DNA from: Macrostomum lignano | Lineage: Eukaryota | DNA length: 64,000 nucleotides | Assembly: GCA_002269645.1 (NCBI GenBank) | Contig: NIVC01001419.1 | Location: 62,001-126,000 of the forward strand | Reading direction: 5' to 3' | Shown here: piece after piece, positions 1 through 64,000 of the stretch | How positions within the stretch are numbered: the stretch's first letter is position 1 | Layout: each line of letters begins with the position of its first letter | Program-made: the position numbers and the translations under genes | The notes under the pieces: model-generated | The model's database searches: none | Told to the model about the DNA's origin: nothing | Seen by the model: the letters and a program-made list of their open reading frames with translations, nothing else

Positions 1-3000
1 AACTGATTTAGTGTAGCATTGCACTGACCTTGTGCAAATCTACAAGCTCTGGTTTCTCACCAACTGATTTAGTGTAGCATTGCACTGACCTTGTGCAAAT
101 CTACAAGCTCTGGTTTCTCACCAACTGATTTAGTGTAGCATTGCACTGACCTTGTGCAAATCTACAAGCTCTGGTTTCTCACCAACTGATTTAGTGTAGC
201 ATTGCACTGACCTTGTGCAAATCTACAAGCTCTGGTTTCTCACCAACTGATTTAGTGTAGCATTGCACTGACCTTGTGCAAATCTACAAGCTCTGGTTTC
301 TCACCAACTGATTTAGTGTAGCATTGCACTGACCTTGTGCAAATCTACAAGCTCTGGTTTCTCACCAACTGATTTAGTGTAGCATTGCACTGACCTTGTG
401 CAAATCTACAAGCTCTGGTTTCTCACCAACTGATTTAGTGTAGCATTGCACTGACCTTGTGCAAATCTACAAGCTCTGGTTTCTCACCAACTGATTTAGT
501 GTAGCATTGCACTGACCTTGTGCAAATCTACAAGCTCTGGTTTCTCACCAACTGATTTAGTGTAGCATTGCACTGACCTTGTGCAAATCTACAAGCTCTG
601 GTTTCTCACCAACTGATTTAGTGTAGCATTGCACTGACCTTGTGCAAATCTACAAGCTCTGGTTTCTCACCAACTGATTTAGTGTAGCATTGCACTGACC
701 TTGTGCAAATCTACAAGCTCTGGTTTCTCACCAACTGATTTAGTGTAGCATTGCACTGACCTTGTGCAAATCTACAAGCTCTGGTTTCTCACCAACTGAT
801 TTAGTGTAGCATTGCACTGACCTTGTGCAAATCTACAAGCTCTGGTTTCTCACCAACTGATTTAGTGTAGCATTGCACTGACCTTGTGCAAATCTACAAG
901 CTCTGGTTTCTCACCAACTGATTTAGTGTAGCATTGCACTGACCTTGTGCAAATCTACAAGCTCTGGTTTCTCACCAACTGATTTAGTGTAGCATTGCAC
1001 TGACCTTGTGCAAATCTACAAGCTCTGGTTTCTCACCAACTGATTTAGTGTAGCATTGCACTGACCTTGTGCAAATCTACAAGCTCTGGTTTCTCACCAA
1101 CTGATTTAGTGTAGCATTGCACTGACCTTGTGCAAATCTACAAGCTCTGGTTTCTCACCAACTGATTTAGTGTAGCATTGCACTGACCTTGTGCAAATCT
1201 ACAAGCTCTGGTTTCTCACCAACTGATTTAGTGTAGCATTGCACTGACCTTGTGCAAATCTACAAGCTCTGGTTTCTCACCAACTGATTTAGTGTAGCAT
1301 TGCACTGACCTTGTGCAAATCTACAAGCTCTGGTTTCTCACCAACTGATTTAGTGTAGCATTGCACTGACCTTGTGCAAATCTACAAGCTCTGGTTTCTC
1401 ACCAACTGATTTAGTGTAGCATTGCACTGACCTTGTGCAAATCTACAAGCTCTGGTTTCTCACCAACTGATTTAGTGTAGCATTGCACTGACCTTGTGCA
1501 AATCTACAAGCTCTGGTTTCTCACCAACTGATTTAGTGTAGCATTGCACTGACCTTGTGCAAATCTACAAGCTCTGGTTTCTCACCAACTGATTTAGTGT
1601 AGCATTGCACTGACCTTGTGCAAATCTACAAGCTCTGGTTTCTCACCAACTGATTTAGTGTAGCATTGCACTGACCTTGTGCAAATCTACAAGCTCTGGT
1701 TTCTCACCAACTGATTTAGTGTAGCATTGCACTGACCTTGTGCAAATCTACAAGCTCTGGTTTCTCACCAACTGATTTAGTGTAGCATTGCACTGACCTT
1801 GTGCAAATCTACAAGCTCTGGTTTCTCACCAACTGATTTAGTGTAGCATTGCACTGACCTTGTGCAAATCTACAAGCTCTGGTTTCTCACCAACTGATTT
1901 AGTGTAGCATTGCACTGACCTTGTGCAAATCTACAAGCTCTGGTTTCTCACCAACTGATTTAGTGTAGCATTGCACTGACCTTGTGCAAATCTACAAGCT
2001 CTGGTTTCTCACCAACTGATTTAGTGTAGCATTGCACTGACCTTGTGCAAATCTACAAGCTCTGGTTTCTCACCAACTGATTTAGTGTAGCATTGCACTG
2101 ACCTTGTGCAAATCTACAAGCTCTGGTTTCTCACCAACTGATTTAGTGTAGCATTGCACTGACCTTGTGCAAATCTACAAGCTCTGGTTTCTCACCAACT
2201 GATTTAGTGTAGCATTGCACTGACCTTGTGCAAATCTACAAGCTCTGGTTTCTCACCAACTGATTTAGTGTAGCATTGCACTGACCTTGTGCAAATCTAC
2301 AAGCTCTGGTTTCTCACCAACTGATTTAGTGTAGCATTGCACTGACCTTGTGCAAATCTACAAGCTCTGGTTTCTCACCAACTGATTTAGTGTAGCATTG
2401 CACTGACCTTGTGCAAATCTACAAGCTCTGGTTTCTCACCAACTGATTTAGTGTAGCATTGCACTGACCTTGTGCAAATCTACAAGCTCTGGTTTCTCAC
2501 CAACTGATTTAGTGTAGCATTGCACTGACCTTGTGCAAATCTACAAGCTCTGGTTTCTCACCAACTGATTTAGTGTAGCATTGCACTGACCTTGTGCAAA
2601 TCTACAAGCTCTGGTTTCTCACCAACTGATTTAGTGTAGCATTGCACTGACCTTGTGCAAATCTACAAGCTCTGGTTTCTCACCAACTGATTTAGTGTAG
2701 CATTGCACTGACCTTGTGCAAATCTACAAGCTCTGGTTTCTCACCAACTGATTTAGTGTAGCATTGCACTGACCTTGTGCAAATCTACAAGCTCTGGTTT
2801 CTCACCAACTGATTTAGTGTAGCATTGCACTGACCTTGTGCAAATCTACAAGCTCTGGTTTCTCACCAACTGATTTAGTGTAGCATTGCACTGACCTTGT
2901 GCAAATCTACAAGCTCTGGTTTCTCACCAACTGATTTAGTGTAGCATTGCACTGACCTTGTGCAAATCTACAAGCTCTGGTTTCTCACCAACTGATTTAG

Positions 3001-6000
3001 TGTAGCATTGCACTGACCTTGTGCAAATCTACAAGCTCTGGTTTCTCACCAACTGATTTAGTGTAGCATTGCACTGACCTTGTGCAAATCTACAAGCTCT
3101 GGTTTCTCACCAACTGATTTAGTGTAGCATTGCACTGACCTTGTGCAAATCTACAAGCTCTGGTTTCTCACCAACTGATTTAGTGTAGCATTGCACTGAC
3201 CTTGTGCAAATCTACAAGCTCTGGTTTCTCACCAACTGATTTAGTGTAGCATTGCACTGACCTTGTGCAAATCTACAAGCTCTGGTTTCTCACCAACTGA
3301 TTTAGTGTAGCATTGCACTGACCTTGTGCAAATCTACAAGCTCTGGTTTCTCACCAACTGATTTAGTGTAGCATTGCACTGACCTTGTGCAAATCTACAA
3401 GCTCTGGTTTCTCACCAACTGATTTAGTGTAGCATTGCACTGACCTTGTGCAAATCTACAAGCTCTGGTTTCTCACCAACTGATTTAGTGTAGCATTGCA
3501 CTGACCTTGTGCAAATCTACAAGCTCTGGTTTCTCACCAACTGATTTAGTGTAGCATTGCACTGACCTTGTGCAAATCTACAAGCTCTGGTTTCTCACCA
3601 ACTGATTTAGTGTAGCATTGCACTGACCTTGTGCAAATCTACAAGCTCTGGTTTCTCACCAACTGATTTAGTGTAGCATTGCACTGACCTTGTGCAAATC
3701 TACAAGCTCTGGTTTCTCACCAACTGATTTAGTGTAGCATTGCACTGACCTTGTGCAAATCTACAAGCTCTGGTTTCTCACCAACTGATTTAGTGTAGCA
3801 TTGCACTGACCTTGTGCAAATCTACAAGCTCTGGTTTCTCACCAACTGATTTAGTGTAGCATTGCACTGACCTTGTGCAAATCTACAAGCTCTGGTTTCT
3901 CACCAACTGATTTAGTGTAGCATTGCACTGACCTTGTGCAAATCTACAAGCTCTGGTTTCTCACCAACTGATTTAGTGTAGCATTGCACTGACCTTGTGC
4001 AAATCTACAAGCTCTGGTTTCTCACCAACTGATTTAGTGTAGCATTGCACTGACCTTGTGCAAATCTACAAGCTCTGGTTTCTCACCAACTGATTTAGTG
4101 TAGCATTGCACTGACCTTGTGCAAATCTACAAGCTCTGGTTTCTCACCAACTGATTTAGTGTAGCATTGCACTGACCTTGTGCAAATCTACAAGCTCTGG
4201 TTTCTCACCAACTGATTTAGTGTAGCATTGCACTGACCTTGTGCAAATCTACAAGCTCTGGTTTCTCACCAACTGATTTAGTGTAGCATTGCACTGACCT
4301 TGTGCAAATCTACAAGCTCTGGTTTCTCACCAACTGATTTAGTGTAGCATTGCACTGACCTTGTGCAAATCTACAAGCTCTGGTTTCTCACCAACTGATT
4401 TAGTGTAGCATTGCACTGACCTTGTGCAAATCTACAAGCTCTGGTTTCTCACCAACTGATTTAGTGTAGCATTGCACTGACCTTGTGCAAATCTACAAGC
4501 TCTGGTTTCTCACCAACTGATTTAGTGTAGCATTGCACTGACCTTGTGCAAATCTACAAGCTCTGGTTTCTCACCAACTGATTTAGTGTAGCATTGCACT
4601 GACCTTGTGCAAATCTACAAGCTCTGGTTTCTCACCAACTGATTTAGTGTAGCATTGCACTGACCTTGTGCAAATCTACAAGCTCTGGTTTCTCACCAAC
4701 TGATTTAGTGTAGCATTGCACTGACCTTGTGCAAATCTACAAGCTCTGGTTTCTCACCAACTGATTTAGTGTAGCATTGCACTGACCTTGTGCAAATCTA
4801 CAAGCTCTGGTTTCTCACCAACTGATTTAGTGTAGCATTGCACTGACCTTGTGCAAATCTACAAGCTCTGGTTTCTCACCAACTGATTTAGTGTAGCATT
4901 GCACTGACCTTGTGCAAATCTACAAGCTCTGGTTTCTCACCAACTGATTTAGTGTAGCATTGCACTGACCTTGTGCAAATCTACAAGCTCTGGTTTCTCA
5001 CCAACTGATTTAGTGTAGCATTGCACTGACCTTGTGCAAATCTACAAGCTCTGGTTTCTCACCAACTGATTTAGTGTAGCATTGCACTGACCTTGTGCAA
5101 ATCTACAAGCTCTGGTTTCTCACCAACTGATTTAGTGTAGCATTGCACTGACCTTGTGCAAATCTACAAGCTCTGGTTTCTCACCAACTGATTTAGTGTA
5201 GCATTGCACTGACCTTGTGCAAATCTACAAGCTCTGGTTTCTCACCAACTGATTTAGTGTAGCATTGCACTGACCTTGTGCAAATCTACAAGCTCTGGTT
5301 TCTCACCAACTGATTTAGTGTAGCATTGCACTGACCTTGTGCAAATCTACAAGCTCTGGTTTCTCACCAACTGATTTAGTGTAGCATTGCACTGACCTTG
5401 TGCAAATCTACAAGCTCTGGTTTCTCACCAACTGATTTAGTGTAGCATTGCACTGACCTTGTGCAAATCTACAAGCTCTGGTTTCTCACCAACTGATTTA
5501 GTGTAGCATTGCACTGACCTTGTGCAAATCTACAAGCTCTGGTTTCTCACCAACTGATTTAGTGTAGCATTGCACTGACCTTGTGCAAATCTACAAGCTC
5601 TGGTTTCTCACCAACTGATTTAGTGTAGCATTGCACTGACCTTGTGCAAATCTACAAGCTCTGGTTTCTCACCAACTGATTTAGTGTAGCATTGCACTGA
5701 CCTTGTGCAAATCTACAAGCTCTGGTTTCTCACCAACTGATTTAGTGTAGCATTGCACTGACCTTGTGCAAATCTACAAGCTCTGGTTTCTCACCAACTG
5801 ATTTAGTGTAGCATTGCACTGACCTTGTGCAAATCTACAAGCTCTGGTTTCTCACCAACTGATTTAGTGTAGCATTGCACTGACCTTGTGCAAATCTACA
5901 AGCTCTGGTTTCTCACCAACTGATTTAGTGTAGCATTGCACTGACCTTGTGCAAATCTACAAGCTCTGGTTTCTCACCAACTGATTTAGTGTAGCATTGC

Positions 6001-6817
6001 ACTGACCTTGTGCAAATCTACAAGCTCTGGTTTCTCACCAACTGATTTAGTGTAGCATTGCACTGACCTTGTGCAAATCTACAAGCTCTGGTTTCTCACC
6101 AACTGATTTAGTGTAGCATTGCACTGACCTTGTGCAAATCTACAAGCTCTGGTTTCTCACCAACTGATTTAGTGTAGCATTGCACTGACCTTGTGCAAAT
6201 CTACAAGCTCTGGTTTCTCACCAACTGATTTAGTGTAGCATTGCACTGACCTTGTGCAAATCTACAAGCTCTGGTTTCTCACCAACTGATTTAGTGTAGC
6301 ATTGCACTGACCTTGTGCAAATCTACAAGCTCTGGTTTCTCACCAACTGATTTAGTGTAGCATTGCACTGACCTTGTGCAAATCTACAAGCTCTGGTTTC
6401 TCACCAACTGATTTAGTGTAGCATTGCACTGACCTTGTGCAAATCTACAAGCTCTGGTTTCTCACCAACTGATTTAGTGTAGCATTGCACTGACCTTGTG
6501 CAAATCTACAAGCTCTGGTTTCTCACCAACTGATTTAGTGTAGCATTGCACTGACCTTGTGCAAATCTACAAGCTCTGGTTTCTCACCAACTGATTTAGT
6601 GTAGCATTGCACTGACCTTGTGCAAATCTACAAGCTCTGGTTTCTCACCAACTGATTTAGTGTAGCATTGCACTGACCTTGTGCAAATCTACAAGCTCTG
6701 GTTTCTCACCAACTGATTTAGTGTAGCATTGCACTGACCTTGTGCAAATCTACAAGCTCTGGTTTCTCACCAACTGATTTAGTGTAGCATTGCACTGACC
6801 TTGTGCAAATCTACAAG
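1..6817. repeat. 61-bp tandem satellite, about 112 copies visible, truncated by the window start
   Basis: The unit AACTGATTTAGTGTAGCATTGCACTGACCTTGTGCAAATCTACAAGCTCTGGTTTCTCACC restarts at 1, 62, 123 and so on. The array ends mid-unit at ...CTACAAG (6817). No variant units were seen by eye. Confidence 0.98.
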
Positions 6818-6939
6818 AGACATATGAAGAGACAAGGAGAGTCAATCAGAGACCTTCTTGAGCTTTTAGTCAATCAAAAGAAAGAATTGATTCTTAGTTC
6901 CCGAATCTACCTTAAAGAAGACCTACTTTGCAGTTGTAA

Positions 6940-7204
6940 GGGGGTTGCAGCCCAGTGGTTAGAGCGTCAGACTCACGACTGAAAGGTTGGAGGTTCGATT
7001 CCAGGTCCCATCCTTGAGCAAGACACCTGACTCTGCAGATGTAAAATGGGTGCCAGCATTAACTGAAGTAACTGAGGGTGTGTGGCGACCCCGCAGTCCT
7101 TGGACTGAACAGCCGTACGCAGCCTTCAGATGCGCCGCGCAATAGCTGCGGCTGAGCTGTCGGTTGCACATCTGCTAATTAGGGCAGGTATAATCAAATC
7201 AAAA
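6940..7204 (+). mobile_element. tRNA-derived SINE, copy 1
   Basis: It has a Pol III A-box-like GCCCAGTGGTTAGAGCG and B-box GGTTCGATTCC, then CCTTGAGCAAGACAC...GTAAAATGGGTGCCAGC, and an AATC-type tail. The 3' body is nearly identical to the reverse complement of 44187-44471. Confidence 0.85.
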
Positions 7205-7444
7205 GAAGACCAGTCTGTAGCAGTAAAACTAACAGATTACAGTAAAGCAATTCATAATGCGTCACGTGAAGTGAACCTTTGCAACCCGATACTATTGGAT
7301 ACTTTAGTCAAAGGTATTCAGTCTGTTTTGTGAATTGGTGATCTATTTCAGTGCACCTGTATTTTTGGCATAAGTAAAAAGCTTCTAATCAATGATTTGA
7401 ATCCTATCGACCGATCACTGAAGTGAAAATTAACTTTTTTTCAG

Positions 7445-8069
7445 ATACATAACGCTTCCACCGACGGTGTCCCTGGCTGTGAAGAGGCACCTGAGCTTCA
7501 TTGTGGTGTCGAACTGTCACCCGTTTAATCGACGTCCTGAGATTCTGTCGGAGCTGTCCAAGCATATGGAGCTTCACATCTACGGCAGCTGCGGTGACAG
7601 AGTCCTGCCAGCCAGACAGAGCATAGCTGACCTTTCAAAGCAGTACTATTTCCACCTGAGCTTTGAGAACGCGTTTTGTCGTGATTACATCACGGAGAAG
7701 TTCTTCTCCAACGGGCTGAATGGCCACGCTGTACCAGTGACGTTTGCTGGCTACTCAAGAGAGGACATCGAGGCTGTGGCTCCGCCGCACTCCTTTCTGT
7801 ATGCCGGAGACTTTAAATCGCCCATGGCACTGGCCGAGAGATTAAAAAGTTTAGCCGCTAATCCGACAGAGTACAGCGCCTATCACCGATGGAGAAGCTC
7901 ATACGGATTTGTTAATCAAGACCAAAATCCGTCTTATAATTTGTTCTGCCAGATTTGCCGCAAACTGCGCGACAGCCACGCCGATTCCGCCATGCATCTG
8001 GATTTGAACAGATTCTATAACTCTGGTCGGCAGTGCAGACCACCAAATTATTACCCGTTTCATCGTTAG
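7445..8069 (+). CDS. alpha-1,3-fucosyltransferase (GT10), terminal coding exon; the N-terminal exons are not in the window
   Basis: The GT10 signature FHLSFENAFCRDYITEKFF is present, along with VVSNC, HIYGSCG and YxAYHRWR. The acceptor TTTTTTTCAG ends at 7444 and the stop is TAG at 8067-8069. Confidence 0.9.
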
Positions 8070-8077
8070 TAGCACTG

Positions 8078-8608
8078 GGTTCTCTTTGGGGCTCTCCCGT
8101 ATCTGACTTGGTTCTCTTCGGGGCTCTCCCTGTCTCTGACTTGGTTCTCTTTGGGGCTCTCCCTGTCTCTGACTTGGTTCTCTTCGGGGCTCTCCCTGTC
8201 TCTGACTTGGTTCTCTTTGGGGCTCTCCCTGTCTCTGACTTGGTTCTCTTTGGGGCTCTCCCCTTCTCTGACTTGGTTCTCTTTGGGGCTCTCCCCGTCT
8301 CTGACTTAGTTCTCTTTGGGGCTCTCCCCGTCTCTGACTTAGTTCTCTTTGGGGCTCTCCCCGTCTCTGACTTAGTTCTCTTTGGGGCTCTCCCCGTCTC
8401 TGACTTGGTTCTCTTTGGGGCTCTCCCCGTCTCTGACTTAGTTCTCTTTGGGGCTCTCCCCGTCTCTGACTTGGTTCTCTTTGGGGCTCTCCCCGTCTCT
8501 GACTTGGTTCTCTTTGGGGCTCTCCCCGTCTCTGACTTAGTTCTCTTTGGGGCTCTCCCCGTCTCTGACTTGGTTCTCTTTGGGGCTCTCCCCGTCTCTG
8601 ACTTGGTT
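8078..8608. repeat. 30-bp minisatellite (about 17 copies), with a short outlier of about 3 units at 8836-8920
   Basis: The unit is CTCTGACTTGGTTCTCTTTGGGGCTCTCCC with few variants. It explains the artefactual PVSDLVLFGAL ORF. Confidence 0.95.
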
Positions 8609-10285
8609 ATTGTTATGTCTTGAATTTAAAATAAGCTGCACAAGTCGTCAAGTGGTGCTGCAAAATAATTACGTACTTCTTACGCTCCAGACCTCTTAAG
8701 GTTTTTCTATATTTTAGCTTGCCACACAGCGGGCTTTAAAACTGGCACTGTCTCTTGACTTCATGCGAGCCCATAGATAAAAGCAAAACGGTCCAAACTG
8801 AAAACATAAATACAAGTACACAGCCAAGTCACATTAGTTCTCTTTGGGGCTCTCCCTGTCTCTGACTTGGTTCTCTTTGGGGCTCTCCCTGTCTCTGACT
8901 TGGTTCTCTTTGGGGCTCTGACAGACAGAACTGACTGACAGAACGATAAGCGCGTGCATTGCCTACCAAATTTTACGGTCTTGTTTTTACTAATAAAGCC
9001 CTTTTTGTTTATATATGCATAAAATTTCAAACATTGCGTACAACATACAAAATGTTGTATTGTGGCAAAGTCGCTAGGCTTGCGTTTCTGTAATGACGAG
9101 ATACAGAGATTTAGCTAATTTGTTCTAATAAATACGAGCGTGTACAACTGCCAAATTTATCTAAATCAAGCGAGACGAAGCTTTACAAAAATGAAGCTCG
9201 CGTTAAAGATTAGATGAGGCATACAGGATCGTGGCTTTTGTGCATGAGCCTGCTAAGCGTTGTTTCTGAACTATTTTCGCTCCGTTTCTCAGTGCCAGTG
9301 TGTCCAGTCTACAAGAATGTTGAGCGCAAGGCTGCTTATATAAATTAGGAATTCTGCAACTTAGCTATTAGAAAAAAAGGAAATCTATAAAGCATTCAGC
9401 ATTGCTTTCCTGCCTACTAAAAGTAGCGTAAAATGTATAATTAGCCTGTTTGTATTATGAATAGCTGGGGCCAGTGTCATGAAGGAAGTACAAGTTTCTC
9501 ACTATTGATACAGCAGAAAGAGGAGTGACAAAGGGGATGTCAAAATGGAGCCCGAGACATTCGGTCTGGACTTCTTTACGCCAGTCTCTTTTTTATTTGG
9601 AGTCAAATAGCTCCCGTTATGCCTAAATGATGGGATTGGCTTTTTTCTGGAGTCTCAAGTTCAAATGAAATCCCCATCTATCTCGTTTCTCCCCATAAAG
9701 ATCCCCAAATGTCTCAAAGGTTTTAGGCGAAGTCGGTTCGGTTGTCGGTTTCATAAAACAAAACGTTGATTGCAAGTAAATTGATTACAATTGACTACAA
9801 TTTGTTACAATTGATTGTATTGATTACGTATAACCGCACCTCTGAAGTCCGTTAGTTCATTCTGCTACATTTGCGACCAATCTGAGGCGCATTCTCGCAA
9901 ATTAGCCTGGATCTTATTTACTAAAACATCAGGAGCAGCTAATTAGAGTGCAGCGGTATAGGGGCGAGGCTGGTTGCTAGCCATGCCATGCAGTAGCTTT
10001 TCATTCGCTATTTTTCGCACGGATGCCTGCAACGCAGTCTCGCAGGAAATGGATTATTTTTGCATTGAAGACAGAAAAATGGGTCGGATAGGCGTTGAGT
10101 TCGGCAATTATGGGCTAGCCAGGCATTCTGAATAGTTGGGGAAAACTTCCCCGTGACGAAGCATTAGCGATGCCATTGGCTGGGCCAGGCTGCTTCGAGA
10201 GCATACAAAAGTCCCGTTTGGCTATGCCCTCATCCTTACTTTGACTCCATCTATCCGAACACAACGAATAGTTAGCATAGCATTG

Positions 10286-13247
10286 ATGCTACTAATAGTA
10301 GTTGCAGTCTTGGCTTTACTGCTGCCGGCAGCACGAACTGCCATGTTGGATGCGCTGACCGCTTCAGCTTGCAGGCCCGGCTCAGTGGCTCTGGCGGCAG
10401 CAGTCAGTGCGGGAAGCTGCGAATCTGGCAACCTGCCAGTAGCCGGCTGGGAGACTCGCTTCCTGCGCGCTTTCGCTGCGTTTCACGCCGCAGAGCTGGC
10501 GAACGCGGATCCCAGCTTGGCGTTCGCGAACGCGTCGGGGCCAGCGGGATATCCGGCTTTGGGCCTCGTCTACCGGGACACCTGCTGGCGCGAGGACGTT
10601 GCGGCAGAGTTTGTCCGACGCCTGGAGCCGCACTGGCTCTATCCGGATGTGTACACTGGCAACTCCAGCGGCCTCTGCCGTCTGAGAGGTCAGCCCGGCT
10701 CTCGGCCGCTGTACTTCGTCCTGGGCCTTGTCGGCGGCTGGTACAGCTCGGAGACGCGAACAATGTCCCGCGTAGTGCAGCTTTCCGGCCTGCCGCAGGT
10801 GGCCACGGAGGCGAGCAGCGATCAGTTCAGCGACAAGTCCGAGTTCCCCAACCTGTTCAGGCTGGTGCCGCCGGACTCTTATCAGTCGCGCGTGCTGGCC
10901 GACGTTATTCTGCACTTCGGCTGGACCTACGTTGGGCTGTTCTACGCAGACACCGCCAACGGCAGCGGTCTGGCTTTGAAGCTACGAGAGGCGCTGCAGC
11001 CAACCAGAGTCTGTCTGGCTTTTTCCGTCGGAATGAACAAGTTGGTCACGAAGGATGTTCTGCTAACAAAGCTCAGAGCTGCTCAGGCCATGCGAGTTCT
11101 GGTTGTGGTGGAGCAATTGTACAACCTGCCGAAAGATGTTCTGGAGTACATTGGCAGCAGAGGCATTCTGTTGATTCTGACAGACATCAACTTTACTGGC
11201 TTTAAGCACTACAGTAAATACGCGCTCACTGTATCCTTCAAGAGATTTCCTGCGCCAAGTATGATGGAAAAGTACCTGAACTTCACCTACTCTGACTTTC
11301 TTCGCTACCCCTATGGCTTAGAGACTGCCAGAGCGCTTTTCAACTGTTCTGTCTGCACAAAGTGTTGTCAGTTGAACTCAAGCATAAGAGCTGGTTCAGT
11401 CTCCAAGTTCAACGCATCGGCAGTGATAGTTCCCGCTGCCAGAACTATTGATGCTGTACACTCCATCGCTAGAGCGATTAGCCAGGTAGCTACAGGACCA
11501 AACTGCTCAGCATATTTTCGCAATCGATTCGACGAGCCATTAATAAGCTGCATGACAAGCGACAAGTTGCTGTCAGCGTTGCGTTCTCAAAACTTCACCG
11601 GGCTGGCTGGAACTGTTGGCTACGACTCACACGGAGACGGCCTGCCGAACTACGTGGTTGAGCAGCAGGTGTCGGATGCGGATTCTGACACTCGAGTGGT
11701 TGCATCCTGGCAGGCTGGCAGTGGGTTAACTGTGCACTCGGACAGGCTTACCTGGCCTGCTGTCCCCCAGTCCCGGTGCAGCGAGCCCTGCTCTGCCGGC
11801 CAGTACCGCATGGATCTGGACATCTGCTGCTGGCTCTGTCGGGACTGTCGAACCAACGAAATTGTATCGAGCAACGGCAGTCTTTGTCTGGCTTGTGAAG
11901 CTTTCCAATGGCCGTCGGCGGACAGACTGAGCTGCAGTCCACTGCCCGTCACCCAGCCTGGCGGAGCTGTCGCGATCTACGCTATCAGCGGAGTCGGTTT
12001 CGTCTCTGCCGTCACCTCCGCAGGCTTTGTTGTCTGGCATCGCGGAGATCAGCTGTTGAAGGCGTCTTCGATAGAGCTGAGCCTATGCAGTCTGGCGGGA
12101 ATCGCAGTGGGTTACGCCGACGCATTCGCCTTCATGTGGCCTCCGTCAACGCTGCTGTGCAACCTCAAAAACTGGCTGTTCCACCTTAGCCTGACGCTGG
12201 CTTACGCCAGCCTGTTTGTCAAGACCGCCAGAATCTACCGGGTGTTTGCGAACTCAATGAGCGGTAGATCGAAAACCAGGTTCACGAGTCGCGCGTCTGT
12301 GCTCGCTGGAACCTTAATTATTCTTATGGTTCAGGTGAGTAAATATCGTTCAGATTTTTACGGATATTCAAGAAACTATGGTTTATTAATAAATTCAGCT
12401 GCATTTTGTAGGAACTGCACTTACACTGCACTCTCTGCCCCAGGAGGTTCATGACTCTCTTGCCTAAACTTGCTTATTATTTACTAAGTCTCAACCATCA
12501 CTTCACCTCCACCCAAATATCTGCAGCAGTTCTTTGCAGCAGCTTTATTATCGTTGTAATTTTTTTGTTGTCCTTCGATTTTGAGGGCCACAGTGTGGTC
12601 AGAAAGTATATAAATATACTTGCCCCTCAGCGCCACAACAAACGCTCTAGGGAGGCAAACGTAGACTTCACACACATTTCTTATTAGTTACCCAGGTACG
12701 AACTTTTTCCGAATCCTCTAAGCGCCATTTGCATTCTCAGGCAGTCATTCTGACGGTGCTGACGTTGCTACAACCGATCGAGGTTATCCAGCTGCAGACG
12801 TCTGCTGTTCAGTCGTCAGACAGCTCAAAACCGGCTTCAGTTGAAGAGGACTGCAACTTCGTCCTTCAGATGACCGGCTGGGCTCCCCTAGCCTTCAATT
12901 TGATTCTGGTCCTAGCCACATCCGGGCTGTCGTTGCGAACCAGACACCTGCCGGAGAACTTTCACGACACCAAGTGCATCCTGGCGAGCTCAGCGTGCGC
13001 CGTGTTCCTCTGGACTGCCTTCGTGCCGGCCCTGCTGACTGCAGGACAGCTCGCCACGCAGTCCCTGCTCCTCTGCTTTGCTCTTCTATCAACAAACACC
13101 CTCGCCCTGGCGGTGCTGTTCGGGCCGAAGTTCTACGCGATTCTGGTCGGCTCAAGTAGGCATGGAAACTTCAATTTCTATGGAGGCGCCACTGTGCGCA
13201 ATTGTGCCACTGCTGATAATGCCACAGAGGATCCTGGAGATAAGTAG
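10286..13247 (+). CDS. class C GPCR (mGluR/CaSR-like orphan), join(10286..12334,12741..13247), about 850 aa
   Basis: The signal peptide is MLLIVVAVLALLLPAART. Venus-flytrap motifs are RDTCW, FSDKSEFPNLFRLVPPDSYQ, HFGWTYV and FTGLAGTVGYD. The nine-Cys domain (SRCSEPC...CCWLCRDC) is followed by 7 hydrophobic segments with VKTARIYRVF, LPENFHDTK and FGPKFY. A phase-0 intron runs from CAG/GTGAGT (12335) to TTCTCAG (12740). Confidence 0.93.
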
Positions 13248-13808
13248 TGATTTGGCAAAGACTGGAAGCTGGTAACGGCCAGTGGAGTTCCGGTTTTGAC
13301 CAGTGTAGAAATGTTTAAAGTTTCACCCCTCCCCGTCTCGCTCAGTCCCAATGCTATGAGACAGACTTATAGTAGTCACTTACTGCAGATGAAACCTACA
13401 AGGTAAAATGTTGGTGAGTTGATCTTTAAGTTTTACGTCCAGCTACTCTAGAAGACTCTGTTGTACCTCAAAAATCAATGCCTACACTGAAAAAAATATA
13501 ACTTGAGAAAAAAATATTGTCTTAGACTGCTCTGTGTAGATTTTTTCTGGCAAAAAACACAAATTCCTGTATTTAAGCAATGAGTTTCTCTATTAAAAAC
13601 CTGCTATAAAGAGTTCTGCACAATCGTTGTAAGATTGTCTCGGTTGACAGTGATATGATTTTTTGTTGATATCTAATCCAAGATCCCTAGAAAGTACAAG
13701 TACGCATGGGTACTTCATTTATAAGAAATTGCTTTAAAGGTAACTAACTGTAAAGTAGGTAAGTTGAAACAAACAATGCAATGAAAATACATTTTTTTAG
13801 GAAGCATT

Positions 13809-14996
13809 TTAGCACCAGGGGCTTTAGCACCAGGGGCGCCAGCACCAGGGGCTTTAGCACCAGGGGCTTTAGCACCAGGGGCTTTAGCACCAGGGGCTTT
13901 AGCACCAGGGGCTTTAGCACCAGGGGCTTTAGCACCAGGGGCTTTAGCACCAGGGGCGCCAGCACCAGGGGCTTTAGCACCAGGGGCTTTAGCACCAGGG
14001 GCTTTAGCACCAGGGGCTTTAGCACCAGGGGCTTTAGCACCAGGGGCTTTAGCACCAGGGGCGCCAGCACCAGGGGCTTTAGCACCAGGGGCTTTAGCAC
14101 CAGGGGCTTTAGCACCAGGGGCTTTAGCACCAGGGGCGCCAGCACCAGAGGCGCCAGCACCAGGGGCGCCAGCACCAGGGGCTTTAGCACCAGGGGCTTT
14201 AGCAACAGGGGCTTTAGCACCAGGGGCTTTAGCACCAAGGGCTTTAGCACCAGGGGCTTTAGCACCAGGGGCGCCAGCACCAGGGGCTTTAGCACCAGGG
14301 GCTTTAGCACCAGGGGCTTTAGCACCAGGGGCGCCAGCACCAGGGGCTTTAGCACCAGGGGCTTTAGCACCAGGGGCTTTAGCACCAGGGACTTTAGCAC
14401 CAGGGGCTTTAGCACCAGGGGCTTTAGCACCAGGGGCTTTAGCACCAGGGGCTTTAGCACCAGGGGCTTTAGCACCAAGGGCTTTAGCACCAAGGGCTTT
14501 AGCACCAGGGGCTTTAGCACCAGGGGCTTTAGCACCAGGGGCTTTAGCACCAGGGGCGCCAGCACCAGGGGCTTTAGCACCAGGGGCTTTAGCACCAGGG
14601 GCTTTAGCACCAGGGGCTTTAGCACCAGGGGCTTTAGCACCAGGGGCTTTAGCACCAGGGGCTTTAGCACCAGGGGCTTTAGCACCAGGGGCTTTAGCAC
14701 CAGGGGCTTTAGCACCAGGGGCTTTAGCACCAGGGGCTTTAGCACCAGGGGCGCCAGCACCAGGGGCTTTAGCACCAGGGGCTTTAGCACCAGGGGCTTT
14801 AGCACCAGGGGCTTTAGCACCAGGGGCTTTAGCACCAGAGGCGCCAGCACCAGGGGCGCCAGCACCAGGGGCGCCAGCACCAGGGGCGCCAGCACCAGGG
14901 GCGCCAGCACCAGGGGCGCCAGCACCAGGGGCGCCAGCACCAGGGGCGCCAGCACCAGGGGCGCCAGCACCAGGGGCGCCAGCACCAGGGGCGCCA
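13809..14996. repeat. 15-bp minisatellite AGCACCAGGGGC(TTT/GCC), about 79 copies
   Basis: Two interspersed unit variants are present. The same family recurs at 29036-30200. Confidence 0.97.
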
Positions 14997-15547
14997 GGCC
15001 GTCATATAATTTTAGCAGAGAGTTTATGGGTCGAGGGTTTTCCTGTTTTTTTAGAAGATATAAGCTGTCCTCATTTCTTTTCTAGTCCTTGATGTTTCCT
15101 TACCCTGCTGTGTACCTGTACTACACGAGCTATAACATTAATTACTTACACAAAAGTACTTTGGACTTTCCCGTGTACTCTGGTCACGAGAGGAGAAGCT
15201 TCCTTTGATTAAATACTCTGCAGGGATCAGGATTAGGATAATGGATTTTTTGTTTAGTCGATACCAAATCCTGAGTGTTAGGCTCCTGACAGCTAAGTTA
15301 TAGGTTGGCTTGCACAGAAAGCAACTGAGCTGCTTTCGGCATCGATACGAGCTGGGAAAATAGCTGTGACTGCATATTTGACTCTGCGAAATCGACTTTC
15401 AACTCACCGTTGCTACGCTCGCATTACTCGATGCTAATACAGATTCGATGTAATGATTTGTTTCGTAATTACTATCTCTGAGGAATTAAAAACCTTAGAT
15501 CTCCGTCCTTATTTGAGAATCTGTCTACTTTTTCACGAGCCATTCCT

Positions 15548-15670
15548 TTATCCTTAGGTCACTCTTTTATCCTTAGGTCACTCTTTTATCCTTAGGTCAC
15601 TCTATTATCCTTAGGTCACTCTTTTATCCTTAGGTCACTCTTTTATCCTTAGGTCACTCTTTTATCTGTG
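15548..15670. repeat. 21-bp tandem repeat TCCTTAGGTCACTCTTTTA-type, about 5-6 copies
   Basis: Seen directly in the sequence. Confidence 0.9.
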
Positions 15671-15707
15671 GGTCACTCCTTTTACAACTCTTTTTATCCG
15701 TGGATTC

Positions 15708-16620
15708 TACAACAACAACAGAATACGCAGTTAGCGTCACAGGGCGCGCTTCAAGGCCCCCGCCGGTAGGGTGCCTGCAGCGTTAGCAGCAGCTCTTTCT
15801 GCACCGGCTCTGGGCAGTACTACTCGGCGCGGATGATGTGGCCTGCCACCTGGAGTCGCCGACGGCGCAACAGGTCGCTTGGACAGACCAGGCCGGCGCG
15901 GTGATACAAAGCCGCGTTGGTCACTCGCTCGATCGTAGCCGATCTTGAAGGCGGCGAGCAGCAGGCCAGCGTGCGCCGCGTCAACTTGTTGCTCGAGCGA
16001 CTCCGTCACCGTCCAGATCTCGGCGTTGTACAGCAGGACGGTCTCGATCACCGCCTGAAACAACGCCGCCCTGTGGCGGTCAGGTAAGGCCTCGGACTGC
16101 ATGACTGCCTTCACAGGCAAGCCCGGGGCGACACCGCAAATCCTCGCGGACGCCGCGAACCAGACCGCCGAGGTAGACGAACTGCTGACAACGCGGAAGC
16201 TCTGTCGCCTGTCCATCAGCGCCTCGGCACAAAATCGCAGCCTCGATGTTCGTCCGGCATGCAGAGCAGGGGATTATGGAAACACGATGGCTCTTATTAT
16301 AATAAAAATTTAAAAGCTCTGGAAATGTTAATAATGAAAAATCCCGCACGGGTGTCCATAGTCACCTGTTGTCATCTTTTGAAGGTGCCGACTGCGTCGG
16401 GGTGATGACGGAATGCTTGAGAGACCAGCTGAGGATGTTCAGCAGTTGAGGCTTCATCAGCGAAACTCGAAAAATTCGCAATAGGGTACACAAAGTCACC
16501 TGGTGCCACCTGTTGAAGGTCCAGAAGCTCCGCCTGGGTGAAGGCTAGTAGCTATAAAGTCAGAGCTGATGCAGACGCATGCGGTCGACGTGCTGATGAA
16601 ATTTGGAGACTTGGCAAGGC
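15708..16620 (-). mobile_element. decayed non-LTR retrotransposon (RTE-like) reverse transcriptase 3' fragment
   Basis: Frameshifted pieces read CQQFVYLG and LFQAVIETVLLYNAEIWT, typical of the LINE ORF2 C-terminus. A (TGT)n tail is seen as ACAACAACAACA near 15708-15720. Confidence 0.75.
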
Positions 16621-17276
16621 TGCAGTGAGGCGCAGTGCTGATTGGCGCATGCAGGGGTGTACTGAATACACTAGCGCTTATGGGAAAAATCCGACCTTCT
16701 GGCAGAATCGTTGAATATCTCGACGGTCCGGAGGGCTGGCGATTTGATTCTTGTTTGAGAAGGTGCGCAACAAAAAGTCAGCCCGTGTTCTTGAATTTCG
16801 TGTGCCTGCGTTGCTCCGTCCCAGCGCACCAAAAAATTGTCAGGGAGAATCCCCCCCGGTAGTTCTACTGTCAAGCCATTCTTTCATCTGCATGTCACTT
16901 CAAAATCGCTCAAAGTTCTCGAAAACTGAATGAAAACTGGATTGGGTGGCTTATACTCGTAAACAGGTGGCTTACAGGTTTCGCATCTCGAGTTGGCTTA
17001 TCAACTTTTTTCAATGAGTTTACATGGGGAAATATCCGACATGTTTGCGAACGATCATAGTTCGATCGTTTCAATTGTTTGACAAGAAGTTGACAGCGCG
17101 GCTGACAGATTGAAGCTTATAGTGACGACCGCCTACGCAAAGATTCGTGTCAGAATGGCTCAAGCCTATCAGGTGAACCAGGTGCAAAAAGTCTATATAA
17201 GAGAGAGATCTGTTCCGAGCCAAGTGTTCAATCAGTCCAAGGCAACTTCTAAGCGCGCCTAAGCTGTTCAGCAAAA

Positions 17277-17897
17277 ATGTCCGCCGCCTGCAAAACCGCC
17301 CTCGTCGCGATCTTCATGCTCGCCAGTTTAATCTCACTGGGACTCGCCGCCAGTCATGCTGAACTGATGGAGCTGCCGGCTGCTGCAGTGGCCAAGTCCG
17401 GCATCCAATTCGCTAAAAGGATTCGCATGGACAGTGAGTCATACTTGAACTGGAAAGGCCAAACCCCCCCTCCCAATAGAAAGTCAGGACCGAGGTGCAA
17501 CCATGAGTGAACGGGGCTGCCTGTGTGTCAGAAAACGATAAAAATGAAAGATAAGAGCTACAATTTCAATGAAAAAAGGACTATTAGAGACAGAAAGCTA
17601 GATAATGTACAACACGCTCGTGGAAAGTAAATAGCAGGAAGGCAGGAAGGCAGTACTAACCCTGGTGCAACGCCTTCGTCTGGTGTTCGTCTGACACGTG
17701 ATACATCGTTTGACACCTTTACAATGTTGCCAGCGCCCCCCCCTCTCTTCACTCCGATTGCAGCTCACCGAGCATTCGTACCGTTCTGCACCTATCGTTG
17801 CGAGATGCACTTTGGTAGGGAACGGGGCTGCGTCGGCTACGTCAATCAGAAGGAGGGCAACTGCCTGTGCGCCTGCCCCCGGCCTGCTGGCAACTGA
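17277..17897 (+). CDS. secreted Cys-rich peptide precursor (defensin/toxin-like), join(17277..17433,17764..17897), 96 aa
   Basis: The signal peptide is followed by a prosegment ending in KR. The donor is A/GTGAGT at 17434 (phase 1) and the acceptor is pyrimidine-rich, TTGCAG ending 17763. Exon 2 continues in frame as THRAFVPFCTYRCEMHFGRERGCVGYVNQKEGNCLCACPRPAGN-stop. Confidence 0.72.
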
Positions 17898-18257
17898 CCA
17901 ACCGATTCGCCGTTGGCTGACAGTTCACCGGAAAATGCGCTTAAATGTTACGAACCGATTTATAGATATTTTTCCGCACATTCCCAATTAGATATTTCTC
18001 GGCAAGACTGAGAAGTTTTATCATTTACCATTTTAAAAGCAAGTTTGTAAGTTAATCAAATCAGCCAATGGACAGAAATATTCCGGACTAACTATATCCT
18101 ACTACTGTACAGTAGAATGACTTGAGTTTAGTTTTTATTATTTTAACATCATCAACAATACAACATTCACTTACAGCGCATATGAAAGTGATTGCAGCTG
18201 TATGATTGATAGCTGAAGTAGTGAAACTTCTTTGAGAGCTTCTTCACATATATTAAC

Positions 18258-18362
18258 AGAGATTCACAGAGATTCACAAAGATTCATAGAGATTCACAAA
18301 GATTCACACAGATTCACAGAGATTCACAGAGATTCACACAGATACACAGAGATTCACAGATT
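18258..18362 (+). repeat. 10-bp repeat AGAGATTCAC, about 10 copies
   Basis: This is the reverse complement of the array at 18985-19395. Confidence 0.9.
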
Positions 18363-18984
18363 TTGTATTAATAAGCAATGTTGGAAATCCAAACTTCCAC
18401 TTTCTAAGAACCGCGTTTAGTTGAGAGGAAAATCGTTCTAAAATGAAAGCAGCAATGAAAAGCAACTGCAGTAAGAAATGACATCTAAGTAGTTACACGC
18501 GTAATTAAAGTGCTTAATTTACAAGCAGATTCGGAGCAACGGACGTCATTACCTTGACAACCACGATCCCTTCCGATCGAATTTCAGTCAGGAATGTAGC
18601 TCCGAACTCGTGACCTGTTTGAGGGCATCCTCAAATGAAAGTACAATTAACAATTGAAATTTCCGAAAGTCTATTGGGTGACACTTAATTAAATAAATGC
18701 GTGTGATTCGTTATTGAGTATCGATTAGAAAATAAGAATGTCTAACTAATATGAAAAAAATGTTCAATCTATTAGTTACAGTGACAATGCAAATGTGCTT
18801 TAGTTATTAGCTGACCTATTTTTGGATTGCTACTGGAGCGACTGTATATAAATATGAATTAGCACCTTTGCTCCATGCAATGATGTTTTTAAAATGATGT
18901 TTCACTGCACGTTTCATAACAGAAATATATTGAATACTTAGCAATATACAGCTTACGTATATACGCTTGTACATTGTGATGGCT

Positions 18985-19395
18985 GTGAATCTCTGTGAAT
19001 CTATGTGAATCTATGTGAATCTCTCTAAATCTCATGAATCTGTGTAAATCACTTTGAATCTCTGTGAATCTATTTGAATCTCTGTGAATCTATTTGAATC
19101 TCTGTGAATCTATGTGAATCTCTGTAAATCTCTATAAATCACTTTGAATCTCTGTGAATCTATTTGAATCACTTTGAATCTCTGTGAATCTATTTGAATC
19201 TCTGTGAATCTCTGTGAATCTCTGTGAATCTCTGTAAATCTCTATAAATCACTTTGAATCTCTGTGAATCTCTGTGAATCTCCATGAATTTCTATGAACC
19301 TCTGTGAATCTCTATAAATCACCTTGAATCTCTGTGAATCTCTGTGAATCTCTGTGAATCTCTGTAAATCTCTGTGAATCTCTGTGAATCTCTGA
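18985..19395 (-). repeat. 10-bp repeat (GTGAATCTCT on +), about 40 degenerate copies
   Basis: Seen directly; it is inverted relative to 18258-18362. Confidence 0.9.
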
Positions 19396-19492
19396 GGTGC
19401 TTTTGGTTTTACTTTTAGAGAATTAACGGTAATTAACCTTGAGTCGTCGCTTCCGATTGCAATCCCTAAAAAAATATACGCAGTAATTAAAG

Positions 19493-22400
19493 TCACAACT
19501 TTGTGCCAAAAGCTTCTACCAAAGTTTCATCATCCTGCTCAAAGTGCTCAAAGTTGTCCCTGCGGCAACAATCGCAGCAGTTGCAGTCTTTGTCGCCGCC
19601 TGTGTCACCATCGTCTTTGTCACGAACTTCTCCCTCTCCATCTTCTTCGCCGTCGCTCTCGTCATCGATGAGGCGCGTGATCGCCTCCTCGGAATCGAAC
19701 TTGGGACGTCGCAGCCTCGTCAACTGGTGCTGCTCGGTGCTGCTGGGCCGGCAGCTCAGGTCCAGCTGAGTGCAGAAGCTGCTCGGTTCGTAGGCCCGCG
19801 AGCGAACCAAGTCAAAGTTGATGCGACCTTTGAAGAACGGCGACCTGGCCAGAGCGGACAGGGAGACAATTCGTCTTTCGGGCAACTTCTGCAGCAGCCG
19901 TTCGATGGTGTAGCGGCACTCCCAGGTGAGACTGGCCGGCGCCTCGAAGCTGTGCTGCCGGACCAGCTGGCGCATCTGGCGGCAGGTTGGCGCCGCGTGC
20001 AGCGGAAACTGCAACGAATGTCCATCAGCTTTGAAAGAATTTAAAGCTGGTGAATTTGTATGCCAAGGACTACTTAAGTAGAAGGACGCGAAACTATGTT
20101 TCTGGGAAAATTTTAGGGAGGCAGGACTTTCCGAAAAAATACACTACGGAGATAGGAAGTTTCCATTTTTTCAGCACAAAAGTTGTTATTGCTTTCGATA
20201 GGAATTCTTAGCTGACTGTGTAACAATATGTGTAACAGAAATGATAAAATAGATTCATAAAACCAAAGAGCCGAGCCGTGCACTTCTATTGGTCTTTAGG
20301 CCAATAGAATCCTAATTTTCTAAACGGAAAGCTCTATGAATATCAATAGAGCTACTCGTATGAGATTTTTTTATTAGAGTCAGGGGGGTTGTGTGCACCC
20401 TGGCGCACTTTAAGCGACATTGTCACACAACCGGCGAGAGGCATTACTGTCCATTCCGCCGACTCCCCTGAGCAGGCATACAAGCGCGCGGATACGTACG
20501 CAGGCACACACTCACACAGGAGTGTACAGCGGCCCTAACTTTATATTATCGTTAGGCATGTACACTTCACTGCGCCTTGGGGGGTTGGCTCTCAAGGCCG
20601 TTAATTACACGAGCAGAGCCAAGCCGAGATTCCAATTCAGCCCCAAATTAATGTGACTGCACTTGGAATTGAGCCTGGGTCGCTGGCACGCCAGAGCGTG
20701 CGCTAGACCCCCTTACTCGTATAAGATAGGCAAAGCATATTAAAAGAATAACATTGGGTCTGTCTCCTATCGAAAGCAATAACAATTTTTGTGCTGAAAA
20801 ATGATAGCTTCTTATCTACTTTAGTAGTAGTCCTTCTACTTTAGTGGTCCTTGAGTTTTACAAGTATATTAAATTTATAAAAAGTATAGAGGCTTGGCAA
20901 GCGCATTTTGTTTAAGTTTATGAAGCTCACCTTTCCAGTGACTAGGGCGTAGAACAGGATGCCCAGGGACCACCAATCGACGCTGTGATTGTACGGCCGG
21001 CCGCAGAGCATCTCAGGTGCTGGAATGAACAGGTTGTGACCCAGCACAGCCCTAGGTCAGACAGAGGGGGAAGTGGCCCCAGCCGGTAGTTTTACTATTA
21101 AATTCTGCTGAGCCATGCTTGGGTGAGAGAGATTATGCTAATTTTCTCTGCGCACTGGCCTAAGACTTTGGCATGGTGCCAAAATGTTCTAACTAAACTT
21201 TCCAGTTGCACCTAGACTGCCTGATCAAACAGTTTTGTTTTGACGCTGAGGCCTTGCTTAAGTCATTAAACGAAAAGGACATATTCTTATTCGTGAATTA
21301 TAATTATAAACCTAATTAATAAAGATGGAAAAAAGCTCATTTAAACAAAGTAATTTAAAATTAATTTCGGTGCCCCGACTGCACGGAAGCTGCAACTGTT
21401 TACTGTAGGGGTGTTCGGGTCGGCCATTTTTTCGGGGTTCGGGGTTTACCCCGAACCCGGTACCCCTACCCCGAACCCCGAACCCCGTCCCGAACATTTC
21501 TTCCAACCCGAACCCCGAACCCGGTACCAAAACCCGACCCGACCCCGAACATTTTCACGCTTATTTTGGTCAATCATTTTAATAAATTCAGTTTTCAGTT
21601 TTCAATTTTTCAGTTTTTAGTTTTGAATTTCAGTTTTAAATTCAGTTTTATATATTGAGATGTGCCTTAACAGCTTCAACCACTTAGCCTTGTGGTTTTA
21701 TTTCCCTTAGCTACTCTACAACTAGGAAAAGAAATATGAAACACTTCTTGCAATGGGATTGGGATTGAGATGGAAGGAATACCAAGACCCAAGATCTAAT
21801 AGTAAGATACATGAAAGTTCACAACTAAAATCAGGACCATTTCGTACCTATACTTACAACGAAATTGCTTTCATAGTAATATTACATCTATGAGTTTATT
21901 TAAGCTGCAAAAATAGAGTACAATAAAATTAGATTCTACCCTGTAGTGCAGATATCAGAAGAGATAGAACTAGAGCGATAAAGAGATGGCACAGATAAAA
22001 CAATGATACAATGAAACAGGAGACTTAATCACAAATATTTATTTATTTTTACTTTTGACTACAGTTAACAGTAAGTCAGTAGTGGTATAACAGAATTGCT
22101 ATGTAAAAACTAAAGTGACGTCTTTACATAAAATTGTATGCTGATATGAGTAGGTAATCATTGTGATAATTGATTGGCGACTGATGCGTGGAGAATAATA
22201 GTGTATTTATACATTTTAAGCTTCCTCATCCAATCCAGAAGTTCAGACCATGTTACACGTAGCACATGCAAAATTATTACTGAACGTAATTTTTTAAATC
22301 ATCAACTGCAAGACTGAATGGGTCGAAAAACTACAATCGTTATTTACCAGAAAGTGTAAATGAATCCATGGTTCTATCTGCTATTTCCGTTTCAAATTGT

Positions 22401-25400
22401 ATGTAAAATATAACTTAAGTTGTACCTGAAACTCAATGCATATCTTTCGTATTGTGGATTTTGCATAAGGAGTAAAAAGTGCTTGAAAATATTCTTGAGA
22501 ATGATAATTGTTCAAAACCCCGAAAACCCCGAAAACCCGGTGGCCAAACCCGACCCGAACCCCGAACCCGGTACCCCTACCCCGAACCCCGAACCCGACC
22601 CGGAACACCTACCCCGAACCCCGAACCCGGTACCAAAACCCGACCCGAAACCCGACCCGACCCCGAACCCCGAACACCCCTAGTTTACTGGATGGCTGCT
22701 TTATCAAGTGCGCAGTTACTGCCAACTCTGGAATGCGGGGCATTTCAGCTGATCAATTCTTGTTGTATTTACGAGCTAAATTTCCAAGCCAACAATACGC
22801 TTGTAACACTTTAACTCTATAATAAAGAGGCCAGAATTGCTGATTTGCCTAGCAATAAAATGACTGCGCAACATCGAGTCTTTGCTCAAAAAACTCCTAC
22901 TTGGTCAAAGTGCAACAACACTTGACGAAACCTCACCTGAGTAAGCCAGAGTACCGCACATGGTCCTCGTCACCTGACCCCTTCGAAGCCACTTGCTCAA
23001 GCCGAAGTCAATCAGTACGAGATGACCGTCCGAGTCCATGACGACATTCTCCAGCTTGAGGTCGCGAAACACGACACCAGAGTCGTGCAAGAAGTCGATG
23101 GCGCAGGCCAGCTCAGCCAGGTAGAGTCTCGCCAACGACTCAGAGAATTTGCCGTGCAGTTTCCACAGGGCGAATAGTTCACCGTTGGGGAAGTACTCGA
23201 GCAACAGGTAGAGCCGCTTTCGAGTCTGCCAGTGGCTGAGCAGGCTGGCTACAAAACAGCTGCTCTTGCCTGACAGATCCGACTGGATGCTCACCTCCTC
23301 CTTGGCCTGCGACACCATGGCGTGGCATCTGTGCACCAGGCGGGCCTTGTCGATGACCTGAAAGAAAAGTCGAAAATCGAGTACGTGCGGTGCTCTGATC
23401 GGCAACGGGTCAAAATGATAGTTGTACAAAATGATAGTTGTACAAAATGATAGTTGTACAAAATGATAGTTGTACAAAATATGATAGTTGTACAAAATGA
23501 TAGTTGTACAAAATATGATAGTTGTACAAAATATGATAGTTGTACAAAATATGATAGTTGTACAAAATGATAGTTGTACAAAATATGATAGTTGTACAAA
23601 ATGATAGTTGTACAAAATGATAGTTGTACAAAATGATAGTTGTACAAAATGATAGTTGTACAAAATGATAGTTGTACAAAATGATAGTTGTACAAAATGA
23701 TAGTTGTACAAAATGATAGTTGTACAAAATATGATAGTTGTACAAAATGATAGTTGTACAAAATATGATAGTTGTACAAAATATGATAGTTGTACAAAAT
23801 ATGATAGTTGTACAAAATGATAGTTGTACAAAATGATAGTTGTACAAAATGATAGTTGTACAAAATGATAGTTGTACAAAATGATAGTTGTACAAAATGA
23901 TAGTTGTACAAAATGATAGTTGTACAAAATGATAGTTGTACAAAATGATAGTTGTACAAAATGATAGTTGTACAAAATGATAGTTGTACAAAATGATAGT
24001 TGTACAAAATATGATAGTTGTACAAAATGATAGTTGTACAAAATATGATAGTTGTACAAAATATGATAGTTGTACAAAATGATAGTTGTACAAAATGATA
24101 GTTGTACAAAATATGATAGTTGTACAAAATGATAGTTGTAGAAAATATGATAGTTGTACAAAATATGATAGTTGTACAAAATGATAGTTGTACAAAATGA
24201 GAGTTGTACAAAATGATAGTTGTACAAAATGATAGTTGTACAAAATGCTAGAGCAGAACATCATAATGAAGATGTCTGCTCTTCTAAATTATCTTTATTG
24301 AATATACGTCAGAAGTCAAATCTACAAAGTTTGAAATTCTTCGTTAGATAATTGGTCTTTAGTTGGAATATCGACGCAAATTTCGACATCAAGAGAGCCT
24401 CAGACATGTAAATTTTTGAAAGAGCCTGAGCAGTTTCGGAATGAACGAGCCTTGAAACTCGTTTACATAGCCAAGATTGTTACTCATATATCGTGCACTC
24501 GTTCGCATAATGGTGCGACTGATGCTAAAAGTACTTGTACTTTATGATTTAATTGTCTGCTAGTCTGTATAGTTAGCTTGACAAAAATGACGGGGTAATA
24601 AATTAAAAACGTCTTGAAAATTTCTGCAAGGCACGTTCTCTGTCTCGATGCAACTCAGCTATAGCGTCTCAATTGCTCCATTTGCTTGCTAAGAAAGCAT
24701 AAGCCGCAGTCATAAAACAACTGTAACTTAATCTCAGATGAGCTCCAACGGCGACACTTGCGGCTGCATGGCGTTGTGCTTTTGGAGTCTGGCAAATCCA
24801 GACAGATAGTAGCTACCCTGAGACAATGCTTGATACGAGCATGGCTCGGCATCACTGCATGCTAGCTTGCTTCTCTAGCTTTTGACTATTCATAACTCAT
24901 TTCCATGAAGCCTGCAGTTTCTGAGCCTAGTTTTTGCTCATCTTTTTCAAGTCTAGAGTTCTCTCCGTCATAAATTTATGATTGAGAGAGAGAAAAAAGT
25001 TATTTTTTGAAGTGGTCTCATGACAAGTAAGCGGTCTGGGCTGCTGGCCCTCTGTCACCCCGAAAGAAACCGCTAGCTTAGTAGTCAAATTATTTAGTTA
25101 TGAGTAATTAATCTAGACTAGTTAGCTAATAAAAATTCAGTGCAAAATAAAATGCAGCTTCCTAAATACTCTTTTGACTACACAATTTTACTTTAACGAC
25201 TTGACTTGACATTCTACCATAGAGGGTAGAAAAGCGACGTAACGCTTAAAAAATTGGGTTTTAAAATCAAAACTGTGGCCTTCTTAATTGTTTATTCGTA
25301 ATTTTGCCATGCCATGCAGAAGTAAACTACATATTTTTTGGTTTCGCAGAGATTACTTTTTGTTTAAATGCATTGCATCAACATCCCGAATGCTCCCGAC

Positions 25401-26049
25401 AGCTATCGCTTCAAAGAATCTAATTGGGAGTTTGCGAGAAAACGGAAAACTTTGTATTCAACATCTACATGATTTTAATGCGATATTTCCGCCTACATGT
25501 ACTGTCGTTGATCCTTGTTGACATCCTTAACGTAGCTATATGCACTTATAATATATGCACTTATATCTAGACTTACAATTGAAAAGTTCATCTCACCTTC
25601 AGCGCGTACTCTTTCTTGTCGTCGTCGCACCGGACTTTCAGCACATTCCCAAACGAACCGGCCGCGATGACGTCCAGCACTTCGAAGCCGTCGAGCTCTT
25701 GCGGCCCGCAGCAGCGCACCGGATAATCTGGCAGGAACAGCGACTCGACGTTCGGCACCGGCCACTTGGACTTGGAGGCGCCGAACTTGCTGAACAGCGT
25801 CGACCGGTGGATTCGCTTGCGACTTTCGCGGTTCCACTTGTTGGCGATGCGCTTCTGCGCCTCCGTGTCGTCAGGTGTCGATCGACACTGCTTCAAGGCT
25901 TTCTGACAGTCTTTCGTGGCCGCTGCGGCGACGCTCAGTCTGGAGGCCCATCGACGAAGTCGTCGAAAGGAGGTCTCGCGGCCATTGAATGAGGCATGGC
26001 TGTCCTTGGCTGCCATGGCAACTAATTGTTGAGCTTGGCTGTTGCCCAT
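19493..26049 (-). CDS. RSKR: AGC-group Ser/Thr kinase, RSKR/SGK494-like; exons 26049-25597, 23357-22937, 21019-20931, 20008-19493; about 492 aa
   Basis: Kinase motifs are [41 protein letters not shown] and [12 protein letters not shown]. The pre-kinase LFLPDYPVR and HWQTRKRLY match my recollection of SGK494 (FLPEFPIR, SWQGKRHL). All three introns are GT-AG with compatible phases 0, 1, 0. Confidence 0.85.
20167..20801. mobile_element. MITE-like element with about 37-bp terminal inverted repeats in kinase intron 3
   Basis: TTTTTCAGCACAAAAGTTGTTATTGCTTTCGATAGGA (20167-20203) is the reverse complement, with 1 mismatch, of 20765-20801. Internal blocks resemble sequence at about 49640-49730. No TSD was identified. 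Confidence 0.55.
21406..22682. mobile_element. non-autonomous hAT-type DNA transposon, 1277 bp, in kinase intron 2
   Basis: It has 14-bp TIRs TAGGGGTGTTCGGG / CCCGAACACCCCTA and a perfect 8-bp TSD GTTTACTG (21398-21405 and 22683-22690). CCCGAAC subterminal repeat clusters lie at both ends. There is no transposase ORF. Confidence 0.9.
23413..24250. repeat. 17/19-bp minisatellite AATGATAGTTGTACAAA(AT) in kinase intron 1
   Basis: Seen directly; each unit carries the palindrome TTGTACAA. It artefactually extends three ORFs. Confidence 0.96.
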
Positions 26050-27062
26050 AATGGCTGATTTATTGTAAACTGTTTCAAAATTAGGCCGGCTATATACAAA
26101 TATTTTGCTTGTTTAAAATAAATAAAAAACTTATGGATTTATGTTAGCTATATATTTTATAAATAAATTTTGGTAACGTCGCCATAAGAAGGCTGTAATT
26201 TTAACTCTCATAATTTTTTATATTAAAAGTGATTAGAATTAATATCTCATTGCAAATAAACAAATTGTTTACATAATTTTTGCAGGAATCTTAAAAATAA
26301 TATGGCTTAATAATACTCTTTCAAGGAACAGCAGTTTAAATAAAAATTATTACAGAACCCTTAGCTTTCTTACCGATTCAAGTTTTTAACAGTCGCGCCG
26401 GAAAATCTAACACGAAAAATTAATGATTTAAAATAAATTACAGCACTTTGAAATCCTAGTTTGATTTTAAATGCAGTAAGTTATCTTTTTTATTAAAAAC
26501 TTCAATTTTAATAATTTTAATTAACTGCACTTTCAGAATCAGGCCAACACGCCTGCTTTATATACTCGCTAATTAAAAATAAAAAAACTGTTCGAATGCT
26601 GAAGTCAAAAAATACTTCTTTTTTATAAAATAAAATAAAAATACTACAAATCACTAAATTGTGCCTCTCTCACTCTATAAGCGGAAAATTTATAACATAA
26701 AATCTGTTTAAATGTGTCAAAAGTTTAAACGAAAAAATTACGGTTAAGATGTTCAACTTTTATCGGGGTCCGATTTCACCAGGTCGACCAACTCTTATCA
26801 TATGCGCTGTAAAATAGTGAGCAAAGCCCTGCGTTTAGATTAGAGAACAGACAAGTGTCCTGAGTTGTCTGTTCATACCAGCCTATAAAAACAGTTAAAT
26901 GAATGTCAGAGTTAAGCTGCATGCTTTGACTCATACACAGTCCAGTTGACAACATTCAGGTGCTTTGTATTTTCACTTTCAGAGCAAAGACTAGAATGAA
27001 GTTTAGAAATAAAAACTCTGAGTCTGGCATTGCGCTAAGTATTAAGCCCCTGTTAAAGCTCT

Positions 27063-27598
<536 letters not shown>

Positions 27599-28065
27599 AA
27601 CAGAATTATCAATAATCGTTTCTACTACAAATTGGCACAGTCTACACTTATGTTGTGAACATTCTCAGTAGTATAAATGAATTAAATCTATGAAAATTTA
27701 TGGAAATTCTCAATTCTCATTATTATTATATAAAACTGGCTGGCTTCAAATGCAAAGATGAATGGAGAGAATGAGTTAACCCCAATTACTCAAATTGGCA
27801 GCACTGGGCAGCTGAGAGCAAATCAAATGGTTGCAGCAGTTCTCAACGATATAGTTTGCCAGGTGCGATTCAGACTACTTATCTTTTCACAATATGAGTA
27901 GCTAGTGTAGAATGTAATTATTGCGCGAGTATTTGTTTCAGAATGCGTGATGGAGCATTGATGTGAATAGTATATTGTGTGGTTCCTGACTGTCTCCCTC
28001 TGATTCTACCCACTGCATTGAGATAGAAATGAAGCACTTTTGACCAGATACTCAGACCAATATCT

Positions 28066-29032
28066 GCATGCTCTCAGTCTCCAGCAGACAGCTCCATCCT
28101 GACAGAACCCTCTGCATGCTCTCAGTCTCCTGCAGTCAACTCCATCCTGACAGAACCCTCTGCATGCTCTCAGTCTCCTGCAGTCAACTCCATCATGACA
28201 GAACCCTCTGCATGCTCTCAGTCTCCTGCAGTCAACTCCATCCTGACAGAACCCTCTGCATGCTCTCAGTCTCCTGCAGTCAACTCCATCATGACAGAAC
28301 CCTCTGCATGCTCTCAGTCTCCTGCAGTCAACTCCATCCTGACAGAACCCTCTGCATGCTCTCAGTCTCCTGCAGTCAACTCCATCATGACAGAACCCTC
28401 TGCATGCTCTCAGTCTCCTGCAGTCAACTCCATCCTGACAGAACCCTCTGCATGCTCTCAGTCTCCTGCAGTCAACTCCATCCTGACAGAACCCTCTGCA
28501 TGCTCTCAGTCTCCTGCAGTCAGCTCCATCATGACAGAACCCTCTGCATGCTCTCAGTCTCCTGCAGTCAGCTCCATCATGACAGAACCCTCTGCATGCT
28601 CTCAGTCTCCTGCAGTCAACTCCATACTGACAGAACCCTCTGCATGCTCTCAGTCTCCTGCAGTCAACTCCATCCTGACAGAACCCTCTGCATGCTCTCA
28701 GTCTCCTGCAGTCAGCTCCATCATGACAGAACCCTCTGCATGCTCTCAGTCTCCTGCAGTCAACTCCATCCTGACAGAACCCTCTGCATGCTCTCAGTCT
28801 CCTGCAGTCAACTCCATCCTGACAGAACCCTCTGCATGCTCTCAGTCTCCTGCAGTCAACTCCATCCTGACAGAACCCTCTGCATGCTCTCAGTCTCCTG
28901 CAGTCAACTCCATCCTGACAGAACCCTCTGCATGCTCTCAGTCTCCTGCAGTCAACTCCATCCTGACAGAACCCTCTGCATGCTCTCAGTCTCCTGCAGT
29001 CAACTCCATCCTGACAGAACCCTCTGCATGCT
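28066..29032. repeat. 48-bp minisatellite, about 20 copies
   Basis: The unit is TGCATGCTCTCAGTCTCCTGCAGTCAACTCCATCCTGACAGAACCCTC. It abuts the 15-bp array directly. Confidence 0.96.
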
Positions 29033-29035
29033 CCA

Positions 29036-30200
29036 AAGGGCTTTAGCACCAGTGGCTTTAGCACCAGGGGCTTTAGCACCAGGGGCTTTAGCACCAGGGG
29101 CTTTAGCACCAGGGGCTTTAGCACCAGGGGCTTTAGCACCAAAGGGCTTTAGCACCAGTGGCTTTAGCACCAGTGGCTTTAGCACCAGTGGCTTTAGCAC
29201 CAGTGGCTTTAGCACCAAAGGGCTTTAATGTAGCACCAGGGGCTTTAGCACCAAAGGGCTTTAGCACCAGTGGCTTTAGCACCAGTGGCTTTAGCACCAG
29301 TGGCTTTAGCACCAGTGGCTTTAGCACCAGTGGCTTTAGCACCAGTGGCTTTAGCACCAAAGGGCTTTAATGTAGCACCAGTGGCTTTAGCACCAAAGGG
29401 CTTTAGCACCAGGGCTTTAGCACCAGTGGCTTTAGAACCAAAGGGCTTTAGCACCAGGGGCTTTAGCACCAGGGCTTTAGCACCAGGGGCTTTAGCACCA
29501 GGGCTTTAGCACCAGGGGCTTTAGCACCAAAGGGCTTTAGCACCAGTGGCTTTAGAACCAAAGGGCTTTAGCACCAGGGCTTTAGCACCAGGGGCTTTAG
29601 CACCAGGGCTTTAGCACCAGGGGCTTTAGCACCAAAGGGCTTTAGCACCAGGGCTTTAGCACCAGGGGCTTTAGCACCAGGGCTTTAGCACCAGGGGCTT
29701 TAGCACCAGGGGCTTTAGCACCAGTGGCTTTAGCACCAAAGGGCTTTAGCACCAGTGGCTTTCGCACCAGGGGTGCCAGCACCAGGGGTGCCAGCACCAG
29801 GGGTGCCAGCACCAGGGGTGCCAGCACCAGGGGTGCCAGCACCAGGGGTGCCAGCACCAGGGGTGCCAGCACCAGGGGTGCCAGCACCAGGGGTGCCAGC
29901 ACCAGGGTGCCAGCACCAGGGGCTTTAGCACCAGGGGCTTTAGCACCAGGGGCTTTAGCACCAGGGGCTTTAGCACCAGGGGCTTTAGCACCAGGGGCTT
30001 TAGCACCAGGGGCTTTAGCACCAGGGGCGCCAGCACCAGGGGCTTTAGCACCAGGGGCTTTAGCACCAGGGGCTTTAGCACCAGGGGCTTTAGCACCAGG
30101 GGCTTTAGCACCAGGGGCTTTAGCACCAGGGGCTTTAGCACCAGGGGCTTTAGCACCAGGGGCGCCAGCACCAGGGGCTTTAGCACCAGGGGCTTCAGCC
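29036..30200. repeat. 15-bp AGCACCAGGGGCTTT family minisatellite, second locus, more variant-rich
   Basis: This is the same family as 13809-14996, with variant blocks (AGTGGCTTT, AAAGGGCTTT, GGGGTGCC). Confidence 0.96.
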
Positions 30201-31372
30201 AGAACACTGCATTTACAACCAGACATGGCTTTACTGCATGCTCGGACGTGCAAGCTTCATCATTAGTACAAATTGTAGACGTACAAATACAATGTGGCTG
30301 AGTGATGCAGCTACCAAATATTTTAGAGATAACAAACACGGATTCTGGGTCTGAAACCTTTCCAGAAAACAAATTATTAATCTCCAGGCGACTGCAATGA
30401 GCGGCTCGCACCAGCTGCAGCCTCATCAATCAATTGGAATTCCACTGTGCCGGGAGAAAGACAACTGCATACAAAGGGAAATCTATAGTGGACCAATTAG
30501 CAAAAGGTCAGAATATATACCTATAGGAGCTAGACAAAAATCGGATTACGAGCAATCGTATTCTCCTCCAGACGAAATTGATAGTATTTGCGCAGGTGAA
30601 ACTACTTTTGGCTATAGATATTTGCTTGTTACACTCCTTGAATCTCTTTGATGTCTAGTAGTTTTTTATGAGAATTTACGGTTTAAAAATGTTTGGGGGC
30701 AAAGAAGGGACAGAACAGCTCAATAAATAATAGCTACGAACTTCGAATAGGTTACGTACAGTTTCTGGAAGTACTGGAAGTAAAAATTAACCAGCTACAT
30801 GACTCTAAAGTAAATCAATAAATCAAAAATGAGAAAACTGAGAATGATGGCCCGATGAAAACGGTGCCTATGATGAGTTTCGTCGTCGTCCATTTCGCAA
30901 AACTCTGAGCATGCATACGGCTTGTACACCCACTGGGTCCGCCTTGGGGAGTTTGGGGTTTGGGGAAGTCGACCAAAGGGAACTTTGACGACCCCAACGT
31001 TTTCCGCCCCCAAGAAAACGTTAAATCTCCACTTTTGTAACACTCTGACTTAGGCTTAATTAACTCTCTCAACGTTTCCCAAAGCTTCAAATTTCTAGGT
31101 AACCCTCTGAACTGAGTCAACTTACCTTTTAACAGCTGTAAATCAGATCGAGATACTTGCTGATGAACTCGAGAAACAGTCAGAGAAGCGCTTCTGATTT
31201 ACTTTTGCCAGGTAGGCCTATAGCGCTTAGGGAGTTAGACCAACCAATAGAAAATTACTTAGTATTCGAACTGCAGAAAAACATCTTTCCAAAAATAGGA
31301 TCAGCCTTTGGTTGAGCCAATCCGTCTGATCCCCATGTCTAGAAGATGGGGTAGGTGACACAGAATATTGGA

Positions 31373-31527
31373 AAAGTGCCATTCAGCCTACTTAGTTTTT
31401 CTTCACAAGTGTATTAATACACAGAATGTCGAATCTCGCATTTTGAGAAAATTTCTTGCACAAGAATGATATTCTATACTGGCTACTCTTGTTGTGAAGA
31501 AAAACTAAGTAGGCTGAATGGCACTTT
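31373..31527. repeat. 155-bp inverted repeat with perfect 36-bp arms
   Basis: AAAGTGCCATTCAGCCTACTTAGTTTTTCTTCACAA (31373-31408) has its exact reverse complement at 31492-31527, with an 83-bp spacer. Confidence 0.92.
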
Positions 31528-31850
31528 ACAAAGTCTTTGCCATTTATTGCGGGTTTGTCCCACAGAATATAGGAAGGCTTGATAGAACCAACCCACCCGC
31601 CCTTCTAAACTGTGCTATTTTTAGAAACTACCTTAAGGCTGGCCCTGCCTTCTGCTGCCAAAGACAGCATGCCTTGGGCGTTCTAGCACGAGCTCGTGGC
31701 GTGAAAGCATGCAGGTCAAATGCATTAATGATCGCGCTAACCTGTCTTTGCTGTATTGCATTCTCTATGGCCCAAGCTGGTGCTGCTGAGGCTAGGTTTG
31801 GCATATCTGCTAGAGTTTGAATACGCAGTTTATGGTGATACTGTTTTTGC

Positions 31851-32545
31851 ATGACTGCGTCTGCTTCGAGGCTTCAGTGCTCTGCGTACGGATGCCCCAA
31901 CTACGCCGGCAAGTGTCCGCCGGGGCACTGGATTTCACCGGTTTCCAGCAGCCAGAGAGCATCCAAGGCTGCAGTGAGCCAAGAAGCTCCAGAACCAGTC
32001 CACCTGCAGGGCAACACTTGTGACTCAGATCTCACGGAAGCAGGTGATGAGCTCTTTGCTACATCGGATGACTTAGATCACGAGAAGTGCGCATATGTTG
32101 GCGGTTGGTTGCTGTTCCGCTTCTTTAAAACCGAGTGCAAGTGTAAGGTGTGCCAGCAGGAACTGAAGGGAGCAATTCGGACACACGTCCTGCGACTGAA
32201 GTGCAAGCGGGATGACAGCTTAGTCACCCCAAGCAGAGCAGTTATCAGAGCTGTCACTGAGATGGAACGCCAATTCAAATTGCTGGAAGTGACAGAGTTC
32301 ATGCATGCTGGTGTGTCACACAGAATCAGCAAATTATTGGCCAATTGCATCAGGCCCCATATATTGCGACTCATTGCGCTGAGCACTCAGAGAGATGCGT
32401 GATGAGCATTGCGAGGCTGTTCTCGAAGCTGCGCTTGCACCATTGGTGCAATGGGCGCAGGATTGCGGCTCGGGAGAGAAAGCGCGGGCGAGCATTTTGC
32501 AATGAGCAATCGAAGAAGTTCAAGAGGATGAGTGCGATTGCATGA
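31851..32545 (+). pseudogene. internally deleted, decayed P-element/THAP9-type transposase
   Basis: The THAP start CSAYGCPN is followed, after a 1-nt shift, by GFHRFP...RLQ*AKKL (the expected W is TGA). It is joined directly to a P-transposase C-terminal-like segment: CAYVGGWL..CKCKVC..SLVTPSRAV..EMERQF and LFSKLRLHHWC. Confidence 0.7.
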
Positions 32546-33583
32546 GATTTGCAATTTCTGTTGCGTCTGGCATTTCCTGCCTGGCGTGCAGCGCTAAAAC
32601 TAAACCTGTTGTTATATGTTTGTTACTTTTGTCTTTTAGCTTACATATACATGGCAATGAGGTTATAACAGTTGTTACTACTGCTCATGACTTTGCCCAC
32701 GCACCGTTATGTACAAATTAATTACAAGGATAGGGCAGCATTCATCTGCAGCGTCAAAACGACGACTCAAAGCTTTCAAAGGCTGTCTTGAGCTCGACTT
32801 TTACATTCAACTTTGCGTTAAAAAAATCGCAACTACTTATCAGCTTCACAACGTTAGTAGTGCAATCGTATTTATTTTCGCTTTCATCGAGAACTGCCGA
32901 TTCGCCATTCTGTGTATATTCTGTGAGGTAAGCATTGCATTAAATTAATGATTCAATACATTCCCTATTCTATTTTAAGATTTAAGAGTAAGGCAGCAGA
33001 GCCAACCCAAGTAAAATGCACTTCACCGTGAATAGAAATTAAAATATATATCACAGTGTATTCGCCAAGCGAAATTCAAATAACTGATCAGCTGAACTTA
33101 GCTGGCATCGCCTCTGGTATTTTGGACCGTTCGGCGACATCTGCCCATTCCACTGACTCCTTGAGCACACACAAGCGCGACAATGATGTACGCATGCACG
33201 CACTCCTACACACGCTCACACAATGTGCACAATGGCCCTGACTTTCCAATCGTCTGACATGTACACTACTCCGCTCCCAGCCATTATGATAGGCAGCAGT
33301 TACTGCTCAGTGTTGTAGCAATATTACGCAGTTACACACAGTTAAGTTTGCACTAGCCTTCAAATTTTGTAGACCAGCAAATTCAAAATTCTTTTCAATT
33401 CTTTTGAAAAGCCTGAGTTTAGACCATAGACTACGTCAGGCCCAACCCAGACTGTATCGAGAAACTTCTCTTAATCTTTTAGACTTCTTGAGCATTAGCT
33501 TAAACTTTTAGTGGCTTATTAATCAGACTCGTGCGACCCGAAAGCAGTCTGAGCTAAACGAAAAACTAATAAGATCCAAAAAT

Positions 33584-34528
33584 ATGACGTCCACATCGGA
33601 ACGAACAATTGCTGCTGTTCCTATCGACAGGTCGGCGACACCCACCAGCAGTCACGTCCCAGCGTCCGTGACACCGAAGCAGAACCAGGAGTCCGACGTG
33701 CATAGCATACTCTACGAGCCGTGCATTCGACCGTCCGGTATCCGTGGCAGCAGATGGTCGTTAGCTTCCGCCAGTCCCAGTAGAGACGAGTCGGAGCCTC
33801 TAAGGCAGCGTAAGTACATTTAGCTACTATTGTGTTGACAATGGGTTCAAGCGTAAGGAAGCCGATGCAAAAAAAGAAAAGCAATTCTATTTCGTTTCTA
33901 ATTCCATATAGGCACCGTCGACAAGTCGGTCCAGACCTGCACCGATCAACACGAATTTAATGCCCAAGTGGCCAACCCAATCGGCATGGACGTCAGCGAC
34001 CAGAGCAACGAGGAGGTGCACACTGATGCAGGCGAGGGTAGCGAGCAGCTGTGCAGCAGCGGGGAGGTGAGGATGTCTGCCACCGGAGGCGAAGGTGGTG
34101 GTGGTGGCGGCGGCGGCGGCGGCAGCGGGGTGAATCGCTCGCACAGTCAGGACAGCTTGAACACCTGGCCGCCCAGATCGCCAGCCAATCGACATTTGAA
34201 CTGCCGGGCCGCAGTGCAAAAACGGAAGAGAATGAGAAGCGACTCAAGGCACGAGGAGCCAACTCCTGCTGCTGCACCGTCAGGCGGCGCATTGGCAACG
34301 ATGCCTCCGGTGAACTGGACAGTGAGGCGGCTGGCCCCGAATCCACCTCGCAGCCAACGGCAGACCGTACTGCGAATACGAGCCTCGAATTTAATACTCT
34401 ATATCGTGATCGCCTGGCTCGTGTACGCGCTGTTCCAGGAGTCCTACATGTACCCGGCTTTCAATCGCTGCCCGGAAGTGATGAACAATGGACGCGGGTT
34501 TTCCACCCTTTCCCATCATCTGTATTGA
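33584..34528 (+). CDS. single-pass membrane protein with long low-complexity N-terminus, join(33584..33809,33912..34528), about 280 aa
   Basis: The donor C/GTAAGT (33810, phase 1) and acceptor ...TTCCATATAG (33911) join the two track ORFs in frame. The protein has a poly-Gly tract, KRKR, a TM segment LILYIVIAWLVYALF and a 30-aa C-tail. Confidence 0.7.
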
Positions 34529-35738
34529 TCCACGTTGAACTATGCTGAAGCTACGAGACATTGGCTACTTGAACAAATTTTCTGTTGAATATTCACTGTA
34601 TAGAGTCAAAGAAAGATTTAATTTTCGATGCAAAAATAAATTGTGCTCGTTAAAACGGGCACCCGTCTGTTTTGAACTGAAATCGCCAACACACAAAGGT
34701 GTTTTAATGTGCGTTAAAACAATATTTTTTTCGCTTGGAAAGACAGGTGTCAGATTCAAAAGTAAATCGTGACTTCGTGCAGTGCCTCCCACGATATGCG
34801 ATTCTTATTATTTGGCCCCATGCATCGAAATGACAGCGCCAATTCTCTCTAGCTGTCTCGTATAGCTAGCATTGCACTTTGCGCGATGCAACTCCTCCCT
34901 CGCAGGTTTGTCAGAAGGAATGGCGAGATAGGGCTGGCTGTATAGAAAACGGCTACTTATTATTCACAGAAGAAGCGATTTGACTATCTGGAATGCTTCC
35001 GTGTGTCTCATTGTAGGATTTGGTTCGGGCTATGACTTCAGAGGAGCTTCAAGTAGGAAAAACTCTCCTTACCTTTGCATTGAGTGATATGGCGATGTGA
35101 CTTCCCGGCCCGACGCCCCTCTCCTCACTGCAACAGCTGCGAAATGGGCCTTGAGGCAATCGATTTCCTCTGAGACACGGCGCAGTCATTTCTGTCCGGC
35201 CGGCGCTGGGTTAAGGATCGCCTCGAAGGAGAAAAATTCTCAACGTTCCTCATTTTTTGAATTTCGACAAGCCAAAGAAGCCGAGGCTTTGCTGCTATTG
35301 CTGCAATATTCGAGGTCGACCGTCTGCAGGCGAAAACTTTATCAGGATTCTAATCGGAAACTTCATAACCCCGCTACAAAAGATAAAAGTTGACAATGAA
35401 CAGGTGGGCGTTGATACTCTTTGCCGCACTAATCTGCGTCAGTAGCGTCTGCATCGGCAGTGTCAATGGAGGTATGTCACAGGCTTAAATCTCTATGCTT
35501 TGTCAATTCGCTGAACTAAAAATGAGTTGTCTCTAGTTTCTAACTAAACATGCATCTATTGTTTTGCATGCCAATTAAATCACTGATTAGATGATGACGA
35601 AATTTTTTGTTTATTTTGTGCATCTCGTAGGTCTTTTGCGGAAGCTTCGGGGCTCTTACTTAGGTGTCGAAAGCTGTCAAATTTGCAGGCAAACAGAGCA
35701 ACTTGTTTAATCCGATTAATTTTCAATGAATTTCGCAG

Positions 35739-36769
35739 CTGCCGCAACAACCTCTACTACGGCTGCCACCACGGCAAAAGTAAGCACAGCGAAGGGCACT
35801 GTGGCTGCCACAACTACGGCTAAAGTAGCTACCACAGCGGCTGCTACTACAACTGCTAAAGCAGCAACCACAGGTGCCGCAGCAAACGCGACTAAGACAA
35901 CTCCCACTAAACCAGCTGTCACCACTGGCAAGCCCCATGCCAACAGTACGTCAACAGCGAAGGTGACCACCACACCAAAGACCACGCCGACTACGACCGA
36001 GTTCAAACCGTTCCCAGAGATCCAATGCTACATGCCATTCTGGCGGGCCGGGGTGTGGCACCACACCTGCATCAAGTACAATGACTTTGGCGACTTCTGG
36101 TGCTCGCTAACTGCCAACTTCACCAAAGATGAGAACTGGAAGAGGTGCCGATGTGAGTTGTGCCCAATAATTAGAAAAGACCCACTTCTAGGTATGAATC
36201 AGTTTCAACAGCACACCCATTAATGGTTTCCAGCGCCTGACCTGAAGCGCTTCCAGTGCCACATCCCGTTTGAGTTCGAGGGAAAGAACCACACCAGCTG
36301 CCTGCCGATTAAAGAGAACTCCAAGCACGGCCGCGGGGCTCACCACAGCTTCTGGTGCGCCACCGTGCCTAAGATTGACAAGTTCTCGCCCCACGGCACC
36401 GACTGGGCCTACTGCGAGCACCGGAACGCCACAGGCGTGGCCTACCTCAAGAAGGTCGGCCCGCATAAGAACATCGCGGCCGCCAAGAAAAACGCTACAG
36501 TCAGCGCCAAGAGCGACAAAAATGCCACGGAGTCCGCCGCTGCCGCTGCCGCAGCCGGCGCTCCTGGCAAAGCTCTGAACGGAGCGGCAGGCGGCCAGGG
36601 CGCTTCCGGAGCCTCGGGCGCCGGGTTGAGCGCCTCAGCCACGATCGGCATTGCTGTGGGCGTCGTCTGCTCGGTGCTCGCTGTGGTGGCCGTGGTGGCC
36701 GGAGTTGCTATCCGCAAGCGGTTTGTGCCCTACACCCAGTTGTATAAGCTATCAATCATTTTAAAGTGA
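35739..36769 (+). CDS. type I membrane protein: Thr/Ala-rich stalk, two fibronectin type II domains, TM; exons 35739-36152 and 36234-36769; 5' exon(s) not resolved
   Basis: FN2 #1 reads CYMPFWRAGVWHHTC...FWCSLTANFTKDENWKRC and FN2 #2 reads CHIPFEFEGKNHTSC...FWCATV...DWAYC. A phase-1 intron runs from T/GTGAGT (36153) to TTTCCAG (36233). The TM is IGIAVGVVCSVLAVVAVVAGVAI, followed by RKR. Confidence 0.85.
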
Positions 36770-36944
36770 CTGTCAGGTTGTTTATACTCATCTATGAGGG
36801 TTTCCACGAGGCGATTCAGTTAGGAATCATTTCAGAAAAGAAGCGGCAGCTTAGCCAACGACCAAATATATCTTTTTTAGTGCGTCTCCTAGCCAATTGC
36901 AGTTACGCTATATTTTCATTAATTTGAGGCTAATTACACATGCA

Positions 36945-37390
36945 TGTAATTACACCTAATAATATCTAACTTGCACCTAGTTATACCTAATTATAGCCTA
37001 ATTAAACATAATTGCACCTAATTACAGTCTAATTACACATAACTACACCTAATTGTACCTAATTTGCACCTAGTTATAGCTAATTATAGCCTAATTAAAC
37101 ATAATTACACCTAATTGTACCTAATTTGCACCTAGTTATACCTAATGACAGCCTAATTAAACATAATTGCACCTACTTCTAAATGCAGTCTAATTACACA
37201 TAACTACACCTAATTATACCTATTTTGCACATAGTTATACCTAATTATAGCAGAATAACACTTAATTACACAAACGCTCGCATTTCCACCTAATTACAGC
37301 CTAATTACACATAATACCACACATAATTACACCTAATTATAGCCTAATAACACATAATCACACACACTCTCGTGATTACATCTAATTAGG
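36945..37390. repeat. degenerate AT-rich repeat built from CCTAATT(A/G)(C/T)A motifs
   Basis: Recurrent TAATTACACCTAATT-like units. Confidence 0.75.
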
Positions 37391-39699
37391 TCGTGGAAAC
37401 TAGCTATCTGCGAATAAAATCTAGTTTTAGAACGTAAATTCAATATATCTAAACAGTCCATGGCAATATTTAATAGTCTTTTTACTTTCACCAAAATCTA
37501 AACGATGATTTGATAGCAAAATAATAGTCAAGCTGTTTCAAATCACCAAATTTGCAGTCGGCGCAACGGCCAGCACAAGGCGCTGCTGCAGACCCGCGAG
37601 AAGGGGACCTACGGTGGGATGGAGGCGAGCAATTAACCGCCTGGCAACGGTCGACCTGGATACTGAAGCGTTGAGGCTGCACGAAGGTTCAAGGATTGAC
37701 GAGTTGACAGCTGATGGCTACATGAGTTTGACACGCAACTGCGCCTATTCAGTGTTCCAGCAGTCCACCATTGCTGACTTTATTTGAAACTGTATGGGCA
37801 CGTAATTAGGGTTGTGATGAACGGTTCAAATTTTCAATCCAATAAATTAACTAAACTTATTTTTAGTGGTGCAATAACCCAGTGTGCATCGTATCGGCAT
37901 TCATTATTCTCGCTTTTTGGTGATTGGGTGTCCCGAAAAAATGTCATGCACTGCGTGTACTACTCACTGCACGCATGCTTGAGTAGCTGTAGGAAAACAT
38001 TTTTGTGTTTGAATAAAAATTATTGACTTCATCTGGCTATTCGGAAATTTAATATCTATTTAAAGACGCTTCCTTCAAAAGTAAAGTTGAAGCCAAAATG
38101 AAAATGAATAAATTTGATGTCAATAAACTGGTTATTTTGTCAAGTTTGTTTGGGTTGTACGCTTAACGGTGTATTTAGATATTGTTTTTTGTACTGTCCT
38201 TTTCCAGGAAAATTTAGTGGCCAAATTTTGCTCAAAAATTTTATGGTGGTTCATGGCAAGCTGGCCAGCGCATTGTCGTCTGCAGTGGAACCTCCACTAT
38301 GGTAGTGCCTATAGAGCGTACATATTCATCGCATTTAATGAGCTGCAAGTCAGTCTGCGTCGAAGCAATGGGTCTGACACGCTGCCAACCTCAACCGCCT
38401 GCATGATTTCCATCAGTTTTCAGGACCCACAGCTGTATCTCAGAATCGTCACTTTTGACAGTGTTCCGAACGAGTTTTACTACAACTACACTTTGAATGG
38501 CACAGGCAGCATCAGAGCGGGAGATCACTACAAGCAGGACGAGATTTTTAACACGTGATTGTAAAGATTGTTGCTCTAGCTTCGCGCACTCGTGCTTTTG
38601 CTATGACGCACTCGTTAGCGTTCATGAATACCATTCTTAATTGATTCTATCAATTAATGATAGACCATTAAGTTCAACCATAGACAAAATCAATCCAGCA
38701 CTTTATTTTTGTTGTCTTTTTATTGCCGGCTGATTCTCCGCGCAGGAATCGCATTCTTGTACACGGGATGTCTATGGTAAAATCTCACTGAAAAAGCATT
38801 AGACGAAGAAATGAATTCCTGCACGGTTTTGGGCATTGCTGCATGATGACTCATCCAACAATGGGATTCCTTCACGTTCACTTGTGGGTGAAGAACATCG
38901 TGCACTCCTGCACTAGCGCGCACTCGTGCAGATGTCATTCCCGTGCAGGAATCATTCAATTTCTGAAAATAATTTCAATCCTGCACCTATGATGCATTAG
39001 ACCGAAGGAGATTTTGCCATTGACAAAATCAATTCTGCACGCTTGAGCGTGGAAGATTAGCAATTCTGCACGCATAATCAAATAAGAATGCTCTGCAGCC
39101 ATAAACTACACTGCGAGTTGCAAGTGATATGCATTCCATGCAGAAGCAGCTTTCGATTCTACAGTACCAACTGAATCAGCCGAAGAAATTCACTGTCGAA
39201 AGTTTTCATTGCAAACAAGAATTTTTCATGAGCATTATGCAAATGTGACACTGATTAGTTAATAATTAGTCAAGAGCGGAAGTAAGCAGGCCATGTCCCA
39301 AGTATTTCAACCGAACTCCACTGCTGTGTGCAGCGGCTGCAGCCACATTCCAGCCCATCGGCAGGGGTTCCGAGCACCACACTGAGTGCGCCAAGGCACT
39401 TGCTTCGAAACTAGAGAAATTCGCATCAGGGTGCTCATAGTGTAATGTAAAATTCAGCGAAGCTTAGGCGCATTGAGCTGGGTTGTTAAGTTCTGCAGTA
39501 ATGAATCGAATGCATTGGAAAGTTTGCAACCAAATTTTTAGGTACGACCCGAGAGGTTTTACAGAAATTCGAAACCAATCAATAGCCGGTGCAAATCACT
39601 CGTATTTGCCTCAGCCACTCAGTCTGATGTTGCTCCACGGCGCCCCTGTGAAACCAGAGTCGTCAGCCCGATTCGCCGGTGCTCCGCTCCAGTCCCGCC

Positions 39700-40140
39700 T
39701 GTCCCGCTGCAGCGTTGTCGGACCATCAGATGCGTAGGTCTCTCGTTGAGCTCATGGGGCTGGGCTCGCCGGTGGTGTCTCTGGAAGCACAATGCCCAGC
39801 TCTTCGCTCGTCTCCTTTCCTAATCGTGTCCGTCACGATGATGAAGTTGATGCTGGCGCTGATGTTGTAGACGGCGGTCTCAAGCTTGGCCATCCCGAGC
39901 GTAGCCAGCGGCTTCCTGGAGCCGAACGTGTGCACTCGACGCTTTCATGCCTGGAGATCCCCTGCCCTGCCTCCGATTGACCAGAATGTCTTCAGGCTCA
40001 TCAGGTTGCAGCCGGCGCCGCTGTCGATCAGAAGGTCGGCTTTGCGGCTCCTGATGGCCGCCTTGACGTGCGGCAGGCGATTCCTTCGCCTGATTCGAGA
40101 TCTCTGCCATTCCGTGGGTAGTCCACTGAAATTCATTCAG
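39700..40140 (-). mobile_element. decayed LTR-retrotransposon aspartic protease fragment
   Basis: ADLLIDSGAGCNLMS carries the retropepsin D-S-G motif. The continuation is frameshifted and no RT was seen. Confidence 0.6.
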
Positions 40141-40892
40141 TGGGCCCTGCCCCAACATATGCGCCATTCTACACTATGTAGAGACTGCCCTCGGGTAGTC
40201 CTCTTTCGATATCTCCCACGAAATTTCCACGGATGAAAATGGAATTTAGAATTTAGATGAAATTCATCAAAACTTACGACTTAGCTACATTACATGCGAC
40301 CCTACATGTGTATAACTGGCTCAATACTTATTTCAGAGTTCAGAGCAGTCATCAGAGCAAAGATGGACGTGCTTAGGCATGAGGACCTTGAAGAACGCAT
40401 GTCGGAATATGCCCAAATACGAGCCGCAGCTGGGCTGGCCCAGCACTACTTTCATGAAAACTCATCTGGAACTATTTGAATCAATTCTTTTTCTCTTAGT
40501 AACAGAGAAGCAATCAAGTATGGTAGAGCCATTTTAATTCTCCAATAAAGAAGAATTATAATATCAAAATAAATACAGGTTTATATACTACAATCGTATT
40601 TCCTAAAATAGTCAGTAATTAAGACGAAAATAGATATTCAATTGACGACTTAGGGTCTTAATAAGTCTTACAAAGTTAAAAATCTTTGAATTAGAAATCT
40701 TTGGATTAATAAGCTGCAGCCACACGTACGAGGCTGTAATAAAACAATCAACTCTGTAACGTATATATTTTTAACAAATATATATTGCCAGTAAAATTAG
40801 ACTAAGGGATTTAAATTGTATGACTTGAAATTAAGTTGAGAAGACGCTTTTGCTTTTCTTTTACGATATTAGAAGCGAACGTACATGTATAT

Positions 40893-41717
40893 ACCTGTAG
40901 GTGACACTGACCAAGGAGTCCTCTCTATACCTGTAGGTGACAGGTGACACTGACCAAGGAGTCCTCTCTATACCTGTAGGTGACAGGTGACACTGACCAA
41001 GGAGTCCTCTCTATACCTGTAGGTGACAGGTGACACTGACCAAGGAGTCCTCTCTATACCTGTAGGTGACAGGTGACACTGACCAAGGAGTCCTCTATAC
41101 CTGTAGGTGACAGGTGACACTGACCAAGGAGTCCTCTCTATACCTGTAGGTGACAGGTGACACTGACCAAGGAGTCCTCTCTATACCTGTAGGTGACAGG
41201 TGACACTGACCAAGGAGTCCTCTCTATACCTGTAGGTGACAGGTGACACTGACTAAGGAGTCCTCTCTATACCTGTAGGTGACAGGTGACACTGACCAAG
41301 GAGTCCTCTATACCTGTAGGTGACAGGTGACACTGACCAAGGAGTCCTCTCTATACCTGTAGGTGAGAGGTGACACTGACCAAGGAGTCCTCTATACCTG
41401 TAGGTGACAGGTGACACTGACCAAGGAGTCCTCTATACCTGTAGGTGACAGGTGACACTGACCAAGGAGTCCTCTATACCTGTAGGTGAGAGGTGACACT
41501 GACCAAGGAGTCCTCTATACCTGTAGGTGACAGGTGACACTGACCAAGGAGTCCTCTATACCTGTAGGTGACAGGTGACACTGATTAAGGAGTCCTCTAT
41601 ACCTGTAGGTGACAGGTGACACTGACCAAGGAGTCCTCTATACCTGTAGGTGACAGGTGACACTGACCAAGGAGTCCTCTATACCTGTAGGTGACAGGTG
41701 ACACTGATTAAGGAGTC
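40893..41717. repeat. 41/43-bp minisatellite, about 19 copies
   Basis: The unit is ACCTGTAGGTGACAGGTGACACTGACCAAGGAGTCCTCT(CT)AT. Confidence 0.95.
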
Positions 41718-42336
41718 CTATATATACGGCTGGGAGCAGTGCCCGTGTTAAATAAGACCAGTAGAGGCTAGCAGCAACTGTTGCATCTGTGGGAAAACCT
41801 GCAACGTCTGCAACAAGCCAGGCTCTACATGCTGATCTGCTGTTCAAAGATCGGTTCCGGGACTGCATCCACTGTATACACGGAGCAGAAGAGACGTGGG
41901 CCACCAGCTGCTGCAAGATCCACGGAGCGCGAAGCCAGGGTCGGGAGTCACCGATCGCGTGTCTATCAGCTTTATCGTCTATTTTATCCTTTCTGTTGAG
42001 TTTTTTACGCTTGAATGTAAATCAAAATGATGTTTTTTCTACTCTGTTTTATGTGCCCGATAAGATAAAGATCAACATGTTCTGGAAAATAGTTTGTCAC
42101 ACAGACAGATAGACAGACAGAGAAATAAAGAACTCATAAAACTGGCTCAAAGCAGTGCTATTCTTGAATTTATGCTTCATTGTGTCAGTTTGCTTCACCA
42201 TGCTGCTGCTTATTTTTCTTTATCAATCAGACAGTCTTTCATCATCAATACAGCGTATTGCAAGGTCTCAACACAAGCTACGAGCTTCAAATTTATAAAG
42301 TACTCAAAGAGCTACAAAGTTATTCAAAGTTGGTAG

Positions 42337-45300
42337 TCAAGCAGTTTTCCTGCCAAGACGCCACCGGACCCGGATGCGGCCAACATTGCGCCGCATCAGA
42401 CGAACGTCCCTGGTGATGGTGGTCAGGTCCAGCACAATGATGGTTGTGAAGAACACGATCAAGATGACGATGACCACCACTCCCAGCGACTGGGCGCCGC
42501 TGGCCTCCTTGGCTGGCGGGGTGTACTTTTTACCACCGGTCATCACAATTGATTCCGTGCGTTCTGGAAGTACATGTAAATTGATTTTGAGACCGTGATG
42601 GGAAATTATAGTTGAGTAGAAACTTACAGTTGCACTTTGAACTACGAATTTTTCTAGTTAGCTTCGAAGATAATTGGTAGCGCTAATTAAGACCTGCTAT
42701 TGCACTCGAAGTCGACTAATTTAATCGGACCTCGGAAGATTCGAACTAGAGTGGATTGGGGCGCCAGCACCTGAAGCACCCTGGATATACGATCCTGTAT
42801 GGCATACCCATCACCAACCGTTTGATGACTGAGAACTCTTGAAACAGTTGAATCACGTAATTATACGAGTATATTTCTTAATTTAGCCCCCATCGGGATA
42901 ATTGCATACATGTACATATCCGAGCGTATAAATATACTACTGATTAATGTGTAGCGAGCAGTAGTACTTACTGCCCTCATTTCGTACAGCAATCTGACGT
43001 CGCAGACAAATATGTACTTTTTTTGTACATATTTTTGTAACATTACATCGATGGATAACGACGTCATATGTAACATTACATCGACGGATAACGAAGTCAT
43101 ATGTAACATTACATCTACGGATAAAGACGTCATACGTCGGCTGAACGTCGGTGCAATGTACAGTAAAAGTACACATCTGTCATCGATATCACCGATGTCG
43201 GGTTGCTGAACGGGTATATTGCTACTATTTCGCAAGACAATTAAAATAAGCATTCATGTATATCTTTCTCTTTCAGTAGGTGAGTAGCAGAATGGTGAAG
43301 TTTGTTTTTCATCCATTGGTATAAGAACTATGAAATCAAAATGGATAAACTGGTTATGAAACCACCTCAGGGCCAAATACGTGTATGTACTCTCCGTATA
43401 GCTTTAAGTGATCTTCGGATGTACAGACGGTGATAGACACCGAAAACAGAAGCGAACAACTCACTGATGCAGGCGGAAATTTTGCTGCTCCAAGTGCCGC
43501 TTGATGCGCACGAAACAGCATAGGTAGTGACGATTTCGAACCGGCCAGTGTCCGTATTGAGAACGTTCATTTCGTAGTTGTACTGGCAGTACACTCGAAC
43601 TCTGGTGTTGTAGGACATGTCAAACTCCTGTGAGAACTGGCGAATGCTCAAGTTTCGCTGAGCACCCGTGACCGGATCCCTCACTGTCATCGTGTCGTTG
43701 AGATTGGAATCGGCCAGAGCTCTGGGCAGGTCGCTCTGCTGAGCCGGAATCACAATCTCGTTAGTGAGGCACGTGATCGCTGTTGGATGAGTTTGGAGAT
43801 GGGAGAGTGACAGTCAGTTTGACAAGCATTCAATTTTTAACTCATGCCTACCACAGAAAATACCCCAGAAAAACGAATTTCATTGTTAATTTTGGCCAAA
43901 TTTATAGTCAGGCTTGTACAATTAGTTTAAAAAAATTGCATCAGATCGGAACCTCGTGTGTAAATGATGAGCACAAAGTTTGATAAACTGAATCTTACAA
44001 GTAAATCAGGTCCAAAATGCTTTACATGTAAGTATCGATAGTTGGTACTATATAGAAATTTGCACGTCTAAAGTTTACTGATTCAGCTCAGATTTTAGAC
44101 AAAAAACCCAACTCAATCCCCAGATTTGGAGAAACTCAAAGACTACTCAAGCAGAAGCACGGTAATAAATAATAATAATTTTATAATTGATTACACCTGC
44201 CCTAATGGGCTGATGTGCAACCGACAGCTCAGCCGCAGCTATTGCGCGGCGCATCTGAAGGCTGCGTACGGCTGTTCAGTCCAAGGAGGCCGTCACCCAC
44301 CCTCAATTACCCCAGCTAATGCTGGCACCCATTTTACAGCTGGGTGAACTAAAGCAATGCAGAGTTGTTTCTTGCCCAGGGACACAAATAATTGTTCCAG
44401 TGGGATCGAGAATCGAACTCCGACCTTCAAATAGTGTGTCTGGCGCTCTAACCACTAATCTACAACCCCCTTTAAAAAATTTGTAACAAAAAAATAAAGC
44501 AGATGCATACAACCAATAAGTCGAGCTGTGCCATTTTTGTGCTGAAAAAATGAAAAACCTTCATTCTCCATAATGCATTTTTGTCGGTAAAATCTGCGTC
44601 CTAATAAAATTTCCAACAACCGTAGTTTACCGTCCTCCTACTTGAGTATATAAATCCTTCAGGCTTTCGCGGCACGAGGATTTCCGACTTTTTGCCCTAG
44701 ATAACCTGCTGGATTTGTATTCCTTCTTGATTTTGCGGGCGGGCCGAGAAACCACATTCTTCGGCCCGCGAGTCAAACTGCATTTGCTTCAGTCTAAGTT
44801 CAGTGCAAGTCCTGATTCTCGGCCCGCAAGAAAATGGAATTTGTCTATGGCACAAAATGCAAACTGTATTTCATTTTAGCTCTGAGCCTAAAAGAGCGAC
44901 TGACAAAGTAATACGCTCGTAATTAGTCTAACTTTTTATTAAAACTGAATTCCTTTAACTCCTGACCCGAGCGTTCTGAGAACATGATAGACTACTCCTG
45001 TATAGAAGGAGGCGAGATTTCTGGGTTGCAGCGCGAAGAAATCGACTTTGTATGCCAACTCCGTGGCCGTGGGCGAATGTTCAATCAGTACACTGGCTTG
45101 CCTGTGCCTGGAATTGGAGTCAGCAAGGCGCTCGACAACGGCCTGTTGGATGATCTTATAAGTGATTTTCCTATAAGTGAGTTCCTCTGAACGCCATGTA
45201 CTGTAAAGACGGCGTGGGTTGCACCACAAGACTATATTAAATCGTTACTGTTGTCCTCTTTGTAATGTTGCACTTTTAACGTTTTAAATACAATCGTTTC

Positions 45301-48300
45301 GGCTTCGTCTATGGCCAAGCCCGATATCGGGCAGAGAATGGGCCATTTCTTAAGCAGTCTTGCCCGCAAAATCAAGCAGGAGTAGTCTTTGGCGAAACTA
45401 TACACGTCGCTAAAATAGCAGCGGTTATCAATCTCCTCACGTTTGCACCCCATGACATCGCTGCTCAGAATTGTCCCGTCGACCGGCGTCCAGACGCCGA
45501 CATTCCTGGACCCGTTGCCGGGCAGAGCGCACTGCAGCGACTTGTCGTACTTCCGGTCCATGAAGAAGTAGCCAGAGAGGCGGCAGCGGATCGACACCAC
45601 GTTGGGATAGAAGGGAAACCGGTTGCTCTCTACGGCTGAGTAGGATCGGTCCTTGCTGCGGTCGTAGGCCTTGTAGGCCAGCATCAGGTCCGGGTCGAAG
45701 AAGGGCATCGGCGACTTGCAATGCACAGCTGCCCGGGTGCGGAAATTTGATGTATATAGTTGACTTTGAACTCAGAATTGGTAAGTTTTTTATTTGGCAC
45801 GATGAATATAATGTGAAACATCTCGATTACAGATTAAAGATTACAGCATCTCATTCTCTGATTCCAAATCCAAAATCTTACCCCCGATATAAAGTTTAAT
45901 CCCAGATCCCTTAATTTTACCCACAGGTCCCTCAATCTAACCTTCAGATCAGATCCCTCAATCTCACCTTCAGATCCCTCAATCTCACCCTCAGATCCCT
46001 CAATCTCACCCTCAGATCCCTCAATATCACCCTCAGATCCCTCAATCTCACCTTCAGATTAGATCTCTCAATCTCACCCTCAGATCCCTCAATCTCACCC
46101 TCAGATCCCTCAATCTCACCCTCGGATCCCTCAATCTCACCCTCAGTTCCCTCAATCTCACCTTCAGATCTCATTGAAGGTTAGAATCTCACCTTCAGAT
46201 CCCTCAATCTCACCCTCAGATCCCTCAATTTCAACTTCAGATCAGATCCCTCAATCTCACTCTCGGATCCCTCAATCTCACCCTCAGATCCCTCAATTTC
46301 AACTTCAGATCAGATCCCTCAATCTCACTCTCGGATCCCTCAATCTCACCCTCAGATCCCTCAATCTCACTCTCGGATCCCTCAATCTCACCCTCAGATC
46401 CCTCAATTTCAACTTCAGATTAGATCTCTCAATCTCACCCTCAGATCCCTCAATCTCACCTTCAGATCTCACTGAAGGTTAGAATCTCACCTTCTATCTC
46501 ACCTTCAGCTCCCTCATTATCACTCTCAGATCCCTCAATCTCACCCTCAAATCCTTCAATCTCACCTTCAGATCAGATCAGATCCCTCAATCTCACCCTC
46601 AGATCCCTTAATCTCACCTTCAGATCAGATCTCTCAATCTCACCCTCATATCCCCTGATTCCACCCACAAACCTGAATCCCACTTCACATCCTCCAGTTT
46701 TCATTCCCTATGATCCCTATCGATAATGACTGGCTATAGCTATACATTAAGTTGAAGAGTTTCTCACCAGAGCACACAGACAGACTGGGCGGCATCCACA
46801 TTCCCAGGCTGGGATTGAGGTCGCTCTGTCCGCATTCCACTGTAGTGTTGGTGCTCGTATCGTCATAGTAGCTTACGTAGCCCAGTTGGCACTGGACGGG
46901 CACTTTTTCACCGAATGAGTACATTTTGGCAGCGACTACGCTGGATTTGTAAGTGTCCTCTGCATCCGGTATCTGGGTGACGTTCAGCAGCTGCCAGCCT
47001 TTGCAATGAATGGCTGAAATTCAAGGGAAAAGGTCCACGATTAAAGGTGCTTAGTGTGAAATAAAAATTTGTCTCAACATGTATCCTCAGCTTAGGTTTC
47101 TCAATCGCCTTGTCTAATCGTCCAGTACCAGCTCAAAGAGCTCGAAGAATGACAGGAGATCAACTTTTGTCACCGCCTCGACGTGGCATCGACCGTCACA
47201 AACCCATCAAGATACAGTGGCGCCCACCGAGAAACAGTGGCACCTACCAAGAGACAGAGGCACCTACCAAGAGACAGGGGTATACCTACTAAGAGACAGG
47301 GGCTTCTACTAAGAGACAAGGGCGGTCACTAAGAGACAGGGGCGGTCACTAAGAGACAGGGGCGGTCACTAAGAGACAGGGGTTTCTACTAAGAGACAAG
47401 GGCAGTCACTAAGAGACAGGGGCGGTCACTAAGAGACAGGGGCGGTCACTAAGAGACAGGGGCGGTCACTAAGAGACAGGGGCGGTCACTAAGAGACAGG
47501 GGCGGTTCCCAAGAGACAGAGGCACCTACCAACAGACAGAGGCACCTACCAAGAGACAGAGGCACCTACCAAGAGACAGAGGCACCTACCAACAGACAGA
47601 GGCACCTACCAAGAGACAGAGGCACCTACCAACAGACAGAGGCACCTACCAAGAGACAGAGGCACCTACCAACAGACAGAGGCACCTACCAAGAGACTGA
47701 GGCACCTACCAAGAGACAGGGGTACCTACTAAGAGACAGGGGCGCCCACCACGACACAAAATATTGGCGCCTCCCCAATAAAGGCGGGGGGTGTGCGGCC
47801 TCCTTCCTGTCTACGCCACTGACTCGACTCCTCTAAGTAGTCTTTTAAATGAGCTTGATTGCAAAATGGTTGTCTAGTTCCTCCTTTGAATAGTTCTGTG
47901 TGAGTATTTGAGTCAGCTTAAAGTTCGCCAGGTGGGCCTGCTAAAAAGCTAGTCTGTGGTCATGACTGCGCAACATGGATGAATGAATAGAATGGATTGC
48001 TATTCTGGCTCTGGCTATTTTCGTTTTTGACTCTTTTGCATCCGGTTCCCCCCCGTGCCTTTTCATTGGTTGATGATTGCCATAGACAATTTTCGGCCTT
48101 CGCCCCTTTCTTTCGATGCACAAGCGCAAAGAACTGATTTTATTGTAGACGAATCGACTCTCGAATCGTGCTTGTAGGTCTTCCCCCTTTATTTCAAAAC
48201 ACGAGCGAAAGCGCTTGTGCATCGAAAGAAAGGGGCGAAGGCCGAAAATTGTCTATGGCAATCATCAACCAATGAAAAGGCACGGGGGGAACCGGATGCA

Positions 48301-51300
48301 AAAGAGTCAAAAACGAAAATAGTCAGAGCCAGAATAGCAATCCATTCTATTCATTCATCCATGCTGCGCAACCGACTGACCTCCTGGTCCACCTTACAGC
48401 CATAGGTCTACAAATATATTTTCGCAGCTCACGTTCGCAGCTCTCCAACTCCAGAGGGGCGCCAATCTGCACAAAGCTTGACGTGCCGCCGTAAGGATTT
48501 TTAGGATCCGGCGTGAACTGGCAGAAGTAGCGATGCCTTTCAGCAATTTCGCTGGACTTGGCCGACCCGGTTGAAGAGGACGCTACAAACGACCTGTCAG
48601 TGAGTTGCACCTCCGACTGCCGATAGTAACCCGGGGCGCAGTTGAACCGCACCGTCTGATTGATGTACGGACGGGCGCTCAGCGACATGCTTGAGTTTGA
48701 GTAGCCCGGCACAGAGCTCGGATCGCAGCGTGGGACTGTTTGGAGTGAAGAGGGGACGCATTATATAATGGCGCGCATTTTGAAGGCGTGCAACTGAATG
48801 CAACTTCTGAAGGTCTCCTAGCATCCACCGGCCTGCGTGTGTGGCAACCGACTTTGCAGCAGAGCAACCAATTTTCTTGAATCCATTGCCGCATGTTGCC
48901 TCATAACTCATAAGTTTACGACTCGTTTCGCATGCTTGTTAATGCAAGATTTTTTCTCTTGGTCTCGGGTCAGTCATCAAATTTATTCTGAACGAGTGGA
49001 ACTCCTCCTCTGGAGGAGAAAGGGGAAGAACTCCCATCACCGGAATTCTGAAGGGGAAGAACTTCCATCAGCTAAAATTCCATGACTTGAATCCCATCTT
49101 CCAAATCATCTCCAAATCCTATACAATGCATTTCAATTACCGGATATCTTGTTTTCCCTATTTGCAAAAACTCACTGGCATTGTCCAGACTCGGACTCTC
49201 ATGTCTCTGCTCTCATTTCTCATATCTCATTTCTCTCATATCACCCTCTCCTTTCTTATCTCCCATCTTTCTGCCCTCCTTACTACCGTCTCCTGTCTCC
49301 TCTCTTTTCTCTCCTCTCCATTTTCTCTTCGCTCCTTTCCTTTCTCCTCTTATCTTCTCCCCTCTCTTCTCAAATCTCTCTCTCTCTCTTATTTTCTCAC
49401 TCATCTCTTTTCTCATCGCATCTCTCATCTCTCCTCTTCTCCTCACTACTTTCCTCTCTTAACTCTCTAATCTCTGATCTTTCATCTCTCTCCTCTCTCT
49501 CTTCTCCTTTCGCTTCTCTCTCCTCTCTCTCCTCTCATCTCTACTACCTTATTTATATCTTCTCCCTGGTCTTTTGTCTGTACTCTCTTCTCTCTATTTT
49601 TTATTCTATGTACATTTGGTACATGCCTATGCCTAAGAACCATTAAAATGGCTCGGCTCGGCTCATTGGTTTTATGAGTCTATTTTGTCTTCTTAGCTCA
49701 CTATGTAACAATATGTGCAACAGAGATGTGCCATGCATTTTTATTATTTTTAGGCACAGAATTTTAGCCTCATAGAATTTTCCAAGATGTACTCAGATCT
49801 TCGGTACCTAATATTGAATATTTTTGGAGGGCAAATCAAGTGCACTTTGTACTTATCTATAAAGTCAAACCCGATGTCGGAATTACTTAATAAGATGAAT
49901 TTCAACTATCATATCACCTGATCAAATGGATGGACGAACTTTGTAGATTTCAAAGTTTAACTTACCCATTGTGCGTCCATTTTTAACCAAAGTTAAACTC
50001 GATATTTTTTGCCATTGTAACCACTTGGTAACCACTCAAAACTTTTTTAGGCTAACATTGTGTGTAAACCTGGACAAAACAACCTCACCTTCATACTCGC
50101 ACACGGGAACAAACTTTGACACTGAGCCATTGGGGTCAACTAGCAGCTCAGAGTTGAAGGTGCTGGTCGATGACAGAGAGGCGGACATGAAGACTCTCTG
50201 GATTGTGTGGTTGCAAGTTAGGCCGGTAATCTGATGACCATTGCTCCATTGGAACTTTGATGTGGTAACTGAAAATTTGGAGTTAAATTTTGCAGGTTAA
50301 AATATGCATCAATTCTATTAGGAAAGTTAAATACCAAATCAACAGGTAAAACGTATAGTCTTAAAAAGATGTCTGAGCACCACTCATTCCTACAGGTGAG
50401 ACATAAGCCCTATGAAGATGTCTGAGCACCACTCACTAATACAGGTGAGACATTATCCCTTTGAAGATGTCTGAGCACCACTCACTCCTACAGGCGAGAC
50501 ATTAGCCCTATGAAGATGGTTGAGCACCGCTCATTCCTACAGGTGAGACATTAGCCCTATGAAGATGTCTGAGCACCACTCACTAATACAGGTGAGACAT
50601 TATCCCTTTGAAGATGTCTGAGCACCACTCACTCCTACAGGCGAGACATTAGCCCTATGAAGATGGTTGAGCACCGCTCATTCCTACAGGTGATGCATAG
50701 CCCTATGAAGATGTCTGAGCACCACTCATTCCTACAGGTGATGCATAGCCCCATGAAGATTTCTGAGCACCACTCATTCCTACAGGTGACGCATAGCCCT
50801 ATGAAGATGTCTGAGCACCACTCATTCCTACAGGTGATGCATAGCCCCATGAAGATATCTGAGCACCACTCACTCCTACAGGTGAGACATTAGCCCCATA
50901 AGATGTCTGAGCACCACTCATTCCTACAGGTGATGCATAGCCCCATGAAGATATCTGAGCACCACTCACTCCTACAGGTGAGACATTAGCCCCATGAAGA
51001 TGTCTGAGCACCACTCATTCCTACAGGTGATGCATAGCCCCATGAAGATGTATATGTAGTAGTAATCTTCAGAAAATTCTGGTCTTACTGTCGCACACAG
51101 CCTCAGTCCACAGTGCCGTGTATCCAAACGACCTACTCAGCAGGTAGTTAAACAGGTACATTCGTTTCGCTTCGCTGTCAGCTCGAACTAGCCGAGCCAC
51201 GCCAGTGCTAGAGATGACGCTGCTATTGCAGAGCTCTGCAGCCTCCGAGTAGGAAGTTCTACTGCGGCTGAACAGCTGGCTGTACAGGCAGAGACCCAGC

Positions 51301-51376
51301 TGCTGGGAGTAGTGCGACTGCCAGGCTTTCGGCTCTTTCGGCTGCAGACACTGGCCTGAGGCGGCGGCCAGGTGGG
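42337..51376 (-). CDS. type I membrane protein: C-type lectin-like domain, four sushi/CCP-like modules, TM, basic tail; 5' incomplete; about 615 aa recovered
   Basis: Exons are 51376-51089, 50268-50089, 48735-48433, 47013-46768, 45728-45441, 43779-43465 and 42563-42337, all GT-AG and all phase 1. The CTLD halves read W..CLY..SYSEAAELC..LV..LW and KFQWSNG..FVPVCEY. The modules follow C...(V/I)xxxCxxG(Y)...C...(W)...C, diverged in places. The TM is VVIVILIVFFTTIIVL. Confidence 0.82.
43034..43135. repeat. 33-bp tandem repeat, about 3 copies
   Basis: ATGTAACATTACATCGACGGATAACGACGTCAT-like units. Confidence 0.85.
44187..44471 (-). mobile_element. tRNA-derived SINE, copy 2 (most complete)
   Basis: The reverse complement has the AGGGGGTTGTAG..TAGTGGTTAGAGCG A box, the GTTCGATTC B box, and TGTGTCCCTGGGCAAGAAAC...CACCCAGCTGTAAAATGGGTGCCAGC. 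It has the same 3' body as copy 1. Confidence 0.85.
45905..46660. repeat. 20-bp minisatellite TCAGATCCCTCAATCTCACC-type
   Basis: Intronic and degenerate; seen directly. Confidence 0.92.
47250..47745. repeat. 20-bp minisatellite AAGAGACAG(GGGCGGTCACT/AGGCACCTACC)
   Basis: Two variant blocks; intronic. Confidence 0.92.
47967..48370. mobile_element. 404-bp foldback/MITE-like element with about 160-bp arms
   Basis: 47967-48127 is the reverse complement of 48211-48370 with about 3 differences and an 83-bp spacer. Confidence 0.8.
49195..49600. repeat. pyrimidine-rich (CT/TCT) low-complexity tract
   Basis: Seen directly. Confidence 0.85.
50366..51048. repeat. 48/49-bp minisatellite, about 14 copies, in the intron splitting the CTLD
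   Basis: The unit is GAAGATGTCTGAGCACCACTCATTCCTACAGGTGATGCATAGCCCCAT, with variants. Confidence 0.93.
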
Positions 51377-51427
51377 CTAGAAATCGAGTAGAAATATTCA
51401 AGTATTCTTTTATAAGCATAGCTATAT

Positions 51428-52430
51428 TGGGGCGCTAGCTACGGGGACGCCAGCTACAAAGGGGGCGCCAGCTACGGGGACGCCAGCTACAAAGGGGGCG
51501 CCAGCTACAGAGCAGGCGCCAGCTACAGAGGGGGCGCCAGCTACAGAGGGGGCGCCAGCTACAGAGAGGGCGCCAGCTACAGAGGGGGCGCCAGCTACAA
51601 AAGGGGCGCCAGCTACAAAGGGGGCGCCAGCTACATGAAGGGGCGCCAGCTACATGAAGGGGCGCCAGCTACAGAGGGGGCGCCAGCTACAGAGAGGGCG
51701 CCAGCTACAGAGAAGGCGCCAGCTACAGAGCAGGCGCCAGCTACAGAGGGGGCGCCAGCTACAGAGGGGGCACCAGCTACAGAGGGGGCGCCAGCTACAG
51801 AGGGGGCGCCAGCTACAGAGAGGGCGCCAGCTACAGAGGGGGCGCCAGCTACAGAGGGGGCGCCAGCTACAGAGGGGCGCCAGCTACAGAGGGGGCGCCA
51901 GCTACAGAGGGGGCGCCAGCTACATGAAGGGGCGCCAGCTACAGAGGGGGCGCCAGCTACAGAGAGGGCGCCAGCTACAGAGAAGGCGCCAGCTACAGAG
52001 CAGGCGCCAGCTACAGAGGGGGCGCCAGCTACAGAGGGGGCACCAGCTACAGAGGGGGCGCCAGCTACAGAGGGGGCGCCAGCTACAGAGAGGGCGCCAG
52101 CTACAGAGGGGGCGCCAGCTACAGAGGGGGCGCCAGCTACAGAGGGGGCGCCAGCTACAGAGGGGGCGCCAGCTACAGAGAGGGCGCCAGCTACAGAGGG
52201 GGCGCCAGCTACATGAAGGGGCGCCAGCTACATGAAGGGGCGCCAGCTACATGAAGGGGCGCTAGCTACAGAGGGGGCGCCAGCTACAGAGGGGGCGCCA
52301 GCTACAGAGGGGGCGCCAGCTACGGAGAGGGCGCCAGCTACAGAGGGGGCGCCAGCTACGGAGAGGGCGCCAGCTACAGAGAAGGCGCCAGCTACAGAGG
52401 GGCGCCAGCTACAGAGGGGGCGCCAGCTAG
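51428..52430. repeat. 18-bp minisatellite GGGGCGCCAGCTACAGAG, about 55 copies
   Basis: Seen directly. An internal higher-order duplication is visible in the repeated TERAPATEKAPATEQAP translation. Confidence 0.96.
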
Positions 52431-53235
52431 GGTGCAGCTACAGAGATTCAATTGGTATTTATGGATGGACTACATGTATGATGCTAGTCTGGTATTATCT
52501 CATTACATGCATATCAATCCATCAATTCGTGTCTACATATGCTTTATTAGTGGATAATCCATGATGAAACTCACCAGAAAACAATAAAAGCAGTTTCAAT
52601 CCCAGAGTCTCAGGCATGTCAATCGTGACTGGCTGCAGATATAGAATGGCGGGCGGTGTTGGCTCAATCCGTTCCCTTTATCTCAAGGAAGTCAAGTAAA
52701 AAAGTTTAACAAATAATAAGTTTAATGTTTATGTAGAATTCCTAAGTCGGGCTTAGCCGAGAGCGCCGAGGTGATACTTTTATCAACATCTGCGTTTTCC
52801 CGTCCCTGCCGTCGTTGGGGTGGCTGTTTGCATGGTTAGCCACGATTGGGGGTTTTTGGCAATGGAATTGTGAGACACAGTCTCCAAAATAATGTACAGA
52901 GCAAGCGTGTTGTCATGGGAGAACAGGATAAGTTGTTTGAGGGTGTTTAGCTCGCATTTGTTGCGTTGGAGCAGTTGGGAGGTACCAGTAGGTCTGTTGA
53001 GTCCCTTCGGTTGCCATGCTCCGCGGGGTTGGCTGTCGGTCTCGGATGAGGCCGCATGATCAGGTGAGATCACCCACCCTCCCCAGAGTTTTCCAAGGAC
53101 CACTGGAAGTTGCCGTTTTATCAGGACGTACCGGTATTGCAAAATTCCACTTGTTTGCGTGTATTTAGCGATGCTTGCCTTTAAAGAAAGTTTCAAAAAA
53201 CCTGCACTAGCTTTAACATAATGTTATTGCTATAA

Positions 53236-53385
53236 TTTGATTGATTACACCTGCCTCAATTGGGCAGGGGGGGGGGTCGCTACACACTGCCTCAATTACC
53301 CCAGCTAATGCTGGCACCAATTTTACAGCTGGGTGAACTGAAGCAATGCAGAGTTAAGTGTCTTGCTCAAGAGAACAAAAGAACA
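53236..53385 (-). mobile_element. tRNA-derived SINE, copy 3 (5'-truncated, internally deleted)
   Basis: TTGATTACACCTGCC...CTCAATTACCCCAGCTAATGCTGGCACCAATTTTACAGCTGGGTGAACTGAAGCAATGCAGAGTT matches copy 2. Confidence 0.8.
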
Positions 53386-53943
53386 AGAGAACAGCAACTT
53401 CATCCGTTTATCCTTCCTGAGCGCTCCTACAGAGTTTCCAACTGGATTCCCATCTGGTTTTTGTCCTTATGAGAATTACCTGACCACGCCTCAATGCCGC
53501 GAAAACGCCCGAGGAAGCACCGATAAGCAAAGGTAATCTTTACACATTTTTCTACGAAAAGCCATGGCAACCAGCGCGAAAAGTCAATGCGCGAATTTTA
53601 GCTATCTATCTAGCAACCCTTATTCCCAAGCCAAGCAATCAAGTGAATTTTTTCCCATGCGAAGAATCGCAGATGTCGCATTTTTTCCGCTAACTGAGGC
53701 CTCCCATCGAAATTAATTGCTTAAGAAATGCTCTTGCAAGCCACTTCCATTGCATTCAGATAGATGGAATTTTTTATTCCAAACCTTGCATTGAAACAGG
53801 CTTCACTCTGCAGCCTCCAAGACAAAAGGTGCTCATTTTCCCACTGATAAAAAATGCCACGTCAGCAATATTGACAGCAATTGAGTGAATAAGCAAGTGA
53901 ATTTCCGAGCCAAAGCTAATTTGGGAGGGGAAGAAAGCCAGGA

Positions 53944-55290
53944 TAGAGCTGCCAATCTACTCACTATGGTAGAGCTGCCAATCTACTCACTATGGTAGAG
54001 CTGCCAATCTACTCACTCAGGTAGAGCTGCCAATCTACTCACTATGGTAGAGCTGCCAATCTACTCACTATGGTAGAGCTGCCAATCTACTCACAATGGT
54101 AGAGCTGCCAATCTACTCACTATGGTAGAGCTGCCAATCTACTCACTATGGTAGAGCTGCCAATCTACTCACTATGGTAGAGCTGCCAATCTACTCACTA
54201 TGGTAGAGCTGCCAATCTACTCACTATGGTAGAGCTGCCAATCTACTCACTATGGTAGAGCTGCCAATCTACTCACTATTGTAGAGCTGCCAATCTACTC
54301 ACTATGGTAGAGCTGCCAATCTACTCACTATTGTAGAGCTGCCAATCTACTCACTCAGGTAGAGCTGCCAATCTACTCACTCAGGTAGAGCTGCCAATCT
54401 ACTCACTATGGTAGAGCTGCCAATCTACTCACTATTGTAGAGCTGCCAATCTACTCACTCAGGTAGAGCTGCCAATCTACTCACTATGGTAGAGCTGCCA
54501 ATCTACTCACTATTGTAGAGCTGCCAATCTACTCACTCAGGTAGAGCTGCCAATCTACTCACTATGGTAGAGCTGCCAATCTACTCACTATGGTAGAGCT
54601 GCCAATCTACTCACTATGGTAGAGCTGCCAATCTACTCACTATGGTAGAGCTGCCAATCTACTCACTCAGGTAGAGCTGCCAATCTACTCACTATTGTAG
54701 AGCTGCCAATCTACTCACTATGGTAGAGCTGCCAATCTACTCACTATGGTAGAGCTGCCAATCTACTCACTATGGTAGAGCTGCCAATCTACTCACTATG
54801 GTAGAGCTGCCAATCTACTCACTATGGTAGAGCTGCCAATCTACTCACTCAGGTAGAGCTGCCAATCTACTCACTATGGTAGAGCTGCCAATCTACTCAC
54901 TATGGTAGAGCTGCCAATCTACTCACTATGGTAGAGCTGCCAATCTACTCACTATGGTAGAGCTGCCAATCTACTCACTATGGTAGAGCTGCCAATCTAC
55001 TCACTATGATAGAGCTGCCAATCTATTCACTCAGGTACAACTGCAAATCTACTATGACTCACTCAGGTAGAACTGCCATTCTATTATGACTCAATCAGGT
55101 AGAACTGCCAATCTACTATGACTCACTCAGGTAGAACTGCCAATCCACCATGACTCACTCAGGTAGAACTGCCAATCTACCATGACTCAATCAGGTAGAA
55201 CTACCTATCTACCATGACTCAATCAGGTAGAACTGCTAATCTACCATGACTCACTCAGGTAGAACTGCCAATCTACCATGACTCACTCAG
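53944..55290. repeat. 26-bp minisatellite GTAGAGCTGCCAATCTACTCACTATG (about 41 copies) grading into a diverged 31-bp version
   Basis: The period is 26 from 53944. Longer units with an ATGAC-type insert appear after about 55020. Confidence 0.96.
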
Positions 55291-55934
55291 GCGCCGATAA
55301 GTTTTCAGTAAATAAGAAAGAAGAACCAGCACAGAATCTCCAACTGCTCTTTCATTTAATCATAGCATAAAGAACTTTGTTTGTTAGTAACATGACTCAC
55401 CACCAAAATATTACTAACCCGAATAGCATGATATTTAATCGTTAGTAAAATTAAACTCTCATTTAAAAACCAAAGGCACGTTGCATATATGATCAGAGAA
55501 AATCGAAATAACAAAGAAACCGGCAATAAACTGCAGTTGCTTACGCAATACGCTACTAAAAGTAGGCTAGTAGTGAACCTTTTTACATAATGCTTTTTAC
55601 CTGTACAATAACACGAAAGCCAAAAAAACGTAAAAAAAGGTGAGAGAATAAGGACGGATTCAAGTAAAAGAATTATTTAAAATCTTTGGACGAAGTTCGT
55701 TTGCTTGGGCCAAATTGTGTTTTAAAGTGATCGTATACGCTAAAAGTGAACAAAGTACTCGTAGCTACCGACTAAAATAGCTGGACTGCGCAAGTACATA
55801 CAGCATACGAAGCGAGTAATGCTGATTGCAGAATCATTTCAGAACGCTTAAAAAAACTCTTTTTTATCGGGGGATGGTAAAAGTCGTAAAAAACTCTCAA
55901 ATTAAAAAGGGCATTCTAGAGGGCTGTCCACAGG

Positions 55935-56582
55935 ACTATGAGGGGAACAGCGGCCCACAGAAGGACCATGAGGGACAGCAACGGCCCACAGAAGGACCAT
56001 GAGGGACAGCAACGGCCCACAGAAGGACCATTGAGACAGCAACGGCCCACAGAAAAACCATTGAGACAGCAACGGCCCACACAGAAGGACCATTGAGACA
56101 GCAGCGGCCCACAGAAAAACCATTGAGACAGCAACGGCCCACACAGAAGGACCATTGAGACAGCAGCGGCCCACACAGAAAAACCATTGAGACAGCAGCG
56201 GCCCACACAGAAGGACCATTGAGACAGCAGCGGCCCACACAGAAGGACCATTGAGACAGCAGCGGCCCACACAGAAAAACCATTGAGACAGCAACGGCCC
56301 ACACAGAAGGACCATTGAGACAGCAGCGGCCCACACAGAAGGACCATTGAGACAGCAGCGGCCCACACAGAAAAACCATTGAGACAGCAGCGGCCCACAC
56401 AGAAGGACCATTTAGACAGCAGCGGCCCACACAGAAGGACCATTTAGACAGCAACGGCCCACAGAAGAACCATTCAGACAGCAGCGGCCCACAGAAGAAC
56501 CATTGAGACAGCAGCGGCCCACAGAAGAACCATTGAGACAGCAGCGGCCCACACAGAAGGACCATTCAGACAGCAGCGGCCA
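55935..56582. repeat. 30-33-bp minisatellite ACAGAAGGACCATTGAGACAGCAGCGGCCCAC immediately 3' of the CFAP20DC stop
   Basis: Seen directly. Confidence 0.94.
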
Positions 56583-56584
56583 AT

Positions 56585-58639
56585 TCACAACAGCTCATAG
56601 TACTTATAAGTCTTCGGATCAAAGTAGCAATTCAGCGACGGATCGTACAGCAAGTCGATGAGGTCGCCGCGGTCCTCGCCGCCGCTTTGACTCGACCCGC
56701 GCGAGTCCGACGCTGCCGATGAGGGAGTCGCGGCGGCGGCGGCGGCGGCGGCAGCTGGGGCGGCGGTGGAAGCGGGAACTGACTGAACTGGCGGGCTCAG
56801 AACCCGATTGAAGCTCTGCTCCAGCGTCTCGTCAGACACCCTGGCGCCCATCATCTCCAGCTTGTGATGCTGGCCTGGCGAGGGCACCCGCAGCTTCTGC
56901 CGGTAGGTGCTCAGCGTGTCCGTGTCGTCGTCATCGTCTGAGCTGCTCGCCGACTTGTCGTGCAGGTGCTTGGTGAGCCGCTTCCGGGGTGACTGCAGGG
57001 TTGGGGGGGGGTGTGTCTGTCAGCTGTTTGCCCTGTCTGTCAGCTGTTTGCCCTGCCTGTCAGCTGTTTGCCCTGTCTGTCAGCTGTTTGCCCTGCCTGT
57101 CAGCTGTTTGCCCTGTCTGTCAGCTGTTTGCCCTGTTTGCCCTGTCTGTCAGCTGTTTGCGCTGTCTGTCAGCTGTTTGCCCTGTTTGCCCTGTCTGTCA
57201 GCTGTTTGCCCTGCCTGTCAGCTGTTTGCGCTGTCTGTCAGCTGTTTGCCCTGTCTGTCAGCTGTTTGCCCTGTTTGCCCTGTCTGTCAGCTGTTTGCGC
57301 TGTCTGTCAGCTGTTTGCCCTGTTTGCCCTGTCTGTCAGCTGTTTGCCCTGTCTGTCAGCTGTTTGCCCTGTTTGCCCTGTCTGTCAGCTGTTTGCCCTG
57401 TTTGCCCTGTCTGTCAGCTGTTTGCGCTGTCTGTCAGCTGTTTGCCCTGTTTGCCCTGTCTGTCAGCTGTTTGCGCTGTCTGTCAGCTGTTTGCCCTGTT
57501 TGCCCTGTCTGTCAGCTGTTTGCGCTGTCTGTCAGCTGTTTGCCCTGTTTGCCTTGTCTGTCAGCTGTTTGCGCTGTCTGTCAGCTGTTTGCCCTGTTTG
57601 CCCTGTCTGTCAGCTGTTTGCGCTGTCTGTCAGCTGTTTGCCCTGTTTGCCCTGTCTGTCAGCTGTTTGCCCTGTTTGCCCTGTCTGTCAGCTGTTTGCG
57701 CTGTCTGTCAGCTGTTTGCCCTGTTTGCCCTGTCTGTCAGCTGTTTGCGCTGTCTGTCAGCTGTTTGCCCTGTTTGCCCTGTCTGTCAGCTGTTTGCGCT
57801 GTCTGTCAGCTGTTTGCCCTGTTTGCCCTGTCTGTCAGCTGTTTGCGCTGTCTGTCAGCTGTTTGCCCTGTTTGCCCTGTCTCTCAGCTGTTTGTGCTGT
57901 CTGTCACTTCCACTGAATCTGTCACTCCCACTGAATCTGTCACTCCCACTGAATCTGTCACTCCCACTGAATCTGTCACTCCCACTGAATCTGTCACTCC
58001 CACTGAATCTGTCACTCCCACTGAATCTGTCACTCCCACTGAATCTGTCACTCCCACTGAATCTGTCACTCCCACTGAATCTGTCACTCCCACTGAATCT
58101 GTCACTCCCACTGAATCCGTCACTCCTACTTAATTTCACTCCCACCGAGAATCTGTCACTCCCACCTAATATGTCAGTCTCAACAATTCTGTCACTCTCA
58201 CCGCATCTGTCACTCCCACGGAATCTGTCAGCTTCTTAGCCTGTCTGTCACTATCTGCCTTATCTCTTACTATCCATCTACCTGTCAATCTTCACCTATC
58301 TGTCACTCTTAATCATATCGTCACGCCTATTTATCACTTTTCAATTCTACTCCTAATTTCTCTGTCACTCTGTCTAGCTTTTTTCCTCACCAACCTTCCC
58401 TAAATGCTCCTCCTCCTACCTTGTCGTCCTCGGCATCTGAGGTGGCCTCGTTTTTCAGATCCTGCAGCATTTGGGCTTCGAAGCTGTCGGAGAGGTCCGT
58501 CATTTTGTACTGCCGGAGGTTCAGAGCCGGCCTTGGTGAGGCACCAGCCTGGAGGGTTCGGTTGAGAATTCGGTTGATCAATCAGTCAAGCAACCAATCG
58601 ACCAATCAATCAACCTATCAACTAATCAATCAACTAATC

Positions 58640-58673
<34 letters not shown>

Positions 58674-61083
58674 CAGAGCAATCAACCTATCAAAAATCAA
58701 TTATTCAATCAATCAAACAAGCAACTAATCAATCAAACAAATAATCAATAAATAAAAAACCAATCCATCAATCAACAAATCAACGAAATCAATAAACTAA
58801 TCGATCAAAAATCAATCAAAATCAATTAATCAATCAATCAATCAAAAATCGATCAATCGATCAATCAATCAACTAATCAATCAATCAATTAATCAATCAA
58901 AAATCGATCAATCGATCAATCAAAAATCATTCAATCAATCAATCAATCAATCAAAAATCGATCAATCAATCAATCAAAAATCGATCAATCAATCAATCAA
59001 TCAATCAATTGCTCTAGTTTATTCCACAAGGCCACCAAAATCCACATCCAACCCAAAGCAGACGCTGCACCCGTCATCTCACCTTGGAAATCTTCGCTTT
59101 GACCTCGTCAGCGCTGATGAGGCGCAGAGACTGGCGACTCAGCCGCTCCCTGGTGTGGCTCGCAGCCGGCGACACCAGCAGCGACGGCGGCTGTGGCATC
59201 GGCGGCTGCCGCTGACGCCCCCGACGCTGGTCCGAGGTGACAGGCGGGCTGGTAAACACGAAGGTGCCCGGGCCGGGCTCCTCATCTTCGTCGAGCTGCT
59301 TGCCGCCACTGCCGCTGCGCCTGCGGCTGTTGCGGCTGCGTTGCGGCTGCGGGCCTTCGTCTGGTGCATCCGCCTCCGCCTCGCTGGTGCTGTAGCCGCC
59401 GCCTCCGCCGCCGCCTCCGCCACCGCCGCCGCCTCCGCCACCGCCGCCGCCTCCGCCACCGTTGCGATTTTGGCGGCTTCTGCTTTTGGTTAAATTATGC
59501 CAGAGTTGATTTTTGATTGGCAATGGAAGGGGACACAATGTTGTCAGTACTATACACACCTGTTGTCAGTACTATACACACCTGTTGTCAGTACTATACA
59601 CACCTGTTGTCAGTACTATACACACCTGTTGTCAGTACTATACACACCTGTTGTCAGTACTATACACACCTGTTGTCAGTACTATACACACCTGTTGTCA
59701 GTACTATACACACCTGTTGTCAGTACTATACACACCTGTTGTCAGTACTATACACACCTGTTGTCAGTACTATACACACCTGTTGTCAGTACTATACACA
59801 CCTGTTGTCAGTACTATACACACCTGTTGTCAGAACTATACACACCTTTTACCAGTATTGAAAGTACAAATCCATTTTATTTGATCCCAACAAAGCTTCG
59901 CTTCGATCCTTAACGCAGATAAGTCCTCAAGCTTAAAAACATTACAATGCTAATCCAGCATTGCGCATTATAAGAAACCTGGACTCACCTGGAGGCGGCA
60001 GATCCAGCAGACAGCACCCGAGTTTGCGCGTTAGCAAGCGGCGGCCTTCTTGGCGGAGTTGGTGACAACTGAGCCTGCTGTTGCTGCTGCTGCTGCTGGT
60101 TGGTGGTGGCAGCCCGCAAGCGTCGTCTTTGATGATGCCGACTTCGCTGCTGCTGCTGCTGTTGCTTCTGCCAGCCATTCGGCTCGTCTGGCGGCGGTCG
60201 CGGCTGCAAAGGCGGTTGCGGCTGATGCTGCTGCGGCTGCGGCGGCTGCTGCCGGGACTCCGCACTGCTGGGATTTGAAGAGGCCGAGTGATGCTGCTGC
60301 TGCTGCTGCTGCTGATGGCGCGGCTGCCGACCAGACGAAGCCGCCGATGCCATGGAAGAGGAGGGCGATGAAGATTGCTGCTGAAGCAACATCTGCTGCT
60401 GCTGATGCTGGAGTGGCTGCCAAGCCGCAATCCGGAGCTTGCTGGGGTTCAGCAGTCGAGTTGGACAGCTGCCGCCACTGCCAGCGCTGCCGCTTTCCGC
60501 CGGCTCGTTCAAAGCGGTGGACACCCGAGAGAGACGGCAGTTGGCCGCCACGGAGACTCGGTCCAGGCTGCGGTAGCGCTGCTCCCGCCACAGCTCGGCG
60601 ACGAATGCTCGGAGGTCGACGGCTAAGGTGTTCCACTGAGTTTGACAAACAACAACAACGTTGTTTACATCGAGAAGTTGCCAAGTTTAAACAGCACTCC
60701 TACAGCTCGAAACAACCCAAAGAACCACGGGAACTTTTCCCATAGGAAGCAGAAGAGGCACCCTTTGCTTTGGGGGTTGGCCATCATGGAAATTTTTCAA
60801 ATCTCACTGAGTTTTTTTGCCGACGAATTCAGCAAAGGAATCTTGGCCATGAGCTGGTCGCAAGCGGTCTCTCTCACTGTTGTTGAGAACAGCAGTCTGC
60901 GTCTGTTGCCCCGGAGTCTGTCACTCTGCCAGGGCGGATTAGAGATACTCAGACTGTAGAGTCAACAAGGGTAAAAAAGGCAGATACTCGTATGCGTGCC
61001 AGCTACTCACATTAGTTCGAAAGAGAATTCGGCATTCTGCGCCAGAAACACTTGCAAACAGAGAAAGCCGTGAACGATTGACA
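56585..61083 (-). CDS. CFAP20DC: CFAP20 domain-containing protein (C3orf67-like); exons 61083-61011, 60953-60808, 60635-59989, 59479-59083, 58548-58420, 56992-56585; first exon(s) unresolved
   Basis: DUF667-like segments read SIVHGFLCLQVFLAQNAEFSFEL, GNRRRLLFSTT..AKIPL and WNTLAVDLRAFVAELW..YRSLDRVSVAANCRLSRV. The C-terminus DLLYDPSLNCYFDPKTYKYYELL matches my recollection of the C3orf67 tail. Splice phases fit except for a 1-nt discrepancy at the 60808/60635 junction. Confidence 0.85.
57012..58215. repeat. compound intronic array: CTGTCTGTCAGCTGTTTGCC-type 9/20-bp units (to about 57905), then 18-bp CTGAATCTGTCACTCCCA
   Basis: Seen directly. It produces the artefactual Cys-rich ORFs. Confidence 0.95.
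58580..59010. repeat. (ATCA)n degenerate microsatellite
   Basis: Seen directly. Confidence 0.93.
59539..59848. repeat. 22-bp minisatellite TGTTGTCAGTACTATACACACC, about 14 copies
   Basis: The period is 22; intronic. Confidence 0.96.
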
Positions 61084-61403
61084 CTGGAATGTTAAGCGGT
61101 TAGATATATGTAGGTATAAAAAAACTCAGGAGAATATCTTCGGGTAAGGTCTACAATAGTGCAAACCCGAAAACTTTAATCAGCTCATGCGCTACCTTCG
61201 GGCCACCCGCAGGGCTGAACTCTCCTTTCCAGAGAGCACCATAGCTGCTGGCGACACTGGGGGACCTCCCTGGGCGGCGCCAACCCTCCGTCCATAGCGA
61301 CGCGTCGGCCGTTCAGGGACTAGCGGAATGGGCGCCCGCGCCTTCCCGCTGTGTCCCCTCCGGGACAGCCCTGCAGCTAAGTCAAGTAAGTCAAGACCGT
61401 AGC

Positions 61404-62230
61404 CCAGCAACTGACACTCTGGGAAGCTGGCCCAGCAACTGAGGATCTGGGAGGCTGGCCCAGCAATTGAGGACTGAGAGGCTAGCCCAGCAACTGACAA
61501 TCTGGGAGGCTGGCCCAGCAACTGAGGATCTGGGAGGTTGGCCCAGCAACTGAGGATCTGGGAGGGTGGCCCAGCAACTGAGGATCTGGGAGGTTGGCCC
61601 AGCAACTAAGGATCTGGGAGGCTGGCCCAGCAACTGAGGATCTAGGAGACTAGCCCAGCAACTGAGGATCTGGGAGGGTGGCGGTGGGCCAGAAACTGAG
61701 GATCTGGGAGGTTGGCCAGCAACTGAGGATCTGGGAGGCTGGCCCAGCAACTGAGGATCTAGGAGACTAGCCCAGCAACTGACAATCTGGGAGGCTGGCC
61801 CAGCAACTGAGGATCTGGGAGGGTGGCCCAGCAACTGAGGATCTGGGAGGTTGGCCCAGCAACTGAGGATCTGGGAGGCTGGCCCAGCAACTGAGGATCT
61901 AGGAGACTAGCCCAGCAACTGAGGATCTGGGAGGGTGGCGGTGGGCCAGAAACTGAGGATCTGGGAGGTTGGCCCAGCAACTGAGGATCTGGGAGGTTGG
62001 CCCAGCAACTGAGGATCTGGGAGGTTGGCCCAGCAACTGAGGATCTGGGAGGCTGGCCCAGCAACTGAGGATCTAGGAGACTAGCCCAGCAACTGAGGAT
62101 CTGGGAGGGTGGCGGTGGGCCAGAAACTGAGAATCTGGGAGGCTGGCTCAGCAACTGAGGATCTGGGAGGGTGGCGGTGGGCCAGAAACTGAGAATCTGG
62201 GAGGCTGGCTCAGCAACTGAGGATCTGGGA
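61404..62230. repeat. 28-bp minisatellite GGCCCAGCAACTGAGGATCTGGGAGG(C/T)T with 34-bp variants
   Basis: Seen directly. Confidence 0.94.
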
Positions 62231-62566
62231 GTACTAACGACTCACGAACAACTCTTAACAAAGTTAAGCAAAACCCAAAATCAGCATTTGCCCCCACAAA
62301 AAAGAAGAAAAAGCCAAATGACAAAAAGTTGCAGTCTCCCTGTTTTCAGTTCTGCTGCTACAAAAGAAATCAACATCGTGCAGATACACAAGTCGACAAT
62401 CTTTAAATATTTCGTGAATTTCAGACACCATTTAAACCATGAAAAGCTGAAACCGTATAAAGACAATGGGCACAATAATCAGGAAGTAAAAACAATGGAA
62501 ATATGATAGAATAAGAGGGATTCATAAAATCTGTAAAACGAAAGTCAAGTAAACTCATCCAGTTGA

Positions 62567-63452
62567 TCAGCAATTGTAAGCAGCCATGCTGATGTCGGGC
62601 CGGTGGCAGCTCAGGTCCCCAGCGTCCACAGCCGATACATCTCGCCTAGACAGCTCGATTCTCTGTTGCTTGGCAACCAAGCAGGCGAATTCGCGATACT
62701 CCATAGCCCTGGCCGCGTCTGCCGCTTCGATTCGTTTACTCTTAGTAGTATAATCGTGTTTTTTCCCTTTCCCACCAGCTCCAACAGCGGCGGCAGCATC
62801 GACGGCGGCCGCGCCAGCGCTGGGCAGTTTCAATCGCGGATCGGCATTTGTCGGCGACAGCAGGTCGGCAGCGGCCATGCGGCGCAGTCGACGCCGGTAC
62901 TGGTGGCAGGAGTAGGCCAGCCGGAACGCCGGAACCAGGACTAGGGAGGCCAGAGCGGCCACCAGCAGGTAGTGGTGCCACTCCAGCTGACTGGCGCCCC
63001 TACTTTGCCAGCAAAGAGTCGCATGAGAGCCAAGCTGGTGCTGACAGCCAGCGGGACAAAGATCAGCACAGCGGCTGCGTCAATCAGGAGGCTGCGCCTG
63101 ACGCTCGAATTAGCAAAGAATCGTCTGGCCCGACTTTTCCTACCGTTGCTGGCCGATCGATAATTAGCGCCAGGCAGCATGGTCCGATCGCTGATGCCGC
63201 TGCTGGAGCGTTTGCTGCGCTTCTTCTGCGATTGCTGCTGCGGCTTGGCGCTGCACATGGCGGACAGCGGCAGGATGGCCGACAGTGACAGCCGCGGCGG
63301 CTGCTGGCCGCTGGCTCCGGGTGTACTTTTCCAACAGGCACCGCCTCCCGGTGGCATCAGCTGATTGCTGTTCTTGTTGCTGTTGGCGCTGATGGCCGAT
63401 TTTGCCGACCCCTGCTGCTCTGAGATGACATTGCTGCCGTTATTATGATTGC

Positions 63453-63483
<31 letters not shown>

Positions 63484-63558
63484 GCTGTTGTTTTTATCGT
63501 CATCGTTGTTGTTGCTTTTGGCGGACATTTTGGAAACGTTGCGATAGCTATTTTCCAT
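62567..63558 (-). CDS. putative two-TM membrane protein with Asn-rich N-terminus; needs a -1 frame change near 62997-63000
   Basis: ORF 63558-62941 (poly-N, then hydrophobic LLIDAAAVLIFVPLAVSTSLALM) overlaps a second frame encoding YLLVAALASLVLVPAFRLAY..YRRRLRR to the stop at 62567. Both are GC-rich and coding-like. Confidence 0.5.
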
Positions 63559-64000
63559 CTATCACCTATCTATATTAAATTACCTTTTTTGACTACCTGA
63601 GGAGTCGACCACTTTTCAACGAGATAAGACGGAGAGAGAAAGGGTCTTGATGACAATTAATTGGCTCAGCGTAATCAACGTTTGTAACCTATGTACATTT
63701 GGGCTAGCTCAGAGGCGTGCAACCCAATGTACATCGATGGTGTACGCTTTAATGGTCACGTGACGTTATACTGTTGGGGTGGAGGTTGAATGGCGAGAGA
63801 AAACTGAAGAAAGAAACGTTTCTTTGCTATTTTTTTAGCTTTTTGTTTTTATTGTACATATTAGGTATCGATCACGTAAATTAGAATGTTTATAGCAAAT
63901 CAGTCAGCACGAAATAACCATAACTATAAAATTGCTTCTCTTGGGTTAATTTAGGCGAAAACTTACATGGCTTCCGTTTGTCACTAGGTAGTGTCATTTT

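What the first reader, a model, noticed from the sequence alone, without database searches (positions are those of the whole stretch)
17277..17897. Hidden two-exon gene for a secreted 6-Cys defensin/toxin-like peptide
Seen: the track ORF (77 aa) reads into an intron. Splicing at A/GTGAGT (17434) to TTGCAG/ (17764) gives 96 aa: a signal peptide, a short prosegment, a dibasic KR site, and a 48-aa mature peptide IRMDTHRAFVPFCTYRCEMHFGRERGCVGYVNQKEGNCLCACPRPAGN. Its Cys spacing is C-x3-C-x9-C-x10-C-x-C-x-C. Known: CxxxC plus CxC is the cysteine-stabilised alpha/beta signature of invertebrate and plant defensins and scorpion toxins, which also use signal-pro-mature precursors. Inference: this spacing lacks the usual Cys upstream of CxxxC and ends in CxCxC, so it may be an undescribed antimicrobial, toxin or signalling peptide family. 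An in-frame, even-Cys exon behind canonical splice sites is unlikely by chance.
Basis: partly seen in the sequence, partly recalled or inferred. Interest (0 to 1): 0.78.

Follow-up and report, generated by a model that had tools for sequence, protein, structure and literature searches.

The report
Flatworm secreted defensin-like cysteine peptide gene
This is a real two-exon gene of the flatworm Macrostomum lignano, already in GenBank, that encodes a small secreted six-cysteine peptide; it is predicted to fold like defensins and mussel mytilins, and it matters mainly because flatworms have been reported to lack this peptide class.

Summary
Splicing 17277-17433 to 17764-17897 (GT..AG, 330-nt phase-1 intron) gives a 96-aa protein.

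The gene is not hidden. The window is Macrostomum lignano scaffold NIVC01001419.1. The 96-aa product is identical to GenBank PAA68142.1/PAA77746.1 (Mlig020375). That annotation was built from RNA-seq transcripts. UniRef already names the protein 'INVERT_DEFENSINS domain-containing protein'. Two further near-identical copies exist.

Evidence on what it is:
- **Not a classical defensin:** the N-terminal Cys is missing, Pfam gives no hit, and my defensin HMM scores 0.1 bits.
- **No relatives:** an exhaustive search of 1.84 billion proteins found no credible relative.
- **Predicted fold:** AlphaFold2 (single sequence, core pLDDT about 90) puts CxxxC in a helix and CxC in the second strand of a hairpin, which is the cysteine-stabilised alpha/beta (CS-alpha-beta) motif. 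Foldseek returned no defensin-like structure, so the 3D test is inconclusive.
- **Closest resemblance:** mussel mytilins (12.4 bits; 1 of 2000 shuffles reach this). It fails every defining feature of mytilins.

Best reading: a lineage-restricted, secreted CS-alpha-beta-type peptide with a rearranged six-Cys framework, probably a host-defence effector. Its function is untested. It is moderately interesting because a 2023 survey reported that flatworms have no CS-alpha-beta peptides.

The parts
17194..17201 (+). TATA-like box (TATATAAG), 76 nt upstream of the ATG
   Evidence: Read directly from the sequence. Identical in the second genomic copy. Promoter function is inferred.
17277..17433 (+). 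Exon 1 coding part. It encodes aa 1-52 plus the first base of codon 53: the signal peptide (aa 1 to about 28, 17277-17360), the putative prosegment (aa 29-48, 17361-17420) ending in the dibasic K47-R48, then I-R-M-D.
   Evidence: Hydropathy and -3/-1 residues. Identical to the GenBank CDS product.
17434..17763 (+). Intron: 330 nt, GTGAGT...TTGCAG, phase 1
   Evidence: The spliced product equals PAA68142.1/PAA77746.1, and that annotation is transcript-derived (PMC5730564).
17764..17897 (+). Exon 2 coding part. It encodes the rest of codon 53 through aa 96, plus the TGA stop. It holds the whole Cys-rich domain.
   Evidence: There are no amino-acid differences in this exon among the three genomic copies.
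17787..17876 (+). Six-Cys core, aa 61-90 of the precursor (Cys 13, 17, 27, 38, 40, 42 of the putative mature peptide). Predicted helix followed by a beta-hairpin.
   Evidence: AlphaFold2: the mature-only model has helix 9-21 and strands 28-32 and 37-41. In the full-precursor model the core has pLDDT about 90 with the same elements.

Best explanation
This is a genuine, transcribed two-exon gene of Macrostomum lignano (Mlig020375, three near-identical genomic copies). It encodes a 96-aa precursor made of a signal peptide, a short prosegment and a Cys-rich peptide.

The peptide most likely adopts a cysteine-stabilised alpha/beta (CS-alpha-beta, cis-defensin-type) fold. In that fold CxxxC (C13, C17) on the helix is bonded to CxC (C38, C40) on the second strand. 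The classical N-terminal-Cys-to-strand-1 bond would be replaced by a cross-strand bond, C27-C42.

It would be secreted through the ER and possibly trimmed after K47-R48. It would then act outside the cell, most probably as a host-defence (antimicrobial) effector.

**Shown:** the gene structure, identity to the annotated product, the Cys spacing and the predicted secondary structure.

**Inferred:** signal-peptide and KR cleavage, the disulfide pairing, the 3D fold and the antimicrobial role.
For: - **Gene identity and transcription:** the product is 100% identical to GenBank PAA68142.1/PAA77746.1, and UniRef names it 'INVERT_DEFENSINS domain-containing protein'. The window is 100% identical to NIVC01001419.1. 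The GenBank annotation of this assembly was built only from RNA-seq transcript assemblies (PMC5730564).
- **Conservation among copies:** the three copies keep the ORF. The only amino-acid changes, F13L and L33P, lie in the signal and pro regions.
- **Secretion signal:** there is a hydrophobic signal core, and the mature part has net charge +3 and pI 8.7.
- **Predicted structure:** two single-sequence AlphaFold2 runs give the same helix (containing CxxxC) followed by a hairpin whose second strand contains CxC. Core pLDDT is 82-86 for the mature peptide alone and about 90 in the full precursor. With a 4-residue turn at 33-36, residues 27 and 42 face each other across the hairpin.
- **Cys pattern:** the core spacing occurs in 0.27% of shuffles.
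- **Gene organisation:** the whole Cys domain lies on one exon behind a phase-1 intron, the layout described for arthropod and mollusc defensin genes (PMC6435467).
- **Similarity to mytilins:** a mytilin HMM scores 12.4 bits. Only 1 of 2000 full shuffles and 3 of 2000 Cys-fixed shuffles reach that. Other CS-alpha-beta subfamilies score 4.1 bits or less against the same HMM. The hhalign P-value is 7.4e-4.
Against: - Foldseek searches of both models against the PDB returned no defensin, toxin or mytilin; the best E-values were above 1. I could not inspect Cys-Cys distances in the models.
- Pfam gave no defensin or toxin family at E up to 10. PDB sequence search gave nothing. My HMM of 19 classical defensins scored 0.1 bits, no better than shuffles. 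However, the solved CS-alpha-beta peptide mytilin B also scores -0.3 bits against that HMM.
- The defensin C1, the CxxHC histidine and the GxC motif are all absent.
- Net charge is only +3 (core +1), low for a membrane-active antimicrobial peptide.
- There is no homologue in which to test Cys conservation.
- I found no expression or infection-response data.
- The mytilin similarity was picked after the fact from a 19-sequence panel, and the hhalign probability is only 26%.
Confidence: 0.5

Rival explanations
1. The fold is the same, but the role is different. The peptide is a secreted gland product used in reproduction (a seminal-fluid or prostate protein), in adhesion, or as an extracellular signal or ligand, rather than in immunity.
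For: - The gene is lineage-restricted, with no relatives in 1.84 billion proteins. This is typical of fast-evolving reproductive and gland proteins as well as antimicrobial peptides.
- The cationic charge is weak: +3 overall and +1 in the core.
- It lacks the residues classical lipid-II-binding defensins share: there is no GFGC-type N-terminal loop and no CxxHC.
- From my own knowledge, CS-alpha-beta scaffolds serve as signalling ligands in plants.
Against: I found no expression data placing it in testis, prostate, tail or adhesive organs. Most animal CS-alpha-beta peptides with a signal-pro-mature precursor are defence peptides or toxins.
Confidence: 0.22
2. It is a real secreted Cys-rich orphan peptide but does not have a CS-alpha-beta fold. 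The CxxxC/CxC coincidence and the AlphaFold2 secondary structure are misleading, and the disulfide topology is something else.
For: - Foldseek found no CS-alpha-beta structure for either model.
- There is no Pfam, PDB or defensin-HMM match.
- The models were made without an alignment, and their pTM is 0.41-0.50.
- CxxxC followed by CxC occurs in 3.6% of shuffles of a sequence with six Cys in 48 residues.
Against: - The stricter core spacing occurs in only 0.27% of shuffles.
- Two AlphaFold2 runs agree, with core pLDDT about 90.
- The Cys residues fall exactly in the helix and in strand 2.
- UniRef records a PROSITE invertebrate-defensin profile hit.
- The mytilin profile similarity exceeds that of Cys-fixed shuffles.
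Confidence: 0.18
3. It is a toxin-like ion-channel modulator, as the reader suggested (scorpion-toxin-type use of the scaffold), used for predation or deterrence.
For: It shares the CS-alpha-beta-type pattern and the signal-pro-mature precursor with scorpion toxins.
Against: - Charybdotoxin aligned no better than shuffles (p 0.21).
- Pfam gave no toxin family hit.
- From my own knowledge, Macrostomum lignano is a small diatom grazer with no known venom apparatus.
Confidence: 0.06
4. It is an annotation artefact: a transcribed but untranslated ORF.
For: - The protein is annotated only as 'hypothetical'.
- Exons and intron are equally conserved among the three copies (3/582 and 3/659 substitutions), so there is no protein-level selection signal.
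- There is no homologue.
Against: - There are canonical splice sites, an in-frame junction and a clean signal peptide.
- The Cys count is even and the pattern is structured.
- The AlphaFold2 core is confident.
- All amino-acid differences among copies lie outside the Cys domain.
Confidence: 0.04

Closest known systems
Mytilins (mussel CS-alpha-beta antimicrobial peptides; mytilin B, PDB 2EEM)
   Same: - This was the best match among the 19 CS-alpha-beta peptides I tested.
- Both have CxxxC near the start and a terminal CxCxC.
- The long hairpin spacing is similar (x10 here, x11 in mytilins), and the motif R-x-R-G/R-C-x-x-Y-V...G-x-C-x-C-x-C-x-R is shared.
- Both come from spiralian animals.
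- The predicted helix and hairpin line up with the mytilin Cys positions C1, C2, C4, C5, C6 and C7.
   Different: - It has six Cys, not eight: mytilin C3 is Phe here and C8 is absent.
- It has an N-terminal prosegment instead of an anionic C-terminal extension.
- It has 2 exons, not 4.
- Its charge is +3, against +7 to +10 in Mytilus mytilins.
- Mytilins are thought to have arisen within Mytilidae (PMC7168163), so shared ancestry would be at superfamily level at most.
- The similarity is weak: 12.4 bits, hhalign probability 26%.
Invertebrate six-Cys defensins (Pfam PF01097 Defensin_2; PROSITE PS51378), e.g. Phormia defensin A, MGD-1, plectasin
   Same: - It has a signal-pro-mature precursor with a dibasic site.
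- CxxxC-x9-C matches the C2-C3-C4 spacing of insect defensins.
- CxC lies in the last strand.
- The mature domain lies on one exon behind a phase-1 intron (PMC6435467).
- UniRef records the PROSITE profile name.
   Different: - There is no C1 upstream of CxxxC; the sixth Cys follows CxC instead.
- The CxxHC histidine and the GxC motif are absent.
- The C4-C5 spacing of 10 lies outside the 4-9 range.
- There is no Pfam hit, and my defensin HMM scored 0.1 bits.
Scorpion short-chain toxins and plant defensins (other CS-alpha-beta branches)
   Same: They share the CxxxC/CxC cysteine-stabilised helix motif and a small secreted precursor.
   Different: There is no sequence similarity above shuffles (charybdotoxin p 0.21, Rs-AFP2 p 0.39). 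The Cys number and placement differ.

Membership tests
Invertebrate 6-Cys defensin (PF01097 / PS51378) | Cys array C1...C2-x3-C3...C4...C5-x-C6 with C1 upstream of CxxxC (consensus CX4-15CX2HCX6-9GX1CX4-9CX1C in PMC6435467) | tested here: not met
   The array is C-x3-C-x9-C-x10-C-x-C-x-C. There is no upstream Cys. Arg replaces the His, the sequence reads RGC rather than GxC, and the spacing of 10 exceeds the 4-9 range.
Invertebrate 6-Cys defensin (PF01097 / PS51378) | Match to the family's sequence profile | tested here: not met
   Pfam gave no defensin family at E up to 10. UniRef's name implies a PROSITE PS51378 hit, which I could not reproduce because the profile is not available here.
Invertebrate 6-Cys defensin (PF01097 / PS51378) | Mature domain encoded by one unsplit exon flanked by a phase-1 intron | tested here: met
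   All six Cys lie in exon 2. The intron is phase 1, since 157 nt = 52 codons + 1. The criterion is from PMC6435467.
CS-alpha-beta (cis-defensin) superfamily | CxxxC in an alpha-helix and CxC in a beta-strand, with helix then antiparallel strands | tested here: met
   This is met in prediction only. AlphaFold2 places a helix at 9-21 (C13, C17) and strands at 28-32 and 37-41 (C38, C40) in two independent runs, with core pLDDT 82-91.
CS-alpha-beta (cis-defensin) superfamily | 3D similarity to solved members | tested here: inconclusive
   Foldseek against the PDB found no CS-alpha-beta hit, with best E 1.3-1.4.
CS-alpha-beta (cis-defensin) superfamily | Two parallel disulfides linking the helix to the last strand | not testable with these tools
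   This needs disulfide mapping or a structure. The proposed pairing C13-C38, C17-C40, C27-C42 is inference.
Mytilin | Eight-Cys array C-X3-C-X3-C-X4-C-X11-C-X-C-X-C-X2-C with four disulfides (PMC7168163) | tested here: not met
   There are six Cys. The positions of mytilin C3 and C8 are Phe and absent respectively.
Mytilin | Precursor of signal peptide, mature peptide and anionic C-terminal extension; gene with 4 exons | tested here: not met
   There is an N-terminal prosegment, the stop codon falls six residues after the last Cys, and there are two exons.
Mytilin | Sequence similarity to the family profile | tested here: inconclusive
   The score is 12.4 bits, reached by 1 of 2000 full and 3 of 2000 Cys-fixed shuffles. 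The hhalign P-value is 7.4e-4 but the probability is 26%, over 22 columns. Mytilins were chosen after the fact from a panel.

The most novel reading that the evidence does not exclude
This is the first genuine CS-alpha-beta (cis-defensin-type) peptide of the phylum Platyhelminthes. It would found a six-Cys subfamily in which the usual N-terminal disulfide is replaced by a cross-strand C27-C42 bond. This would overturn the published conclusion that flatworms lack CS-alpha-beta peptides (PMC10414684). It would also show that profile-based screens miss such variants.
Probability: 0.4. Interest if true: 0.55.

Novelty: new variant of a known kind. Interest (0 to 1): 0.4.

Why it matters
A 2023 survey screened both Macrostomum lignano assemblies by BLAST and HMM, with mytilins among the seed sequences. 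It concluded that flatworms encode no CS-alpha-beta peptides and called that absence surprising (PMC10414684).

If this peptide really has the fold, the absence is a detection failure rather than a gene loss. M. lignano is a transgenic, RNAi-amenable model, so it would offer a tractable system for studying a flatworm host-defence peptide.

The rearranged six-Cys framework would also be another natural example of disulfide rewiring on the CS-alpha-beta scaffold.

The stakes are modest. It is one small gene, known from one species, with no functional data.

Tried and rejected
**Homologue searches**
1. The word-indexed search of 5.8 billion proteins returned only the protein itself.
2. Exhaustive phmmer of the 48-aa peptide against 1.84 billion representatives returned itself plus P0005 (E 9e-4). 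P0005 is a 217-aa tandem-repeat ORF from one unnamed ENA contig. It has C-x4-C spacing and no CxC, and its score is inflated by four repeat copies, so I rejected it as a relative.
3. Pfam and PDB sequence searches gave only chance-level hits: YacG, Shavenoid, ARNT and CopC.
4. tblastn of the peptide against the 64-kb window and the paralogous loci found no further copy or cluster.

**Structure**

5. Foldseek of both AlphaFold2 models against the PDB found nothing relevant.

**Selection**

6. Comparison of the three genomic copies gave too few substitutions to test selection. The intron is as conserved as the exons.

**Literature**

7. No paper contains the gene identifier, the accession numbers or the peptide string. 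None was found in the supplements of PMC5730564, PMC5816591, PMC12896417, PMC7336406 or PMC10414684, though one file of the last paper was truncated.

**Readings considered and rejected**

8. I rejected the unspliced 77-aa product, because the transcript-derived GenBank CDS uses the splice. I also rejected membership of the classical defensin family and of the mytilin family, because defining features are not met.

Full report
**1. What is in the sequence**

The region reads as the first-stage reader said. A 77-aa ORF starts at ATG 17277 and runs to 17510. It passes a GTGAGT donor at 17434. A TTGCAG acceptor, preceded by a C/T-rich tract, ends at 17763.

Joining 17277-17433 (157 nt) to 17764-17897 (134 nt) gives a 291-nt in-frame CDS of 96 codons plus a stop. 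The intron is 330 nt and phase 1. A TATATAAG box lies at 17194-17201.

The product is MSAACKTALVAIFMLASLISLGLAASHAELMELPAAAVAKSGIQFAKRIRMDTHRAFVPFCTYRCEMHFGRERGCVGYVNQKEGNCLCACPRPAGN.

**2. Where it comes from, and whether it is hidden**

The 96-aa product is 100% identical over its full length to one protein cluster. Its members are GenBank PAA68142.1 and PAA77746.1, 'hypothetical protein BOX15_Mlig020375g3/g1' of Macrostomum lignano. The cluster also holds UniRef100_A0A1I8H4X4, named 'INVERT_DEFENSINS domain-containing protein'.

A third copy, g2 (PAA67319.1), differs only by F13L and L33P. UniRef names it 'Invertebrate defensins family profile domain-containing protein'. From my own knowledge, these names come from automatic PROSITE profile PS51378 hits.

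The window is 100% identical over 20.6 kb to NIVC01001419.1 of assembly GCA_002269645.1. It is therefore a free-living flatworm genome.

The GenBank annotation of that assembly was produced only from RNA-seq-based transcript assemblies (StringTie/TACO plus a de novo transcriptome), with ORFs called by TransDecoder (PMC5730564). An annotated CDS with exactly this junction is therefore indirect evidence for a spliced transcript.

So the gene is real and correctly reconstructed, but it is not hidden. The 77-aa ORF is only what a prokaryote-style ORF finder reports on an intron-containing gene. An older 400-aa fused model that contains aa 1-88 also exists in UniRef (P0003).

**3. The three genomic copies**

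I compared the window with L001 (NIVC01000725.1) and L003 (NIVC01001493.1).
- Exons show 3 substitutions in 582 compared sites.
- The intron shows 3 in 659.
- The 1.5-kb flanks show 147 in 5626.

Exon 2, which holds the whole Cys domain, has one synonymous change and no amino-acid change. This is compatible with constraint but has no statistical power, and the intron is as conserved as the exons. All three loci have the same convergent protein-kinase gene downstream. They are therefore duplicated blocks, as expected for this partly duplicated genome (PMC5730564).

**4. Precursor anatomy**

Residues 7-24 form a strongly hydrophobic stretch after K6. Small residues sit at -3/-1 for cleavage after aa 24, 25, 26 or 28. 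This is a typical signal peptide. SignalP itself was not available.

A 20-residue segment then ends in K47-R48. If it is cut there, the mature peptide is 48 aa, with net charge +3 and pI 8.7. The 30-residue Cys core has net charge +1. Cleavage at KR is inference.

**5. Is it a member of a known family by sequence?**

- **Pfam:** no defensin, toxin or thionin family at E up to 10.
- **PDB sequences:** nothing relevant.
- **Exhaustive search:** phmmer of the 48-aa peptide against 1.84 billion representative proteins found only itself and P0005 at E 9e-4. P0005 is a tandem-repeat ORF from a single unnamed ENA contig. It has different Cys spacing and no CxC, and I regard it as chance.
- **Local copies:** no paralogue lies in the window.
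- **Classical defensin HMM:** 400 of 2000 shuffles do as well.

The consensus for six-Cys invertebrate defensins is CX4-15CX2HCX6-9GX1CX4-9CX1C (PMC6435467). It is not met: C1 is absent, Arg replaces His, the sequence reads RGC rather than GxC, and the C4-C5 spacing is 10.

It is therefore not a classical defensin, whatever the PROSITE-derived name says.

A calibration matters here. The same defensin HMM gives the solved CS-alpha-beta peptide mytilin B -0.3 bits. Failing that HMM therefore says nothing about membership of the superfamily.

**6. Closest resemblance**

I ran Smith-Waterman comparisons against a panel of 19 CS-alpha-beta peptides. Only the mytilins stood out. Mytilin B scored 54, z = 5.0, with p = 0.002 against shuffles and p = 0.015 against shuffles that keep the Cys positions fixed. 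My remembered mytilin B sequence is identical to PDB 2EEM.

An HMM of 14 canonical mytilins (2EEM plus Table 1 of PMC7168163) scores the flatworm peptide 12.4 bits. Only 1 of 2000 full shuffles and 3 of 2000 Cys-fixed shuffles reach that. All other CS-alpha-beta subfamilies score 4.1 bits or less against it. hhalign gives P = 7.4e-4 but only 26% probability, over the 22 columns of the hairpin.

The alignment equates flatworm C13, C17, C27, C38, C40 and C42 with mytilin C1, C2, C4, C5, C6 and C7. Mytilin C3 is Phe21 here, and C8 is absent.

Mytilins are defined by three features (PMC7168163):
- an eight-Cys array with four disulfides;
- a precursor of signal peptide, mature peptide and anionic C-terminal extension;
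- four exons, with an origin inside Mytilidae.

None of these is met. The resemblance is a lead about the scaffold, not membership. It was also found after the fact.

**7. Fold**

AlphaFold2 without an alignment gave these results.
- **48-aa peptide:** mean pLDDT 76, helix 9-21, strands 28-32 and 37-41.
- **Full precursor:** the same elements, with pLDDT 89-91 across aa 61-90.

CxxxC (C13, C17) thus lies in the helix and CxC (C38, C40) in the second strand. That is the definition of the cysteine-stabilised helix motif. With a four-residue turn at 33-36, residue 27 faces residue 42 across the hairpin. The two Cys left over would then form a cross-strand bond, which is the same pairing the mytilin alignment implies.

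Given six Cys in 48 residues, the CS-alpha-beta core spacing arises in 0.27% of shuffles.

Against this, Foldseek searches of both models against the PDB returned no defensin, toxin or mytilin, with best E above 1. I had no coordinates to check Cys distances or to superpose the models. The 3D test is inconclusive.

The gene organisation does match what has been described for arthropod and mollusc defensin genes: the whole Cys domain lies on one exon behind a phase-1 intron (PMC6435467).

**8. Most likely mechanism**

The precursor enters the secretory pathway. The signal peptide is removed, the prosegment may be cut after KR, and three disulfides lock a helix onto a hairpin. The compact, mildly cationic peptide then acts outside the cell.

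By analogy with nearly all animal peptides of this architecture, a host-defence role is the single most likely function. However, it lacks the N-terminal loop and the His that lipid-II-binding defensins share, and its charge is low.

A non-immune secreted role (reproductive, glandular or signalling) is a serious rival. No expression data could be found.

**9. Novelty and importance**

No paper mentions the gene, its accession numbers or the peptide. A 2023 survey screened both M. lignano assemblies with BLAST and HMMs that included mytilin seeds. It concluded that flatworms encode no CS-alpha-beta peptides and called that surprising (PMC10414684).

This gene is a candidate exception that profile methods miss, as my own HMM test reproduces. 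It is best classed as a new variant of a known kind: a six-Cys, C1-less, CxCxC-ended CS-alpha-beta-like peptide in a phylum thought to lack them.

Interest is moderate. The gene is already in the databases with a defensin-profile label. It is known from one species only. Both its fold and its function remain predictions.

Noticed in passing
window 1-6817: A 61-bp satellite with 111.8 copies and 100% matches. Perfect identity over 6.8 kb suggests a very young array or an assembly or polishing artefact.
   Followed up: no
window 13808-14992 and 29038-30199: The same 15-bp unit (TTTAGCACCAGGGGC, or a rotation of it) forms two separate arrays about 14 kb apart, with 79 and 77 copies. The window carries many other minisatellites.
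   Followed up: no
window 10241-12454 and 12729-13247 (+): A class C GPCR gene lies upstream of the peptide gene, with ANF_receptor, NCD3G and 7tm_3 domains split over two ORFs. It was not in the gene list returned for the locus.
   Followed up: partly
window 19493-26049 (-): A 492-aa protein kinase gene (Pkinase / PK_Tyr_Ser-Thr) is convergent with the peptide gene. The same neighbour occurs at all three paralogous loci.
   Followed up: partly
window 17277-17897 vs L001 10001-10622 and L003 3001-3627: Among the three genomic copies, the whole transcription unit, intron included, is about five times less diverged than the 1.5-kb flanks: 6 substitutions in 1241 sites against 147 in 5626. This could reflect gene conversion or constraint on the transcript, and it is not explained.
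   Followed up: partly
P0003 (UniRef100_A0A1I8I6D2): An older 400-aa gene model named 'Apple domain-containing protein' contains aa 1-88 of this peptide fused to unrelated sequence. It is evidently a mis-merged prediction from the earlier assembly.
   Followed up: no
window about 18250-18330 and 18983-19394: A 10-bp repeat (CTGTGAATCT, or its complement AGATTCACAG) lies immediately 3' of the gene, as a short run followed by a 41-copy array.
   Followed up: no
P0005 (ENA contig, 117.8 kb): A 217-aa ORF made of four 55-aa tandem units was the only other hit of the exhaustive search (E 9e-4). Its source organism is unknown, and it is probably a translated satellite.
   Followed up: partly
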